In this document: positions 1 through 32,000 of the stretch, piece after piece
Numbering within the stretch: position 1 is the stretch's first letter
Layout of the letters: every line of letters starts with the position of its first letter
Assembly (NCBI RefSeq): GCF_000012285.1
Contig: NC_007181.1
Location: forward strand, 1,650,001-1,682,000
DNA from: Sulfolobus acidocaldarius DSM 639
GTDB taxonomy: Archaea; Thermoproteota; Thermoprotei_A; Sulfolobales; Sulfolobaceae
Direction of reading: 5' to 3'
DNA length: 32,000 nt
Made by a program: the position numbers and the translations under genes
Notes under the pieces: model-generated
Told to the model about the DNA's origin: nothing
Databases searched by the model: none
Seen by the model: the letters and a program-made list of their open reading frames with translations, nothing else

Positions 1-409
1 TAAGCCTCATCCACGTAGGGTATTTCAAGTTCTTGTTAACCGCGCCAAATGGGTCAAAGTGAGGTCCAAGAATAAGGTATTTTTGTGGCAAAATGGGCAT
101 TTCCTCACCTAGTAATTCAAAGTCTTTCAGTACGTATTTTCTCCAAACTCCTCTTAAAACTAGGTCTCTTCCAGTTCTTACCACCTCCAGAGGTAGATTT
201 GGGTACAACGAGAATGCTATTGCGGGAACGAAGAACACAGTTATTATAGGTGTGATAATTAGTAAAGGCGTTACTTCACTTAAATGAGGGACTGCCGTCA
301 ACGCTTCAATAATGGCTATAACGGTGAGAAAAATGGGTACATACGCTGGAAGCAGCAAATACAGGAGAATCTTCGGATTACTCTTCACTATGTCAATTAG
401 TCTCGTCAA
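1..409 (-). CDS. N-terminal part of a membrane protein of unknown function; the gene runs off the left window edge
   Basis: My own translation of the minus strand is open from TTG 409 (or GTG 388) to position 2 with no stop: (M)TRLIDIVKSNPKILLYLLLPAYVPIFLTVIAIIEALTAVPHLSEVTPLLIITPIITVFFVPAIAFSLYPNLPLEVVRTGRDLVLRGVWRKYVLKDFELLGEEMPILPQKYLILGPHFDPFGAVNKNLKYPTWMRL. It has two hydrophobic helix-like segments followed by a soluble part. It is probably absent from the ORF track because it has no stop codon in the window. Confidence 0.45.
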   Translation of the reverse strand, partial: MTRLIDIVKSNPKILLYLLLPAYVPIFLTVIAIIEALTAVPHLSEVTPLLIITPIITVFFVPAIAFSLYPNLPLEVVRTGRDLVLRGVWRKYVLKDFELLGEEMPILPQKYLILGPHFDPFGAVNKNLKYPTWMRL

Positions 410-668
410 TTATCCTCATAAACTAAATCAAAATATTGAGAGAATAAAAACTTTTTCCTTATTTGTTACAGCAGAGTTGAAGGAGGGAACATTTAACGTT
501 GCAGACTCCCCCTCCGCCGAGATTGGATCAATATGGTAATCAACTTTGTATGAGTACTGATTCTCATAACCACACAAGGGACACGTTATAACCCTACATA
601 AGCGATAACATTTGGGACGTAAAATTTTGCTTCAAAATTAATATATGTGTCATGATATTTTACATGGA

Positions 669-3600
669 GTTTTAGTTTCTTGTCGTTATTACATCATTGG
701 AATTGGGCTAGCCCTATTTTTCTTGATAGTTTTAGTTTCTTGTCGTTATTACAGTTGGTAGTGGGCAGATATCTAGCCCTGACCACTGTTTTAGTTTCTT
801 GTCGTTATTACTGATGTCGAATACCGGAGTCAAGATGTTGATGAAAAGTTTTAGTTTCTTGTCGTTATTACAAATAACGAAGATTTAAGTGGTTTTGAAC
901 CAAGAGAAGTTTTAGTTTCTTGTCGTTATTACTGATCACATGTTTTATCGGTAGTACATAATGTAGAAAGTTTTAGTTTCTTGTCGTTATTACGAGGAGT
1001 TTGATAAACTTTTGGAATTTCTTGAGAGGTTTTAGTTTCTTGTCGTTATTACGAAATATAGCAAGAGTTCTGTGGTCGCTATATTAGTTTTAGTTTCTTG
1101 TCGTTATTACATCATTAGCACGATATTTCATCATCACTGCAGTAATCGTTTTAGTTTCTTGTCGTTATTACCTCAAAAATATAATGCGTAAGCTTAAATA
1201 CCCAACGTTTTAGTTTCTTGTCGTTATTACTTTTTATTCTATATTTGAATAAAGCATAAAGTAATCGTTTTAGTTTCTTGTCGTTATTACCTAATATTAA
1301 TGGCAGTAGAAGTCTCGAACAACACGTTTTAGTTTCTTGTCGTTATTACTATCTCGCAATAAATGAGAGAGAGTCGGCGAGTGTGTTTTAGTTTCTTGTC
1401 GTTATTACTATGTTTGTTGTATTGCTAGCGTAATATTGTATTACAGTTTTAGTTTCTTGTCGTTATTACACACAATATCTTAGTCATTACTGGAATGACT
1501 ACAACGTTTTAGTTTCTTGTCGTTATTACATCATTAGCACGATATTTCATCATCACTGCAGTAATCGTTTTAGTTTCTTGTCGTTATTACTGTAGTAAAT
1601 TGATATAATCGGATTGAAGAGAGTGGTTTTAGTTTCTTGTCGTTATTACAGGGATATCTGGAAGTAATACACCAGTACTATACGTTTTAGTTTCTTGTCG
1701 TTATTACGCCATTCAACTCAAAACTTATAGAAGATTACGAAATAGTTTTAGTTTCTTGTCGTTATTACCCAAATGCTAAAAATAGAAAAGGTAGGAGAGT
1801 TATTAGTTTTAGTTTCTTGTCGTTATTACCGGTCTTCCAAAATTACTTAATGCTCTTGATAATAAAGTTTTAGTTTCTTGTCGTTATTGCTAAGGCTAAT
1901 TTTGATCGATAAAGATGAAGAAGAAAGGTTTTAGTTTCTTGTCGTTATTACTATCTAACCCTCTCTTTTTCAACTCTTTGAAGATAAAAGTTTTAGTTTC
2001 TTGTCGTTATTACCCTCCCTGATATTCACCTTCTCCATTTCCTGTAGCAAGTTTTAGTTTCTTGTCGTTATTACACCAACTCTCAATTACTCATAATATT
2101 CAAACTAAATGTTTTAGTTTCTTGTCGTTATTACATTCCGACTTGCTTAAATTCAGCTTTTTTGTACAAGTTTTAGTTTCTTGTCGTTATTACACAGTAG
2201 TAGCTCCGGCTGTCATTCCTAATAATATGTTTTAGTTTCTTGTCGTTATTACAAATGATATAAAAAATGAACAACAGAATATAAAAGTTTTAGTTTCTTG
2301 TCGTTATTACAACAAGAATTGATGAAGTATTCAAAAGAGCGATATGAAGTTTTAGTTTCTTGTCGTTATTACCTTTCAGAGGGCGAGATCGCAGAGTACT
2401 TGAGAATAGCGGTTTTAGTTTCTTGTCGTTATTACATTTCTGCAAATGTATAATACATCAATTTTATAATGTTTTAGTTTCTTGTCGTTATTACGCATCA
2501 GCAATTATGGAAGTCGCTAGATATTACTAGTTTTAGTTTCTTGTCGTTATTACAGGAATGTGTACAACAGCTATAAAAAAAGAAAGAATTGTGTTTTAGT
2601 TTCTTGTCGTTATTACTTTGGAATATCTTGCGAGGCGAGGGTGAGTGAACCTGTTTTAGTTTCTTGTCGTTATTACAATAAAAGGAGATTTCATAGACTC
2701 TATTCTCAAAAGTTTTAGTTTCTTGTCGTTATTACTTGTTCTAGAAGTGGCGCATTAAACGGCAGTTTTTGGTTTTAGTTTCTTGTCGTTATTACGAGAG
2801 ACAAAATTTCCAAGTAAGTGACTCTGAAAATTGTTTTAGTTTCTTGTCGTTATTACAATATACGCTGCATAATATACGCTCTCTTACGCTAAGGTTTTAG
2901 TTTCTTGTCGTTATTACAGAGTGGCATACCTTATTTGTTTTGTTGAGTTATGAAGGTTTTAGTTTCTTGTCGTTATTACTTCCATTTTCTTCATAAGTAG
3001 CATCTCTCAACAATGTTTTAGTTTCTTGTCGTTATTACATAACAATTGTCGGTAACTTATTTAGACGCTTAGTTTTAGTTTCTTGTCGTTATTACTTTGA
3101 TACGATTACAATAAAGTTCACTTAAAGTAGACGTTTTAGTTTCTTGTCGTTATTACAAAGTCTATTTTTATTTTATCTTTATCTATCAGCGTTTTAGTTT
3201 CTTGTCGTTATTACATTGGATAGTCAGTACCAAAAGGTACATTAAGCCACTGTTTTAGTTTCTTGTCGTTATTACATCATTAATAGAATACGAAAAGCTA
3301 AAAGCAAAAAAGTTTTAGTTTCTTGTCGTTATTACATGTAGATAACATCACTATATTGATAAAGAGACTCGTGTTTTAGTTTCTTGTCGTTATTACAAAA
3401 TCATTGAACTATAATGTAGATCTTGCAGTAGTTTTAGTTTCTTGTCGTTATTACTTTCCAGCCCAGCCTCTTTGCAGCTTCTAGCCTATGTTTTAGTTTC
3501 TTGTCGTTATTACATCTAGTGAGACAAAAAGAACCTCAGTCTCAGAGTTGTTTTAGTTTCTTGTCGTTATTACTTCCTTATACACATCAAGTAACACAGG

Positions 3601-6600
3601 CGAGTTCATCGTTTTAGTTTCTTGTCGTTATTACTGCGGGATACTACTTCGCCCCAAGTTCTGTAAAGACGTTTTAGTTTCTTGTCGTTATTACTGGTGA
3701 ACTGGTACAGATACATCCTTATGAAGAAGTTTTAGTTTCTTGTCGTTATTACCCATTACTGGACAAAGACTATGTCATCACAGCTGGTGGTTTTAGTTTC
3801 TTGTCGTTATTACTTAACACTGGTTGAATTCGCAAGGAAAGTGATAGGTGTTTTAGTTTCTTGTCGTTATTACAGATATTTAGCGTTAAAACTGCAGGAG
3901 ACAGGGGCACGTTTTAGTTTCTTGTCGTTATTACAAGTTTTTGATATCTGTCCCTGCAGTGTCTAGTGGTTTTAGTTTCTTGTCGTTATTACCTTCATAC
4001 TCATACCAATTGTAAGTGTTTCCTTGTGTTGAGTTTTAGTTTCTTGTCGTTATTACTCTTGGAAAGACCTTAAAAAAAGGATTGATTTATTGTTTTAGTT
4101 TCTTGTCGTTATTACTCGCATGCCTTAAATCGATCGTTTTCTCTACATCTGTTTTAGTTTCTTGTCGTTATTACTACGCTCCATGCCCAGCTGTGCTCTC
4201 ATCAACACATAGGTTTTAGTTTCTTGTCGTTATTACGCGAGAAAGACTTCTACTGGGGCGCCGAATTTAACGTTTTAGTTTCTTGTCGTTATTACATCGC
4301 TGAGATCCTAGCGACTTTCTACCTGCCCGATGTTTTAGTTTCTTGTCGTTATTACCGCTAAAGAACGCCCTAAGGGAAGCCTTCAAATAGTTTTAGTTTC
4401 TTGTCGTTATTACTATCGCCTCACGCCATCTCTTTGGCGTGGTATAATGTTTTAGTTTCTTGTCGTTATTACAAGTCGCAAAAGAACTGCTAGACAAATT
4501 TGACAGTGAAGTTTTAGTTTCTTGTCGTTATTACTGACTTATTTTTTGTCTTAACTTCACTACTCATTTTCTGTTTTAGTTTCTTGTCGTTATTACAAAG
4601 AACTCATTATCTTTAAGGACAAAGTCAGGGGTGTTTTAGTTTCTTGTCGTTATTACTTCCCCTGCGGATACTTCTGCCTCAATTTGGTCACAGTTTTAGT
4701 TTCTTGTCGTTATTACAAACCTTTTCAGAGGCTTACCTCATCAATGTGGAAGTTTTAGTTTCTTGTCGTTATTACAAAGAAAAAGAAAAGGCGGGGGCGA
4801 GGGCATGGAGTTTTAGTTTCTTGTCGTTATTACTCTGTGTAACGTATCAGCAATGCGCTTTGTTATATGTTTTAGTTTCTTGTCGTTATTACGCGGATTT
4901 CCACTGTTTCCAGCCTGAGCTTGGGCGTTTTAGTTTCTTGTCGTTATTACAGCAAATTTTTAACAAATGTATTCCATTCTTGAAGTGTTTTAGTTTCTTG
5001 TCGTTATTACAATTTTATAATGTCTGTAAAACTAAAACATTGTTTTGTTTTAGTTTCTTGTCGTTATTACAAGGGATCTAGCCTGGCTAGAGAGCTTGCC
5101 GCTTTAATTAAGTTTTAGTTTCTTGTCGTTATTACATGGGTGCACCACCAGAAGTAGTAGAAGAGGTCGAGGTTTTAGTTTCTTGTCGTTATTACTGTAT
5201 TGCCCACAATGTCCCGTTTTCGTTGTACAGGGTTTTAGTTTCTTGTCGTTATTACCAAGAGAAAGGAGCTAGGAAGAGGATCTTTTCCCTGTTTTAGTTT
5301 CTTGTCGTTATTACATTAGGACTCGAAAAATTTATATAAAAAAAGACATTGTTTTAGTTTCTTGTCGTTATTACTTCTCATCAACATTTGCTGTACAAAT
5401 TTCATAATCATGTTTTAGTTTCTTGTCGTTATTACACCAGTCTTACTCAACAAGTCAGCCCTTACTTATAATGTTTTAGTTTCTTGTCGTTATTACCTCA
5501 GTCAGATACGTCTTCTTTAGCTGGCTTATGTGTTTTAGTTTCTTGTCGTTATTACATCGAGTGGAAGGCGTTAGACCCAGTAGCTGCCGCGTTTTAGTTT
5601 CTTGTCGTTATTACAGCCTGGATCTGAAGAAACATAACCATGAGATATGTTTTAGTTTCTTGTCGTTATTACAGGTCAGGAATATAGATTATTCGTACTT
5701 TGCTATGTTTTAGTTTCTTGTCGTTATTACAAGTCTTCAGAAAATCATCAACACGCATATACTGGTTTTAGTTTCTTGTCGTTATTACTTTGATTAAAAT
5801 GGGTTGGTATGGCATAAAAAATGTTTTAGTTTCTTGTCGTTATTACATCGGAATTATAGGCGGATTTTTAACAATATTCCTAACATGTTTTAGTTTCTTG
5901 TCGTTATTACGGAGACAAAGTTTGTCTGTGCAATATATCCCAAGTTTTAGTTTCTTGTCGTTATTACAGAAAGAGGAACATAAGGTCTAGATCTTACCCA
6001 AGTTTTAGTTTCTTGTCGTTATTACTAATTCATCTTTATAGTGTAACTTTTTGAAATAAAGTTTTAGTTTCTTGTCGTTATTACAACTAAGAAAAATTCA
6101 GTCAGCAGTATTAACTACTACTAGTTTTAGTTTCTTGTCGTTATTACTACACCAGTGAGAATGTCTTCCCGAAACTACAAGAAGTTTTAGTTTCTTGTCG
6201 TTATTACAATTGGCAACTAAGAAGTTTGTACAAATAACATAAGTTTTAGTTTCTTGTCGTTATTACGAATAGGGGATGCGATAAACCAGTTAGCACAACA
6301 AGTTTTAGTTTCTTGTCGTTATTACGGCATATAGAATTTTTCGCTTTGTTGCCTCTTTAAGTTTTAGTTTCTTGTCGTTATTACATTCAATTTTTTTCGT
6401 TTTGTCGGTGAAAATAAAAGTTTTAGTTTCTTGTCGTTATTACGCTTGTGGTAACTATTCCATCGTCATCAGCAATCGTTTTAGTTTCTTGTCGTTATTA
6501 CAACGCATTATTGCTAATGCACGGTGCTAACAATCTAGGTTTTAGTTTCTTGTCGTTATTACGTTTAAAACGGTAAATAGATAAAACCAAGAAAATGGTT

Positions 6601-8594
6601 TTAGTTTCTTGTCGTTATTACACGTCTTGTGCTGACTTGTAAACATCGCTGTTCTTGTTTTAGTTTCTTGTCGTTATTACAAAGAAGTGCAAAAAAATGG
6701 CTACGGTGTACATTGTTTTAGTTTCTTGTCGTTATTACATGCATTCATTAAAGACTTAACAATTCAAGAGTTGTTTTAGTTTCTTGTCGTTATTACAAGT
6801 TTCTTAATTTATTACAGTTATATGAACAGCGTTTTAGTTTCTTGTCGTTATTACACAATAGCCCGCAAATGTCAGTATCATCACGTTGTTGTTTTAGTTT
6901 CTTGTCGTTATTACAGATTTTATGAAACATTAACTATTTATTTTATCTATGTTTTAGTTTCTTGTCGTTATTACATTAATCAGATAGAAACTAGCAGTGT
7001 TTTTTATGTTGTTTTAGTTTCTTGTCGTTATTACACCTTCACTTATTGAAGATGGGGCTGAAACAACTTTGTTTTAGTTTCTTGTCGTTATTACTTGGTT
7101 ACTGATATTTTCTGAACTCCAGCAAATGTGTTTTAGTTTCTTGTCGTTATTACCGTTAAACAGACTAGGCTCAGGACAAGCATTCACTGTTTTAGTTTCT
7201 TGTCGTTATTACAGCCCAAATCTGTTATCTCTTTAGAATGAAATTTTGTTTTAGTTTCTTGTCGTTATTACAGAGTACCTTTACCTAACCAGAGCGTCGT
7301 ATATTATGTTTTAGTTTCTTGTCGTTATTACTGTAGTCTTGCGCAATACCTGCGCTCTTTAGCAGTGTTTTAGTTTCTTGTCGTTATTACAGAAGCTATA
7401 CAACGAGGCTATATAAATAAAATGGTTTTAGTTTCTTGTCGTTATTACGTGAAGATGTCGATAGTGACGATAGCTGAGATAGTGTTTTAGTTTCTTGTCG
7501 TTATTACAAAGTAAGCCCGATAGTCCTTAGGTCAGGATCCCTTTAGTTTTAGTTTCTTGTCGTTATTACTATATTTGGTCAAGTGTTTCTACAGCATTTT
7601 AATGTTTTAGTTTCTTGTCGTTATTACGCAGAGTCTTTCGCTACGTCTTTCAGCGTCTCAAAGTTTTAGTTTCTTGTCGTTATTACGATCACAGTAATGC
7701 GTTATATAAAAAGGCAGAATTCAGTTTTAGTTTCTTGTCGTTATTACCTTTGATCAATTACTAAATTCTGTAATTGTGCCTCTAGTTTTAGTTTCTTGTC
7801 GTTATTACGTAGAAAGTCATAACCCAAAACTTCATTTTTTTGTTGTTTTAGTTTCTTGTCGTTATTACACAGGCTGTACCAAGCTGTTAGCGATGTAGTT
7901 AATGTTTTAGTTTCTTGTCGTTATTACAGCTCCCATTAAAATCACGACCACTCCAAATATCAGTTTTAGTTTCTTGTCGTTATTACAGTTATAATCTATC
8001 TCCGGAACATTAAAATATTTTAGTTTTAGTTTCTTGTCGTTATTACATAGTTGGTGGGACGGAATGGAGAAACAGCTAAAAGTTTTAGTTTCTTGTCGTT
8101 ATTACTATAAAAAAGCATTTGCACAGTCTTGGAAACCACTATTTGTTTTAGTTTCTTGTCGTTATTACATGCTCGCCCACCAGCACACCGGACAGATCGA
8201 CATAGTTTTAGTTTCTTGTCGTTATTACAACTGAAGGAACCTTGTAGAGCGGTATGCTTTGCTTCTTCTCGTTTTAGTTTCTTGTCGTTATTACAACTGG
8301 AGCAACGTATTGTTGAATATAGCCCCTATGAGTTTTAGTTTCTTGTCGTTATTACAATGAGATATTCACTGAGGTCATGGAGCGTGAAAGTTTTAGTTTC
8401 TTGTCGTTATTACTTTCCTTATTTTTTAACGAGGGAAATGGTCAGGCTAAAAGTTTTAGTTTCTTGTCGTTATTACTACGGTAAACTGGGGAGTTAACTC
8501 AGCATCCAGTTTTAGTTTCTTGTCGTTATTACCTTTCGCATACTTCCTCGCCCTCCTTGAGATATTTTCTGTTTTAGTTTCTTGTCGTTATTAC
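669..8594 (-). CRISPR. CRISPR array 1: 133 repeats, 132 spacers
   Basis: I counted 133 copies of GTTTTAGTTTCTTGTCGTTATTAC on the plus strand (first 669-692, last 8571-8594). The period is 56-66 nt and spacers are 32-42 nt. One repeat is variant (1867-1890, ending ATTGC). The leader and TATA box lie at the right end, so the array is transcribed on the minus strand as GTAATAACGACAAGAAACTAAAAC. Confidence 0.99.
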
Positions 8595-8760
8595 TGATCC
8601 TTGCCTCCATCAATTTTACATTCTTATTTCCTGGTTTATAAATATTTTCTCTCCTTCATTGTCAATTTTGTGCCCTTAGGTACGGAAGGGAGTTTTAGGC
8701 TACACAGGGTAACCCTAAAACCATTTTACGTAAGGATACGGAAGGAAATAACATAATACC
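8595..8760 (-). promoter_or_regulatory. CRISPR leader 1 with TATA box (TTTATAAA, 8635-8642)
   Basis: This 166 bp directly abuts the last repeat and is the inverted copy of 20796-20961, with 7 differences. The palindromic TATA element TTTATAAA ends 41 nt from the first repeat in both copies, which predicts a transcription start about 20 nt before the first repeat. Confidence 0.85.
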
Positions 8761-9225
8761 ACTTCCATTTCTTTTTTTATGTTTATCCATGAATTTCTTC
8801 GATGTTCTCCTGGTAGACTAATAAGTGTATAATAAAATTCTATGAATTTTAGACAGTTTACTACTAGACTCAATGAAGCTCTTACTTTTAATTATCTAGG
8901 CATGTAATAAAATTAAAAATTTTTAAAGGTATATTTGTAACTTAAAAATTTTTATATATTACACTTTTTAACGCAGTGGACAAACTTCAATGAAGTAAGT
9001 GTAGAGGCTCACCTACTGTAACTGTTCATGAGATCCCAAGCCCTACAACATATTAAATTGTTCAAAAATAATTCCACATATGAATGTAAAGACAACTACG
9101 ACTGTGTCCTTATGACTAATAGTGGTACCACGGGATATGAACATAATGTACGTTATACCATTGCTCATTCTCCTATGTAGACCTAAACTAGAATAAGCAA
9201 ATTATCTATACTATCTTTCCGTTAG

Positions 9226-9612
9226 GTTTTAGTGTTTTAACTAAGTGACTAAATAAGAGGGGATCCTCGTAGGGAAATCTCAGAGAGTTTTAAGCAAGTG
9301 ACTAAGGGGCACCGATACTTTTCGTCCATACGAACTGATTTTTGTGATTTAAAAACTAATTCTCGACACGAAGTAGGTTATACTCAGTAGAGAGTTTAAC
9401 TAGTTAGTGTTTGTAGTAATGATGATAATAATATTCTTGTTGGCTTAATTAGTTCAAGACTCCTTTCAGGTAACATTAACAGTTTTGAAGCCTACCATGA
9501 GAGTTTTCAGCTAATTTTTCACGTCACCCTCTAATTATTCCTTGATCCTGTTGACTTGTCATAGTTAATGTATATTACAGTAAAAAGTAATGGAATAAGA
9601 AGGAAAACTCTC
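9226..9612. repeat. Decayed periodic direct-repeat series (possible fossil array or iterated binding sites)
   Basis: GTTTTAACTAAGTGACTAA (9234-9252) and GTTTTAAGCAAGTGACTAA (9287-9305) match at 17/19 positions and are 53 nt apart. The 9-mer GAGAGTTTT occurs at 9283 and 9499, GAGAGTTTA at 9390, and the inverted copy AAAACTCTC at 9604-9612 (spacings 107, 109, 105 nt). 9226-9249 matches the CRISPR repeat at 15/24 ungapped positions in the array-1 orientation. Confidence 0.5.
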
Positions 9613-9637
9613 TCCCCATGCTCCACACCGAGTAGGT

Positions 9638-9643
9638 AAAAAA
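9638..9643 (-). terminator. Candidate archaeal oligo-T terminator of the interference operon
   Basis: An A6 run on the plus strand (T6 on the minus strand) lies 35 nt downstream of the cas3' stop codon. Archaeal terminators are typically short T tracts. Confidence 0.35.
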
Positions 9644-9677
9644 TTCTCGTTGTACAGTTTACTATCTAGGAATTTTC

Positions 9678-11693
9678 TCATAAAAACAAAAGTAGTGCTT
9701 TAGGGTATCTACAGTATTCTTTCAGGTCTCCCTCACATACGACAAGGGCAGAGGCATAACTCGAAACTAGGTTAGCCATATTGCTGAAATTATCCCACTG
9801 TATGCATTTCGGAGTTATTGGGATCAGGTAAGTGTTTTTCAGTGAGTCTATATTCTTGGGCTTGGTCTTTATTATCCCATTCCTACTCAAGACTAGGTTT
9901 GGGTGATACGCCTTATCCATGAAGTCCAGAAAAGTCGTTATTTTACACTCCTCTATGCCTTTAAGCTTGTCCACCAATAAGTAGGGGTACTCCTTTAAGG
10001 GGTCTTTGAGCTGGAAACAGTCTCCCTCACTGTTATACCTGAAGTTTCTGAGTAGAGTGAAGAAGTTCTCCGTCCCTGAGTCCCCACAGATTTTACCTTC
10101 AATTCCTTCGGGTCTGAAGGCAAATATCTTGAAGTAGTCTTCTGATGAAGGTCTTACATTAATCGTTGCGTCTACATCCCTCCAATTCTCTCTCATTACC
10201 GGTAGTGCCATATCACCGTTTGCTATATAGTATGCCAACAGGAAGGTGTCAAATATTATTTTCTCCCTTAACCTCGAGAACTCTAGTTGGTCCAACTTAT
10301 CATAGACTCTCCCTTGATATATGTTATTTATTAGTTGAATGAATTCCTCATAAGTTAACTCTTTTCCGTTCACCTTGTTTAGCGAGTCCGCTGCCCTTTT
10401 GTTAGCCTCAACAAATATGTGCACCTCAGCGGTTGACTCACTTGGACTATTTGAACTTATATTCTTGTTCATTCTACCAAACCTCCCAAAACGCTGTATA
10501 AGTGTTTCTGCATCGTTAGACGTTATATACCCTAAGTCGAGGTCAGGTATGTCGACTCCAAATGACAGGGCGTTGTTTCCAACTATCACTTTCGACTCCC
10601 TACCCACGTCTCTCTTGACGCATCTCCCATAACTTACATCTAGTCCCCATATTAGTGCTACGTCGTTCCAGGTTATTTTGTCACAGAGCTCTGCTATGTA
10701 GTACACCCTATCAAGTATAATCCCTGTCTTCTTAGTTGGTGGCTCAGCCATTGAAATGATGTAATTTACTAAAGCTTCCTGGGGGTTGCTACCTCTGTTC
10801 GAAACGTCTATGTTTGAATTACTCTGAGTAGTAGCCTGTCTTTCACCTAGGACTAAGTGAAACACCACCTTGGTCCTCTTCCGTATTACTGAGTTACCTT
10901 GTCCTGACTGAGCTGTAATTACCTTATCAAAAGTCATGGATGTAGGGGTTGCTGAGGAGAAGACTATACTATGCGGGGTCCCTAGGTACTTCCAGTAAAA
11001 CTCGACCATGTCCACCAATACATTGAGTGAGCTCCTCTCTATACCGTTATATAGGTGGAACTCATCAACAAAAAAGTAGCCATTGAAGAACCTGGAAAAA
11101 TCATTGAACAAGTTAACTAGGGTAGCTTTACTCATGTTAACTGACCTTATTCCCTTCATAGCCATCTCTATTAACTGAGACGAGTGGGGACTTTTCCCTA
11201 GGGTAGAGAGGAACATGTAAGGATATTCTGGGACTGTGAGAACAAGTAGTAACTCTTTAGGGTTAGGGATGAAATGTTCTAAGCTCTCAAACACCTCCCT
11301 CTTAGTATCACTGGTCAACTTCACAACTCTAAGCTTCACCTCTTCCTCTTCCGGAATACCCTCAGATTGGTCTACTCCCTCCACCTTAATCTTACCCATG
11401 AAGTAGTCGCCGTTGTTTGAAAACCCCATCCTTATCAATGTGTTCTTTAAGGACTCGTACTGGTCGTACACTAGGGACTTTGACGGGTATAGACCAGTTA
11501 CAGGCATACCTCTCCCTAAATTTTTAAGTAGGCTGACAATGAGGGTGAATGTCTTCCCTGATCCAGTAGGAGCCCTGAGAAGTATCCTCCTGTACTTATC
11601 GAGACTGTAGAGAAGTTCCTCCTGAAACTTACGTAGTCTTATACCGTTTACTGTCACTTTCCCCTCTTCGAGGTACACTTCCTTGACTACCAC
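9678..11693 (-). CDS. cas3: Cas3' SF2 helicase (no HD domain), type I-D
   Basis: 671 aa with a GTG start. Motifs seen: Walker A APTGSGKT, DExH-like box VDEFH, motif III FSSATP, motif VI QRFGRFGR. There is no HD nuclease domain, which fits type I-D, where the HD domain sits on Cas10d. It is the last gene of the cas10d-csc2-csc1 operon. Confidence 0.9.
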   Translation of the reverse strand: MVVKEVYLEEGKVTVNGIRLRKFQEELLYSLDKYRRILLRAPTGSGKTFTLIVSLLKNLGRGMPVTGLYPSKSLVYDQYESLKNTLIRMGFSNNGDYFMGKIKVEGVDQSEGIPEEEEVKLRVVKLTSDTKREVFESLEHFIPNPKELLLVLTVPEYPYMFLSTLGKSPHSSQLIEMAMKGIRSVNMSKATLVNLFNDFSRFFNGYFFVDEFHLYNGIERSSLNVLVDMVEFYWKYLGTPHSIVFSSATPTSMTFDKVITAQSGQGNSVIRKRTKVVFHLVLGERQATTQSNSNIDVSNRGSNPQEALVNYIISMAEPPTKKTGIILDRVYYIAELCDKITWNDVALIWGLDVSYGRCVKRDVGRESKVIVGNNALSFGVDIPDLDLGYITSNDAETLIQRFGRFGRMNKNISSNSPSESTAEVHIFVEANKRAADSLNKVNGKELTYEEFIQLINNIYQGRVYDKLDQLEFSRLREKIIFDTFLLAYYIANGDMALPVMRENWRDVDATINVRPSSEDYFKIFAFRPEGIEGKICGDSGTENFFTLLRNFRYNSEGDCFQLKDPLKEYPYLLVDKLKGIEECKITTFLDFMDKAYHPNLVLSRNGIIKTKPKNIDSLKNTYLIPITPKCIQWDNFSNMANLVSSYASALVVCEGDLKEYCRYPKALLLFL

Positions 11694-11728
11694 CTCACGT
11701 ACATACGTCTACTATCACCTCACCATAA

Positions 11729-11757
11729 GTTGAAACGTGAAAATATACACGTTCAAC
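11729..11757 (-). promoter_or_regulatory. Imperfect palindrome around an AT core in the csc1-cas3' gap (internal promoter/operator or RNA hairpin)
   Basis: GTTGAAACGTG-aaaatata-CACGTTCAAC has 10-bp arms with one bulged A. The loop reads TATATTTT on the coding (minus) strand, about 50 nt upstream of the cas3' GTG. It lies in the only sizeable gap (110 nt) in an otherwise overlapping operon. Confidence 0.3.
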
Positions 11758-11803
11758 TGTAGTAGTCTTAAGACCCCTGCAGCGATTATTCATGAATGAC
11801 ACT

Positions 11804-12571
11804 CTACATCGCACTATTATACACCCCTTCTGGTATAGGTAAGCATATCTTAGACCCTCTTGTCACTATCTGAACGCACTCATCGAGGGTAGCCCAGCCT
11901 ATTACACCCTCCTCAATGTTAGGGGTCTCTATTAACTTGGAAGAGGACTTTATCTTATATCCGAACTCCTCTGCGTCTTTGATGTTTACGGGAATATTAG
12001 TCACTTCATCTTTGACCTTCTCTACCTTGAAGTCCTGTATCTCCTTCACATCGACCCTCATAATCCCCCACCTCTTTTTACCTATTCTTATCCACTTAGG
12101 AAGAGGGGGGTTTCCAACTACGATTAAATAAGTGAAAAAGACGCTCTCTGGGGCAAATGCCGTATAGCTTGTCAACCTGGGGTATACGTTCTTTATCCTC
12201 CCCCTGACAGGTAAAGCGTAGCTCCATGACTCTGAGGACATCAGGAAGGACATAGTCTTTATACGCTTAGGCATGAGAGGAAAAGCGTACAGGGAGTCCT
12301 CTTGACCTCTTTTAAACTTACTGATCATATCACTGATGGAGGTATATCTTAGACCTACCTTACCGGCATAAGTTTTTTCATGTAAAGATGGGATCACAAA
12401 GTACGCCTCAGCTGACTTTCCCATTAGCCCATACATTACCGGATAATTGTGTATGTATGGCAAAGGGTTTATGTAAGATCCCTTTGCCTGACCCTGTGAT
12501 ACTGCAGGTCTCACCTCTGTGGAAAATATTAGTACACCTTCTAAGGTGAACTGCGCCTCAAGAACTCTCAT
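11804..12571 (-). CDS. csc1: Csc1 (Cas5d) RAMP subunit of the type I-D complex
   Basis: 255 aa, with a 14-nt overlap with the upstream csc2. The size and position between the Cas7d-like gene and cas3' fit Csc1. The assignment rests mainly on context; I cannot run an HMM search. Confidence 0.7.
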   Translation of the reverse strand: MRVLEAQFTLEGVLIFSTEVRPAVSQGQAKGSYINPLPYIHNYPVMYGLMGKSAEAYFVIPSLHEKTYAGKVGLRYTSISDMISKFKRGQEDSLYAFPLMPKRIKTMSFLMSSESWSYALPVRGRIKNVYPRLTSYTAFAPESVFFTYLIVVGNPPLPKWIRIGKKRWGIMRVDVKEIQDFKVEKVKDEVTNIPVNIKDAEEFGYKIKSSSKLIETPNIEEGVIGWATLDECVQIVTRGSKICLPIPEGVYNSAM

Positions 12572-13613
12572 CTTTAGTCCCTTTCTTGGACTGTACGAAT
12601 AGCTCTATTGACTTCCTGAGGTTAATAGCGTCTTTCCAAGCCTCTAACATTATCTCATGGTCTATGTTACCGTTGTCTGTCAGTTTCTTTACCACTAGGT
12701 CTCCTAAGTCATCGAAAGTGTACACTAATCCCTCCTTACTGAAGTTCTTCACCCTCTCCCTTACCTTTGCGTTCACCTGGTCTACACTGTCCAGACCCTT
12801 AGCGCTGTTGAATAGGTCTAAGCCAGATGACATTTCATAAGGTGATAGTATTACAGCGGGTATCCTTATTTTTACTTTACCGAAGTCTGTGGTATTACCG
12901 CCTATCCTCGCAGTTGTCGCTAAGGACAAAACCAATACACTGAACTCAGCCGGTGTTACGTCCTTCATTGATACTTTACCAACAAATAAGGTACCACCCT
13001 TTACCAATGATAACCTGAATAGACTTCCAGTTCTAGTACCCTCAGTTTCTATAAATGTAGTCTTCGTCGCGTCATCAACTGCGTTAAATGTCCTGACCAC
13101 TACGCTCTTCTGCTCAGGAGTAGTAGCTATGAACAGGTCACCCTCAACTCTGCTCTTTAAGTTGTACTTAGCATCTTCAGCTACAGCAAAGCCGAACGTC
13201 ATACAGTTAGGACACTCTCTGCAAAGTCCACCCATTTTCTCTTCCTCCCTCTTAGCTGCCGATGTGGGTCTAAGCATACAGTTCCAAGGGTTGCTCTTTC
13301 CTCTTAGGGCGTCAATTTCACTTATGTGTTTGTCATAGTCTTTCCTCAATAACGCTAAAAGATTCCTCCTCCATGCCGACTGGATCTTATCATATAATAT
13401 GATTGGATATTTCTCACTTCCCAGTGTTGCTAGTGATATGTCTTCTCCTCCCTCGTGTCTTATCAATAGCTCATTTTCAGCTTGTAATGTGACATAGACA
13501 TTTACTACTCTTCCTCTTGGTATCACAGCGTTTGGGTCTTCTTTACTTAGGTTAGAAAAAAAATCAATGGCTTTATCTCCAAACAAATCCTTCACTAAAT
13601 CTTTACCTTTCAC
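12558..13613 (-). CDS. csc2: Csc2 (Cas7d) backbone subunit of the type I-D complex
   Basis: 351 aa, with a 4-nt overlap with cas10d. The Cys knuckle GGLCRECPNCMTFGFA is one I recognise as characteristic of the Csc2 family, and the length is typical of Cas7. Confidence 0.8.
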   Translation of the reverse strand: MKGKDLVKDLFGDKAIDFFSNLSKEDPNAVIPRGRVVNVYVTLQAENELLIRHEGGEDISLATLGSEKYPIILYDKIQSAWRRNLLALLRKDYDKHISEIDALRGKSNPWNCMLRPTSAAKREEEKMGGLCRECPNCMTFGFAVAEDAKYNLKSRVEGDLFIATTPEQKSVVVRTFNAVDDATKTTFIETEGTRTGSLFRLSLVKGGTLFVGKVSMKDVTPAEFSVLVLSLATTARIGGNTTDFGKVKIRIPAVILSPYEMSSGLDLFNSAKGLDSVDQVNAKVRERVKNFSKEGLVYTFDDLGDLVVKKLTDNGNIDHEIMLEAWKDAINLRKSIELFVQSKKGTKDESS

Positions 13614-16210
13614 TTTTTCTCACCACTCCTTTCGAAATATAAAAACTGTAAGTAGATCCAAGTAGTCAAGGAGTTTGCTATACGTATAGCAAGACTCCTA
13701 TCACTATTATTTTCTATATCGTATAACTTCTCAAAAATATCTCTAAGGGCAAAAAATAGTTTTGACTTGGACTCATCTCTTAATGTGTACTTGCTCTCTA
13801 GGGAACTGATTGCATCACTCACCGCCAAATTGATCCTGTCCTCCTTCTTTAGTGTTAGAGAAGAGGTCCTAAAGAATACGTCAACTCCGTCCCTGAAGAA
13901 ACCTACAACATCGTATTTGGAGGACCTTTTCTTTATTACATTGACTAGTTCTGAGGAAAGGAGATTTATTGAAGAAGATAAGGTTTCACCCATTTCACTC
14001 ACCTCTCCCATTACGAAATCTAAAAAATTTAAATAACGTAAAATTGAGTCGTAAAATTGTTTATTCTCGTCCATTACGGAACCTATTCCCAACCCAAACG
14101 CTATTACAAAAAGTGAGGGGTCAACGGCGTAGTACAAGTCAGATTCCTCCACCATGGAGTTAACGCAATTTTCAATATCACTACCCCTACAGATACTCAC
14201 AAGTGCCTCATACTTAGACTTATATGCTAACAATATGAGCAATGTTCTGTAGTTAACGTCTTTCCTCTCCTTACTGTACGTCATCCAGCTGTAGTTGAAG
14301 ACCGAGTCCACCTTGATCTTACCCTCTTCCATAGGGATGTTCATTATTGTAGACGAGATAAAGACAGGTGAAGCAAGATATACTATGGAAAGTAGTGGAA
14401 CATACCTCATGAGATCATTTACATCAGTTTTGCTTAACCTAGTGGAAATTCTGATATCCTTATCTGTGAAATGCCTATAGGGAACTAGTATCTTTGAACT
14501 CAAGTAACTGACTATTAAGTTTTGGTCTGACCCACTCTTGATATCACCACCGCTACTCTCGAATACATCATAGTAGTATGAGTTTTCCTCAATCATTTGA
14601 AACACATCTCCCTCGTAATCATTACCTACATTTATTGACTCCAAGAGCCTTATCGGTATACCAGGGTAAAAGGAAACTAGTGCGAAAGGTGGTTTTGAAA
14701 CTTTAGAGAGATAGCCTGCCTCAAAGTTACATATTGGGCAGATTTTCCAGTCATCTCTTAGCCTGTCTATGTCATCCATAGCCTTAGCCCTCGGGATGAA
14801 GATCTCTACTGTTCCACCCCTAGCGCCTATAGAGAATCCATATTGGGTAAATCTTGCACTCTCCTCATATATTGGCATACCACAAACTATACAGTAGGAC
14901 ATGGGTTCTTTGACAACCTTTGACAGATCATCTTCAATGTCTCCTCCGAAGGATTTCTTTACAAACGAGAGCAGATTTTGGTCTATAGTCTCTCTCTTCT
15001 GTCCATATAGTTTCTTTAAGACAGGGATTAACTTCTCTAATAATTCCTCAGACTTGAAGGTCTTTACATATTCTTTTGCCTTCCCTAAGCCCAGCTCTTT
15101 CTTGATCTGGTCTTTCTTATTGGACTTCTCAGCAAAGTACAATATTAAAGCCCAAGGCGCTACATCTTTGTACTCTGCCACCAGATCGTCAATAAGCTTC
15201 GAGACACTCTCTGGCTTAAGCAGACCAACTAAGTCCTCAAATGGCTTGCATATTTTTGAGGGGAAAATGGAATTGGGTATTTGTTTTACTCTCTCTTCGT
15301 CGTCTATAACTTCTGGTTTGAGTTCCAACTCTTTGAAAATATCTATGTTCTTTTGTAGGCATTTGTTCAAGTTTTCCTTCACATTGTTTAAATTGTCCTC
15401 ACTGCCAGAGCCATACATTATCTCTTCCATCACATTATACACTTTTGACAGAAATATCGGTTGGGAGTTCACCCTTGAGAGGTAAACTAACCCGTCGGTA
15501 TAGGAGATTAATGGGACAGCCTCTGACTTCAACTGTTCTACCAAACGCTTGGAGGCAATAAGTGTGAATAACCTGGGAGAAGAAGATAAAGTCCTCAACT
15601 CAATTCCGTACACACTTTTCAGAGCATTTATAGCCTGTAAATAGCTGGGAGAGTTCATGAAGTAATAGACATCGTTAACACTCCTGATATCGCTTATCAT
15701 CAACATGTCCCCTAACTTCACTGCTATCCATAGGGGTAGATGTAGAGTATCTGGTAGTGGACCCTCAGCAGTAAGGGCTATCCTCCTTATAAAGAGGTCA
15801 GGTTTAATATTGGGGTTCTTAGTTAGCTCAGCTATCCTTGTTATTATAGCCCTTGCTTCCTCCTCTTTTTTAGCCATTCTGTCCTCCTTATTTTGAACAG
15901 ACTCATCTTCACCGGGTAACTTATTCCAGTCATGGATAAACCCGCCAAAGAAGCAGAGTTGCTCCCATGGTATGGAATATGTTTTAGAAAGAGTATCAAG
16001 AGTCGTCTTACCTGTATCACTCATTTCATAGATTGTCCTACATATCTCGTAAGCTATAGTGCCAACTGATATTGTGTGGAACGCGAAGCTCTGTGGAGAA
16101 CGGACTTTAGCCTCTCTGACACCTTCCTTGAACGTGATGGAGCTCAAAGCAGTTTTCACTAAATCATTGTATTCCATAATAGTTGTATCCTTCTCCACAT
16201 ATAAAAACAT
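13610..16210 (-). CDS. cas10d: Cas10d (Csc3) large subunit with an N-terminal HD nuclease domain, the type I-D signature
   Basis: 866-aa ORF. HD motifs are present (FHTISVG ... GGFIHDWNK), as are Zn-ribbon-like Cys pairs (SYCIVCG ... KICPICN). The true start is probably ATG 16177 (MEYNDLV...), because a strong TATA box, TTTTTATAT (16199-16207, minus strand), lies inside the first 11 codons of the longest ORF, about 26 nt upstream of that ATG (leaderless mRNA). Confidence 0.85.
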   Translation of the reverse strand: MFLYVEKDTTIMEYNDLVKTALSSITFKEGVREAKVRSPQSFAFHTISVGTIAYEICRTIYEMSDTGKTTLDTLSKTYSIPWEQLCFFGGFIHDWNKLPGEDESVQNKEDRMAKKEEEARAIITRIAELTKNPNIKPDLFIRRIALTAEGPLPDTLHLPLWIAVKLGDMLMISDIRSVNDVYYFMNSPSYLQAINALKSVYGIELRTLSSSPRLFTLIASKRLVEQLKSEAVPLISYTDGLVYLSRVNSQPIFLSKVYNVMEEIMYGSGSEDNLNNVKENLNKCLQKNIDIFKELELKPEVIDDEERVKQIPNSIFPSKICKPFEDLVGLLKPESVSKLIDDLVAEYKDVAPWALILYFAEKSNKKDQIKKELGLGKAKEYVKTFKSEELLEKLIPVLKKLYGQKRETIDQNLLSFVKKSFGGDIEDDLSKVVKEPMSYCIVCGMPIYEESARFTQYGFSIGARGGTVEIFIPRAKAMDDIDRLRDDWKICPICNFEAGYLSKVSKPPFALVSFYPGIPIRLLESINVGNDYEGDVFQMIEENSYYYDVFESSGGDIKSGSDQNLIVSYLSSKILVPYRHFTDKDIRISTRLSKTDVNDLMRYVPLLSIVYLASPVFISSTIMNIPMEEGKIKVDSVFNYSWMTYSKERKDVNYRTLLILLAYKSKYEALVSICRGSDIENCVNSMVEESDLYYAVDPSLFVIAFGLGIGSVMDENKQFYDSILRYLNFLDFVMGEVSEMGETLSSSINLLSSELVNVIKKRSSKYDVVGFFRDGVDVFFRTSSLTLKKEDRINLAVSDAISSLESKYTLRDESKSKLFFALRDIFEKLYDIENNSDRSLAIRIANSLTTWIYLQFLYFERSGEKK
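16199..16207 (-). promoter_or_regulatory. TATA box of the interference operon (cas10d)
   Basis: TTTTTATAT on the minus strand is centred about 26 nt upstream of ATG 16177. This is the usual spacing for leaderless Sulfolobales transcripts. Confidence 0.55.
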
Positions 16211-16258
16211 TTCGCCGGGGAAAAGCCCTTACTAAATTGTAGGTTTTCATCAAAATAA

Positions 16259-16266
16259 TTTTTAAA
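16259..16266 (+). promoter_or_regulatory. TATA box of csa3(-cas6)
   Basis: TTTTTAAA is centred about 27 nt upstream of the csa3 ATG (16289). It sits in the 78-bp divergent intergenic region shared with cas10d. Confidence 0.55.
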
Positions 16267-16288
16267 CTTTGAAGTAATAATCTAATAC

Positions 16289-16954
16289 ATGAGTGTAACA
16301 AAAAAGGCATTAGCATTTACCATGGGTTTCACAATCGAGAACCTAGTGAAGGCTATCACAAACAGAGGCATTAACGAGAACGAACAGGTGGTACTGCTCT
16401 CTGTACTCTCAACAGACGAATTCAACAAGAGGAGGTCAGAGGAGGCTATAAGATTCGCCATTGACTATATATCAAAACTAGGGTTAAAATATTTTATTAA
16501 ATATATTGACATTAGTACTTCTTATGAAATGATAATCTCACAGATCCATGAGGTTTTGAGGGACTTCGATGAAGTGGAAATTTACATAATAGGAGGGATG
16601 AGAATATTAGGTCTAGCTTCATATTACTATTCCATTTTGATTTCTCCGTTCAAAAAGATAAGGACAATCTCGTTCACAGAGAACATGGACAACTCGTATG
16701 AACTAATTATAAGAGTACCTAAACCACCGGAGAGCAAAGAGATGATTGAGTTGATGTCTGAGCTGACCCAAATGAGGGAAATAAGGGAGGTCGCATCTAG
16801 GTTAAATAAGACTGTCTCTACTATATCTAAGCAACTGAGCAAAATAAGTGACCTAGTGGAGTGTACAGAAAAGAGACCGAAGATGTGCAAACTCAACGAA
16901 TTAGGGAAGATCCTTCTGGATGAGATGATCAGGCTTGACAGGAGAGGTAGATAA
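16289..16954 (+). CDS. csa3: Csa3-type CRISPR locus regulator (CARF-like N-domain plus winged HTH)
   Basis: 221 aa. The Rossmann-like N-terminal half carries the IIGGMR motif typical of Csa3/CARF proteins, and the C-terminal part is HTH-like (IREVASRLNKTVSTISKQLSKI). It is divergent from the interference operon and immediately upstream of cas6. Confidence 0.8.
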   Translation: MSVTKKALAFTMGFTIENLVKAITNRGINENEQVVLLSVLSTDEFNKRRSEEAIRFAIDYISKLGLKYFIKYIDISTSYEMIISQIHEVLRDFDEVEIYIIGGMRILGLASYYYSILISPFKKIRTISFTENMDNSYELIIRVPKPPESKEMIELMSELTQMREIREVASRLNKTVSTISKQLSKISDLVECTEKRPKMCKLNELGKILLDEMIRLDRRGR

Positions 16955-16955
16955 G

Positions 16956-17798
16956 ATGTATAAGCTTGTGAAGATTAAGGTAAATATACCTACCCCGTTT
17001 ATCACTAATGATTACACAGGGAAGTTTGTCAAGACTGTCCTCATAAATGCCAACCCCGACCTCCAAGAAGTTTTCGAAGGTAAGAAAAAAGTTCAGCCTA
17101 AACCTATGAGAGTTACTTCGCTGTTGGACGAAAACAACGAAGCGGTATACCCTAAGCATATAGTTAACCGATTTGAGATGGACCATAAGCCCAATCTACC
17201 TCCTAAGCCAATTACCATAAAGGGAAAGTTCTCCTTCTATTTGGGATATGATATGTCTCTGGAGCCAGAGGTGAGTAAGGTCATGACGTCTCTGTTCAGC
17301 GGTCTACAAATGAAGTACGGTGAGTTTAACGTAGAGCTTAAGGCTATTGAATATAATCAAGTTGAATTTGATAATTTCCCATCAGAGTTCTCGCAGATAA
17401 AGGTGAAACTGATTACACCATCTATGTTCAAGGACCCCTTTGAGAAGTTGGCTGATTTAGACCGAGTTAAGTATAGGAGATATCTCCCTTTCCCGGCGTT
17501 TATCTTTTCAACTAATGTATTTGAAATTTTCAGGGAGACGTACAAGAGGAATATAATAAGGTTATCGTACGGGCTGTTAGAGTCGCACAACAACCTTAAT
17601 ACTGTGAGGAAGGTCTGGTACTATTATGACGGGAAATGGTTACCGGGTGTAGTCGGTTATTTGAAGTTCTTTGTAAGGAAAGGATTGAGAAAGGAGGTGA
17701 TGAACATTTTTAGGGAGATATTCATTCACGCCAACATTATGGGGGTAGGGACAGGGAGAGCTGCTGGATTCGGGTTCGCAGAGATTACCGCTAAATGA
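16956..17798 (+). CDS. cas6: Cas6 pre-crRNA endoribonuclease
   Basis: The C-terminal glycine-rich loop GVGTGRAAGFGFAEI is the Cas6 hallmark (GhGxxxxxGhG). I prefer ATG 16956 (MYKLVKIKV), which is preceded by GGAGAGGT and starts 1 nt after the csa3 stop, over the track's TTG start at 16935. Confidence 0.9.
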   Translation: MYKLVKIKVNIPTPFITNDYTGKFVKTVLINANPDLQEVFEGKKKVQPKPMRVTSLLDENNEAVYPKHIVNRFEMDHKPNLPPKPITIKGKFSFYLGYDMSLEPEVSKVMTSLFSGLQMKYGEFNVELKAIEYNQVEFDNFPSEFSQIKVKLITPSMFKDPFEKLADLDRVKYRRYLPFPAFIFSTNVFEIFRETYKRNIIRLSYGLLESHNNLNTVRKVWYYYDGKWLPGVVGYLKFFVRKGLRKEVMNIFREIFIHANIMGVGTGRAAGFGFAEITAK

Positions 17799-18141
17799 GA
17801 CGAATGTTACAACGTCTTTCATTGAGAGATGGTGGTGTTTGAGTTAGTTGAATCTGTTTACAATTTAGATGCAAGGGTCAACGTGTTTTCGTCATGAAAA
17901 ATGTTATCTCCACGCTTTCATACACACATATTTTTTGTTGTTAGTCCTTCAGATTAGCATGAAAGTCAACGTAAGGAGAGGCAACTACTGTATGACGAAA
18001 AGGGAAATACGAGAGTAAAATCATTGGTAATGAGAGATGATTACTTAGTTGCAAAAAAGAGCACTTGATATAATTCATGTCTTGTTATCAATTTTGTCCA
18101 TTAATATTGCTTCTCTGAGGAAACTTGAGGTAATTTGTGGA

Positions 18142-18160
18142 TATAATAATCAAACTAAAA
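18142..18160 (+). repeat. Pseudo-repeat psi-a (shortened CRISPR-repeat derivative) upstream of cas2
   Basis: ATAATAATCAAACTAAAAC aligns to GTAATAACGACAAGAAACTAAAAC with 17 matches, 2 mismatches and 5 deleted nt. The last 10 nt (AAACTAAAAC) are identical to the repeat 3' end. It has the same orientation as array 2. Confidence 0.4.
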
Positions 18161-18305
18161 CAGTCTTGCATCATACTTGTTATGAGTCCTTTACGACCGT
18201 AAATTATATTTCCCACCAAAATATGGGTGTTCAAATTTTGATATTGGTCTACATTATGATGACAGATTTTTAAACATGAAAATTATACAATAATAATATT
18301 GTATT

Positions 18306-18596
18306 ATGTACGTGGTTGTGGCGTATGACATTTCAGATGAAAAGGTCAGAGGTAAGGTTAGGAGGTTACTACGCCGTTACGGTCTATCATTTATATCTAG
18401 ATCAGTCTATGCAGGACGACTCTCTTGGAATAGAGCCCTCCTCATATCGGAAAGAGTTGCTAAATATCTTGAAGAGAGAGACTCAGTGGTTATCGTCCCA
18501 GTCCAAAACGTTGACTTCTCAAGAACTCTTATCGTCACCCAGAATAAGATATCAAAGAACGAACTACAAATATACGTTGCCGGCGAGGATATTTGA
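18306..18596 (+). CDS. cas2: Cas2
   Basis: 96 aa. The N-terminus MYVVVAYDISDEKVRGKVRRLLRRYG is the classic Cas2 ferredoxin-fold start with the catalytic Asp. Confidence 0.9.
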   Translation: MYVVVAYDISDEKVRGKVRRLLRRYGLSFISRSVYAGRLSWNRALLISERVAKYLEERDSVVIVPVQNVDFSRTLIVTQNKISKNELQIYVAGEDI

Positions 18597-19086
18597 CGAC
18601 ATATCAGTGTGTAAACTCAGAGGTAAGTACAACCTTTACAAGTACTCACAGGAGAGGGATCTCAGGCTGAGCTATGAGCGTGAAACTGACATTAACTTTG
18701 GTGAAAAGAAGACCCTGGAGATCTACTTCAATTTTGGGGACTGGGCTAAGATAATAGGAGTACCTGATGGTTTAATAAGTAATTTAGCCATTGAGTTCAC
18801 CATTACTAGAAGTGAGGACTTCCCTAGATACCTGTTAATGAGGAGTGTGATATACTCTTACATGTGCATGCAAGACCACATAATATGCTCAACACTGATA
18901 GTGCCGACCACACCTCCGATATTTGAAGACCAACCACTTTTCGGCTACTTGGTAATACCCAACGGGAGGGTCTTGGACTACATTGCTGATCAACTACAAC
19001 GTATAGTTAACGGGAGAGTGGAGGGAAGAAGGAACAAATTCTGTCCATCTTGTATATACAAGAGGATCTGTCCGGAGTGGATGTAA
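18577..19086 (+). CDS. cas4: Cas4-like protein (four-Cys Fe-S pattern; nuclease motifs atypical)
   Basis: One N-terminal Cys (DISVCKLRGKY) plus the C-terminal CPSCIYKRIC (CX2CX5C) give the Cas4 four-Cys pattern. The start is uncertain: TTG 18577 overlaps cas2 by 20 nt, and the track ORF start at 18316 lies wholly inside cas2 in another frame. See the findings for the missing Lys and Gln motifs. Confidence 0.75.
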   Translation: MPARIFDDISVCKLRGKYNLYKYSQERDLRLSYERETDINFGEKKTLEIYFNFGDWAKIIGVPDGLISNLAIEFTITRSEDFPRYLLMRSVIYSYMCMQDHIICSTLIVPTTPPIFEDQPLFGYLVIPNGRVLDYIADQLQRIVNGRVEGRRNKFCPSCIYKRICPEWM

Positions 19087-19106
19087 AACACCCTGATGGT
19101 TATCCT

Positions 19107-19126
19107 GTAATTAAATCAAACTAAAC
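19107..19126 (+). repeat. Pseudo-repeat psi-c 20 nt downstream of the cas4 stop
   Basis: GTAATTAAATCAAACTAAAC begins with GTAAT and ends with ACTAAAC, like the CRISPR repeat. It shares the 12-mer AATCAAACTAAA and the same internal deletion with psi-a (18142-18160), and has the same orientation. Confidence 0.35.
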
Positions 19127-19822
19127 CTTAGGATTGGAGGGAAAAGCTAAAAATAACCTGAAAGACATTCTCTCATAAACGATAACCTGTTGATCAATAC
19201 GTGTCCATTAATTCCAGAGCACGTAGGAGGAAAGTATTACATCTTATTTTAATATCACCACTCCGCAAATAAGTAAGACGGTGTGTACGACGGGAGTATA
19301 CAGTACAAAATATACTAACAAAATGTCTTCCCTAGTCTAAAAGGTTCTTTCTCACAGATACTTGGACTGAAACAGTTACATCATCTATTACACACGTAAG
19401 ATGAAAGCGTCATCTGACCAAATTCATGTACAGGCAAACTCTCGTCCTTATCACAGTGTCCACCCTTTGATATCAGACCAACGTAAACTAGTAATATTGA
19501 GGAAAATTACCTAGGCGCAAGTTAGTATGAAGGCTATATATACAGGGCTCAGACTATTTTCCAACGCTCGGACCAAGTTATTATAAAGGAAGACTAAGGT
19601 TAAGACGGGGACGAGAAAGTGCTCATCCAACAAAATTGTTCTAAATCATTACTAAGGTAATAGACGTATATTATACGCGACTGATCCCGTAAGATTACTG
19701 TGAAGGGCTAACTGTACTACCTTTATAGAGAAACCCTTCCTATATCCACCCTCACTTCTCCTACCACACGAAGTCTTAAGTTAGCTAGACACGTTCATAC
19801 CTGAGCTTACCTCTAATTCATC

Positions 19823-20740
19823 TTATTGCTTAGGTTTGTATACGAATGGCTCAAAATCAATACCCTCTGCAATAAAGTTCTTAGTCTTCATCCCCATGGA
19901 GTAAATTTGTCCCCTCACACTCCTTTTCCCCTTGTGTAAGGTCTCATATAAGTGCTTCGTCAAGTGCCCTAACGACTCTTTAGACAGGTAACCTGAGTTG
20001 TCTAGTTTAAGCTTCACCTTTCTACTGACAGCAATCACTGAGTGTATTGCAACAGGCTTAAACATCTCAGAGAAATCATAGGTTAACGCTGTCCTTCCTG
20101 GGTACTCCACATGCATCAACCCTCCATAGGGATCGAGACCAGAGGCTATCAGGGAGTGAGTACATAGGGCGTAAATCACCGAGTACGCATAGTCCACTGC
20201 CCTGTTTATCTCATCCTCATTTCTAGGCTTCCTCCCGGTAAAAGAGGGAGGTAAGAATTTCCTCAGTTGCTCCCAGCACGCCTTACTCATCTCAGCCTCT
20301 ACTGACCTCAGCTCATCTATCGATTTCGTATTGTCGATCTGTTTCAACTCAAGGTCAATCTCCACTGGGACTTTCGTAAGGTACATAAAGTACTTTGCCA
20401 CGTTTATCATTCCTAATATTTTACCCTTTATGAACTTCCTGGCTAAATATAATTTCATATCATCACTTAGAGTATAAAACTTCCTCCTCACGTTCACTAA
20501 AGAGTTCAAGAACGGCGACACTAGGACCACATCGTTTCTCTTTCCGTGGACGAGAACTGGTATATTTAGACTGGAAAGGAACAAGATCACCTCTGATGTT
20601 AGCCTAACATTATTACCGACAATGACCACTAACTCTAGGTCCAGACTAGACACAGTTAAGTTCTTTCCAACGGACCATGTCATCTGAAGATCTGAGCCTT
20701 TCCTCATAATTGTAGCGTTTTTAATCACTAGAATGGACAT
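19823..20740 (-). CDS. cas1: Cas1 integrase
   Basis: 305 aa. The conserved C-terminal catalytic region is present: NRAVDYAYSVIY ... GLDPYGGLMH ... LTYDFSEMFKP (the Cas1 E/H/D motif region). Confidence 0.95.
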   Translation of the reverse strand: MSILVIKNATIMRKGSDLQMTWSVGKNLTVSSLDLELVVIVGNNVRLTSEVILFLSSLNIPVLVHGKRNDVVLVSPFLNSLVNVRRKFYTLSDDMKLYLARKFIKGKILGMINVAKYFMYLTKVPVEIDLELKQIDNTKSIDELRSVEAEMSKACWEQLRKFLPPSFTGRKPRNEDEINRAVDYAYSVIYALCTHSLIASGLDPYGGLMHVEYPGRTALTYDFSEMFKPVAIHSVIAVSRKVKLKLDNSGYLSKESLGHLTKHLYETLHKGKRSVRGQIYSMGMKTKNFIAEGIDFEPFVYKPKQ

Positions 20741-20760
20741 AATAGAAATTTTTCTCTCAA

Positions 20761-20770
20761 AAATAATAAA
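20761..20770 (-). promoter_or_regulatory. TATA box of cas1
   Basis: TTTATTATTT on the minus strand is centred about 25 nt upstream of the cas1 ATG (20740). It lies only about 26 bp from the outer boundary of leader 2. Confidence 0.5.
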
Positions 20771-20795
20771 CTTTTATCATAATTAATAAATTTTG

Positions 20796-20961
20796 GGTAT
20801 TATGTTATTTCCTTCCGTATCCTTACGTAAAATGGTTTTAGGGTTACCCTGTGTAGCCTAAAACTCCCTTCCGCACCCCAGGGAACAAAATTGACAATGA
20901 AGGAGAGAAAATATTTATAAACCAGGAAATAAGAATGTAAAATTGATGAAGCCAACGATCA
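20796..20961 (+). promoter_or_regulatory. CRISPR leader 2 with TATA box (TTTATAAA, 20914-20921)
   Basis: Inverted copy of 8595-8760 with 7 differences in 166 nt. It directly abuts the first repeat of array 2, and the TATA box ends 41 nt before the first repeat. Confidence 0.85.
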
Positions 20962-23900
20962 GTAATAACGACAAGAAACTAAAACATCTTCTCTGTCCTC
21001 TACTACTTTCTGCTCTTCTTTGTAATAACGACAAGAAACTAAAACTGAAAAGTTCATAAAAAAGTACCCTAACGTAGAACAGTAATAACGACAAGAAACT
21101 AAAACAATTTTATGATATCGCTTTTGTTCAAGGAAACATGTAATAACGACAAGAAACTAAAACAATTCTAAGTGCACAAGAAGGACTAGAAGAGGCAGGC
21201 CTGTAATAACGACAAGAAACTAAAACTAATGCCCAGTAACATAGATGCCTCCTTGATTATGTAATAACGACAAGAAACTAAAACAATTTGGATTGACGTC
21301 ACCTCAAGATCTATTACCTGTAATAACGACAAGAAACTAAAACATATTTAAGCCTTACTCTTTACATTAAAAGTAACAAGTAATAACGACAAGAAACTAA
21401 AACTCGACGTTAGTCTTAGATTTTTATCATTTTTAGGTGTAATAACGACAAGAAACTAAAACTTGTGCTCTTTAATGTCAAACAGTGTGATCTATTGTAA
21501 TAACGACAAGAAACTAAAACACAGTGCATGAAGTAGCATCATATGTCGTAAGTGAGTAATAACGACAAGAAACTAAAACTCTCTGGGTTAAGTGCAAAGA
21601 GCACTGGGATTACAAGTAATAACGACAAGAAACTAAAACCAACAAGGCTGAGAAGATAGCAAAGAAGCTAGTAGTAATAACGACAAGAAACTAAAACTAC
21701 AATAATTTCAGATTTCCAGTAAATGATACAAATTCGTAATAACGACAAGAAACTAAAACTTGTCATTAAACTGACAACTTTGTCTCTGACCCAAAGTAAT
21801 AACGACAAGAAACTAAAACAGTAGCGGTATACAAAAATGTATTTGTTGTGATAGTAATAACGACAAGAAACTAAAACTGGCTCACAGGCATTAATACCTG
21901 CAAAGCCTAGGGTAATAACGACAAGAAACTAAAACAAAAGTTTGCCAATTTAGGTGCTGTGCAGGAAGCATTTAGTAATAACGACAAGAAACTAAAACGA
22001 ATAATTGTAGATCAGCCATCAACTTCCACACGGTAATAACGACAAGAAACTAAAACAGAAAATGAGTAGTGAGATAAAGACAAAAAATAAGTGTAATAAC
22101 GACAAGAAACTAAAACAATTTCTATATAATCCAAGAGACACAGAGAGGTTTCTACGTAATAACGACAAGAAACTAAAACTACATTACTTTTAGAAATATA
22201 GTATGAGCGTAACATAGTAATAACGACAAGAAACTAAAACCAGTACACAAAGTGGATAGGAAAAGTCAACAATGTAATAACGACAAGAAACTAAAACATC
22301 GTATATTATATTGGGGCAGAAAAAATGAATGATGTAATAACGACAAGAAACTAAAACCAGGTTCAATTTCAGTAAATAATGGCATTACAATGTAATAACG
22401 ACAAGAAACTAAAACAACATCAGACTTTTGCACTTTTATTAGAAGGCTTTGGAGTAATAACGACAAGAAACTAAAACGATACATTGCATATATTGGCAAT
22501 CAGCAATACAAGTAATAACGACAAGAAACTAAAACACTATATATTGTTTGGAGCTTATCATAAACTTCATCGTAATAACGACAAGAAACTAAAACCTGAA
22601 TAGAGAGATGATAGAAGAAACGGTAAGTAGTAATAACGACAAGAAACTAAAACTCAGCCTCTAATTCTGCTGCAACTTCCATCAATTTCCTTGTAATAAC
22701 GACAAGAAACTAAAACATTAATTCCAAAGGACATTGAGAAGAAATTTGGCTTAAAGTAATAACGACAAGAAACTAAAACATATGAGCAACAGCAACTCAA
22801 ATCTTTATATGAAGTCGTAATAACGACAAGAAACTAAAACCACCAAAGAGTTTTTGTCCAAAGCCTTTTATGGAGTAATAACGACAAGAAACTAAAACCA
22901 GTCTCAATGTCTTTATGAGACAATTCTATATCCAAGTAATAACGACAAGAAACTAAAACGCACTTCTACTTGCTTAACGCTATAGCAAGCAAGAAGTAAT
23001 AACGACAAGAAACTAAAACGTTCATCAACCTCATGCTGAGTAAGACTATTAGTATGTGTAATAACGACAAGAAACTAAAACCTCGTATTCGTAAAAGCCC
23101 TCGTGGGTGGTGACGATGTAATAACGACAAGAAACTAAAAACTTTACAACTAATTTTTTCAGGAAAACAAATTGAAGTAATAACGACAAGAAACTAAAAC
23201 TATGTCTTAGATAGTTGAAAAAGCTAAAGCTTTTGTAATAACGACAAGAAACTAAAACGAATGTGTCCCCCTAGAGGTTTTCACCAAACAACCAGTAATA
23301 ACGACAAGAAACTAAAACAAAAAACCTTTAACCTCTATCGAATGCTGTCAAAAAGTAATAACGACAAGAAACTAAAACAACGTTACGACCACTACTACTC
23401 AGAAGAAGATAGTGTAATAACGACAAGAAACTAAAACGAGGGATGAAGGCAAATCAGTATCAGCAATAGTAGAGGTAATAACGACAAGAAACTAAAACGA
23501 AGTAGAACAGCTGTTTTTCAGGATTGAAATTATGTAATAACGACAAGAAACTAAAACAAGAGAATACTTTCTCGCCTCAGCAAGAATCGTATCAATGTAA
23601 TAACGACAAGAAACTAAAACGTATGTGGGAGAGCTTTATGAGTGGTAAGACACACGTAATAACGACAAGAAACTAAAACATGCAGGTACTATACTGAGCC
23701 TGATGAACAGCAGTAATAACGACAAGAAACTAAAACAAATTTAAGGAAAATGGAGTGTATGTATATAAATGTAATAACGACAAGAAACTAAAACCTCAAT
23801 TATTTTCAATGCTTTTTCTTTTTCGTTGTGTAATAACGACAAGAAACTAAAACACATCAGCACTTATGGATACTACGCCATGCTCATCTGTAATAACGAC

Positions 23901-25586
23901 AAGAAACTAAAACACTATTACTTTTGAAAATATGTAGATAAGACTGGTGTAATAACGACAAGAAACTAAAACTTACAGTTGTTCCGTTAGGAAGTATATA
24001 GTTACTGTAATAACGACAAGAAACTAAAACAAAATAATCATAAAACCCGAGCATTACGAAGAATTGAGTAATAATGACAAGAAACTAAAACTGTAAAGGA
24101 CTTCTTAAAAAGGTTAGAGGGGTTTCTCGTAATAATGACAAGAAACTAAAACGTAATTATTCTGATGGGTGCTATAATCTCGATGGCGTAATAACGACAA
24201 GAAACTAAAACAGCGATTAGTTTAGTCGAATTAGCTATTGCGACTTGTAATAACGACGAGAAACTAAAACATGGGATCCTGATAATTCGGCATCAGCACA
24301 ATTCGTAATAACGACAAGAAACTAAAACCTCTTCATTTGTCTCGTGAAATATAGGGTTTTTCAGTAATAACGACGAGAAACTAAAACATAGGGTAGTTCA
24401 CAAAGAGCCAGCCCTCGTCAACGTAATAACGACAAGAAACTAAAACCTTTACGTAGTAGTTATAGAGCTTCGTTACGTGCTGTAATAACGACAAGAAACT
24501 AAAACCTTGAACCATTGAACCTGCGATTGCAGGGATTAAGTATGTAATAACGACAAGAAACTAAAACGCTGACTGGGGGTGAGCCAGAAATGAAGACTGG
24601 AAGGTAATAACGACAAGAAACTAAAACTAAAATTAGTCTGCTGGCCAATTAAGAACAAACTCTGTAATAACGACAAGAAACTAAAACGTGCAACAGGGTG
24701 AAACATAGATGAGCACATTTTTGTAATAACGACAAGAAACTAAAACATTATGCTCATTATCTCTGATTTCGACCTTAAAGCGTAATAACGACAAGAAACT
24801 AAAACCTACATTGTCCTGAAGTCCTAACTTCTTTAATTCCTTGTAATAACGACAAGAAACTAAAACTTTTTATTTTCAGTAGCTATCACCATAGTAGCCC
24901 TAAAAGTAATAACGACAAGAAACTAAAACTACTCCCCAGGCTTACCCAGCAAGAAGAGGAAGCCTTGTAATAACGACAAGAAACTAAAACTAGGAGGAAA
25001 ATATAGGAATATAAAGATAGTACTAGTAATAACGACAAGAAACTAAAACTAGGAGGAAAATATAGGAATATAAAGATAGTACTAGTAATAACGACAAGAA
25101 ACTAAAACTAGGAGGAAAATATAGGAATATAAAGATAGTACTAGTAATAACGACAAGAAACTAAAACTAGGAGGAAAATATAGGAATATAAAGATAGTAC
25201 TAGTAATAACGACAAGAAACTAAAACTAGGAGGAAAATATAGGAATATAAAGATAGTACTAGTAATAACGACAAGAAACTAAAACCATTTTAGCTCAAGC
25301 ATCACCAGCATCAATTGAAAGGTAATAACGACAAGAAACTAAAACACCGTTCCGTAGATATTATTACTGTAACTCCCTCCCGTAATAACGACAAGAAACT
25401 AAAACACTGGGCTCCCCGTGATCACTCCAGGTCCTTATGTTGGTAATAACGACAAGAAACTAAAACGACGCTAAAAAGCAAGAACAACAATCACAACAAT
25501 CGGTAATAACGACAAGAAACTAAAACTTTCTTAGTGAATCCCATGTACGTATATCTAATTTAGTAATAACGACAAGAAACTAAAAC
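20962..25586 (+). CRISPR. CRISPR array 2: 78 repeats, 77 spacers
   Basis: I counted 78 copies of GTAATAACGACAAGAAACTAAAAC (first 20962-20985, last 25563-25586), with spacers of 33-39 nt. Variant repeats start at 23118 (extra A, or C24A), 24068 and 24129 (C8T), and 24247 and 24364 (A12G). Confidence 0.99.
24967..25261 (+). repeat. Five tandem identical repeat-spacer units (59 nt x 5)
   Basis: The spacer TAGGAGGAAAATATAGGAATATAAAGATAGTACTA occurs five times in a row: 24991-25025, 25050-25084, 25109-25143, 25168-25202 and 25227-25261. Confidence 0.98.
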
Positions 25587-25627
25587 ACTGTAACTATTTA
25601 AAATAGAATGATGAGAGAATGACAAAG

Positions 25628-25978
25628 CCTTGCCGTTTATGGCGAGGTAAAGGTTTCTACTTACGAGAGAAAAGTTGTTATTAAGAGGAAGCCCGTAAGA
25701 GCATGGGTCAGTCAGTGTGTGTCCCTCTTTCCTGGTACATATCCCTGAGTCTCGAGGAGCGTGGAGTTAGGGCAACTCCACCAAAGGGATAGGGGTTGAG
25801 TGGCTGAAGGCTCAGCCAGTGGTCTACCACTGAAAGAGTGGAGCGGAGCGGGCTTCTGAGCCCACTAGCTATGAAGTGATAAAAGTGAAGGTGATAAACT
25901 ACAGACCTGTGAACTGCCCTAGGTAACCCTCACTCTTTAGAGCGAGGAGGAAGTCAGTATCACACCAGATGCTGTGAT
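25628..25978. ncRNA. Candidate structured RNA or structured DNA element (unclassified); a G+C-rich hairpin cluster
   Basis: Seven local hairpins fall within about 350 nt: 25628-25647, 25741-25790 (enclosing the perfect 8-bp stem 25761-25781), 25802-25817, 25818-25831, 25850-25863, 25928-25947 and 25959-25978. 36 of 60 nt are G/C in 25801-25860, against 18 of 60 in 26221-26280. All plus-strand frames I translated hit early stops, the longest open stretch I found is about 78 codons on the minus strand, and the ORF track lists nothing here. Strand and class are undetermined. Confidence 0.3.
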
Positions 25979-26837
25979 GTCTGTTGCAACCTTAATTGCA
26001 ATTGTATCCGACGAGACTGTCATGGGAATCATTCAAACTTAGAATACATAGATCCTCAATTCATCCTCTCCAATCATATGTCTAGATTTTAGCCCAATCT
26101 CTCATTGAAGAGTTTAAAAGGGCTAAGAGGAGAAGTAGAGAAGTATCCACGAAACCTACTTGTCTGGGCTACTAAAATACAACACAAATATATTAGAGGA
26201 GAGTAGAAACGCCACGGAGATTACTAAGAAGCTGGGTGATAAATTGTTAACTAAATGCATGTTTAAAGGCAAAAAAGAGAGTGCAGAAAAAAATCAAAAG
26301 AAATAGTTAACTTCCTGGTTAATCATAAGGAAGTATTTTCATTTAAAACTAACTGTCAAAGAAAAGTTGTAACCATTAGGACTTAACGTTATTGACCCGG
26401 AAGAGAAACAACAAAATCTAGGATTTAGTGTTATCAGTTTATCATGGAGCGAGCATAACATTCCGAGCATAACATTTTAAATAAACTTTACCCATAAGAT
26501 TGTAGAAATCTCGTGGGTAAAGCATTTGTTAGAATATGCACTCCACCCTTAGGATTGCCTTAAGAAAGAAAATAATAAGTTCACATAAGCCGACTAGAAC
26601 TTGAATAGGACATGGCTTATGAACAGGTCTTCTGTCAAGTGTCAGTGTGCTCATTACATGTGTTAATTTACAACTTCCCCTAACGCCAAGTATAGTCAAG
26701 ATATTACAAATCCTAAGAATCATGGAAACCACATGACTATTCTCTAGCTAGAGGACAGTAGAATAGAGCTTCCCCGTTCATAACTCTTAACTTAACGTTT
26801 ACGTTAAATTTTTAGACCTAGATGCGTATACATAATT

Positions 26838-27062
26838 ATGTCAGACGTAATTAGTGTAAGAGTAAGAAAAGAATTGAAGAGGAGGGCTGAGGAGTTGGGA
26901 ATTAACCTGAGGGAAGTTGTGGAGAGGGCACTTGAGGAGGCTATAAGGAAAAAAGAGATGGAGAGGGTTAGGACTATAGCTAAAAAGATCCAGGAAAATA
27001 TGCAGGGTATAAGTGAGGAGGAGTGGGCTCAATTAGTCAGGGAGAGTAGGGATGAGAGGTAA
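26838..27062 (+). CDS. vapB: VapB-type antitoxin (ribbon-helix-helix-like)
   Basis: 74 aa. The N-terminus ISVRVRKELKRRAEELGINLREVVERALEE looks like an RHH DNA-binding fold. It overlaps the downstream PIN gene by 11 nt. Confidence 0.75.
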   Translation: MSDVISVRVRKELKRRAEELGINLREVVERALEEAIRKKEMERVRTIAKKIQENMQGISEEEWAQLVRESRDER

Positions 27063-27447
27063 ATTCCTTTTTGACGCTTCAGCAATATACCCCTTAATCA
27101 AATTCGTTGATAAGGTGGACCTAAAGAACATTTACATACTACATTTAACTTTATATGAGGTAGGGAATGCAATATGGAAAGATGCTTTTCTACACGGGAG
27201 GATTAAGAACGCTAAAGAAGTAGCCCTCCTCTTCCAACAGTTAATGGGAGAGTTTAACATCATCGACGACCCTCCTCTGGACGAGGTCATAGGAATAGCT
27301 ATAAGTAAGGGCATTACATATTACGATGCTTCTTATGTCTACGTCTCTGCTAAGGAGAAATTGATATTAGTGAGCAACGACAAAGAGCTCATCTCTAAAG
27401 GTAATACTATATCCTTTAACGAGTTTATGGAAAAATATCTCGCCTAA
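27052..27447 (+). CDS. vapC: VapC PIN-domain toxin
   Basis: 131 aa. The acidic PIN quartet is at the expected spacing: D8 (FLFDAS), E36 (LYEVGN), D92 (YYDASY), D110 (SNDKEL). Confidence 0.85.
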   Translation: MRGKFLFDASAIYPLIKFVDKVDLKNIYILHLTLYEVGNAIWKDAFLHGRIKNAKEVALLFQQLMGEFNIIDDPPLDEVIGIAISKGITYYDASYVYVSAKEKLILVSNDKELISKGNTISFNEFMEKYLA

Positions 27448-27456
27448 ACGACTAAG

Positions 27457-27480
27457 GTAATAACGACAAGAGAAAAATAC
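27457..27480 (+). repeat. Orphan degenerate CRISPR repeat
   Basis: GTAATAACGACAAGAGAAAAATAC matches the array repeat at 20/24 positions (the first 15 nt are identical) and has the same orientation as array 2. It lies 1870 nt after the last canonical repeat and 9 nt after the vapC stop. Confidence 0.85.
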
Positions 27481-27928
27481 GCATAATATTTTGTACAGAA
27501 TGAGCAAGACCTAATTGCCACGGTTAGATATAGTAGTCAACAATGTTAAATACTCCTACTGACTTTCTCCCAGAGGGCGAGGCTTGTCGCTCCTTTATGT
27601 CATGTTCTCTACCAAGGCTCATACACCTAGAGTCCTCTCCTCTTTTAATAAACCTATGTGCTCTTGAGGGATAATCGTCTAGTTAAGAAGGTGTGTGGTT
27701 GAGAGTGCTACGACGAGGCTAGAGATTTTGTCATGCCTAGGAGAGACAGTCCCTGTGACTAATGTGGACTAGGAGATACAGCCTCTTTCGTTTTTATTTT
27801 TCAGGGATTTTAGCTTAAACCAACGAGATCCAACATGTCTTGTGTGTCATTTGGGTTAATCGAGTATGATACATGAGAGGTTAGGTTGTCTGACTCGGCT
27901 GGTTTGACCATTTGAGTACATAAACTTT

Positions 27929-28819
27929 CTAAAAATTCCTCTTTAACCTCATGAGGCTTGACTCCCCTAACTTTTCCTTCAGCTCCTTTAACTCACTCTC
28001 CTCATAGACCGTTCCTCCCTTCTCCACGTACTTGAGTACTTCCAAGCAGAACCTGGAGGCGTGTTCCAACATCTCTACGTCTTGAACTCCAGTTACGTAA
28101 CCGGGGACAACTTGCTTTGAAACAGTAGCTATCCCTATGAGGGGAGAGTTAGAGTACAACCAAGGTGAGACCAAGGTGCTTATGTGGTAGACGTTATACT
28201 CCATTGGGGTGAGGTCACCAGTGGTCAAGGGTACAAAATAAACCTCATGTCCAGTGACCCTGTTATAGATGTCCACTAACTCGTCCTTCACCTTAAGGAT
28301 GTACCCGTCCTTTATAACGTGGGTTATAGCGAAGTCGTCATACTTGGCTATCCTATTCCCCTTTGTCGAGTCTATTGACAGTATTAAGTTAGCCTCCCTG
28401 TCTACCTCTTCTCTTAAAGCTTCGTCAAGACCAATAAGAGGGACCATGAAGTTAAACGGTCTGTGGGGTATGAGCTTAGCGTCTAAGGAGATGTTTGTCA
28501 CGAAAGAGACGTCAACGTTCAGCTCTACCCCCTTCTCCCTTAAATTCAGCAACTCAAAAAGGACAGTTAGGCTAACTATTGCGCCATCAGCATCAGACAC
28601 TAAGCCCTTCTCCTGTCTCACCTGTATTGCCCCTAACCTGCCCAAGACCTCTACTCTGTCCTTACCTCTACCACGATATAAGCACTTAATGTAGGTGACC
28701 TCTCCCAACTGCTTCTCCTCATATTCATCCACTTTTCCCTTTAACCTCTCCCTGACCTTGTCAACGGGGTCTTTGGACTCTAAGAGGTCAATGACTTCCA
28801 TTAAGGTCTTCGACATCAT
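27929..28819 (-). CDS. Hypothetical protein, translationally coupled to the upstream FAD oxidase gene
   Basis: 296-aa ORF with protein-like composition. It overlaps the upstream gene (28816-30063) by 4 nt. I recognise no family. Confidence 0.75.
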   Translation of the reverse strand: MMSKTLMEVIDLLESKDPVDKVRERLKGKVDEYEEKQLGEVTYIKCLYRGRGKDRVEVLGRLGAIQVRQEKGLVSDADGAIVSLTVLFELLNLREKGVELNVDVSFVTNISLDAKLIPHRPFNFMVPLIGLDEALREEVDREANLILSIDSTKGNRIAKYDDFAITHVIKDGYILKVKDELVDIYNRVTGHEVYFVPLTTGDLTPMEYNVYHISTLVSPWLYSNSPLIGIATVSKQVVPGYVTGVQDVEMLEHASRFCLEVLKYVEKGGTVYEESELKELKEKLGESSLMRLKRNF

Positions 28820-30063
28820 AGTAACAACTTCCCCGGGTTGAGTATGTTGTTGGGGTCAATGGTCCTCTTCAACTTCTTCATTAAGTTTAACCTTGACTCC
28901 TCGTCCACCCTGTAGTTCACCTCTATTGAGTGAATTTCAAAGGGTATCCCCTCCCTTGTCATTATGCTGTCAATCACTGGGAAATTGCCCTTATCTGACA
29001 TGAACACTGTGTAGACTATTGTCTCTCCCCTCAGGGTCATAACGTCCCCGTGGACTAATACACTACTGCCTAGAGCCATCTTCACCTGCTTTACTACCCT
29101 TGAGAAGCTCTCTAAGGGTAAGAGCCTTACCTCGTAGAAGTAGTCCTTAAAGCTGGTCAACCTGCTCATTGTGACGTAAATTGCAGCAAAGGCAAGTTCG
29201 TCCAGGAACCTCATGTTGACCTCCTCTCCTAGGCTCAGAGTGCTAGCAACTATTACGTTCCACTCACCTACCTTATCTAACCTGTCCTTGGCTACTGACG
29301 AGAGTGTCTCCTTGTCCTCTATTGTGATCCTCCTTATCTTGGACTTGTAGTCTCTTACTCTCACCAAGTACTTTGTCACTTCCTCTACGCTGTTGAACGT
29401 GACTAGTTGGTCCTTCCAGTCCTCATAGTCCACTGTTGCCAACTCCGCTGAGGAGATTATACCCGTAGTCCCGGCTGCTTGGGCTACCCCTAGTGTGTCC
29501 TCACCCCTTAGCTCATACTTCCCAGTGGGTCCAACGACTCTGACGGAGTTTATCCCTCCGTTGTCGAAGTGGTAGCCGTACTGAAATGAGCCTATCCCTA
29601 CGTCTCCCCCTGCTATATATCCCCCCAGGGTGGATATGTAGAAGCTGCTTGGGTAGACCCTTAGCTCTTTACCCCTCTTTCTCAGGTACTGAAGAGCCTT
29701 AAACACTTTCACACTGGGGGTTATCCTCACCCAGGAGTCGTCTGACTCTATTACTTCCCTCATTCTGTTGATGTCTAAGACAATGGTTGAGGGAGAAATA
29801 GGTAAGACCTGTCCTATAGTACTGGTACCGGCTCCCCTGGCTAGCAGTGGTATGTGGTGTGTGTCACACAACCTAACAGCGTTAAATATGTCCTCCTCGT
29901 CATCTGCCATGACGACCCCTATCACTTTTTTGCCCATTTTAGATAGGACTGGGGAGACAAGGTATGGAGCCTTGGACTCTTCCTCTAGGACTCTGTCGTT
30001 CGTTATGAACTTCTTGTCGCCGAACTCCTTCTCAAAGGTTTTTGTAATGGTCTCAGCTTCCAT
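28816..30063 (-). CDS. FAD-binding oxidoreductase (PCMH/VAO-type, GlcD / D-lactate dehydrogenase-like)
   Basis: 415 aa. The N-terminal FAD-binding region has LLARGAGTSTIGQ (the RGGGTS-type motif) and the later GGDVGIGS motif. Confidence 0.85.
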   Translation of the reverse strand: MEAETITKTFEKEFGDKKFITNDRVLEEESKAPYLVSPVLSKMGKKVIGVVMADDEEDIFNAVRLCDTHHIPLLARGAGTSTIGQVLPISPSTIVLDINRMREVIESDDSWVRITPSVKVFKALQYLRKRGKELRVYPSSFYISTLGGYIAGGDVGIGSFQYGYHFDNGGINSVRVVGPTGKYELRGEDTLGVAQAAGTTGIISSAELATVDYEDWKDQLVTFNSVEEVTKYLVRVRDYKSKIRRITIEDKETLSSVAKDRLDKVGEWNVIVASTLSLGEEVNMRFLDELAFAAIYVTMSRLTSFKDYFYEVRLLPLESFSRVVKQVKMALGSSVLVHGDVMTLRGETIVYTVFMSDKGNFPVIDSIMTREGIPFEIHSIEVNYRVDEESRLNLMKKLKRTIDPNNILNPGKLLL

Positions 30064-30333
30064 GATAATATTTACGTTGAATATGTATTAAAGTGTGACC
30101 TTTTCTCAGTGAAAGGTGGAAAGCCTGTGAATGAGTGATGACATGAATTTTTAAGAAATGGCTCCCTCTATAATTTAACTTAATCCTGGTTATGGTAATA
30201 CTCTTATCTAAGCTGTGAGACTTTACAACGTTAATTTTGCAGTGTAGGGGTTACGATACCTGACCTTTCCCACTAAAACAGTTTTTGAGCGTTAGCAAAG
30301 GTATTCAGTTGCTTTTTCCTAGTCTCTGACCAA

Positions 30334-30588
30334 TCAGAACACGGTAAATATTGAACTCCTCATACTTTCATCTTTTACCTCGTCCTTGTCTATGCAGGTA
30401 TGTCTAATAAAGACTCTATGCTCTTTTATAGTGTCTTGCAACATCTTATCTCCTTCTGCATTCTTAGCTTTACTACAGTCTGAAAGGAGTATCTCTCTAA
30501 TCCTTGCATCAATCCTAGCCTTAGAACATTTAATATGTTCTATAGCATCATTCATATACCTTTCATCTAGCGTTTCCTTGATCTCCAC
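30334..30588 (-). CDS. Small hypothetical protein (weak call)
   Basis: 84 aa with a GTG start. The composition is charged and helix-like, more protein-like than the overlapping low-complexity plus-strand ORF 30386-30658. No recognisable family or promoter. Confidence 0.3.
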   Translation of the reverse strand: MEIKETLDERYMNDAIEHIKCSKARIDARIREILLSDCSKAKNAEGDKMLQDTIKEHRVFIRHTCIDKDEVKDESMRSSIFTVF

Positions 30589-30856
30589 GAAAACGCCTTA
30601 TAACTGTAGTCCTTTCCGCTCTCAAAGCAGTATCTTACTTCATCCTTCTCATAACTAACTTTCTGAGTTACACAGAGTGCATCTACGCTTTTCCATATGT
30701 TGTGAGCTTATCATATTTTATGCACAAGACTCCTTCTCCAACACTTATGAGCCCATTTAGTTTCAATGTTCTCTTCCTCCCTGCTTATCAGCTCTTTTAT
30801 ACCCTAATTAGAAGCAGGGAATATAGTCTTAAATGACTCCACAAAGCCCTCCTCAT

Positions 30857-32000
30857 CTACCTTCCTCCCCTTTTCGTGTATTTAATCACAAGTAGTAACA
30901 GTACCACCACTACTAGAGCCGTGATAACAACATATAATGATAGACCCTCTGTGGTCGTCGACGATGAAGGACTAGAGTTACTAGAGGTATTCATTGAAGT
31001 AGAGTTACTAGAGCTATTGATTGAGGTAAAGTTAATGGAAGAGTTAACGTATTCTGCCACAAGCCTCCCACCCTCATCTATATACACGGTCTCAGGAGAC
31101 GGTAGGTAAAACACCTTCGACCTTACACCGTCTATTTCCACAGGTTGGGGAAAACTCAACTCTATCTTCTTCTCTAGTGCGAACGTGTAGTTTATGGTCA
31201 TGAACGGGCTTACCCTATCTCCACTATCAAATGGAGTTTGATTTTCGAAAAAGTGTTCACCATTCGAAACCCACAGGCTGTCTGGAGGGAAAGTGTATAC
31301 CGTGTTATTGACTATAACGACACTGAAGTTATAGAGTAGCTGAGGGCTAGTAACGTTACCATATACTACCCAGACCCTTCCGTTGTAATAGTAAGCTGTA
31401 CCGTTATAGGCTCGCTCTCCGGTGTTAACCCAACCGCTGTAAGCTACTGGCGGGACATACCAGCTCCCATTGTACTTGTATAAGCTCACTATCGATATGT
31501 TAAAACCCTTAGCCAGATAGGATATCTCCCCATTTCCATAGCCCGCTACAACAGTACCAATGGTATAGCCATCGTATATTATGTCCAAAAACTTTCCTTC
31601 CAAGATGTAGGTCTTCTCGAAAGTTGAAGTCCCGTCTGACGCGTAGAAGGTTATCACGGTGTTGTTTCCTTCAGGAGTCCAAATAGTGGTCAAGTTTATC
31701 TCATTTCCCATAAGGTAAGATAGACGAGAGACGTCATAGTGCCCGTTATAGTAAACACTGGTGGTCCAGATAGACTCGTTGTTAGTTAAAGGTTGTATTA
31801 CGTTCTGGACGAACGTGCTCTCTCCGTTCACGTTCAGGTAGATGTTCTGCTGTACGGAGATCATAGGTGATCCAGAGGCTAGAGAAATGTTATACATAGT
31901 TATTATGGACTGGATTCCTTCCATTTCCACGTATCCGAATTCATATCCATAGTTTGTGGGTTCATAAATTATCTCCCCAGAGGAGTGGGTTGATGAAAGA
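30857..32000 (-). CDS. Membrane-anchored extracellular glycoprotein with a thermopsin-like domain; the N-terminus lies beyond the window
   Basis: The frame stays open upstream of the track's GTG start (31930) to the window edge (...SSGEIIYEPTNYGYEFGYVEMEGIQ...). The protein has many N-x-S/T sequons, a Ser/Thr-rich stalk (SSSNSTSMNTSSNSSPSSSTTTEG) and a C-terminal TM anchor (LSLYVVITALVVVVLLLLVI-KYTKRGGR). The segment ISVQQNIYLNVNGESTFVQNVIQ resembles the thermopsin (peptidase A5) core as I remember it. Confidence 0.8.
   Translation of the reverse strand, partial: LSSTHSSGEIIYEPTNYGYEFGYVEMEGIQSIITMYNISLASGSPMISVQQNIYLNVNGESTFVQNVIQPLTNNESIWTTSVYYNGHYDVSRLSYLMGNEINLTTIWTPEGNNTVITFYASDGTSTFEKTYILEGKFLDIIYDGYTIGTVVAGYGNGEISYLAKGFNISIVSLYKYNGSWYVPPVAYSGWVNTGERAYNGTAYYYNGRVWVVYGNVTSPQLLYNFSVVIVNNTVYTFPPDSLWVSNGEHFFENQTPFDSGDRVSPFMTINYTFALEKKIELSFPQPVEIDGVRSKVFYLPSPETVYIDEGGRLVAEYVNSSINFTSINSSSNSTSMNTSSNSSPSSSTTTEGLSLYVVITALVVVVLLLLVIKYTKRGGR

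What the first reader, a model, noticed from the sequence alone, without database searches (positions are those of the whole stretch)
18137..19126. cas2-cas4 is flanked by two same-orientation pseudo-repeats; the upstream one has a crRNA-like layout
psi-a (18142-18160, ATAATAATCAAACTAAAAC) keeps the exact last 10 nt of the CRISPR repeat, which is the part that becomes the crRNA 5' handle. psi-c (19107-19126, GTAATTAAATCAAACTAAAC) starts with GTAAT and ends like the repeat. Both share the 12-mer AATCAAACTAAA and the same internal 3-nt deletion relative to the repeat, so they look related to each other. psi-a is followed by a 38-nt stretch, within the observed spacer-length range. After that comes a weak third repeat-like 24-mer (18199-18222, GTAAATTATATTTCCCACCAAAAT, 11/24 matches, GTAA start and AAAA-rich end). 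This repeat-spacer-repeat layout resembles crRNA-like regulatory RNAs, such as the CreA antitoxin RNAs described inside haloarchaeal type I-B cas loci. It sits in a 507-nt ORF-free gap, 145 nt before cas2. The elements could instead be relics of recombination between the arrays and the adaptation module. Statistical support is modest: I estimate about a 3% chance for the 10-mer alone in the noncoding DNA of this AT-rich window.
Basis: partly seen in the sequence, partly recalled or inferred. Interest (0 to 1): 0.6.

Follow-up and report, generated by a model that had tools for sequence, protein, structure and literature searches.

The report
Two decayed CRISPR repeats flanking cas2-cas4
Two short, shortened copies of the CRISPR repeat sit on either side of the cas2-cas4 genes of this Sulfolobus acidocaldarius-type I-D locus; they are probably real repeat remnants, but nothing I could test shows that they make a regulatory crRNA-like RNA.

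Summary
The window holds a type I-D CRISPR-cas cassette between two arrays that share a 24-nt repeat.

**Observation.** They are 5 and 4 nt shorter than the repeat, not 3.
- Generic alignment scores and ungapped identity (14/24 each) are at chance level.
- Three specific features are rare. psi-a has an intact terminal 10-mer (P about 0.02-0.04 in the cassette's noncoding DNA). Both elements have a collinear two-block layout. They also share a 13/14 core (about 0.005 expected).

**crRNA-like layout.** This is not supported.
- The "third repeat" (11/24) is chance (P = 0.42).
- The pseudo-spacer has no seed-plus-PAM target above background.
- There is no Rfam hit and no RNA structure signal.
- In the closest syntenic locus (G030, cas2-cas4 85% identical) the leaders are about 90% conserved, but both gaps share no homology with the window.

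**Support for a real repeat origin.**
- An in-array deletion variant in G030 has the same block layout as psi-a.
- One metagenomic relative carries a near-perfect lone sense-strand repeat 103 nt upstream of cas2.
- S. solfataricus ncRNA60 is a published precedent.

**Verdict.** These are most likely decayed repeat derivatives of unknown function, if any.

The parts
18143..18161 (+). psi-a, a shortened repeat derivative (ATAATAATCAAACTAAAAC). It keeps repeat positions 2-7 (18144-18149) and the exact last 10 nt (18152-18161), which include the 8-nt crRNA 5' handle. The middle is 5 nt shorter than in the repeat.
   Evidence: It is the only genomic terminal-10-mer site that also has a 5' block. 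It is 16/19 identical in layout to the in-array deletion variant at L016:13-31.
19107..19126 (+). psi-c, a shortened repeat derivative (GTAATTAAATCAAACTAAAC), 20 nt after the cas4 stop. It keeps the first 5 nt of the repeat and AAACTAAA-C, with one A missing from the handle.
   Evidence: 7 such two-block sites genome-wide; 0.009 expected in the cassette's noncoding DNA. Alone it scores at chance by generic alignment.
18148..18159 (+). 12-mer AATCAAACTAAA, shared exactly with 19114-19125. It includes the non-repeat junction bases TC, which suggests that psi-a and psi-c are copies of one degenerate variant.
   Evidence: The 12-mer has 4 copies in the genome. Six sites lie within one edit of the 14-mer, and two of them are psi-a and psi-c.
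18162..18198 (+). 37-nt pseudo-spacer after psi-a. No target was found.
   Evidence: Seed matches (at least 11/14) occur at background rate. None in the cassette has a GTN, CCN or TCN PAM.
18199..18222 (+). Proposed third repeat-like 24-mer. It is at chance level and is not counted as part of the element.
   Evidence: 11/24 identity; P = 0.42 for at least 11/24 within the spacer-length range.
16935..17798 (+). cas6. It ends 344 nt upstream of psi-a on the same strand.
   Evidence: Pfam CRISPR_Cas6, Cas6_N.
18306..18596 (+). cas2.
   Evidence: Pfam CRISPR_Cas2, E = 8.8e-15.
18577..19086 (+). cas4-like gene (169 aa as called in public assemblies).
18267..18275 (+). T5 run and TATA-like TTTTTAAAC between psi-a and cas2. 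One public short contig ends at 18273 and another starts at 18288. This probably marks the end of transcription through the gap and the cas2 promoter (inferred).
   Evidence: The type of the sequencing runs was not verified.

Best explanation
psi-a and probably psi-c are genuine but decayed derivatives of the locus's own CRISPR repeat. They lie in fast-evolving noncoding DNA on either side of cas2-cas4.

**Most likely history (inferred).** A repeat lost its middle 4-5 nt by slippage between short internal direct repeats, which is the kind of deletion seen inside a real array in a relative. Copies of this variant then ended up outside the arrays, through array decay, repeat-mediated recombination or ectopic integration. 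They have since drifted.

**Present function.** They most likely have no function of their own. psi-a lies in DNA that may be transcribed as a long tail of the csa3-cas6 transcript, and cas2 appears to have its own promoter about 120 nt further down.

**Shown versus inferred.**
- Shown: the sequence relationships, their rarity, and the lack of conservation, of a target and of a second repeat.
- Inferred: the origin and the lack of function.
For: 1. Rarity of the specific features: the terminal 10-mer has P 0.017-0.037, psi-a has a unique two-block layout, and psi-c's layout is expected 0.009 times.
2. The shared 13/14 core includes non-repeat junction bases, with about 0.005 expected. This points to a common degenerate ancestor.
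3. The second repeat of G030's array B is a 19-nt deletion variant with the same block layout as psi-a, 16/19 identical.
4. Relatives carry lone or decayed repeats in their cas intergenic DNA:
   - a 22/24 lone inverted repeat at L012:2679-2702;
   - a degenerate copy in G030's own cas6-cas2 gap at L012:11669-11692;
   - a 22/24 lone repeat 103 nt upstream of cas2 in L022/L023.
5. Lack of constraint: the window and G030 share 85% identical cas2-cas4 and 88-91% identical leaders, but no homology in the cas6-cas2 and cas4-cas1 gaps.
6. There is no second repeat, no target, no structure and no Rfam family.
7. The window holds another stranded half-repeat at 27457-27471.
Against: - The changes in psi-a are not scattered as simple decay would predict. 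The 5' block and the whole cleavage-site and handle region are intact, and only the middle is lost. Selection for Cas6 binding and cleavage would look the same.
- psi-a lies just downstream of cas6 on the same strand, like the Cas6-processed ncRNA60 of S. solfataricus (PMC4041471).
- Repeat-like elements in cas loci are often functional (PMC10120712).
- All S. acidocaldarius assemblies retrieved are identical here, so drift within the species cannot be judged.
- The two-block statistics were chosen after seeing the data. By generic scores the matches are at chance level.
Confidence: 0.45

Rival explanations
1. **Functional Cas6 substrate or cr-like RNA.** psi-a is transcribed, either from its own weak promoter or as part of the cas6 3' tail. 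Cas6 cuts it 8 nt before its end. The product carries a crRNA 5' handle, is loaded into an effector, and acts as a regulatory or decoy guide (ncRNA60-, CreR- or CreA-like). psi-c could be a second cleavage site that defines the 3' end of cas2-cas4 transcripts.
For: - The 8-nt handle, the cleavage-site context and repeat positions 2-7 are intact.
- The position is 344 nt downstream of cas6 on the same strand.
- A precedent exists in a related genus: ncRNA60, which lies next to cas6-3, is cut by it and is found in the Csm complex (PMC4041471).
- A near-perfect lone sense repeat with an upstream TATA-like box lies 103 nt before cas2 in L022/L023.
- One public contig joins cas6 to the gap up to 18273.
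- Repeat-like sequences are enriched in cas loci, including I-D (PMC10120712).
Against: - There is no second repeat above chance.
- There is no seed-plus-PAM target.
- The element is not conserved in the closest syntenic locus, although the leaders are.
- No structure signal was found.
- The 5-nt shorter linker may prevent Cas6 from reaching the cleavage site.
- psi-c has lost one A of the handle.
- One contig starts at 18288, which suggests that cas2 mRNA starts at its own promoter and not at psi-a.
- No RNA data could be examined.
Confidence: 0.2
2. **Chance resemblance.** Both elements are A-rich strings in AT-rich noncoding DNA that happen to resemble the A-rich 3' half of the repeat.
For: - Local alignment scores of 20 and 16 are ordinary, with about 0.5 such hits expected in the cassette's noncoding DNA.
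- Identity of 14/24 is expected about 8 times there.
- An exact 12-mer pair in a 2-kb AT-rich stretch is not rare in itself (one search lists 13 direct-repeat families of 10 nt or more).
- For any 10-mer of the repeat, P is 0.16.
- The sharper statistics were post hoc.
Against: - The a priori test (intact terminal 10-mer) gives P 0.017-0.037.
- Its joint occurrence with a second element within one edit of the same 14-mer has about 0.005 expected.
- The two-block matches bring the joint chance to roughly 1e-4 to 2e-3 before any look-elsewhere correction.
- The same deletion layout occurs in a true array repeat.
Confidence: 0.25
3. **Another cis-element.** The shared motif, on one strand or the other, is a promoter, a terminator or a protein-binding site. 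Examples are an AT-rich TATA-like box on the + strand, a U-rich terminator (GUUUUAGUUUGAUU) for - strand transcripts, or a site for Csa3 or a repeat-binding protein.
For: - Both elements are embedded in TATA-like strings: ATATAATAA and GTAATTAAA.
- Their reverse complements are T-rich.
- csa3 is encoded in the cassette.
- Public short contigs indicate that the cas4-cas1 gap is covered continuously, and that coverage changes near 18273-18288.
Against: - The motif is absent from the cas1, cas2-proximal and cas10d/csa3 promoter regions (within two edits, only psi-a and psi-c in the window).
- The other genomic copies are partly inside genes and show no common context.
- Contigs run through psi-c without a break.
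- The motif is not conserved in G030.
Confidence: 0.1

Closest known systems
Standalone repeat-like sequences and mini-arrays in CRISPR-cas loci (Shmakov et al. 2023, PMC10120712), including the CreR cas-regulating RNAs
   Same: They are degenerate copies of the locus's own repeat in intergenic DNA of a class 1 cas cassette. I-D loci are among those reported as enriched.
   Different: - Mini-arrays have two repeat-like units around a spacer whose seed matches a nearby promoter. Here the second unit is at chance level and no target was found.
- In I-D the reported enrichment is next to cas3, not next to cas2-cas4.
CreTA (CreA antitoxin RNA and CreT toxin) of haloarchaeal I-B and other type I systems (PMC8501985, PMC9458426)
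   Same: A degenerate repeat inside a cas cassette keeps the handle-coding 3' end, and it lies close to cas6.
   Different: There is no psi-R2, no adjacent toxin-like small gene whose promoter matches the pseudo-spacer next to a PAM, no conservation in the sister locus, and no data on processing.
ncRNA60 of Saccharolobus (Sulfolobus) solfataricus (Sokolowski et al. 2014, PMC4041471)
   Same: It is a single degenerate repeat-like sequence beside a cas6 gene in a member of the Sulfolobales. Its function is unknown. It is the best analogue for how psi-a could work: Cas6 cleavage that leaves a crRNA-like 5' handle.
   Different: ncRNA60 was seen as an abundant RNA in Csm complexes and was cut by Cas6-3 in vitro. 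For psi-a no RNA evidence is available. psi-a also has a 5-nt internal deletion, whereas ncRNA60's precursor is full length with substitutions.
Degenerate terminal or stranded repeats and decayed arrays
   Same: They have partial identity to the repeat and fast-evolving surroundings. Similar debris occurs in relatives and elsewhere in this window (27457-27471).
   Different: The two elements are not at an array end. They are 2.8 and 1.8 kb from array B, separated from it by genes, and they share a derived junction.

Membership tests
CreTA (CreA antitoxin RNA) | Two degenerate repeats (psi-R1, psi-R2) flank a spacer-like segment of normal length | tested here: not met
   psi-R1 (psi-a) is present. 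The proposed psi-R2 (18199-18222) matches 11/24, with P = 0.42 by chance within the spacer range.
CreTA (CreA antitoxin RNA) | The pseudo-spacer seed is complementary to the promoter of an adjacent toxin gene, next to a PAM | tested here: not met
   Seed matches of at least 11/14 occur at background rate. Those in the cassette lack GTN, CCN or TCN PAMs. No credible small toxin gene was identified.
CreTA (CreA antitoxin RNA) | Cas6-dependent processing into a stable RNA bound by Cascade | not testable with these tools
The stored public TSS and TPS tables stop before 1.66 Mb.
Regulatory mini-array / CreR-type cr-like RNA (Shmakov 2023) | A repeat-like sequence in cas-locus intergenic DNA, more similar to the repeat than background allows | tested here: inconclusive
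   This is met for the terminal 10-mer (P 0.017-0.037) and for the post hoc two-block tests. It is not met by generic alignment or by ungapped identity.
Regulatory mini-array / CreR-type cr-like RNA (Shmakov 2023) | Conservation of the element, and of a partial spacer match to a cas promoter, across related loci | tested here: not met
   G030's gaps share no homology with the window, although its leaders are 88-91% identical. Only one of about eight distinct lineages (L022/L023) has a clear lone sense-strand repeat upstream of cas2.
ncRNA60-like Cas6-processed non-CRISPR RNA | A solitary repeat-like sequence close to a cas6 gene, with the cleavage site and handle preserved | tested here: met
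   psi-a lies 344 nt downstream of cas6 on the same strand. The last 10 nt of the repeat are exact.
ncRNA60-like Cas6-processed non-CRISPR RNA | An abundant RNA with a handle-like 5' end that is cleaved by the cognate Cas6 | not testable with these tools
   No read data were available. The only indirect hint is a public contig that joins cas6 to the gap.
Decayed or ectopic CRISPR repeat (relic) | Sequence derivable from the locus's own repeat by ordinary mutations | tested here: met
   psi-a is the repeat minus 5 internal nt plus 2-3 substitutions. The same deletion layout is seen in a true array repeat of G030 (L016:13-31). The C8T variant of the repeat exists in array B.
Decayed or ectopic CRISPR repeat (relic) | No sign of purifying selection on the element or its surroundings | tested here: met
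   The gaps are not alignable between the window and G030. A caveat is that there is no within-species variation to test.

The most novel reading that the evidence does not exclude
psi-a, and perhaps psi-c, are live Cas6 recognition sites. Cas6 cuts transcripts that run from cas6 into the gap at 18153/18154. This yields a crRNA-like RNA with a full 8-nt handle but a non-spacer body. That RNA is loaded into the I-D or a type III effector as a regulatory or decoy guide, or it couples expression of the adaptation genes cas2-cas4 to Cas6 activity. The lone sense-strand repeat upstream of cas2 in the metagenomic relative L022/L023 would be the undecayed form of the same device. This would be the first cr-like regulatory RNA tied to the adaptation module of a crenarchaeal type I-D system, and it would be in a genetically tractable model organism.
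Probability: 0.15. Interest if true: 0.65.

Novelty: new member of a known kind. Interest (0 to 1): 0.3.

Why it matters
**If the elements are relics.** They document how CRISPR repeats shed internal bases and get stranded among cas genes. They also show that the cas6-cas2 and cas4-cas1 gaps of this model locus are unconstrained DNA. This is useful for annotation and for people who engineer the endogenous I-D system of S. acidocaldarius.

**If psi-a is a live Cas6 substrate.** It would extend cr-like regulatory RNAs (CreA, CreR, ncRNA60) to the adaptation module of type I-D. The organism already has knock-outs, dRNA-seq, Term-seq and small-RNA data, so the question can be settled quickly.

Tried and rejected
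- **RNA evidence.** The look-up of sequencing runs and read laying were both unavailable. The published TSS, TPS and annotation tables for NC_007181.1 (PMC12817955, PMC10663502) are stored truncated and stop before 1.66 Mb. Other S. acidocaldarius papers did not mention the region.
- **Rfam.** Nothing relevant was found at a permissive threshold across 16000-21000.
- **RNA folding.** Both elements were folded on both strands. All z-scores lay between -0.6 and +0.8.
- **Coding potential.** The gaps hold only short, low-quality ORFs. The 74-aa ORF has no Pfam hit and is not called in public annotations.
- **Pseudo-spacer target search.** Only background was found. The spacer-like stretch after psi-c only resembles cas4 codons at 19016-19027, outside the seed (reasoned).
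- **Second repeat family.** Similarity to the genome's second repeat family (ending GGGATTGAAAG) was not found.
- **Alignment with relatives.** The gaps were aligned with G030 and with ten upstream regions. Only the cas2-proximal promoter is alignable in some relatives.
- **Population variation.** All S. acidocaldarius assemblies and contigs retrieved are 100% identical here.
- **Intermediate relatives.** None was found: Cas4 homologues are 100%, about 80% or at most 52% identical.
- **Apparent hit in L027.** A hit 104 nt upstream of cas2 was rejected because it lies inside the cas6 coding end (by reading the sequence).
Full report
**Setting.** The window is positions 1,650,001-1,682,000 of a single-contig genome of 2,225,959 bp. 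Its coordinates fit the Sulfolobus acidocaldarius DSM 639 reference used in published tables. It holds a type I-D cassette between two arrays that share the repeat GTAATAACGACAAGAAACTAAAAC:
- array A: 669-8594, - strand, 133 repeats
- cas3: 9678-11693 (-)
- csc1/cas5d: 11804-12571 (-)
- csc2/cas7d: 12558-13613 (-)
- cas10d: 13610-16210 (-)
- csa3: 16289-16954 (+)
- cas6: 16935-17798 (+)
- a 507-nt gap
- cas2: 18306-18596 (+)
- cas4-like gene: 18577-19086 (+)
- a 736-nt gap
- cas1: 19823-20740 (-)
- leader B, then array B: 20962-25586, + strand, 78 repeats

**The observation.**
- Both are on the + strand, which is the strand of cas2-cas4 and of array B.
- psi-a keeps repeat positions 2-7 (TAATAA) and the exact last 10 nt. 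psi-c keeps the first 5 nt (GTAAT) and AAACTAAA-C.
- They share the exact 12-mer AATCAAACTAAA.
- They are 5 and 4 nt shorter than the repeat, not 3.
- 144 nt separate psi-a from the cas2 start codon.
- The gap is not strictly ORF-free. A 74-aa TTG ORF spans psi-a. It has no Pfam match, and no gene is called there in the NCBI or Logan records.

**Is it more than chance?** The answer depends on the yardstick.

Generic measures give no signal:
- A gapped local alignment scan of the whole genome gives psi-a a score of 20. More than 400 places outside the arrays score as well or better. About 0.5 such hits are therefore expected in the 2735 nt of noncoding DNA of the cassette.
- psi-c scores 16 (shuffle p about 0.4).
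- As ungapped 24-mers both match 14/24. About 0.15% of genomic 24-mers reach this value, so roughly eight are expected in the cassette's noncoding DNA.

Specific measures are rarer:
This 10-mer occurs only 14 times outside the arrays. That gives P about 0.017 by genome density and 0.037 by first-order Markov simulation. For any 10-mer of the repeat, P is 0.16.
- Of the 14 sites, only psi-a also has six or more bases of the repeat's 5' part within 20 nt upstream. The per-site chance is 0.04-0.06.
- The psi-c layout (GTAAT, 1-12 nt, AAACTAAA) has seven genomic sites, so 0.009 are expected in the cassette's noncoding DNA.
- Only six genomic sites lie within one edit of psi-a's 14-mer. psi-a and psi-c are two of them, and about 0.005 are expected in the cassette.

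The two-block statistics and the one-edit 14-mer count (the last three items above) were designed after seeing the data, so I treat them as supportive only. Taken together, I judge that both elements are probably true repeat derivatives (about 0.75) and that pure chance keeps about 0.25.

**The crRNA-like layout.**
- The proposed downstream repeat (18199-18222) matches 11/24. At least one 24-mer that good turns up within the allowed spacer range 42% of the time.
- The 37-nt pseudo-spacer has only background-level seed matches in the genome. The few inside the cassette lack GTN, CCN or TCN PAMs.
- No Rfam family matches the region.
- No fold on either strand is more stable than shuffles.

The repeat-spacer-repeat reading therefore rests on psi-a alone.

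**Relatives.** Few exist. The Cas4-like protein has homologues at about 80% identity (genome G030) and otherwise at 52% or less.
- G030 is fully syntenic: cas3 to cas10d, csa3, cas6, gap, cas2, cas4, gap, cas1, array. Its repeat differs at two positions.
- cas2-cas4 are 85% identical at the DNA level, and the two leaders are 88-91% identical. The cas6-cas2 and cas4-cas1 gaps share no detectable homology with the window. psi-a and psi-c are thus not conserved, and the DNA around them is unconstrained.
- G030 has its own repeat debris:
  - a 22/24 lone repeat, inverted relative to the adjacent array, between leader A and the cas3 3' end (L012:2679-2702);
  - a degenerate copy in its own cas6-cas2 gap (L012:11669-11692, genome-density p about 0.04);
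  - inside array B, a second repeat that has lost five internal bases (L016:13-31).
- That in-array variant, ATACTAACGAAACTAAAAC, has the same 19-nt block layout as psi-a and is 16/19 identical. One of the three differences is the species-specific repeat difference. This shows that the psi-a type of deletion arises in real repeats.
- Among the metagenomic loci, one lineage (L022/L023) carries a 22/24 lone repeat on the sense strand 103 nt upstream of cas2, opposite in orientation to the neighbouring array. A TATA-like box lies about 30 nt upstream, and an 8-nt direct repeat (TAAGTATG) lies on both sides.
- The other lineages (L025, L026/L030, L028/L029, G045) show nothing convincing there.
- In G102 and L027, cas6 abuts cas2 with no gap. 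In G102, L028 and L029 an array lies directly downstream of cas4 in the same orientation.
- Repeats next to cas2-cas4 are thus common in this family, but a conserved psi-a-like device is not.

**Indirect hints on transcription.** The only hints are public short contigs that carry the cas proteins:
- one spans window 9021-18273 and ends at a T5 run;
- one spans 18288-20724 and starts 18 nt before the cas2 ATG;
- three start inside cas2 and end at the cas1 start;
- one spans 9048-18963.

DNA assemblies give contigs of about 12 kb between the arrays, so these shorter contigs are probably from RNA-seq runs. I could not verify that. If they are, the gap that holds psi-a is covered continuously with cas6, cas2 has its own promoter near 18267-18288, and the cas4-cas1 gap, including psi-c, is transcribed without a break.

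**What it most likely is.**
- I favour decayed repeat derivatives without a function of their own (0.45). The evidence is the rarity of the specific features, the shared derived junction, the in-array precedent for the deletion, the abundance of such debris in relatives and in this window (27457-27471), and the absence of conservation, of a partner repeat and of a target.
- The main rival is a live Cas6 substrate (0.2). psi-a keeps the two parts that a Cas6 of the wrap-around type would need, it lies just downstream of cas6, and S. solfataricus ncRNA60 shows that such a solitary degenerate repeat beside a cas6 gene can be cut by Cas6 and loaded into an effector (PMC4041471). Repeat-like elements are also enriched, and often regulatory, in cas loci, including I-D (PMC10120712).
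- Chance (0.25) and another cis-element such as a TATA-like box or a U-rich terminator on the opposite strand (0.1) remain possible.

**Novelty and score.** Standalone degenerate repeats in cas loci are a known kind of feature, and this would be a new instance. The evidence for function is thin, and the elements are confined to one species, whose available genomes are identical in this region. Interest is modest (0.3). It would rise to about 0.65 if Cas6-dependent processing at 18154 were shown, which existing public data sets for this model organism could decide.

Noticed in passing
L012:2679-2702 (G030), with weaker copies near L012:2738-2761 and 2790-2812: A near-perfect (22/24) solitary repeat lies between leader A and the cas3 3' end of the syntenic relative. 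It is inverted relative to the adjacent array and is followed by weaker repeat-like 24-mers. It looks like a decayed or regulatory mini-array next to cas3, the position where I-D repeat-like elements are reported to be enriched.
   Followed up: partly
L023:2582-2605 (also L022:~847-870): Metagenomic relatives carry a 22/24 lone repeat on the sense strand 103 nt upstream of cas2. A TATA-like box (TTTTTATA) lies about 30 nt upstream. The 8-mer TAAGTATG is repeated directly on both sides, and flanking inverted repeats could enclose the repeat in a hairpin loop.
   Followed up: partly
L002:2271-2471 (G030), and window 19016, 19075, 19132: In G030, four copies of a 25-nt unit (GAATGGACATAACTGATTTTTAACT, 84-96% identical) are spaced 57-61 nt apart. 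The first copy is the last codons of cas4. The window has a faint counterpart: GAGTGGAGGGAA-like 12-mers spaced 59 and 57 nt apart across the cas4 end. The period is CRISPR-like, but the sequence is unrelated to the repeat.
   Followed up: no
L012:11634-12150 (G030 cas6-cas2 gap): At least nine degenerate copies of a motif of about 15 nt (GGGGATAGAAAG / CATAGARGGTACTGG) recur every 50-63 nt (with one 108-nt interval) and fill the gap that corresponds to the psi-a gap. The origin is unknown. No clear match to the I-A/III-type repeat family was found.
   Followed up: partly
L016:13-31 (G030 array B, second repeat): A repeat inside an otherwise regular array has lost five internal bases (ATACTAACGAAACTAAAAC), and its preceding spacer is about 46 nt long. 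It shows that this deletion arises in situ.
   Followed up: yes
window 18316-19086 and homologues in G030, G045, G102: The cas4 reading frame stays open backwards across all of cas2 in four genomes (open frames of 250-275 aa). Some public gene calls report a single 253-aa product instead of cas2 plus cas4.
   Followed up: no
window 9021-9048 and 18273-18288: Public short contigs (probably RNA-seq assemblies, unverified) repeatedly begin about 630-650 nt beyond the cas3 stop, and they break between 18273 and 18288. This suggests a long cas3 3' tail or a non-coding RNA behind leader A, and a cas2 promoter at about 18267-18288.
   Followed up: partly
window 8608-8700 and 20856-20950 versus L012:2030-2122 and 16154-16248: The leader cores are 88-91% identical between the window and G030, whereas all the other long noncoding tracts of the cassette are not alignable. 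This is a clean internal control for constraint.
   Followed up: yes
window 24068-24091 and 24129-24152: Two array B repeats carry the C8T variant (GTAATAATGAC...). psi-a has the same T at that position.
   Followed up: no
window 27457-27471: A lone half-repeat (GTAATAACGACAAGA) lies 1.9 kb beyond array B. It was already followed up by an earlier agent of this scan.
   Followed up: no

Follow-up and report, generated by a model that had tools for sequence, protein, structure and literature searches.

CRISPR arrays and the orphan repeat

The window analysed here is a 32,000-nt stretch of the Sulfolobus acidocaldarius DSM 639 genome. It carries a type I-D cas locus (Csc2, Csc1, Cas3', Csa3 and Cas6, the last at 16935-17798) and two CRISPR arrays, whose leaders are inverted copies of one another flanking the cas cassette. 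The arrays, their leaders and a lone repeat-like sequence are placed as follows.

669-8594: array 1, 133 repeats, with a perfect distal repeat at 669-692
8597-8780: leader of array 1, beside the cas cassette
20790-20961: leader of array 2, adjoining cas1
20962-25586, + strand: array 2, 78 repeats of GTAATAACGACAAGAAACTAAAAC with spacers of 33-39 nt
25563-25586, + strand: last canonical repeat of array 2, perfect
27457-27480, + strand: orphan degenerate repeat GTAATAACGACAAGAGAAAAATAC, identical to the array repeat at nt 1-15 and at 20 of 24 positions overall

The placement of the leaders indicates that array 2 is read on the + strand and that position 25586 is its leader-distal end, an orientation that the sequence-only reading of this DNA had assumed. 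One spacer in the distal part of array 2 is present in five copies here and in two copies in strain LPRH01, and this difference in repeat-unit copy number shows that recombination is ongoing at that end. Array 1 showed no homology to relatives' loci on its left flank.

We scanned both strands of the window for sequences with up to 7 mismatches to the 24-nt repeat. The scan returned all 211 array repeats (133 in array 1 and 78 in array 2), the orphan 24-mer and one 7-mismatch match inside a spacer; on both strands of the 32-kb window, the orphan is the sole match outside the arrays with 6 mismatches or fewer. This confirms the 20/24 match, the identical first 15 nt and the array 2 orientation that had been claimed for it, and the coordinates bear out the claimed spacing: the orphan starts 9 nt after the vapC stop and 1870 nt after the last canonical repeat at 25586, a gap to be compared with the 32-42 nt that spacers normally measure here. 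That the resemblance is fortuitous has a negligible probability. The 3' 9 nt match the repeat at only 5 of 9 positions in A-rich sequence and are not significant alone, but an exact 15-mer is expected only about 6e-5 times in 64 kb, and this one is unique, lies beside an array and has the same orientation. Chance is effectively refuted by that expectation and that uniqueness, and on this comparison the 24-mer truly derives from the S. acidocaldarius CRISPR repeat, in array orientation.

The four changes are not spread evenly, since all of them fall within nt 16-22. The chance that four mismatches would all lie in the last 9 nt is C(9,4)/C(24,4), or about 0.012, and such 3' clustering is the pattern of leader-distal degenerate terminal repeats. 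Across the 211 array repeats, nt 16-23 are invariant. The last 8 nt of the orphan read AAAAATAC and those of the canonical repeat ACTAAAAC, a difference at 3 of 8 positions, and the base preceding the expected Cas6 cut is changed from A to G. The orphan lacks a neighbouring repeat at the normal spacer distance (32-42 nt), and no match of at least 13/24 rises above chance on either side. We regard it as very probably left over from the end of some array and without function.

The block between array 2 and the orphan repeat

The 1.87 kb between the two repeats had been described as a hairpin cluster, ORF-poor DNA and an intact vapBC pair, and all three were seen again in G+C, ORF and domain analyses. 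The block is made up of these features.

25587-25608: 22-25 nt separating the last repeat from the left end of the IS remnant, perhaps a spacer remnant or trailer
about 25609-25957, + strand: G+C-rich element, an internally deleted, ISSis2-like IS200/IS605 element
25627-25647, + strand: left-end hairpin of the IS remnant, the left end being retained but shortened
25732-25923, + strand: tail of a tnpB pseudogene, the last ~65 codons with two in-frame stops, omega-RNA scaffold region
25927-25947, + strand: right-end hairpin of the IS remnant
25948-25957, + strand: conserved right-end tail AGGAAGTCAG
25958-26788, no strand assigned: ORF-poor DNA, in which homologues, Pfam matches and repeat remnants were not found
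26789-26815, + strand: candidate vapBC control region, an inverted repeat overlapping a TATA-like box
26838-27062, + strand: vapB antitoxin, 74 aa, ribbon-helix-helix type
27052-27447, + strand: vapC toxin, 131 aa, PIN domain

At 25700-25850 the G+C content rises to 0.54-0.58, from about 0.3-0.4 in the surrounding DNA. In blastn searches about 225 nt of this element were 77-78% identical to IS200/IS605 copies annotated in the virus SMV1 and in the plasmids pHVE14 and NC_021914, and in tblastn it matched aa 367-430 of the 435-aa SMV1 TnpB with 49% identity (E 3e-12). The left end aligned to the SMV1 IS with a score of 50 (shuffles, 22 ± 4; z about 7), 17 covarying pairs were found between the remnant and its homologues, and the right-end hairpin followed by the GGAGGAAGTCAG tail is identical in form to those of the annotated copies. 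Neither a tnpA signal nor most of tnpB is present in it. With only TnpB aa 367-430 left, two stops and no tnpA, it is a remnant or a non-autonomous derivative. By these alignments, the G+C-rich "hairpin cluster" is a dead IS200/IS605 derivative, an orphan omega-RNA scaffold, an identification that should aid annotation.

The element has much in common with IS200/IS605 remnants, palindrome-associated elements (PATEs) and the sotRNA, HgcC and omega-RNA of tnpB (PMC4615843): it has both end hairpins, an "RE-like tetraloop" followed by GGAGGAAGTCAG, a motif that trails tnpB genes in many archaea, and the 3' coding tail of tnpB as omega-RNA scaffold. Unlike autonomous IS200/IS605 elements, it has neither tnpA nor an intact tnpB, its left end is shortened, and its Rfam match to HgcC (RF00062) is weak (25.5 bits against a gathering score of 50, E 0.003). 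The match to sot0042 (RF02656) was weaker still (16.7 against 88), and at gathering thresholds Rfam gave no matches in the whole window. Assignment of the element to RNase P, SRP or another housekeeping RNA was unsupported, the sequence being an IS200/IS605 tail.

The IS remnant makes up a small part of the 1870 nt, about 350 nt. The segment at 25958-26837 contains no ORF longer than 72 codons, leaving about 830-880 nt of non-coding DNA, and its six-frame fragments were without Pfam matches. No homologues of the ORF-poor stretch were found in plasmid or phage collections, in which the block as a whole and its proteins gave the IS match alone. Nor were decayed repeats found at 25587-27456, where 14 matches of at least 13/24 were counted and shuffled sequences led us to expect 17.6.

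The two genes that follow overlap by 11 nt. VapB matches the NCBIfam family TA_anti_VapB_Sulfo with E 3e-10, its 40 bits falling short of the 60-bit cutoff, and Pfam CcdA with 24 bits. VapC is annotated as a VapC family toxin, lies just above the Pfam PIN cutoff (24.1 against 23.6 bits) and has homologues with 48-58% identity in Saccharolobus, Acidianus and Metallosphaera; in an alignment with 11 homologues the acidic residues D8, E36 and D92 are invariant and D110 is nearly so. The genes are thus predicted to form an intact type II VapBC toxin-antitoxin (TA) pair. The upstream inverted repeat has arms at 26789-26798 and 26801-26810 (9/10 complementary, 2-nt gap), and the TATA-like box TTAAATTTTTAG is found at 26804-26815, 23-34 nt before the vapB ATG; we infer that they represent a putative vapBC promoter and operator. 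A suggestion that the last four codons of vapC (KYLA) derive from a spacer was weakened by the homologue P0147, which ends in EKYLKNNN.

Pairs of this type are commonly interspersed with the CRISPR-Cas cassettes of Sulfolobales, in variable regions rich in transposable elements (PMC4390879), in agreement with the earlier remark that TA pairs are known near such cassettes. The present pair resembles them in its ribbon-helix-helix antitoxin, PIN toxin, overlapping genes and position adjoining CRISPR-Cas (PMC4390879); it differs in that it lies beyond the distal end of the array and not among the cas genes, and in that its homologues in other genera are not near arrays and have no trailing repeat.

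Small CRISPR arrays occur on Sulfolobales plasmids and viruses. The block could have arrived as a circular mobile element carrying a repeat or mini-array, vapBC and the IS200/IS605 element, which would have integrated at the terminal repeat of array 2, with later decay of the distal repeat. Integration by homologous recombination would leave two flanking direct repeats, and the structure is indeed exactly repeat-block-repeat in direct orientation; moreover, the closest IS matches are on the conjugative plasmid pHVE14, the plasmid NC_021914 and the virus SMV1, and a TA module is typical plasmid cargo. We consider this origin improbable all the same, because remnants of an integrase or replication gene were not found in the block and no plasmid or virus homologue was found for the 880-nt stretch or for vapC, whose best plasmid match, in a haloarchaeon, has 29% identity. 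In addition, S. solfataricus has its vapC homologue on the chromosome, about 6.5 kb away from the FAD-DUF1177 operon, a location that hints that vapBC belongs to the FAD-DUF1177 neighbourhood.

Downstream flank and history of the locus

Beyond the orphan lie the following features, up to and including the DUF1177 gene.

27559-27602, - strand: miniature IS200/IS605-derived element of 44 nt, the 5' half of a left end fused to the right-end tail GGGAGAAAGTCAG
27605-27928, no strand assigned: intergenic DNA shared with SUSAZ, ~61% identity
27929-28819, - strand: DUF1177 gene

The hairpin of the 44-nt element is partly deleted, and 28 nt of it are 92.9% identical to the left end of the pHVE14 IS. 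The element is located at the breakpoint of homology to the relative SUSAZ, where DUF1177 is 95% identical and homology to the window resumes only at 27595-27605. The SUSAZ locus is without array, cas genes and vapBC, and a lone repeat persists there with the same orientation, at a distance of 1.6 kb from DUF1177; this repeat differs from the canonical one only at nt 24 and is fused to a 75-aa N-terminal fragment of Csx1 (TIGR01897, E 1e-8). Since this repeat occupies an equivalent position by DUF1177, an array end beside that gene is, on this comparison, ancestral. More distant relatives have FAD-DUF1177-M20 without CRISPR, which marks the trailer as a rearrangement-prone junction; an M20 peptidase pseudogene 3' of DUF1177 was not found.

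We think it rather probable that the orphan is the 3'-degenerate terminal repeat of the array 2 lineage, separated from it by an inserted or recombined mosaic block. A CRISPR array, most likely of the array 2 lineage, would have ended beside DUF1177 in a 3'-degenerate terminal repeat, and the block of about 1.87 kb would then have entered the array trailer or the last spacer by insertion or recombination, bringing together an IS200/IS605 element, which later decayed, some 830-880 nt of non-coding DNA and a self-contained vapBC. By the logic of IS200/IS605 insertion, the DNA from 25958 onward would already have been contiguous with 25587-25611, and with this contiguity the remainder of the block needs a mechanism other than IS insertion. 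We infer that the array once continued directly into the orphan, that events took this order and that the repeat has no present function.

The sequence-only reading had likewise proposed that a TA-carrying segment was inserted, or recombined, between the array and its terminal repeat. This stood in so far as the orphan is a genuine repeat derivative, its mismatches cluster at the 3' side, the block is a mosaic with a dead IS and SUSAZ has an array end at the same place. An array running straight into a degenerate repeat was found neither among the S. acidocaldarius strains retrieved nor in SUSAZ, and the IS accounts for only part of the block. In the synteny comparison, all the S. acidocaldarius strains retrieved carried the identical 1.87-kb block and orphan, which correspond to about 1,900,173-1,902,066 of CP046615.1, and SUSAZ lacked the whole locus; these strains are near-clonal here, so that conservation of the orphan is uninformative on selection. 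Two metagenome scans, which looked for the orphan and the canonical repeat, gave 0 matches.

The orphan could instead be all that is left of another, older array, with array 2, the cas cassette and the IS remnant/vapBC trailer placed beside it later. The last repeat of array 2 and the distal repeat of array 1 are both perfect, so that these arrays do not need a degenerate terminal repeat, and SUSAZ offers an array cut down to a single repeat at the same place. Several arrays also share this repeat family, among them one of Sulfolobus sp. E1 (1 mismatch), where the contig ends inside the array. Nevertheless, the orphan has the orientation of array 2 and carries the S. acidocaldarius repeat variant, no further decayed repeats or spacers are found on either side of it, and an extra event is required; we hold this alternative to be unlikely. 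Under it, nothing would have been inserted between array 2 and its own terminal repeat. A separate, older array may just as well have ended in the orphan, a point that was counted against the history of separation by a mosaic block.

Taken as a separated terminal repeat, the orphan has the features expected from degenerate terminal repeats and interrupted Sulfolobales arrays, being array-derived, in the same orientation, degenerate at its 3' side and on the trailer side; the variable region around it has many transposon remnants and recombining repeats (PMC4390879). It departs from degenerate terminal repeats in lying 1870 nt off, not one spacer away, and the block is not a single recognisable mobile element. 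The orphan has the look of a commonplace trace of rearrangement in the genome, not of a new regulatory device. If it is a relic, the locus offers a small, clean example of how dead IS200/IS605 elements and TA modules come to make up mosaic array trailers in Sulfolobales.

Possible coupling of vapBC to the CRISPR-Cas system

CreTA, with an RNA toxin repressed by Cascade, was reportedly described by Li et al. in 2021, a work cited by Shmakov et al. By analogy, the orphan might be a functional standalone repeat of the type I-D system, retained for that reason. In one version, Cas6 would cut read-through transcripts that include vapBC at the orphan, as the sequence-only reading had raised, or may bind its intact 15-nt 5' half and set their 3' end; in the other, a cr-like RNA starting at the orphan may tie vapBC to the type I-D effector and link VapBC addiction to the presence of CRISPR-Cas, as a crenarchaeal counterpart of CreTA with a protein TA. 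TA cargo at standalone repeats and mini-arrays has been described, notably in type I-D loci (Shmakov et al. 2023, doi 10.1101/2023.03.03.530964), and a repeat beside a TA pair is accordingly not as unusual as had been stated. The orphan is like them in lying outside the array, at a type I-D locus and beside TA cargo, with nt 1-15 intact. T-runs are few between array 2 and vapB, with only one T5 run on the + strand from the array end to vapB, so that transcriptional read-through from array 2 is possible.

The remaining evidence goes the other way. Three of the 8 tag positions (ACTAAAAC to AAAAATAC) and the cleavage site are altered by the four changes, in a part of the repeat that does not vary in the arrays; that the tag has 8 nt is a rule taken from PMC4390879. 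The repeat is single, with no partner found at spacer distance, unlike mini-arrays, and unlike CreTA it has no spacer with partial complementarity to a promoter in the locus: the 37-mers flanking the orphan gave complementarity of 21-23/37 at best within the 32-kb window (20-25 after shuffling), with no promoter match. Whereas CreTA has an RNA toxin, the TA pair here is the protein VapBC with its own candidate promoter and operator; homologous pairs elsewhere do without a repeat, and the arrangement is absent in SUSAZ. Sequence evidence points away from the repeat being a functional handle of Cas6 or Cascade with a link to vapBC, and we rate such a function as very improbable. If true, it would extend the CreTA/mini-array idea to a protein TA in Crenarchaeota.

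The DNA beside the repeats was also compared with viral sequences in search of a split spacer. An exact-pattern scan of viral contigs with the 18-mers beside each repeat gave, for the left flank, matches of 19-20 nt at chance level, and blastn of both repeat flanks against isolated phages and viruses gave chance matches only. A 26/26 match of the right flank was rejected as a Sulfolobus protospacer, the contigs being those of proteobacterial myophages. The non-assigned nucleotides beside the two repeats (22-25 and 9) add up to 31-34 nt, near the spacer length of 32-42 nt, which is only numerology.

The arrays and the repeat beyond vapC

The two CRISPR arrays of the window have one 24-nt repeat in common, with spacers normally of 32-42 nt:

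669-8594, array 1, 133 repeats, reading GTTTTAGTTTCTTGTCGTTATTAC on the + strand
20962-25586, + strand, array 2, 78 repeats of GTAATAACGACAAGAAACTAAAAC

Between them lies a type I-D cassette whose members include Cas3', Csc1/Cas5, Csc2/Cas7, Csa3, Cas6, Cas2 and Cas1, and in which an 866-aa ORF without family match holds the Cas10d position. The cas-proximal flanks of the arrays (8597-8780 and 20790-20961) are inverted copies of each other and are the array leaders; their positions imply that array 2 is transcribed on the + strand and that 25586 is its leader-distal end.

The sequence-only reading had described, in the orientation of array 2, an orphan repeat that lies 1870 nt past the array and 9 nt past the vapC stop and matches the array repeat at 20/24 positions with the first 15 nt identical. 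All of this was confirmed for 27457-27480 (GTAATAACGACAAGAGAAAAATAC), the vapC stop being that of a 131-codon ORF. The orphan is the sole non-array match with up to 6 mismatches on both strands of the window, where chance would give an exact 15-mer about 6e-5 times, and its distance from the last canonical repeat compares with 32-42 nt for normal spacers. All four mismatches fall within the final nine positions (for random placement, P = C(9,4)/C(24,4) = 0.012), and such clustering at the 3' end is a familiar mark of leader-distal terminal repeats. Weaker copies were not above chance in the 1.87-kb block between array and orphan or downstream of it (14 matches of at least 13/24 versus 17.6 expected), which rules out that the block is a decayed array stretch. 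We conclude that the orphan is genuine but an ordinary relic, in a mosaic region of known kind.

A split-spacer search on the orphan and array flanks failed. The 26 nt preceding the orphan (27431-27456, the vapC end plus 9 nt) are identical (26/26) to proteobacterial myophage contigs, where they fall in a 1651-aa ORF; about 1e-4 such matches would be expected by chance, and no biological explanation was found. The likeness is taken as an unexplained coincidence, since the vapC tail EKYL is present again in a homologue and these 26 nt have no Sulfolobus virus match; they were not accepted as a Sulfolobus-virus spacer.

Other observations concern the arrays themselves. Array 2 has, close to its distal end (24967-25285), five identical repeat-spacer units in tandem (spacer TAGGAGGAAAATATAGGAATATAAAGATAGTACTA), compared with two in strain LPRH01000011, which also has four additional spacers; the difference in tandem copy number indicates unequal recombination between repeats. 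In array 1, one 37-nt spacer is present twice, 419 nt apart (1111-1147 and 1530-1566), a non-tandem duplication, and the spacer at 5011-5046 includes AAACTAAAAC, the final 10 nt of the repeat in opposite orientation, which may be fortuitous (expectation about 0.2) or reflect spacer acquisition from a CRISPR array. The repeat family reaches beyond S. acidocaldarius, as Sulfolobus sp. E1 (QFWF01000115) carries a Cas1 84% identical to that of the window, adjoining an array with a one-position variant of the repeat (GTACTAAC...).

An IS200/IS605 remnant and vapBC in the block

The G+C-rich hairpin cluster of the block is a dead IS200/IS605 element, at about 25609-25957. When the segment was compared by blastn with plasmids and phages, only 25736-25962 matched: it is 77-78% identical over about 225 nt to the 3' ends of IS200/IS605 elements annotated in Sulfolobus virus SMV1, conjugative plasmid pHVE14 (ISSis2 family) and plasmid NC_021914. 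By tblastn, residues 367-430 of the 435 of SMV1 TnpB aligned to 25732-25923 (49% identity, E 3e-12) with two in-frame stops, and 25600-25690 aligned with the SMV1 element's left end at a score of 50 (shuffles, 22±4). The pattern CTTTAGN5GGAGGAAGTCAG, scanned across species-representative genomes, occurred at 29 loci, 23 of them archaeal, and at several the ORF directly 5' has an OrfB_IS605 or Cas12f1-like TNB domain. A consensus fold from an alignment with four homologues has 17 pairs preserved through double changes. The remnant therefore keeps the left end, an omega-RNA scaffold with the tnpB tail and the right end; tnpA and some 85% of tnpB are gone. In an Rfam search at E-value threshold, the element matched HgcC (25.5 bits, E 0.003) and sot0042, a haloarchaeal sense-overlapping transcript, both below threshold. 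They have in common a stem-loop followed by GGAGGAAGTCAG; Gomes-Filho et al. (PMC4615843) showed that IS1341-type tnpB genes and HgcC RNAs carry this "RE-like tetraloop" as a marker of their 3' end. By analogy with TnpB systems, the 16-20 nt past the right end (25958-25975, TATCACACCAGATGCT...) would serve a putative orphan omega-RNA as its guide; in S. acidocaldarius, a processed omega-RNA accompanies the tnpB gene Saci_1941 (PMC12817955).

Very short IS200/IS605-derived elements (about 45-110 nt) are dispersed in Sulfolobus intergenic DNA, as a single hairpin or a left-plus-right-end pair, with TTAC or TGAC in front and AAGTCAG at the end. The usual description of S. acidocaldarius is of an organism almost devoid of mobile elements. 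The pieces located, of the remnant and of this short family, are:

25627-25647, left-end hairpin inside the stretch aligned to the SMV1 left end
27559-27602, − strand, 44-nt mini-element, one of the short family, made of a right-end tail fused to half of a left end; identity to the pHVE14 left end is 92.9% over 28 nt
SUSAZ (CP006977; coordinates of its locus, L003) ~906-958, 1801-1853, 11660-11770, ~12877-12908 and 13650-13690, further short elements

Azospirillum canadense and a Bacillota MAG share a nearly identical stretch of about 80 nt around the archaeal-type right-end motif, one inserted base apart, which suggests a shared element or contamination.

Past the remnant, 25958-26837 (the remaining 830-880 nt) contained no ORF above 72 codons, no Pfam match and no homologue in plasmid or phage collections. 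The 74-aa vapB product matches a Sulfolobales VapB model below its cutoff (E 3e-10) and also Pfam CcdA; the 131-aa vapC product, named VapC family toxin in the database, is over the Pfam PIN threshold and keeps four acidic residues. By inference, the region 5' of vapB holds a candidate leaderless-type promoter with a VapB operator:

26804-26815, TATA-like box, 23-34 nt ahead of the vapB ATG
26789-26798 / 26801-26810, 10-nt inverted repeat overlapping the TATA-like box

The closest non-identical vapC homologues (48-58%; Saccharolobus, Acidianus, Metallosphaera) neither adjoin arrays nor have anything repeat-like 3'. The closest, in S. solfataricus LT549890 (L037, 1-8393; 55%), lies about 6.5 kb from the FAD-DUF1177-M20 operon with several tnpB genes between, and vapBC plus this operon may be an old synteny.

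Relatives and the history of the orphan

The region of interest is identical in S. acidocaldarius CP046615.1, and every S. acidocaldarius contig retrieved carries the identical block. In SUSAZ, whose DUF1177 is 95% identical, the array, cas genes and vapBC are absent from the locus, and one repeat (GTAATAACGACAAGAAACTAAAAG), with its orientation unchanged, lies 1.6 kb from the DUF1177 3' end. It is joined to a 75-aa N-terminal Csx1 (CARF) fragment (L003, 12503-12750) that ends in this near-perfect repeat. Within 10 kb there is neither an array nor a cas gene, and the site resembles a scar left by the loss of an entire CRISPR-Cas locus through deletion. Homology between window and SUSAZ runs from DUF1177 to about 27595-27605, ending at the mini-element. 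Neither S. solfataricus nor a remoter relative (DUF1177 89%) has CRISPR at its FAD-DUF1177-M20 genes, and no M20 remnant was found beside the window DUF1177. Thus, an array end beside DUF1177 is older than the split of DSM 639 and SUSAZ, and the array trailer is a breakpoint-rich zone strewn with IS200/IS605 debris.

The simplest reading had been that a TA-carrying segment inserted or recombined before the terminal repeat. It stands in part: the orphan is a repeat relic and the trailer holds IS debris, but the IS remnant accounts for only about 350 nt of the block, and the way in which IS200/IS605 elements insert implies that 25587-25611 and 25958 onward were already contiguous when the IS arrived. 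Three related histories fit the orphan: the block inserted or recombined into array 2, in its last spacer or its trailer, a repeat-bearing episome integrated at the terminal repeat, or the end of an older array survived next to a newer one. Adding up the unassigned nucleotides at the last array repeat and at the orphan gives 31-34 nt, about one spacer, which is weak evidence.

The proposed coupling to vapBC

A repeat-bracketed TA had been thought unusual. Standalone repeats and mini-arrays, however, regulate cas or cargo genes, and TA cargo is enriched particularly in type I-D loci (Shmakov et al., doi 10.1101/2023.03.03.530964), so that a repeat beside a TA is a known pattern and the right comparison for the orphan. 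The defining features of those systems are nevertheless absent here: the locus has one repeat instead of the two of mini-arrays, and the 37-mers on either side of it had no partial match above chance anywhere in the window (21-23/37, as in shuffled controls). Moreover, the changes in the orphan fall on the expected Cas6 cut site and on 3 of the 8 tag positions, and positions 16-23 are invariant in all 211 array repeats. The proposal that read-through and Cas6 cleavage at the orphan couple vapBC to the array is thus unsupported, and read-through itself may occur, judging from the single T5 run on the + strand between the end of array 2 and vapB.

Follow-up and report, generated by a model that had tools for sequence, protein, structure and literature searches.

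The G+C-rich island that lies directly downstream of CRISPR array 2 in Sulfolobus acidocaldarius is, with a probability of roughly 0.88, a fossil PATE (palindrome-associated transposable element) of the IS200/IS605 family, that is, an immobile relic whose core is a TnpB omega-RNA scaffold. The island was found in a stretch of 32,000 nucleotides (positions 1,650,001 to 1,682,000 of contig NC_007181.1), which is called the window in the following and to which five-digit positions refer. The element is composed of a left end, a short internal remnant, the omega-RNA scaffold and a right end (Table 1). From position 25614 or 25625 up to 25957, it is homologous to two further short elements of the genome (72% and 76% identity, respectively), and it also aligns with short elements from three other genomes. 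A PATE with an omega RNA is an already known kind of element; it is neither a new RNA class nor a component of a CRISPR system. The assignment explains a puzzling G+C island beside a well-studied CRISPR array in a model archaeon and removes a candidate for a "new RNA", and its significance lies mostly in annotation.

The origin of the element can be envisaged as follows. An insertion sequence of about 1.8 kb carrying tnpA and tnpB would have been converted to the short element by internal deletion. The short form has kept the left-end hairpin, by which TnpA recognises the element on single-stranded DNA, and the last 225 nt or so of tnpB together with the right end. The latter two parts encode the scaffold of the omega RNA, which is the guide RNA of the TnpB nuclease. 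Upon transcription, the scaffold would fold into five conserved helices and the right-end hairpin, and the flank of about 20 nt following GTCAG would serve as the guide. The RNA would then be loaded in trans by a TnpB that is encoded elsewhere, and the only intact candidate in this genome is Saci_0487.

Table 1 Features of the short element and its surroundings in the window (five-digit positions) and related sequences elsewhere in the S. acidocaldarius genome (genome positions)
Feature	Position	Strand	Evidence or remark
Last canonical repeat of CRISPR array 2	25563-25586	+	
Short non-autonomous IS200/IS605 derivative (PATE-like), 349 bp	25609-25957	+	homology, shared boundaries
TGAT, counterpart of TGAC at the left boundary of aligned short elements	25609-25612	+	
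Left-end subterminal hairpin GCCTTGCC-GTTTAT-GGCGAGG, then TAAAG	25627-25652	+	pattern found in genome
Internal remnant: degraded T-rich box, GAGGAAGCCCG (25685-25695), GTGTCCCTC	25653-25734	+	alignments
TnpB omega-RNA (sotRNA-type) scaffold, helices H1-H5 and right-end hairpin, ending GGAGGAAGTCAG	25735-25957	+	
Right-end hairpin CCCTCACTC-TTTA-GAGCGAGG, UUUA tetraloop	25927-25947	+	sub-threshold matches to Rfam HgcC, sot0042
Would-be guide segment, flank directly 3' of the right end	25958-25977	+	copies stop at GTCAG
5'-truncated, frameshifted pseudogene of an SDH-type ClpP-like serine protease	25959-26550	+	abuts right end
vapB-like gene and vapC (PIN)	26838-27447	+	
Degenerate CRISPR repeat, 20 of 24 positions matching	27457-27480	+	
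P2, short element	418875-419226	-	76% identity to window 25625-25957
T1, 3' end of intact tnpB	407016-407249	+	82% identity to window 25736-25965
P4, short element	1764503-1764855	+	72% identity to window 25614-25957
P5, decayed scaffold without left end	1622169-1622385	+	70% identity to window 25737-25899
Weak decayed scaffold without left end	1790193-1790427		model R1

Extent and composition of the element

The first-pass annotation of this DNA had drawn attention to a G+C island in an A+T-rich background at 25628-25978. The base composition bears this out, as the G+C content amounts to 50.1%, compared to a mean of 37.8% in the window (standard deviation 5.2% for stretches of 351 nt) and 36.7% in the genome. 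The island forms the second highest G+C peak of the window; the highest peak, near 29411, is located inside a long open reading frame. It was also stated correctly that the island contains no credible open reading frame. Nothing longer than 43 aa overlaps the region, the longest frame within the element has 40 aa and is located on the opposite strand, and one frame represents the decayed C-terminal tail of TnpB, which is 65% identical over 65 aa and interrupted by stops. A protein-level match to a decayed, G+C-richer gene had been weighed in the first-pass annotation as an alternative to an RNA; this alternative turned out to be half right, the DNA in question being the tail of tnpB. The island itself was placed correctly, but its limits have to be revised because the natural unit is the 349-bp element, whose exact boundaries were taken from five near-identical copies in the genome G046 (see below).

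The window element and the short elements from the three other genomes can be aligned from TGA(C/T) to GTCAG. TGA is invariant in the alignment of short elements (A3), and the flanks of the G046 copies diverge directly upstream of TGAC. TGA(C/T) could be a target-adjacent motif, or the left end could already begin with it, and the left flanks of the aligned short elements and of the G046 copies contain no conserved target-adjacent motif beyond TGAC. At the other boundary, the homology among all copies ends at GTCAG (25957), after which the flanks differ. By analogy to the biology of TnpB, the segment that follows may act as the guide. A search of the complete genome, a single contig of 2,225,959 bp, revealed no second match for the would-be guides of all five copies.

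The pattern of the left-end hairpin occurs only four times in the genome, namely in the window copy, in the short elements P2 and P4 and upstream of a truncated tnpB gene at 417.6 kb. The left ends of the window copy and of this truncated gene are 88% identical over 33 nt. Moreover, the left-end hairpin resembles the right-end hairpin, both being of the CCTCGCC-loop-GGCGGGG type. Such a likeness is typical of the ends of IS200/IS605 elements, which are recognised by TnpA on single-stranded DNA. The left-end hairpin is located 108 nt upstream of the scaffold in the window copy and 108-129 nt upstream when P2 and P4 are included; because of this short distance, about 1.3 kb of tnpB must be missing.

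The missing part of tnpB also speaks against a plain pseudogene. On that reading, in situ decay of a full-length tnpB would have left only its 3' part, which would never have been a mobile short element and would resemble a PATE only incidentally. Such an origin would be compatible with the decayed TnpB-tail frame and its stops, and the genome indeed contains other decayed scaffolds without a left end (P5 and the weak site in Table 1). However, left end, GGGAAGCCC, GTGTCCC and scaffold follow one another in this order also in the two paralogues and in the aligned short elements of other genomes. Furthermore, the related short element of G046 is present in five dispersed and near-identical copies, which indicates that such a short form transposes. 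Decay in place is therefore improbable, and a mobile ancestor that was shortened internally is preferred.

The internal remnant contains a T-rich box, which reads TTTTTTAA in the relatives and is degraded to TTTCTACTTA in the window copy. The box may represent a promoter, in which case the promoter of the window copy would be weakened. Further downstream, the motif GAGGAAGCCCG is conserved in six out of six aligned short elements. The first-pass annotation had compared GAGGAAGCCCG and GGAGGAAGTCAG to the CR-I motifs of RNase P RNA. This comparison does not hold, as the former is a motif of the short elements and the latter (25946-25957) is their conserved right-end terminus.

Fold of the scaffold and comparison with RNA families

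Of 46 other Sulfolobaceae genomes, 28 contain scaffolds homologous to that of the window copy, and the copies are often numerous. An alignment of 21 scaffold copies, four from the S. acidocaldarius genome and 17 from other Sulfolobaceae, was analysed with RNAalifold. The predicted consensus contains 50 pairs, 21 of which show compensatory double changes, the copies being interrelated and the region partly coding. For instance, the pairs of the stem GTGGAGTT/AACTCCAC vary among G-C, C-G, U-A and A-U, and the stem GGCTG/CAGCC is replaced by GGGCT/AGCCC or GGGGT/ACCCC in relatives. Several pair types were observed in the helices H2, H3 and H5, and these helices correspond to the three perfect stems that the first-pass annotation had named. 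Thus, the named stems are present and belong to a structure that is kept across relatives, and the conservation and covariation that had been proposed as a check do exist, with compensatory changes in the stems. The hairpin count has to be corrected in one respect, because the last hairpin counted (25959-25978) lies beyond the element in the flanking pseudogene.

A covariance model, designated R1, was built from 15 copies and did not include the window copy, P2 and P4. When applied to the 32-kb window, R1 gave one match, which covers the model in full length at 25735-25957 on the plus strand (179 bits, E ~1e-68). In the whole genome, the model detected T1 (244 bits), P2 (238 bits), P4 (207 bits), the window copy, P5 (106 bits) and one weak site. 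The window copy has the lowest R1 score among the four well-preserved genomic copies. The pairing was also inspected in a set of 51 hand-curated pairs, which comprises the five helices and the right-end hairpin. The window copy has kept 47 and T1 has kept 50 of these 51 consensus pairs. Compared to the majority of T1, P2 and P4, 14 pairs are changed in the window copy; ten of them still pair, two by a double change, and four are broken. This pattern suggests that the pairing was under constraint during part of the history of the window copy, and the constraint may predate its immobilisation.

The fold energy relative to shuffled sequences had been proposed as a further check. For the 351 nt of the island, the difference is marginal, with z = -1.94 on the plus strand and z = -2.79 on the minus strand, and the single-sequence fold energy of the scaffold alone is no better than that of shuffles (z = -0.99). 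Because the single-sequence z-scores are marginal, the support for the structure is comparative and not thermodynamic. The earlier view of the island as a structured RNA is upheld by the conserved fold and by the homology to the omega-RNA-coding 3' end of tnpB.

At gathering thresholds, Rfam yielded no match across the whole 32-kb window. At permissive thresholds, the two best plus-strand matches were HgcC (RF00062; 25.5 bits, E 0.0012, 25846-25966; gathering score 50) and sot0042 (RF02656; 16.7 bits, 25737-25948; gathering score 88). In both cases, the matching part is the hairpin CCCUCACUC-UUUA-GAGCGAGG with the tail GGAGGAAGUCAG. By the Rfam criterion, membership in either family is ruled out, as both scores are far below the gathering scores. 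The 3' hairpin and the GGAGGAGGUCAG-like tail are common to both families and the window scaffold, whereas the upstream helices of the latter do not match either model. The two families are nevertheless informative. According to Gomes-Filho et al. (2015; PMC4615843), sot0042 is a sense-overlapping transcript that belongs to an IS1341-type tnpB and lies at the 3' end of this gene, the same tetraloop, which is like that of the right end, is a motif of the HgcC family, and HgcC was discovered through its G+C content in the way that the first-pass annotation followed for the island. Hunting for G+C islands in A+T-rich thermophiles keeps rediscovering the scaffolds of TnpB guide RNAs.

It had also been noted in the first-pass annotation that RNase P RNA, SRP RNA, tRNA and C/D-box RNA do not fit the island. 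Indeed, none of these families appears at E <=10 in 25400-26300, where the only related Rfam entries are chance-level snoRNA matches outside the island. An unrelated and undescribed structured RNA, be it RNase P-like, SRP-like or new, which merely resembles transposon ends, would also produce a G+C-rich island with many hairpins in the genome of an A+T-rich thermophile. Given that no Rfam family reaches its gathering score in the window and that sequence homology traces the entire island to the 3' ends of tnpB genes and to left ends, such an RNA is barely conceivable.

TnpB, TnpA and the state of the window copy

The only intact TnpB of this lineage in S. acidocaldarius is Saci_0487 (450 aa, 405.9-407.2 kb). 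The protein matches OrfB_IS605 (1e-28), contains a Cas12f1-like_TNB domain and reaches 177 bits with the NCBIfam model guided_TnpB. It aligns with solved structures of TnpB and Cas12f through GVDLG and NADxN, which we take to be the sites of two of the three RuvC catalytic residues. The TnpB profile spans residues 23-383, and the last 67 codons are located in a G+C-rich stretch that is homologous to the island; judged from the sequence, these codons would mainly be scaffold. In this region (L003:1509-1709; 407.0-407.2 kb), the DNA for the last 67 TnpB residues, which the family profile does not reach, also codes for the omega-RNA scaffold. A constraint on the RNA and not on the protein may therefore underlie the "peptide" GGWSEG...VVY.WTSGAGW that is conserved in relatives. 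The scaffold of the window copy is 82.5% identical to that of T1 and 75.6% identical to that of P4. The three short elements of the genome are diverged, and the two paralogues share the whole 345-nt layout of the window copy.

Several other TnpB-related sequences exist in the genome. A second tnpB (L002; 417.6-419.3 kb), with 40% identity to the intact gene, breaks off at residue ~365, where it meets P2, which is inverted, head-on at the right end of the latter; this tnpB has its own left-end hairpin at 417623. Two more TnpB-related genes are located at 1752.06-1752.22 kb on the minus strand (SACI_RS09365) and at 1837.65-1837.81 kb on the plus strand (SACI_RS09780), and both give circular RNAs at their 3' ends (PMC12558985, Table S3). 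Since the TnpB query and model R1 both missed the two genes, they belong to other TnpB/omega-RNA lineages. An omega RNA has also been reported at a different TnpB, Saci_1941 (PMC12817955).

The transposase TnpA (PF01797) has no match in the complete S. acidocaldarius genome, while the control genomes do match. TnpA was not detected either in four other genomes that were checked, all of which have only diverged copies. The situation is different in G046 (contig of 2,694,756 bp), where seven full-length elements were fetched and all seven carry a Y1 transposase gene (n = 7 TnpA genes). This genome harbours five near-identical copies of a 357-bp element at different sites, with the exact boundaries TGACAAAAC...GGAGGTCAG. 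Each copy consists of the first ~50 nt, a 25-nt internal piece of tnpB and the last 227 nt of the 1.8-kb element. The G046 short element also carries GGGGAAGCCC and GTGTCCCC; in the full-length G046 element, the GGGGAAGCCC piece is found some 100 nt upstream of the scaffold. The G046 copies and the distribution of TnpA lead to the conclusion that the short form does transpose as a unit in genomes with TnpA, but is fossil in S. acidocaldarius. The five short copies beside seven parents with tnpA and tnpB (L058-L062) also make a good set for defining the target-adjacent motif of this lineage.

Among the loci that were fetched from other genomes, eight have a full-length tnpB upstream of the scaffold, one of them frameshifted, and the rest are tail only. 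The tail-only loci mostly keep TnpB from residue ~312-383 onward. Three of them, in three other genomes, possess a left-end hairpin 110-130 nt upstream of the scaffold; these are the short elements that align with the window copy over their entire length and share GGGAAGCCC and GTGTCC with it. The comparison documents a family of gene-less omega-RNA elements of about 350 bp across the Sulfolobaceae.

PATEs of this kind have been described before. Haloarchaea contain PATEs with fused left and right ends, from one of which the intergenic RNA VNG_R0052 is made in Halobacterium salinarum, and the sotRNAs have an average length of 218 nt (Gomes-Filho et al. 2015; PMC4615843). PATE-like elements are also known from Geobacillus stearothermophilus, and it has been noted that PATEs often code for omega RNAs, which TnpB encoded elsewhere has to use in trans (Meers et al.; PMC10055086). 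Like these elements, the window element is gene-less, has a size of a few hundred bp, consists of a left-end hairpin fused to a right end and has kept the omega-RNA region. It would depend on TnpA and TnpB in trans, it is multi-copy and it has full-length parents in related genomes. Moreover, the hairpins at both ends are alike, the ends are homologous to those of full-length elements bearing tnpB, and the dispersed copies have sharp boundaries. In contrast to the known PATEs, the element belongs to a Sulfolobaceae lineage with its own sequence, and the window copy is old (72-82% identical to its paralogues). The genome also lacks a TnpA able to mobilise it, which bears on the present mobility of the window copy, probably immobile, and not on its origin. 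The option of a mobile-element-derived RNA, which had been raised in the first-pass annotation, has thus proved right. The island unites a left end with that part of an IS200/IS605 TnpB element which comprises the right end and the 3' stretch coding for the omega RNA.

The scaffold also resembles the TnpB omega RNAs (reRNA/sotRNA) themselves. It overlaps the last tnpB codons and the right end, has a length of about 220 nt and terminates in the stable right-end hairpin, the loop of which is UUUA; the predicted guide would start directly after the transposon end. It differs from them in that the window copy has no tnpB upstream.

Because the genome lacks TnpA, the window copy can neither move nor be excised. 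As there is no excision, the usual job of the guide, which is the cutting of the emptied donor site, has no substrate. Hence the window copy is probably idle, an immobile relic that still looks foldable.

An unlikely, yet serious, alternative is that the same element is still in use. In this case, the scaffold would be transcribed either from a promoter in the left end or as a 3' extension of the array-2 pre-crRNA, and it would be loaded in trans by the Saci_0487 TnpB as an extra guide. The degree of pairing that has been kept, with most of the changed pairs still pairing, and the high identity to the scaffold of the intact tnpB are consistent with use, as is the orientation of the element, which starts shortly after the last repeat and agrees with the direction of array transcription. 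Furthermore, a use of PATE omega RNAs in trans has been proposed (PMC10055086), and a gene-less paralogue is reported to be expressed. Circular RNAs annotated as "Partial IS200/IS605" and supported by 136 junction reads have been listed at genome positions 1764683-1764803 on the plus strand (PMC12558985, Table S3), and this site falls inside P4. Like the window copy, P4 consists of a left end, a remnant and a scaffold, but it is located at another site, its T-rich box is better preserved and its R1 score is higher (207 vs 179 bits).

However, the table that contains P4 lists no circular RNA at 1675-1676 kb, i.e., at the window copy, nor at 407 kb or 419 kb (PMC12558985, Table S3). The degraded T-rich box, the guide without any other match in the genome and the lack of a donor joint that could be cut also argue against present use, and the constraint on pairing may date from the time before immobilisation. 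The idle relic is therefore preferred. With three copies, one intact TnpB and no TnpA, S. acidocaldarius offers a natural setting for the question of whether orphan omega RNAs are used in trans.

CRISPR array 2 and the flanking DNA

The leader of array 2, which contains a TATA-like box, is located at ~20741-20961, so that transcription of the array runs in the direction of the element and on its strand. A gap of 22 nt separates the element from the last repeat, and we read this position as a chance landing. The first-pass annotation had considered a CRISPR-associated RNA. Such an RNA could be an anti-repeat or tracr-like RNA, or a trailer element that array 2 requires. Besides the proximity to the array and the location on the transcribed strand, the sequence GTTGTTATTA at 25674-25683 fits this idea, as it can pair with positions 2-11 of the repeat when one G-U pair is allowed. 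However, this match of 10 nt is the only complementarity to the repeat and is at chance level, its length being equalled or exceeded in 3 of 200 shuffles. Neither the paralogues nor any of the relatives inspected are located beside arrays; the relatives occur at the 3' ends of tnpB genes or within short derivatives of transposons. Array 1 also has no such element at its end. Moreover, the cas genes present here belong to type I and III systems, which are not known to use a tracrRNA. Taken together, a role of the island in the CRISPR system is very improbable.

A long shot is a link at the level of the transcript, in which the scaffold would form the 3' tail of the array-2 pre-crRNA. Cleavage of the last repeat by Cas6 would release an RNA with the repeat handle at its start and a complete omega-RNA fold behind it, and the Saci_0487 TnpB would use this RNA in trans. 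If true, a CRISPR array and a TnpB guide scaffold would be united in one natural transcript, which would be a living analogue of a step that has been proposed to explain how the guide RNAs of Cas12 arose.

The segment that extends from the last canonical repeat to a degenerate one further downstream (25587-27480) contains the short element, followed by a protease pseudogene and a vapBC pair. By tblastx, the pseudogene matches a 327-aa open reading frame of another genome (G005) in shifting frames, starting at 25959 with residue ~125 of the homologue. The 327-aa frame matches Pfam PF01972, and the first ~125 codons of the homologue are absent from the pseudogene. A single insertion of the element into a spacer does not fit this layout, as no repeat follows the right end and the truncated protease pseudogene starts there. 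This arrangement implies a further rearrangement, and more than one event has shaped the trailer of the array. As a minor observation, two of the three short elements, the window copy and P4 (L004:1501-2993; 1764.5-1766.0 kb), are followed after 480-880 nt by a vapBC pair in the same orientation. This is probably a coincidence; the two vapBC pairs are unrelated in sequence.
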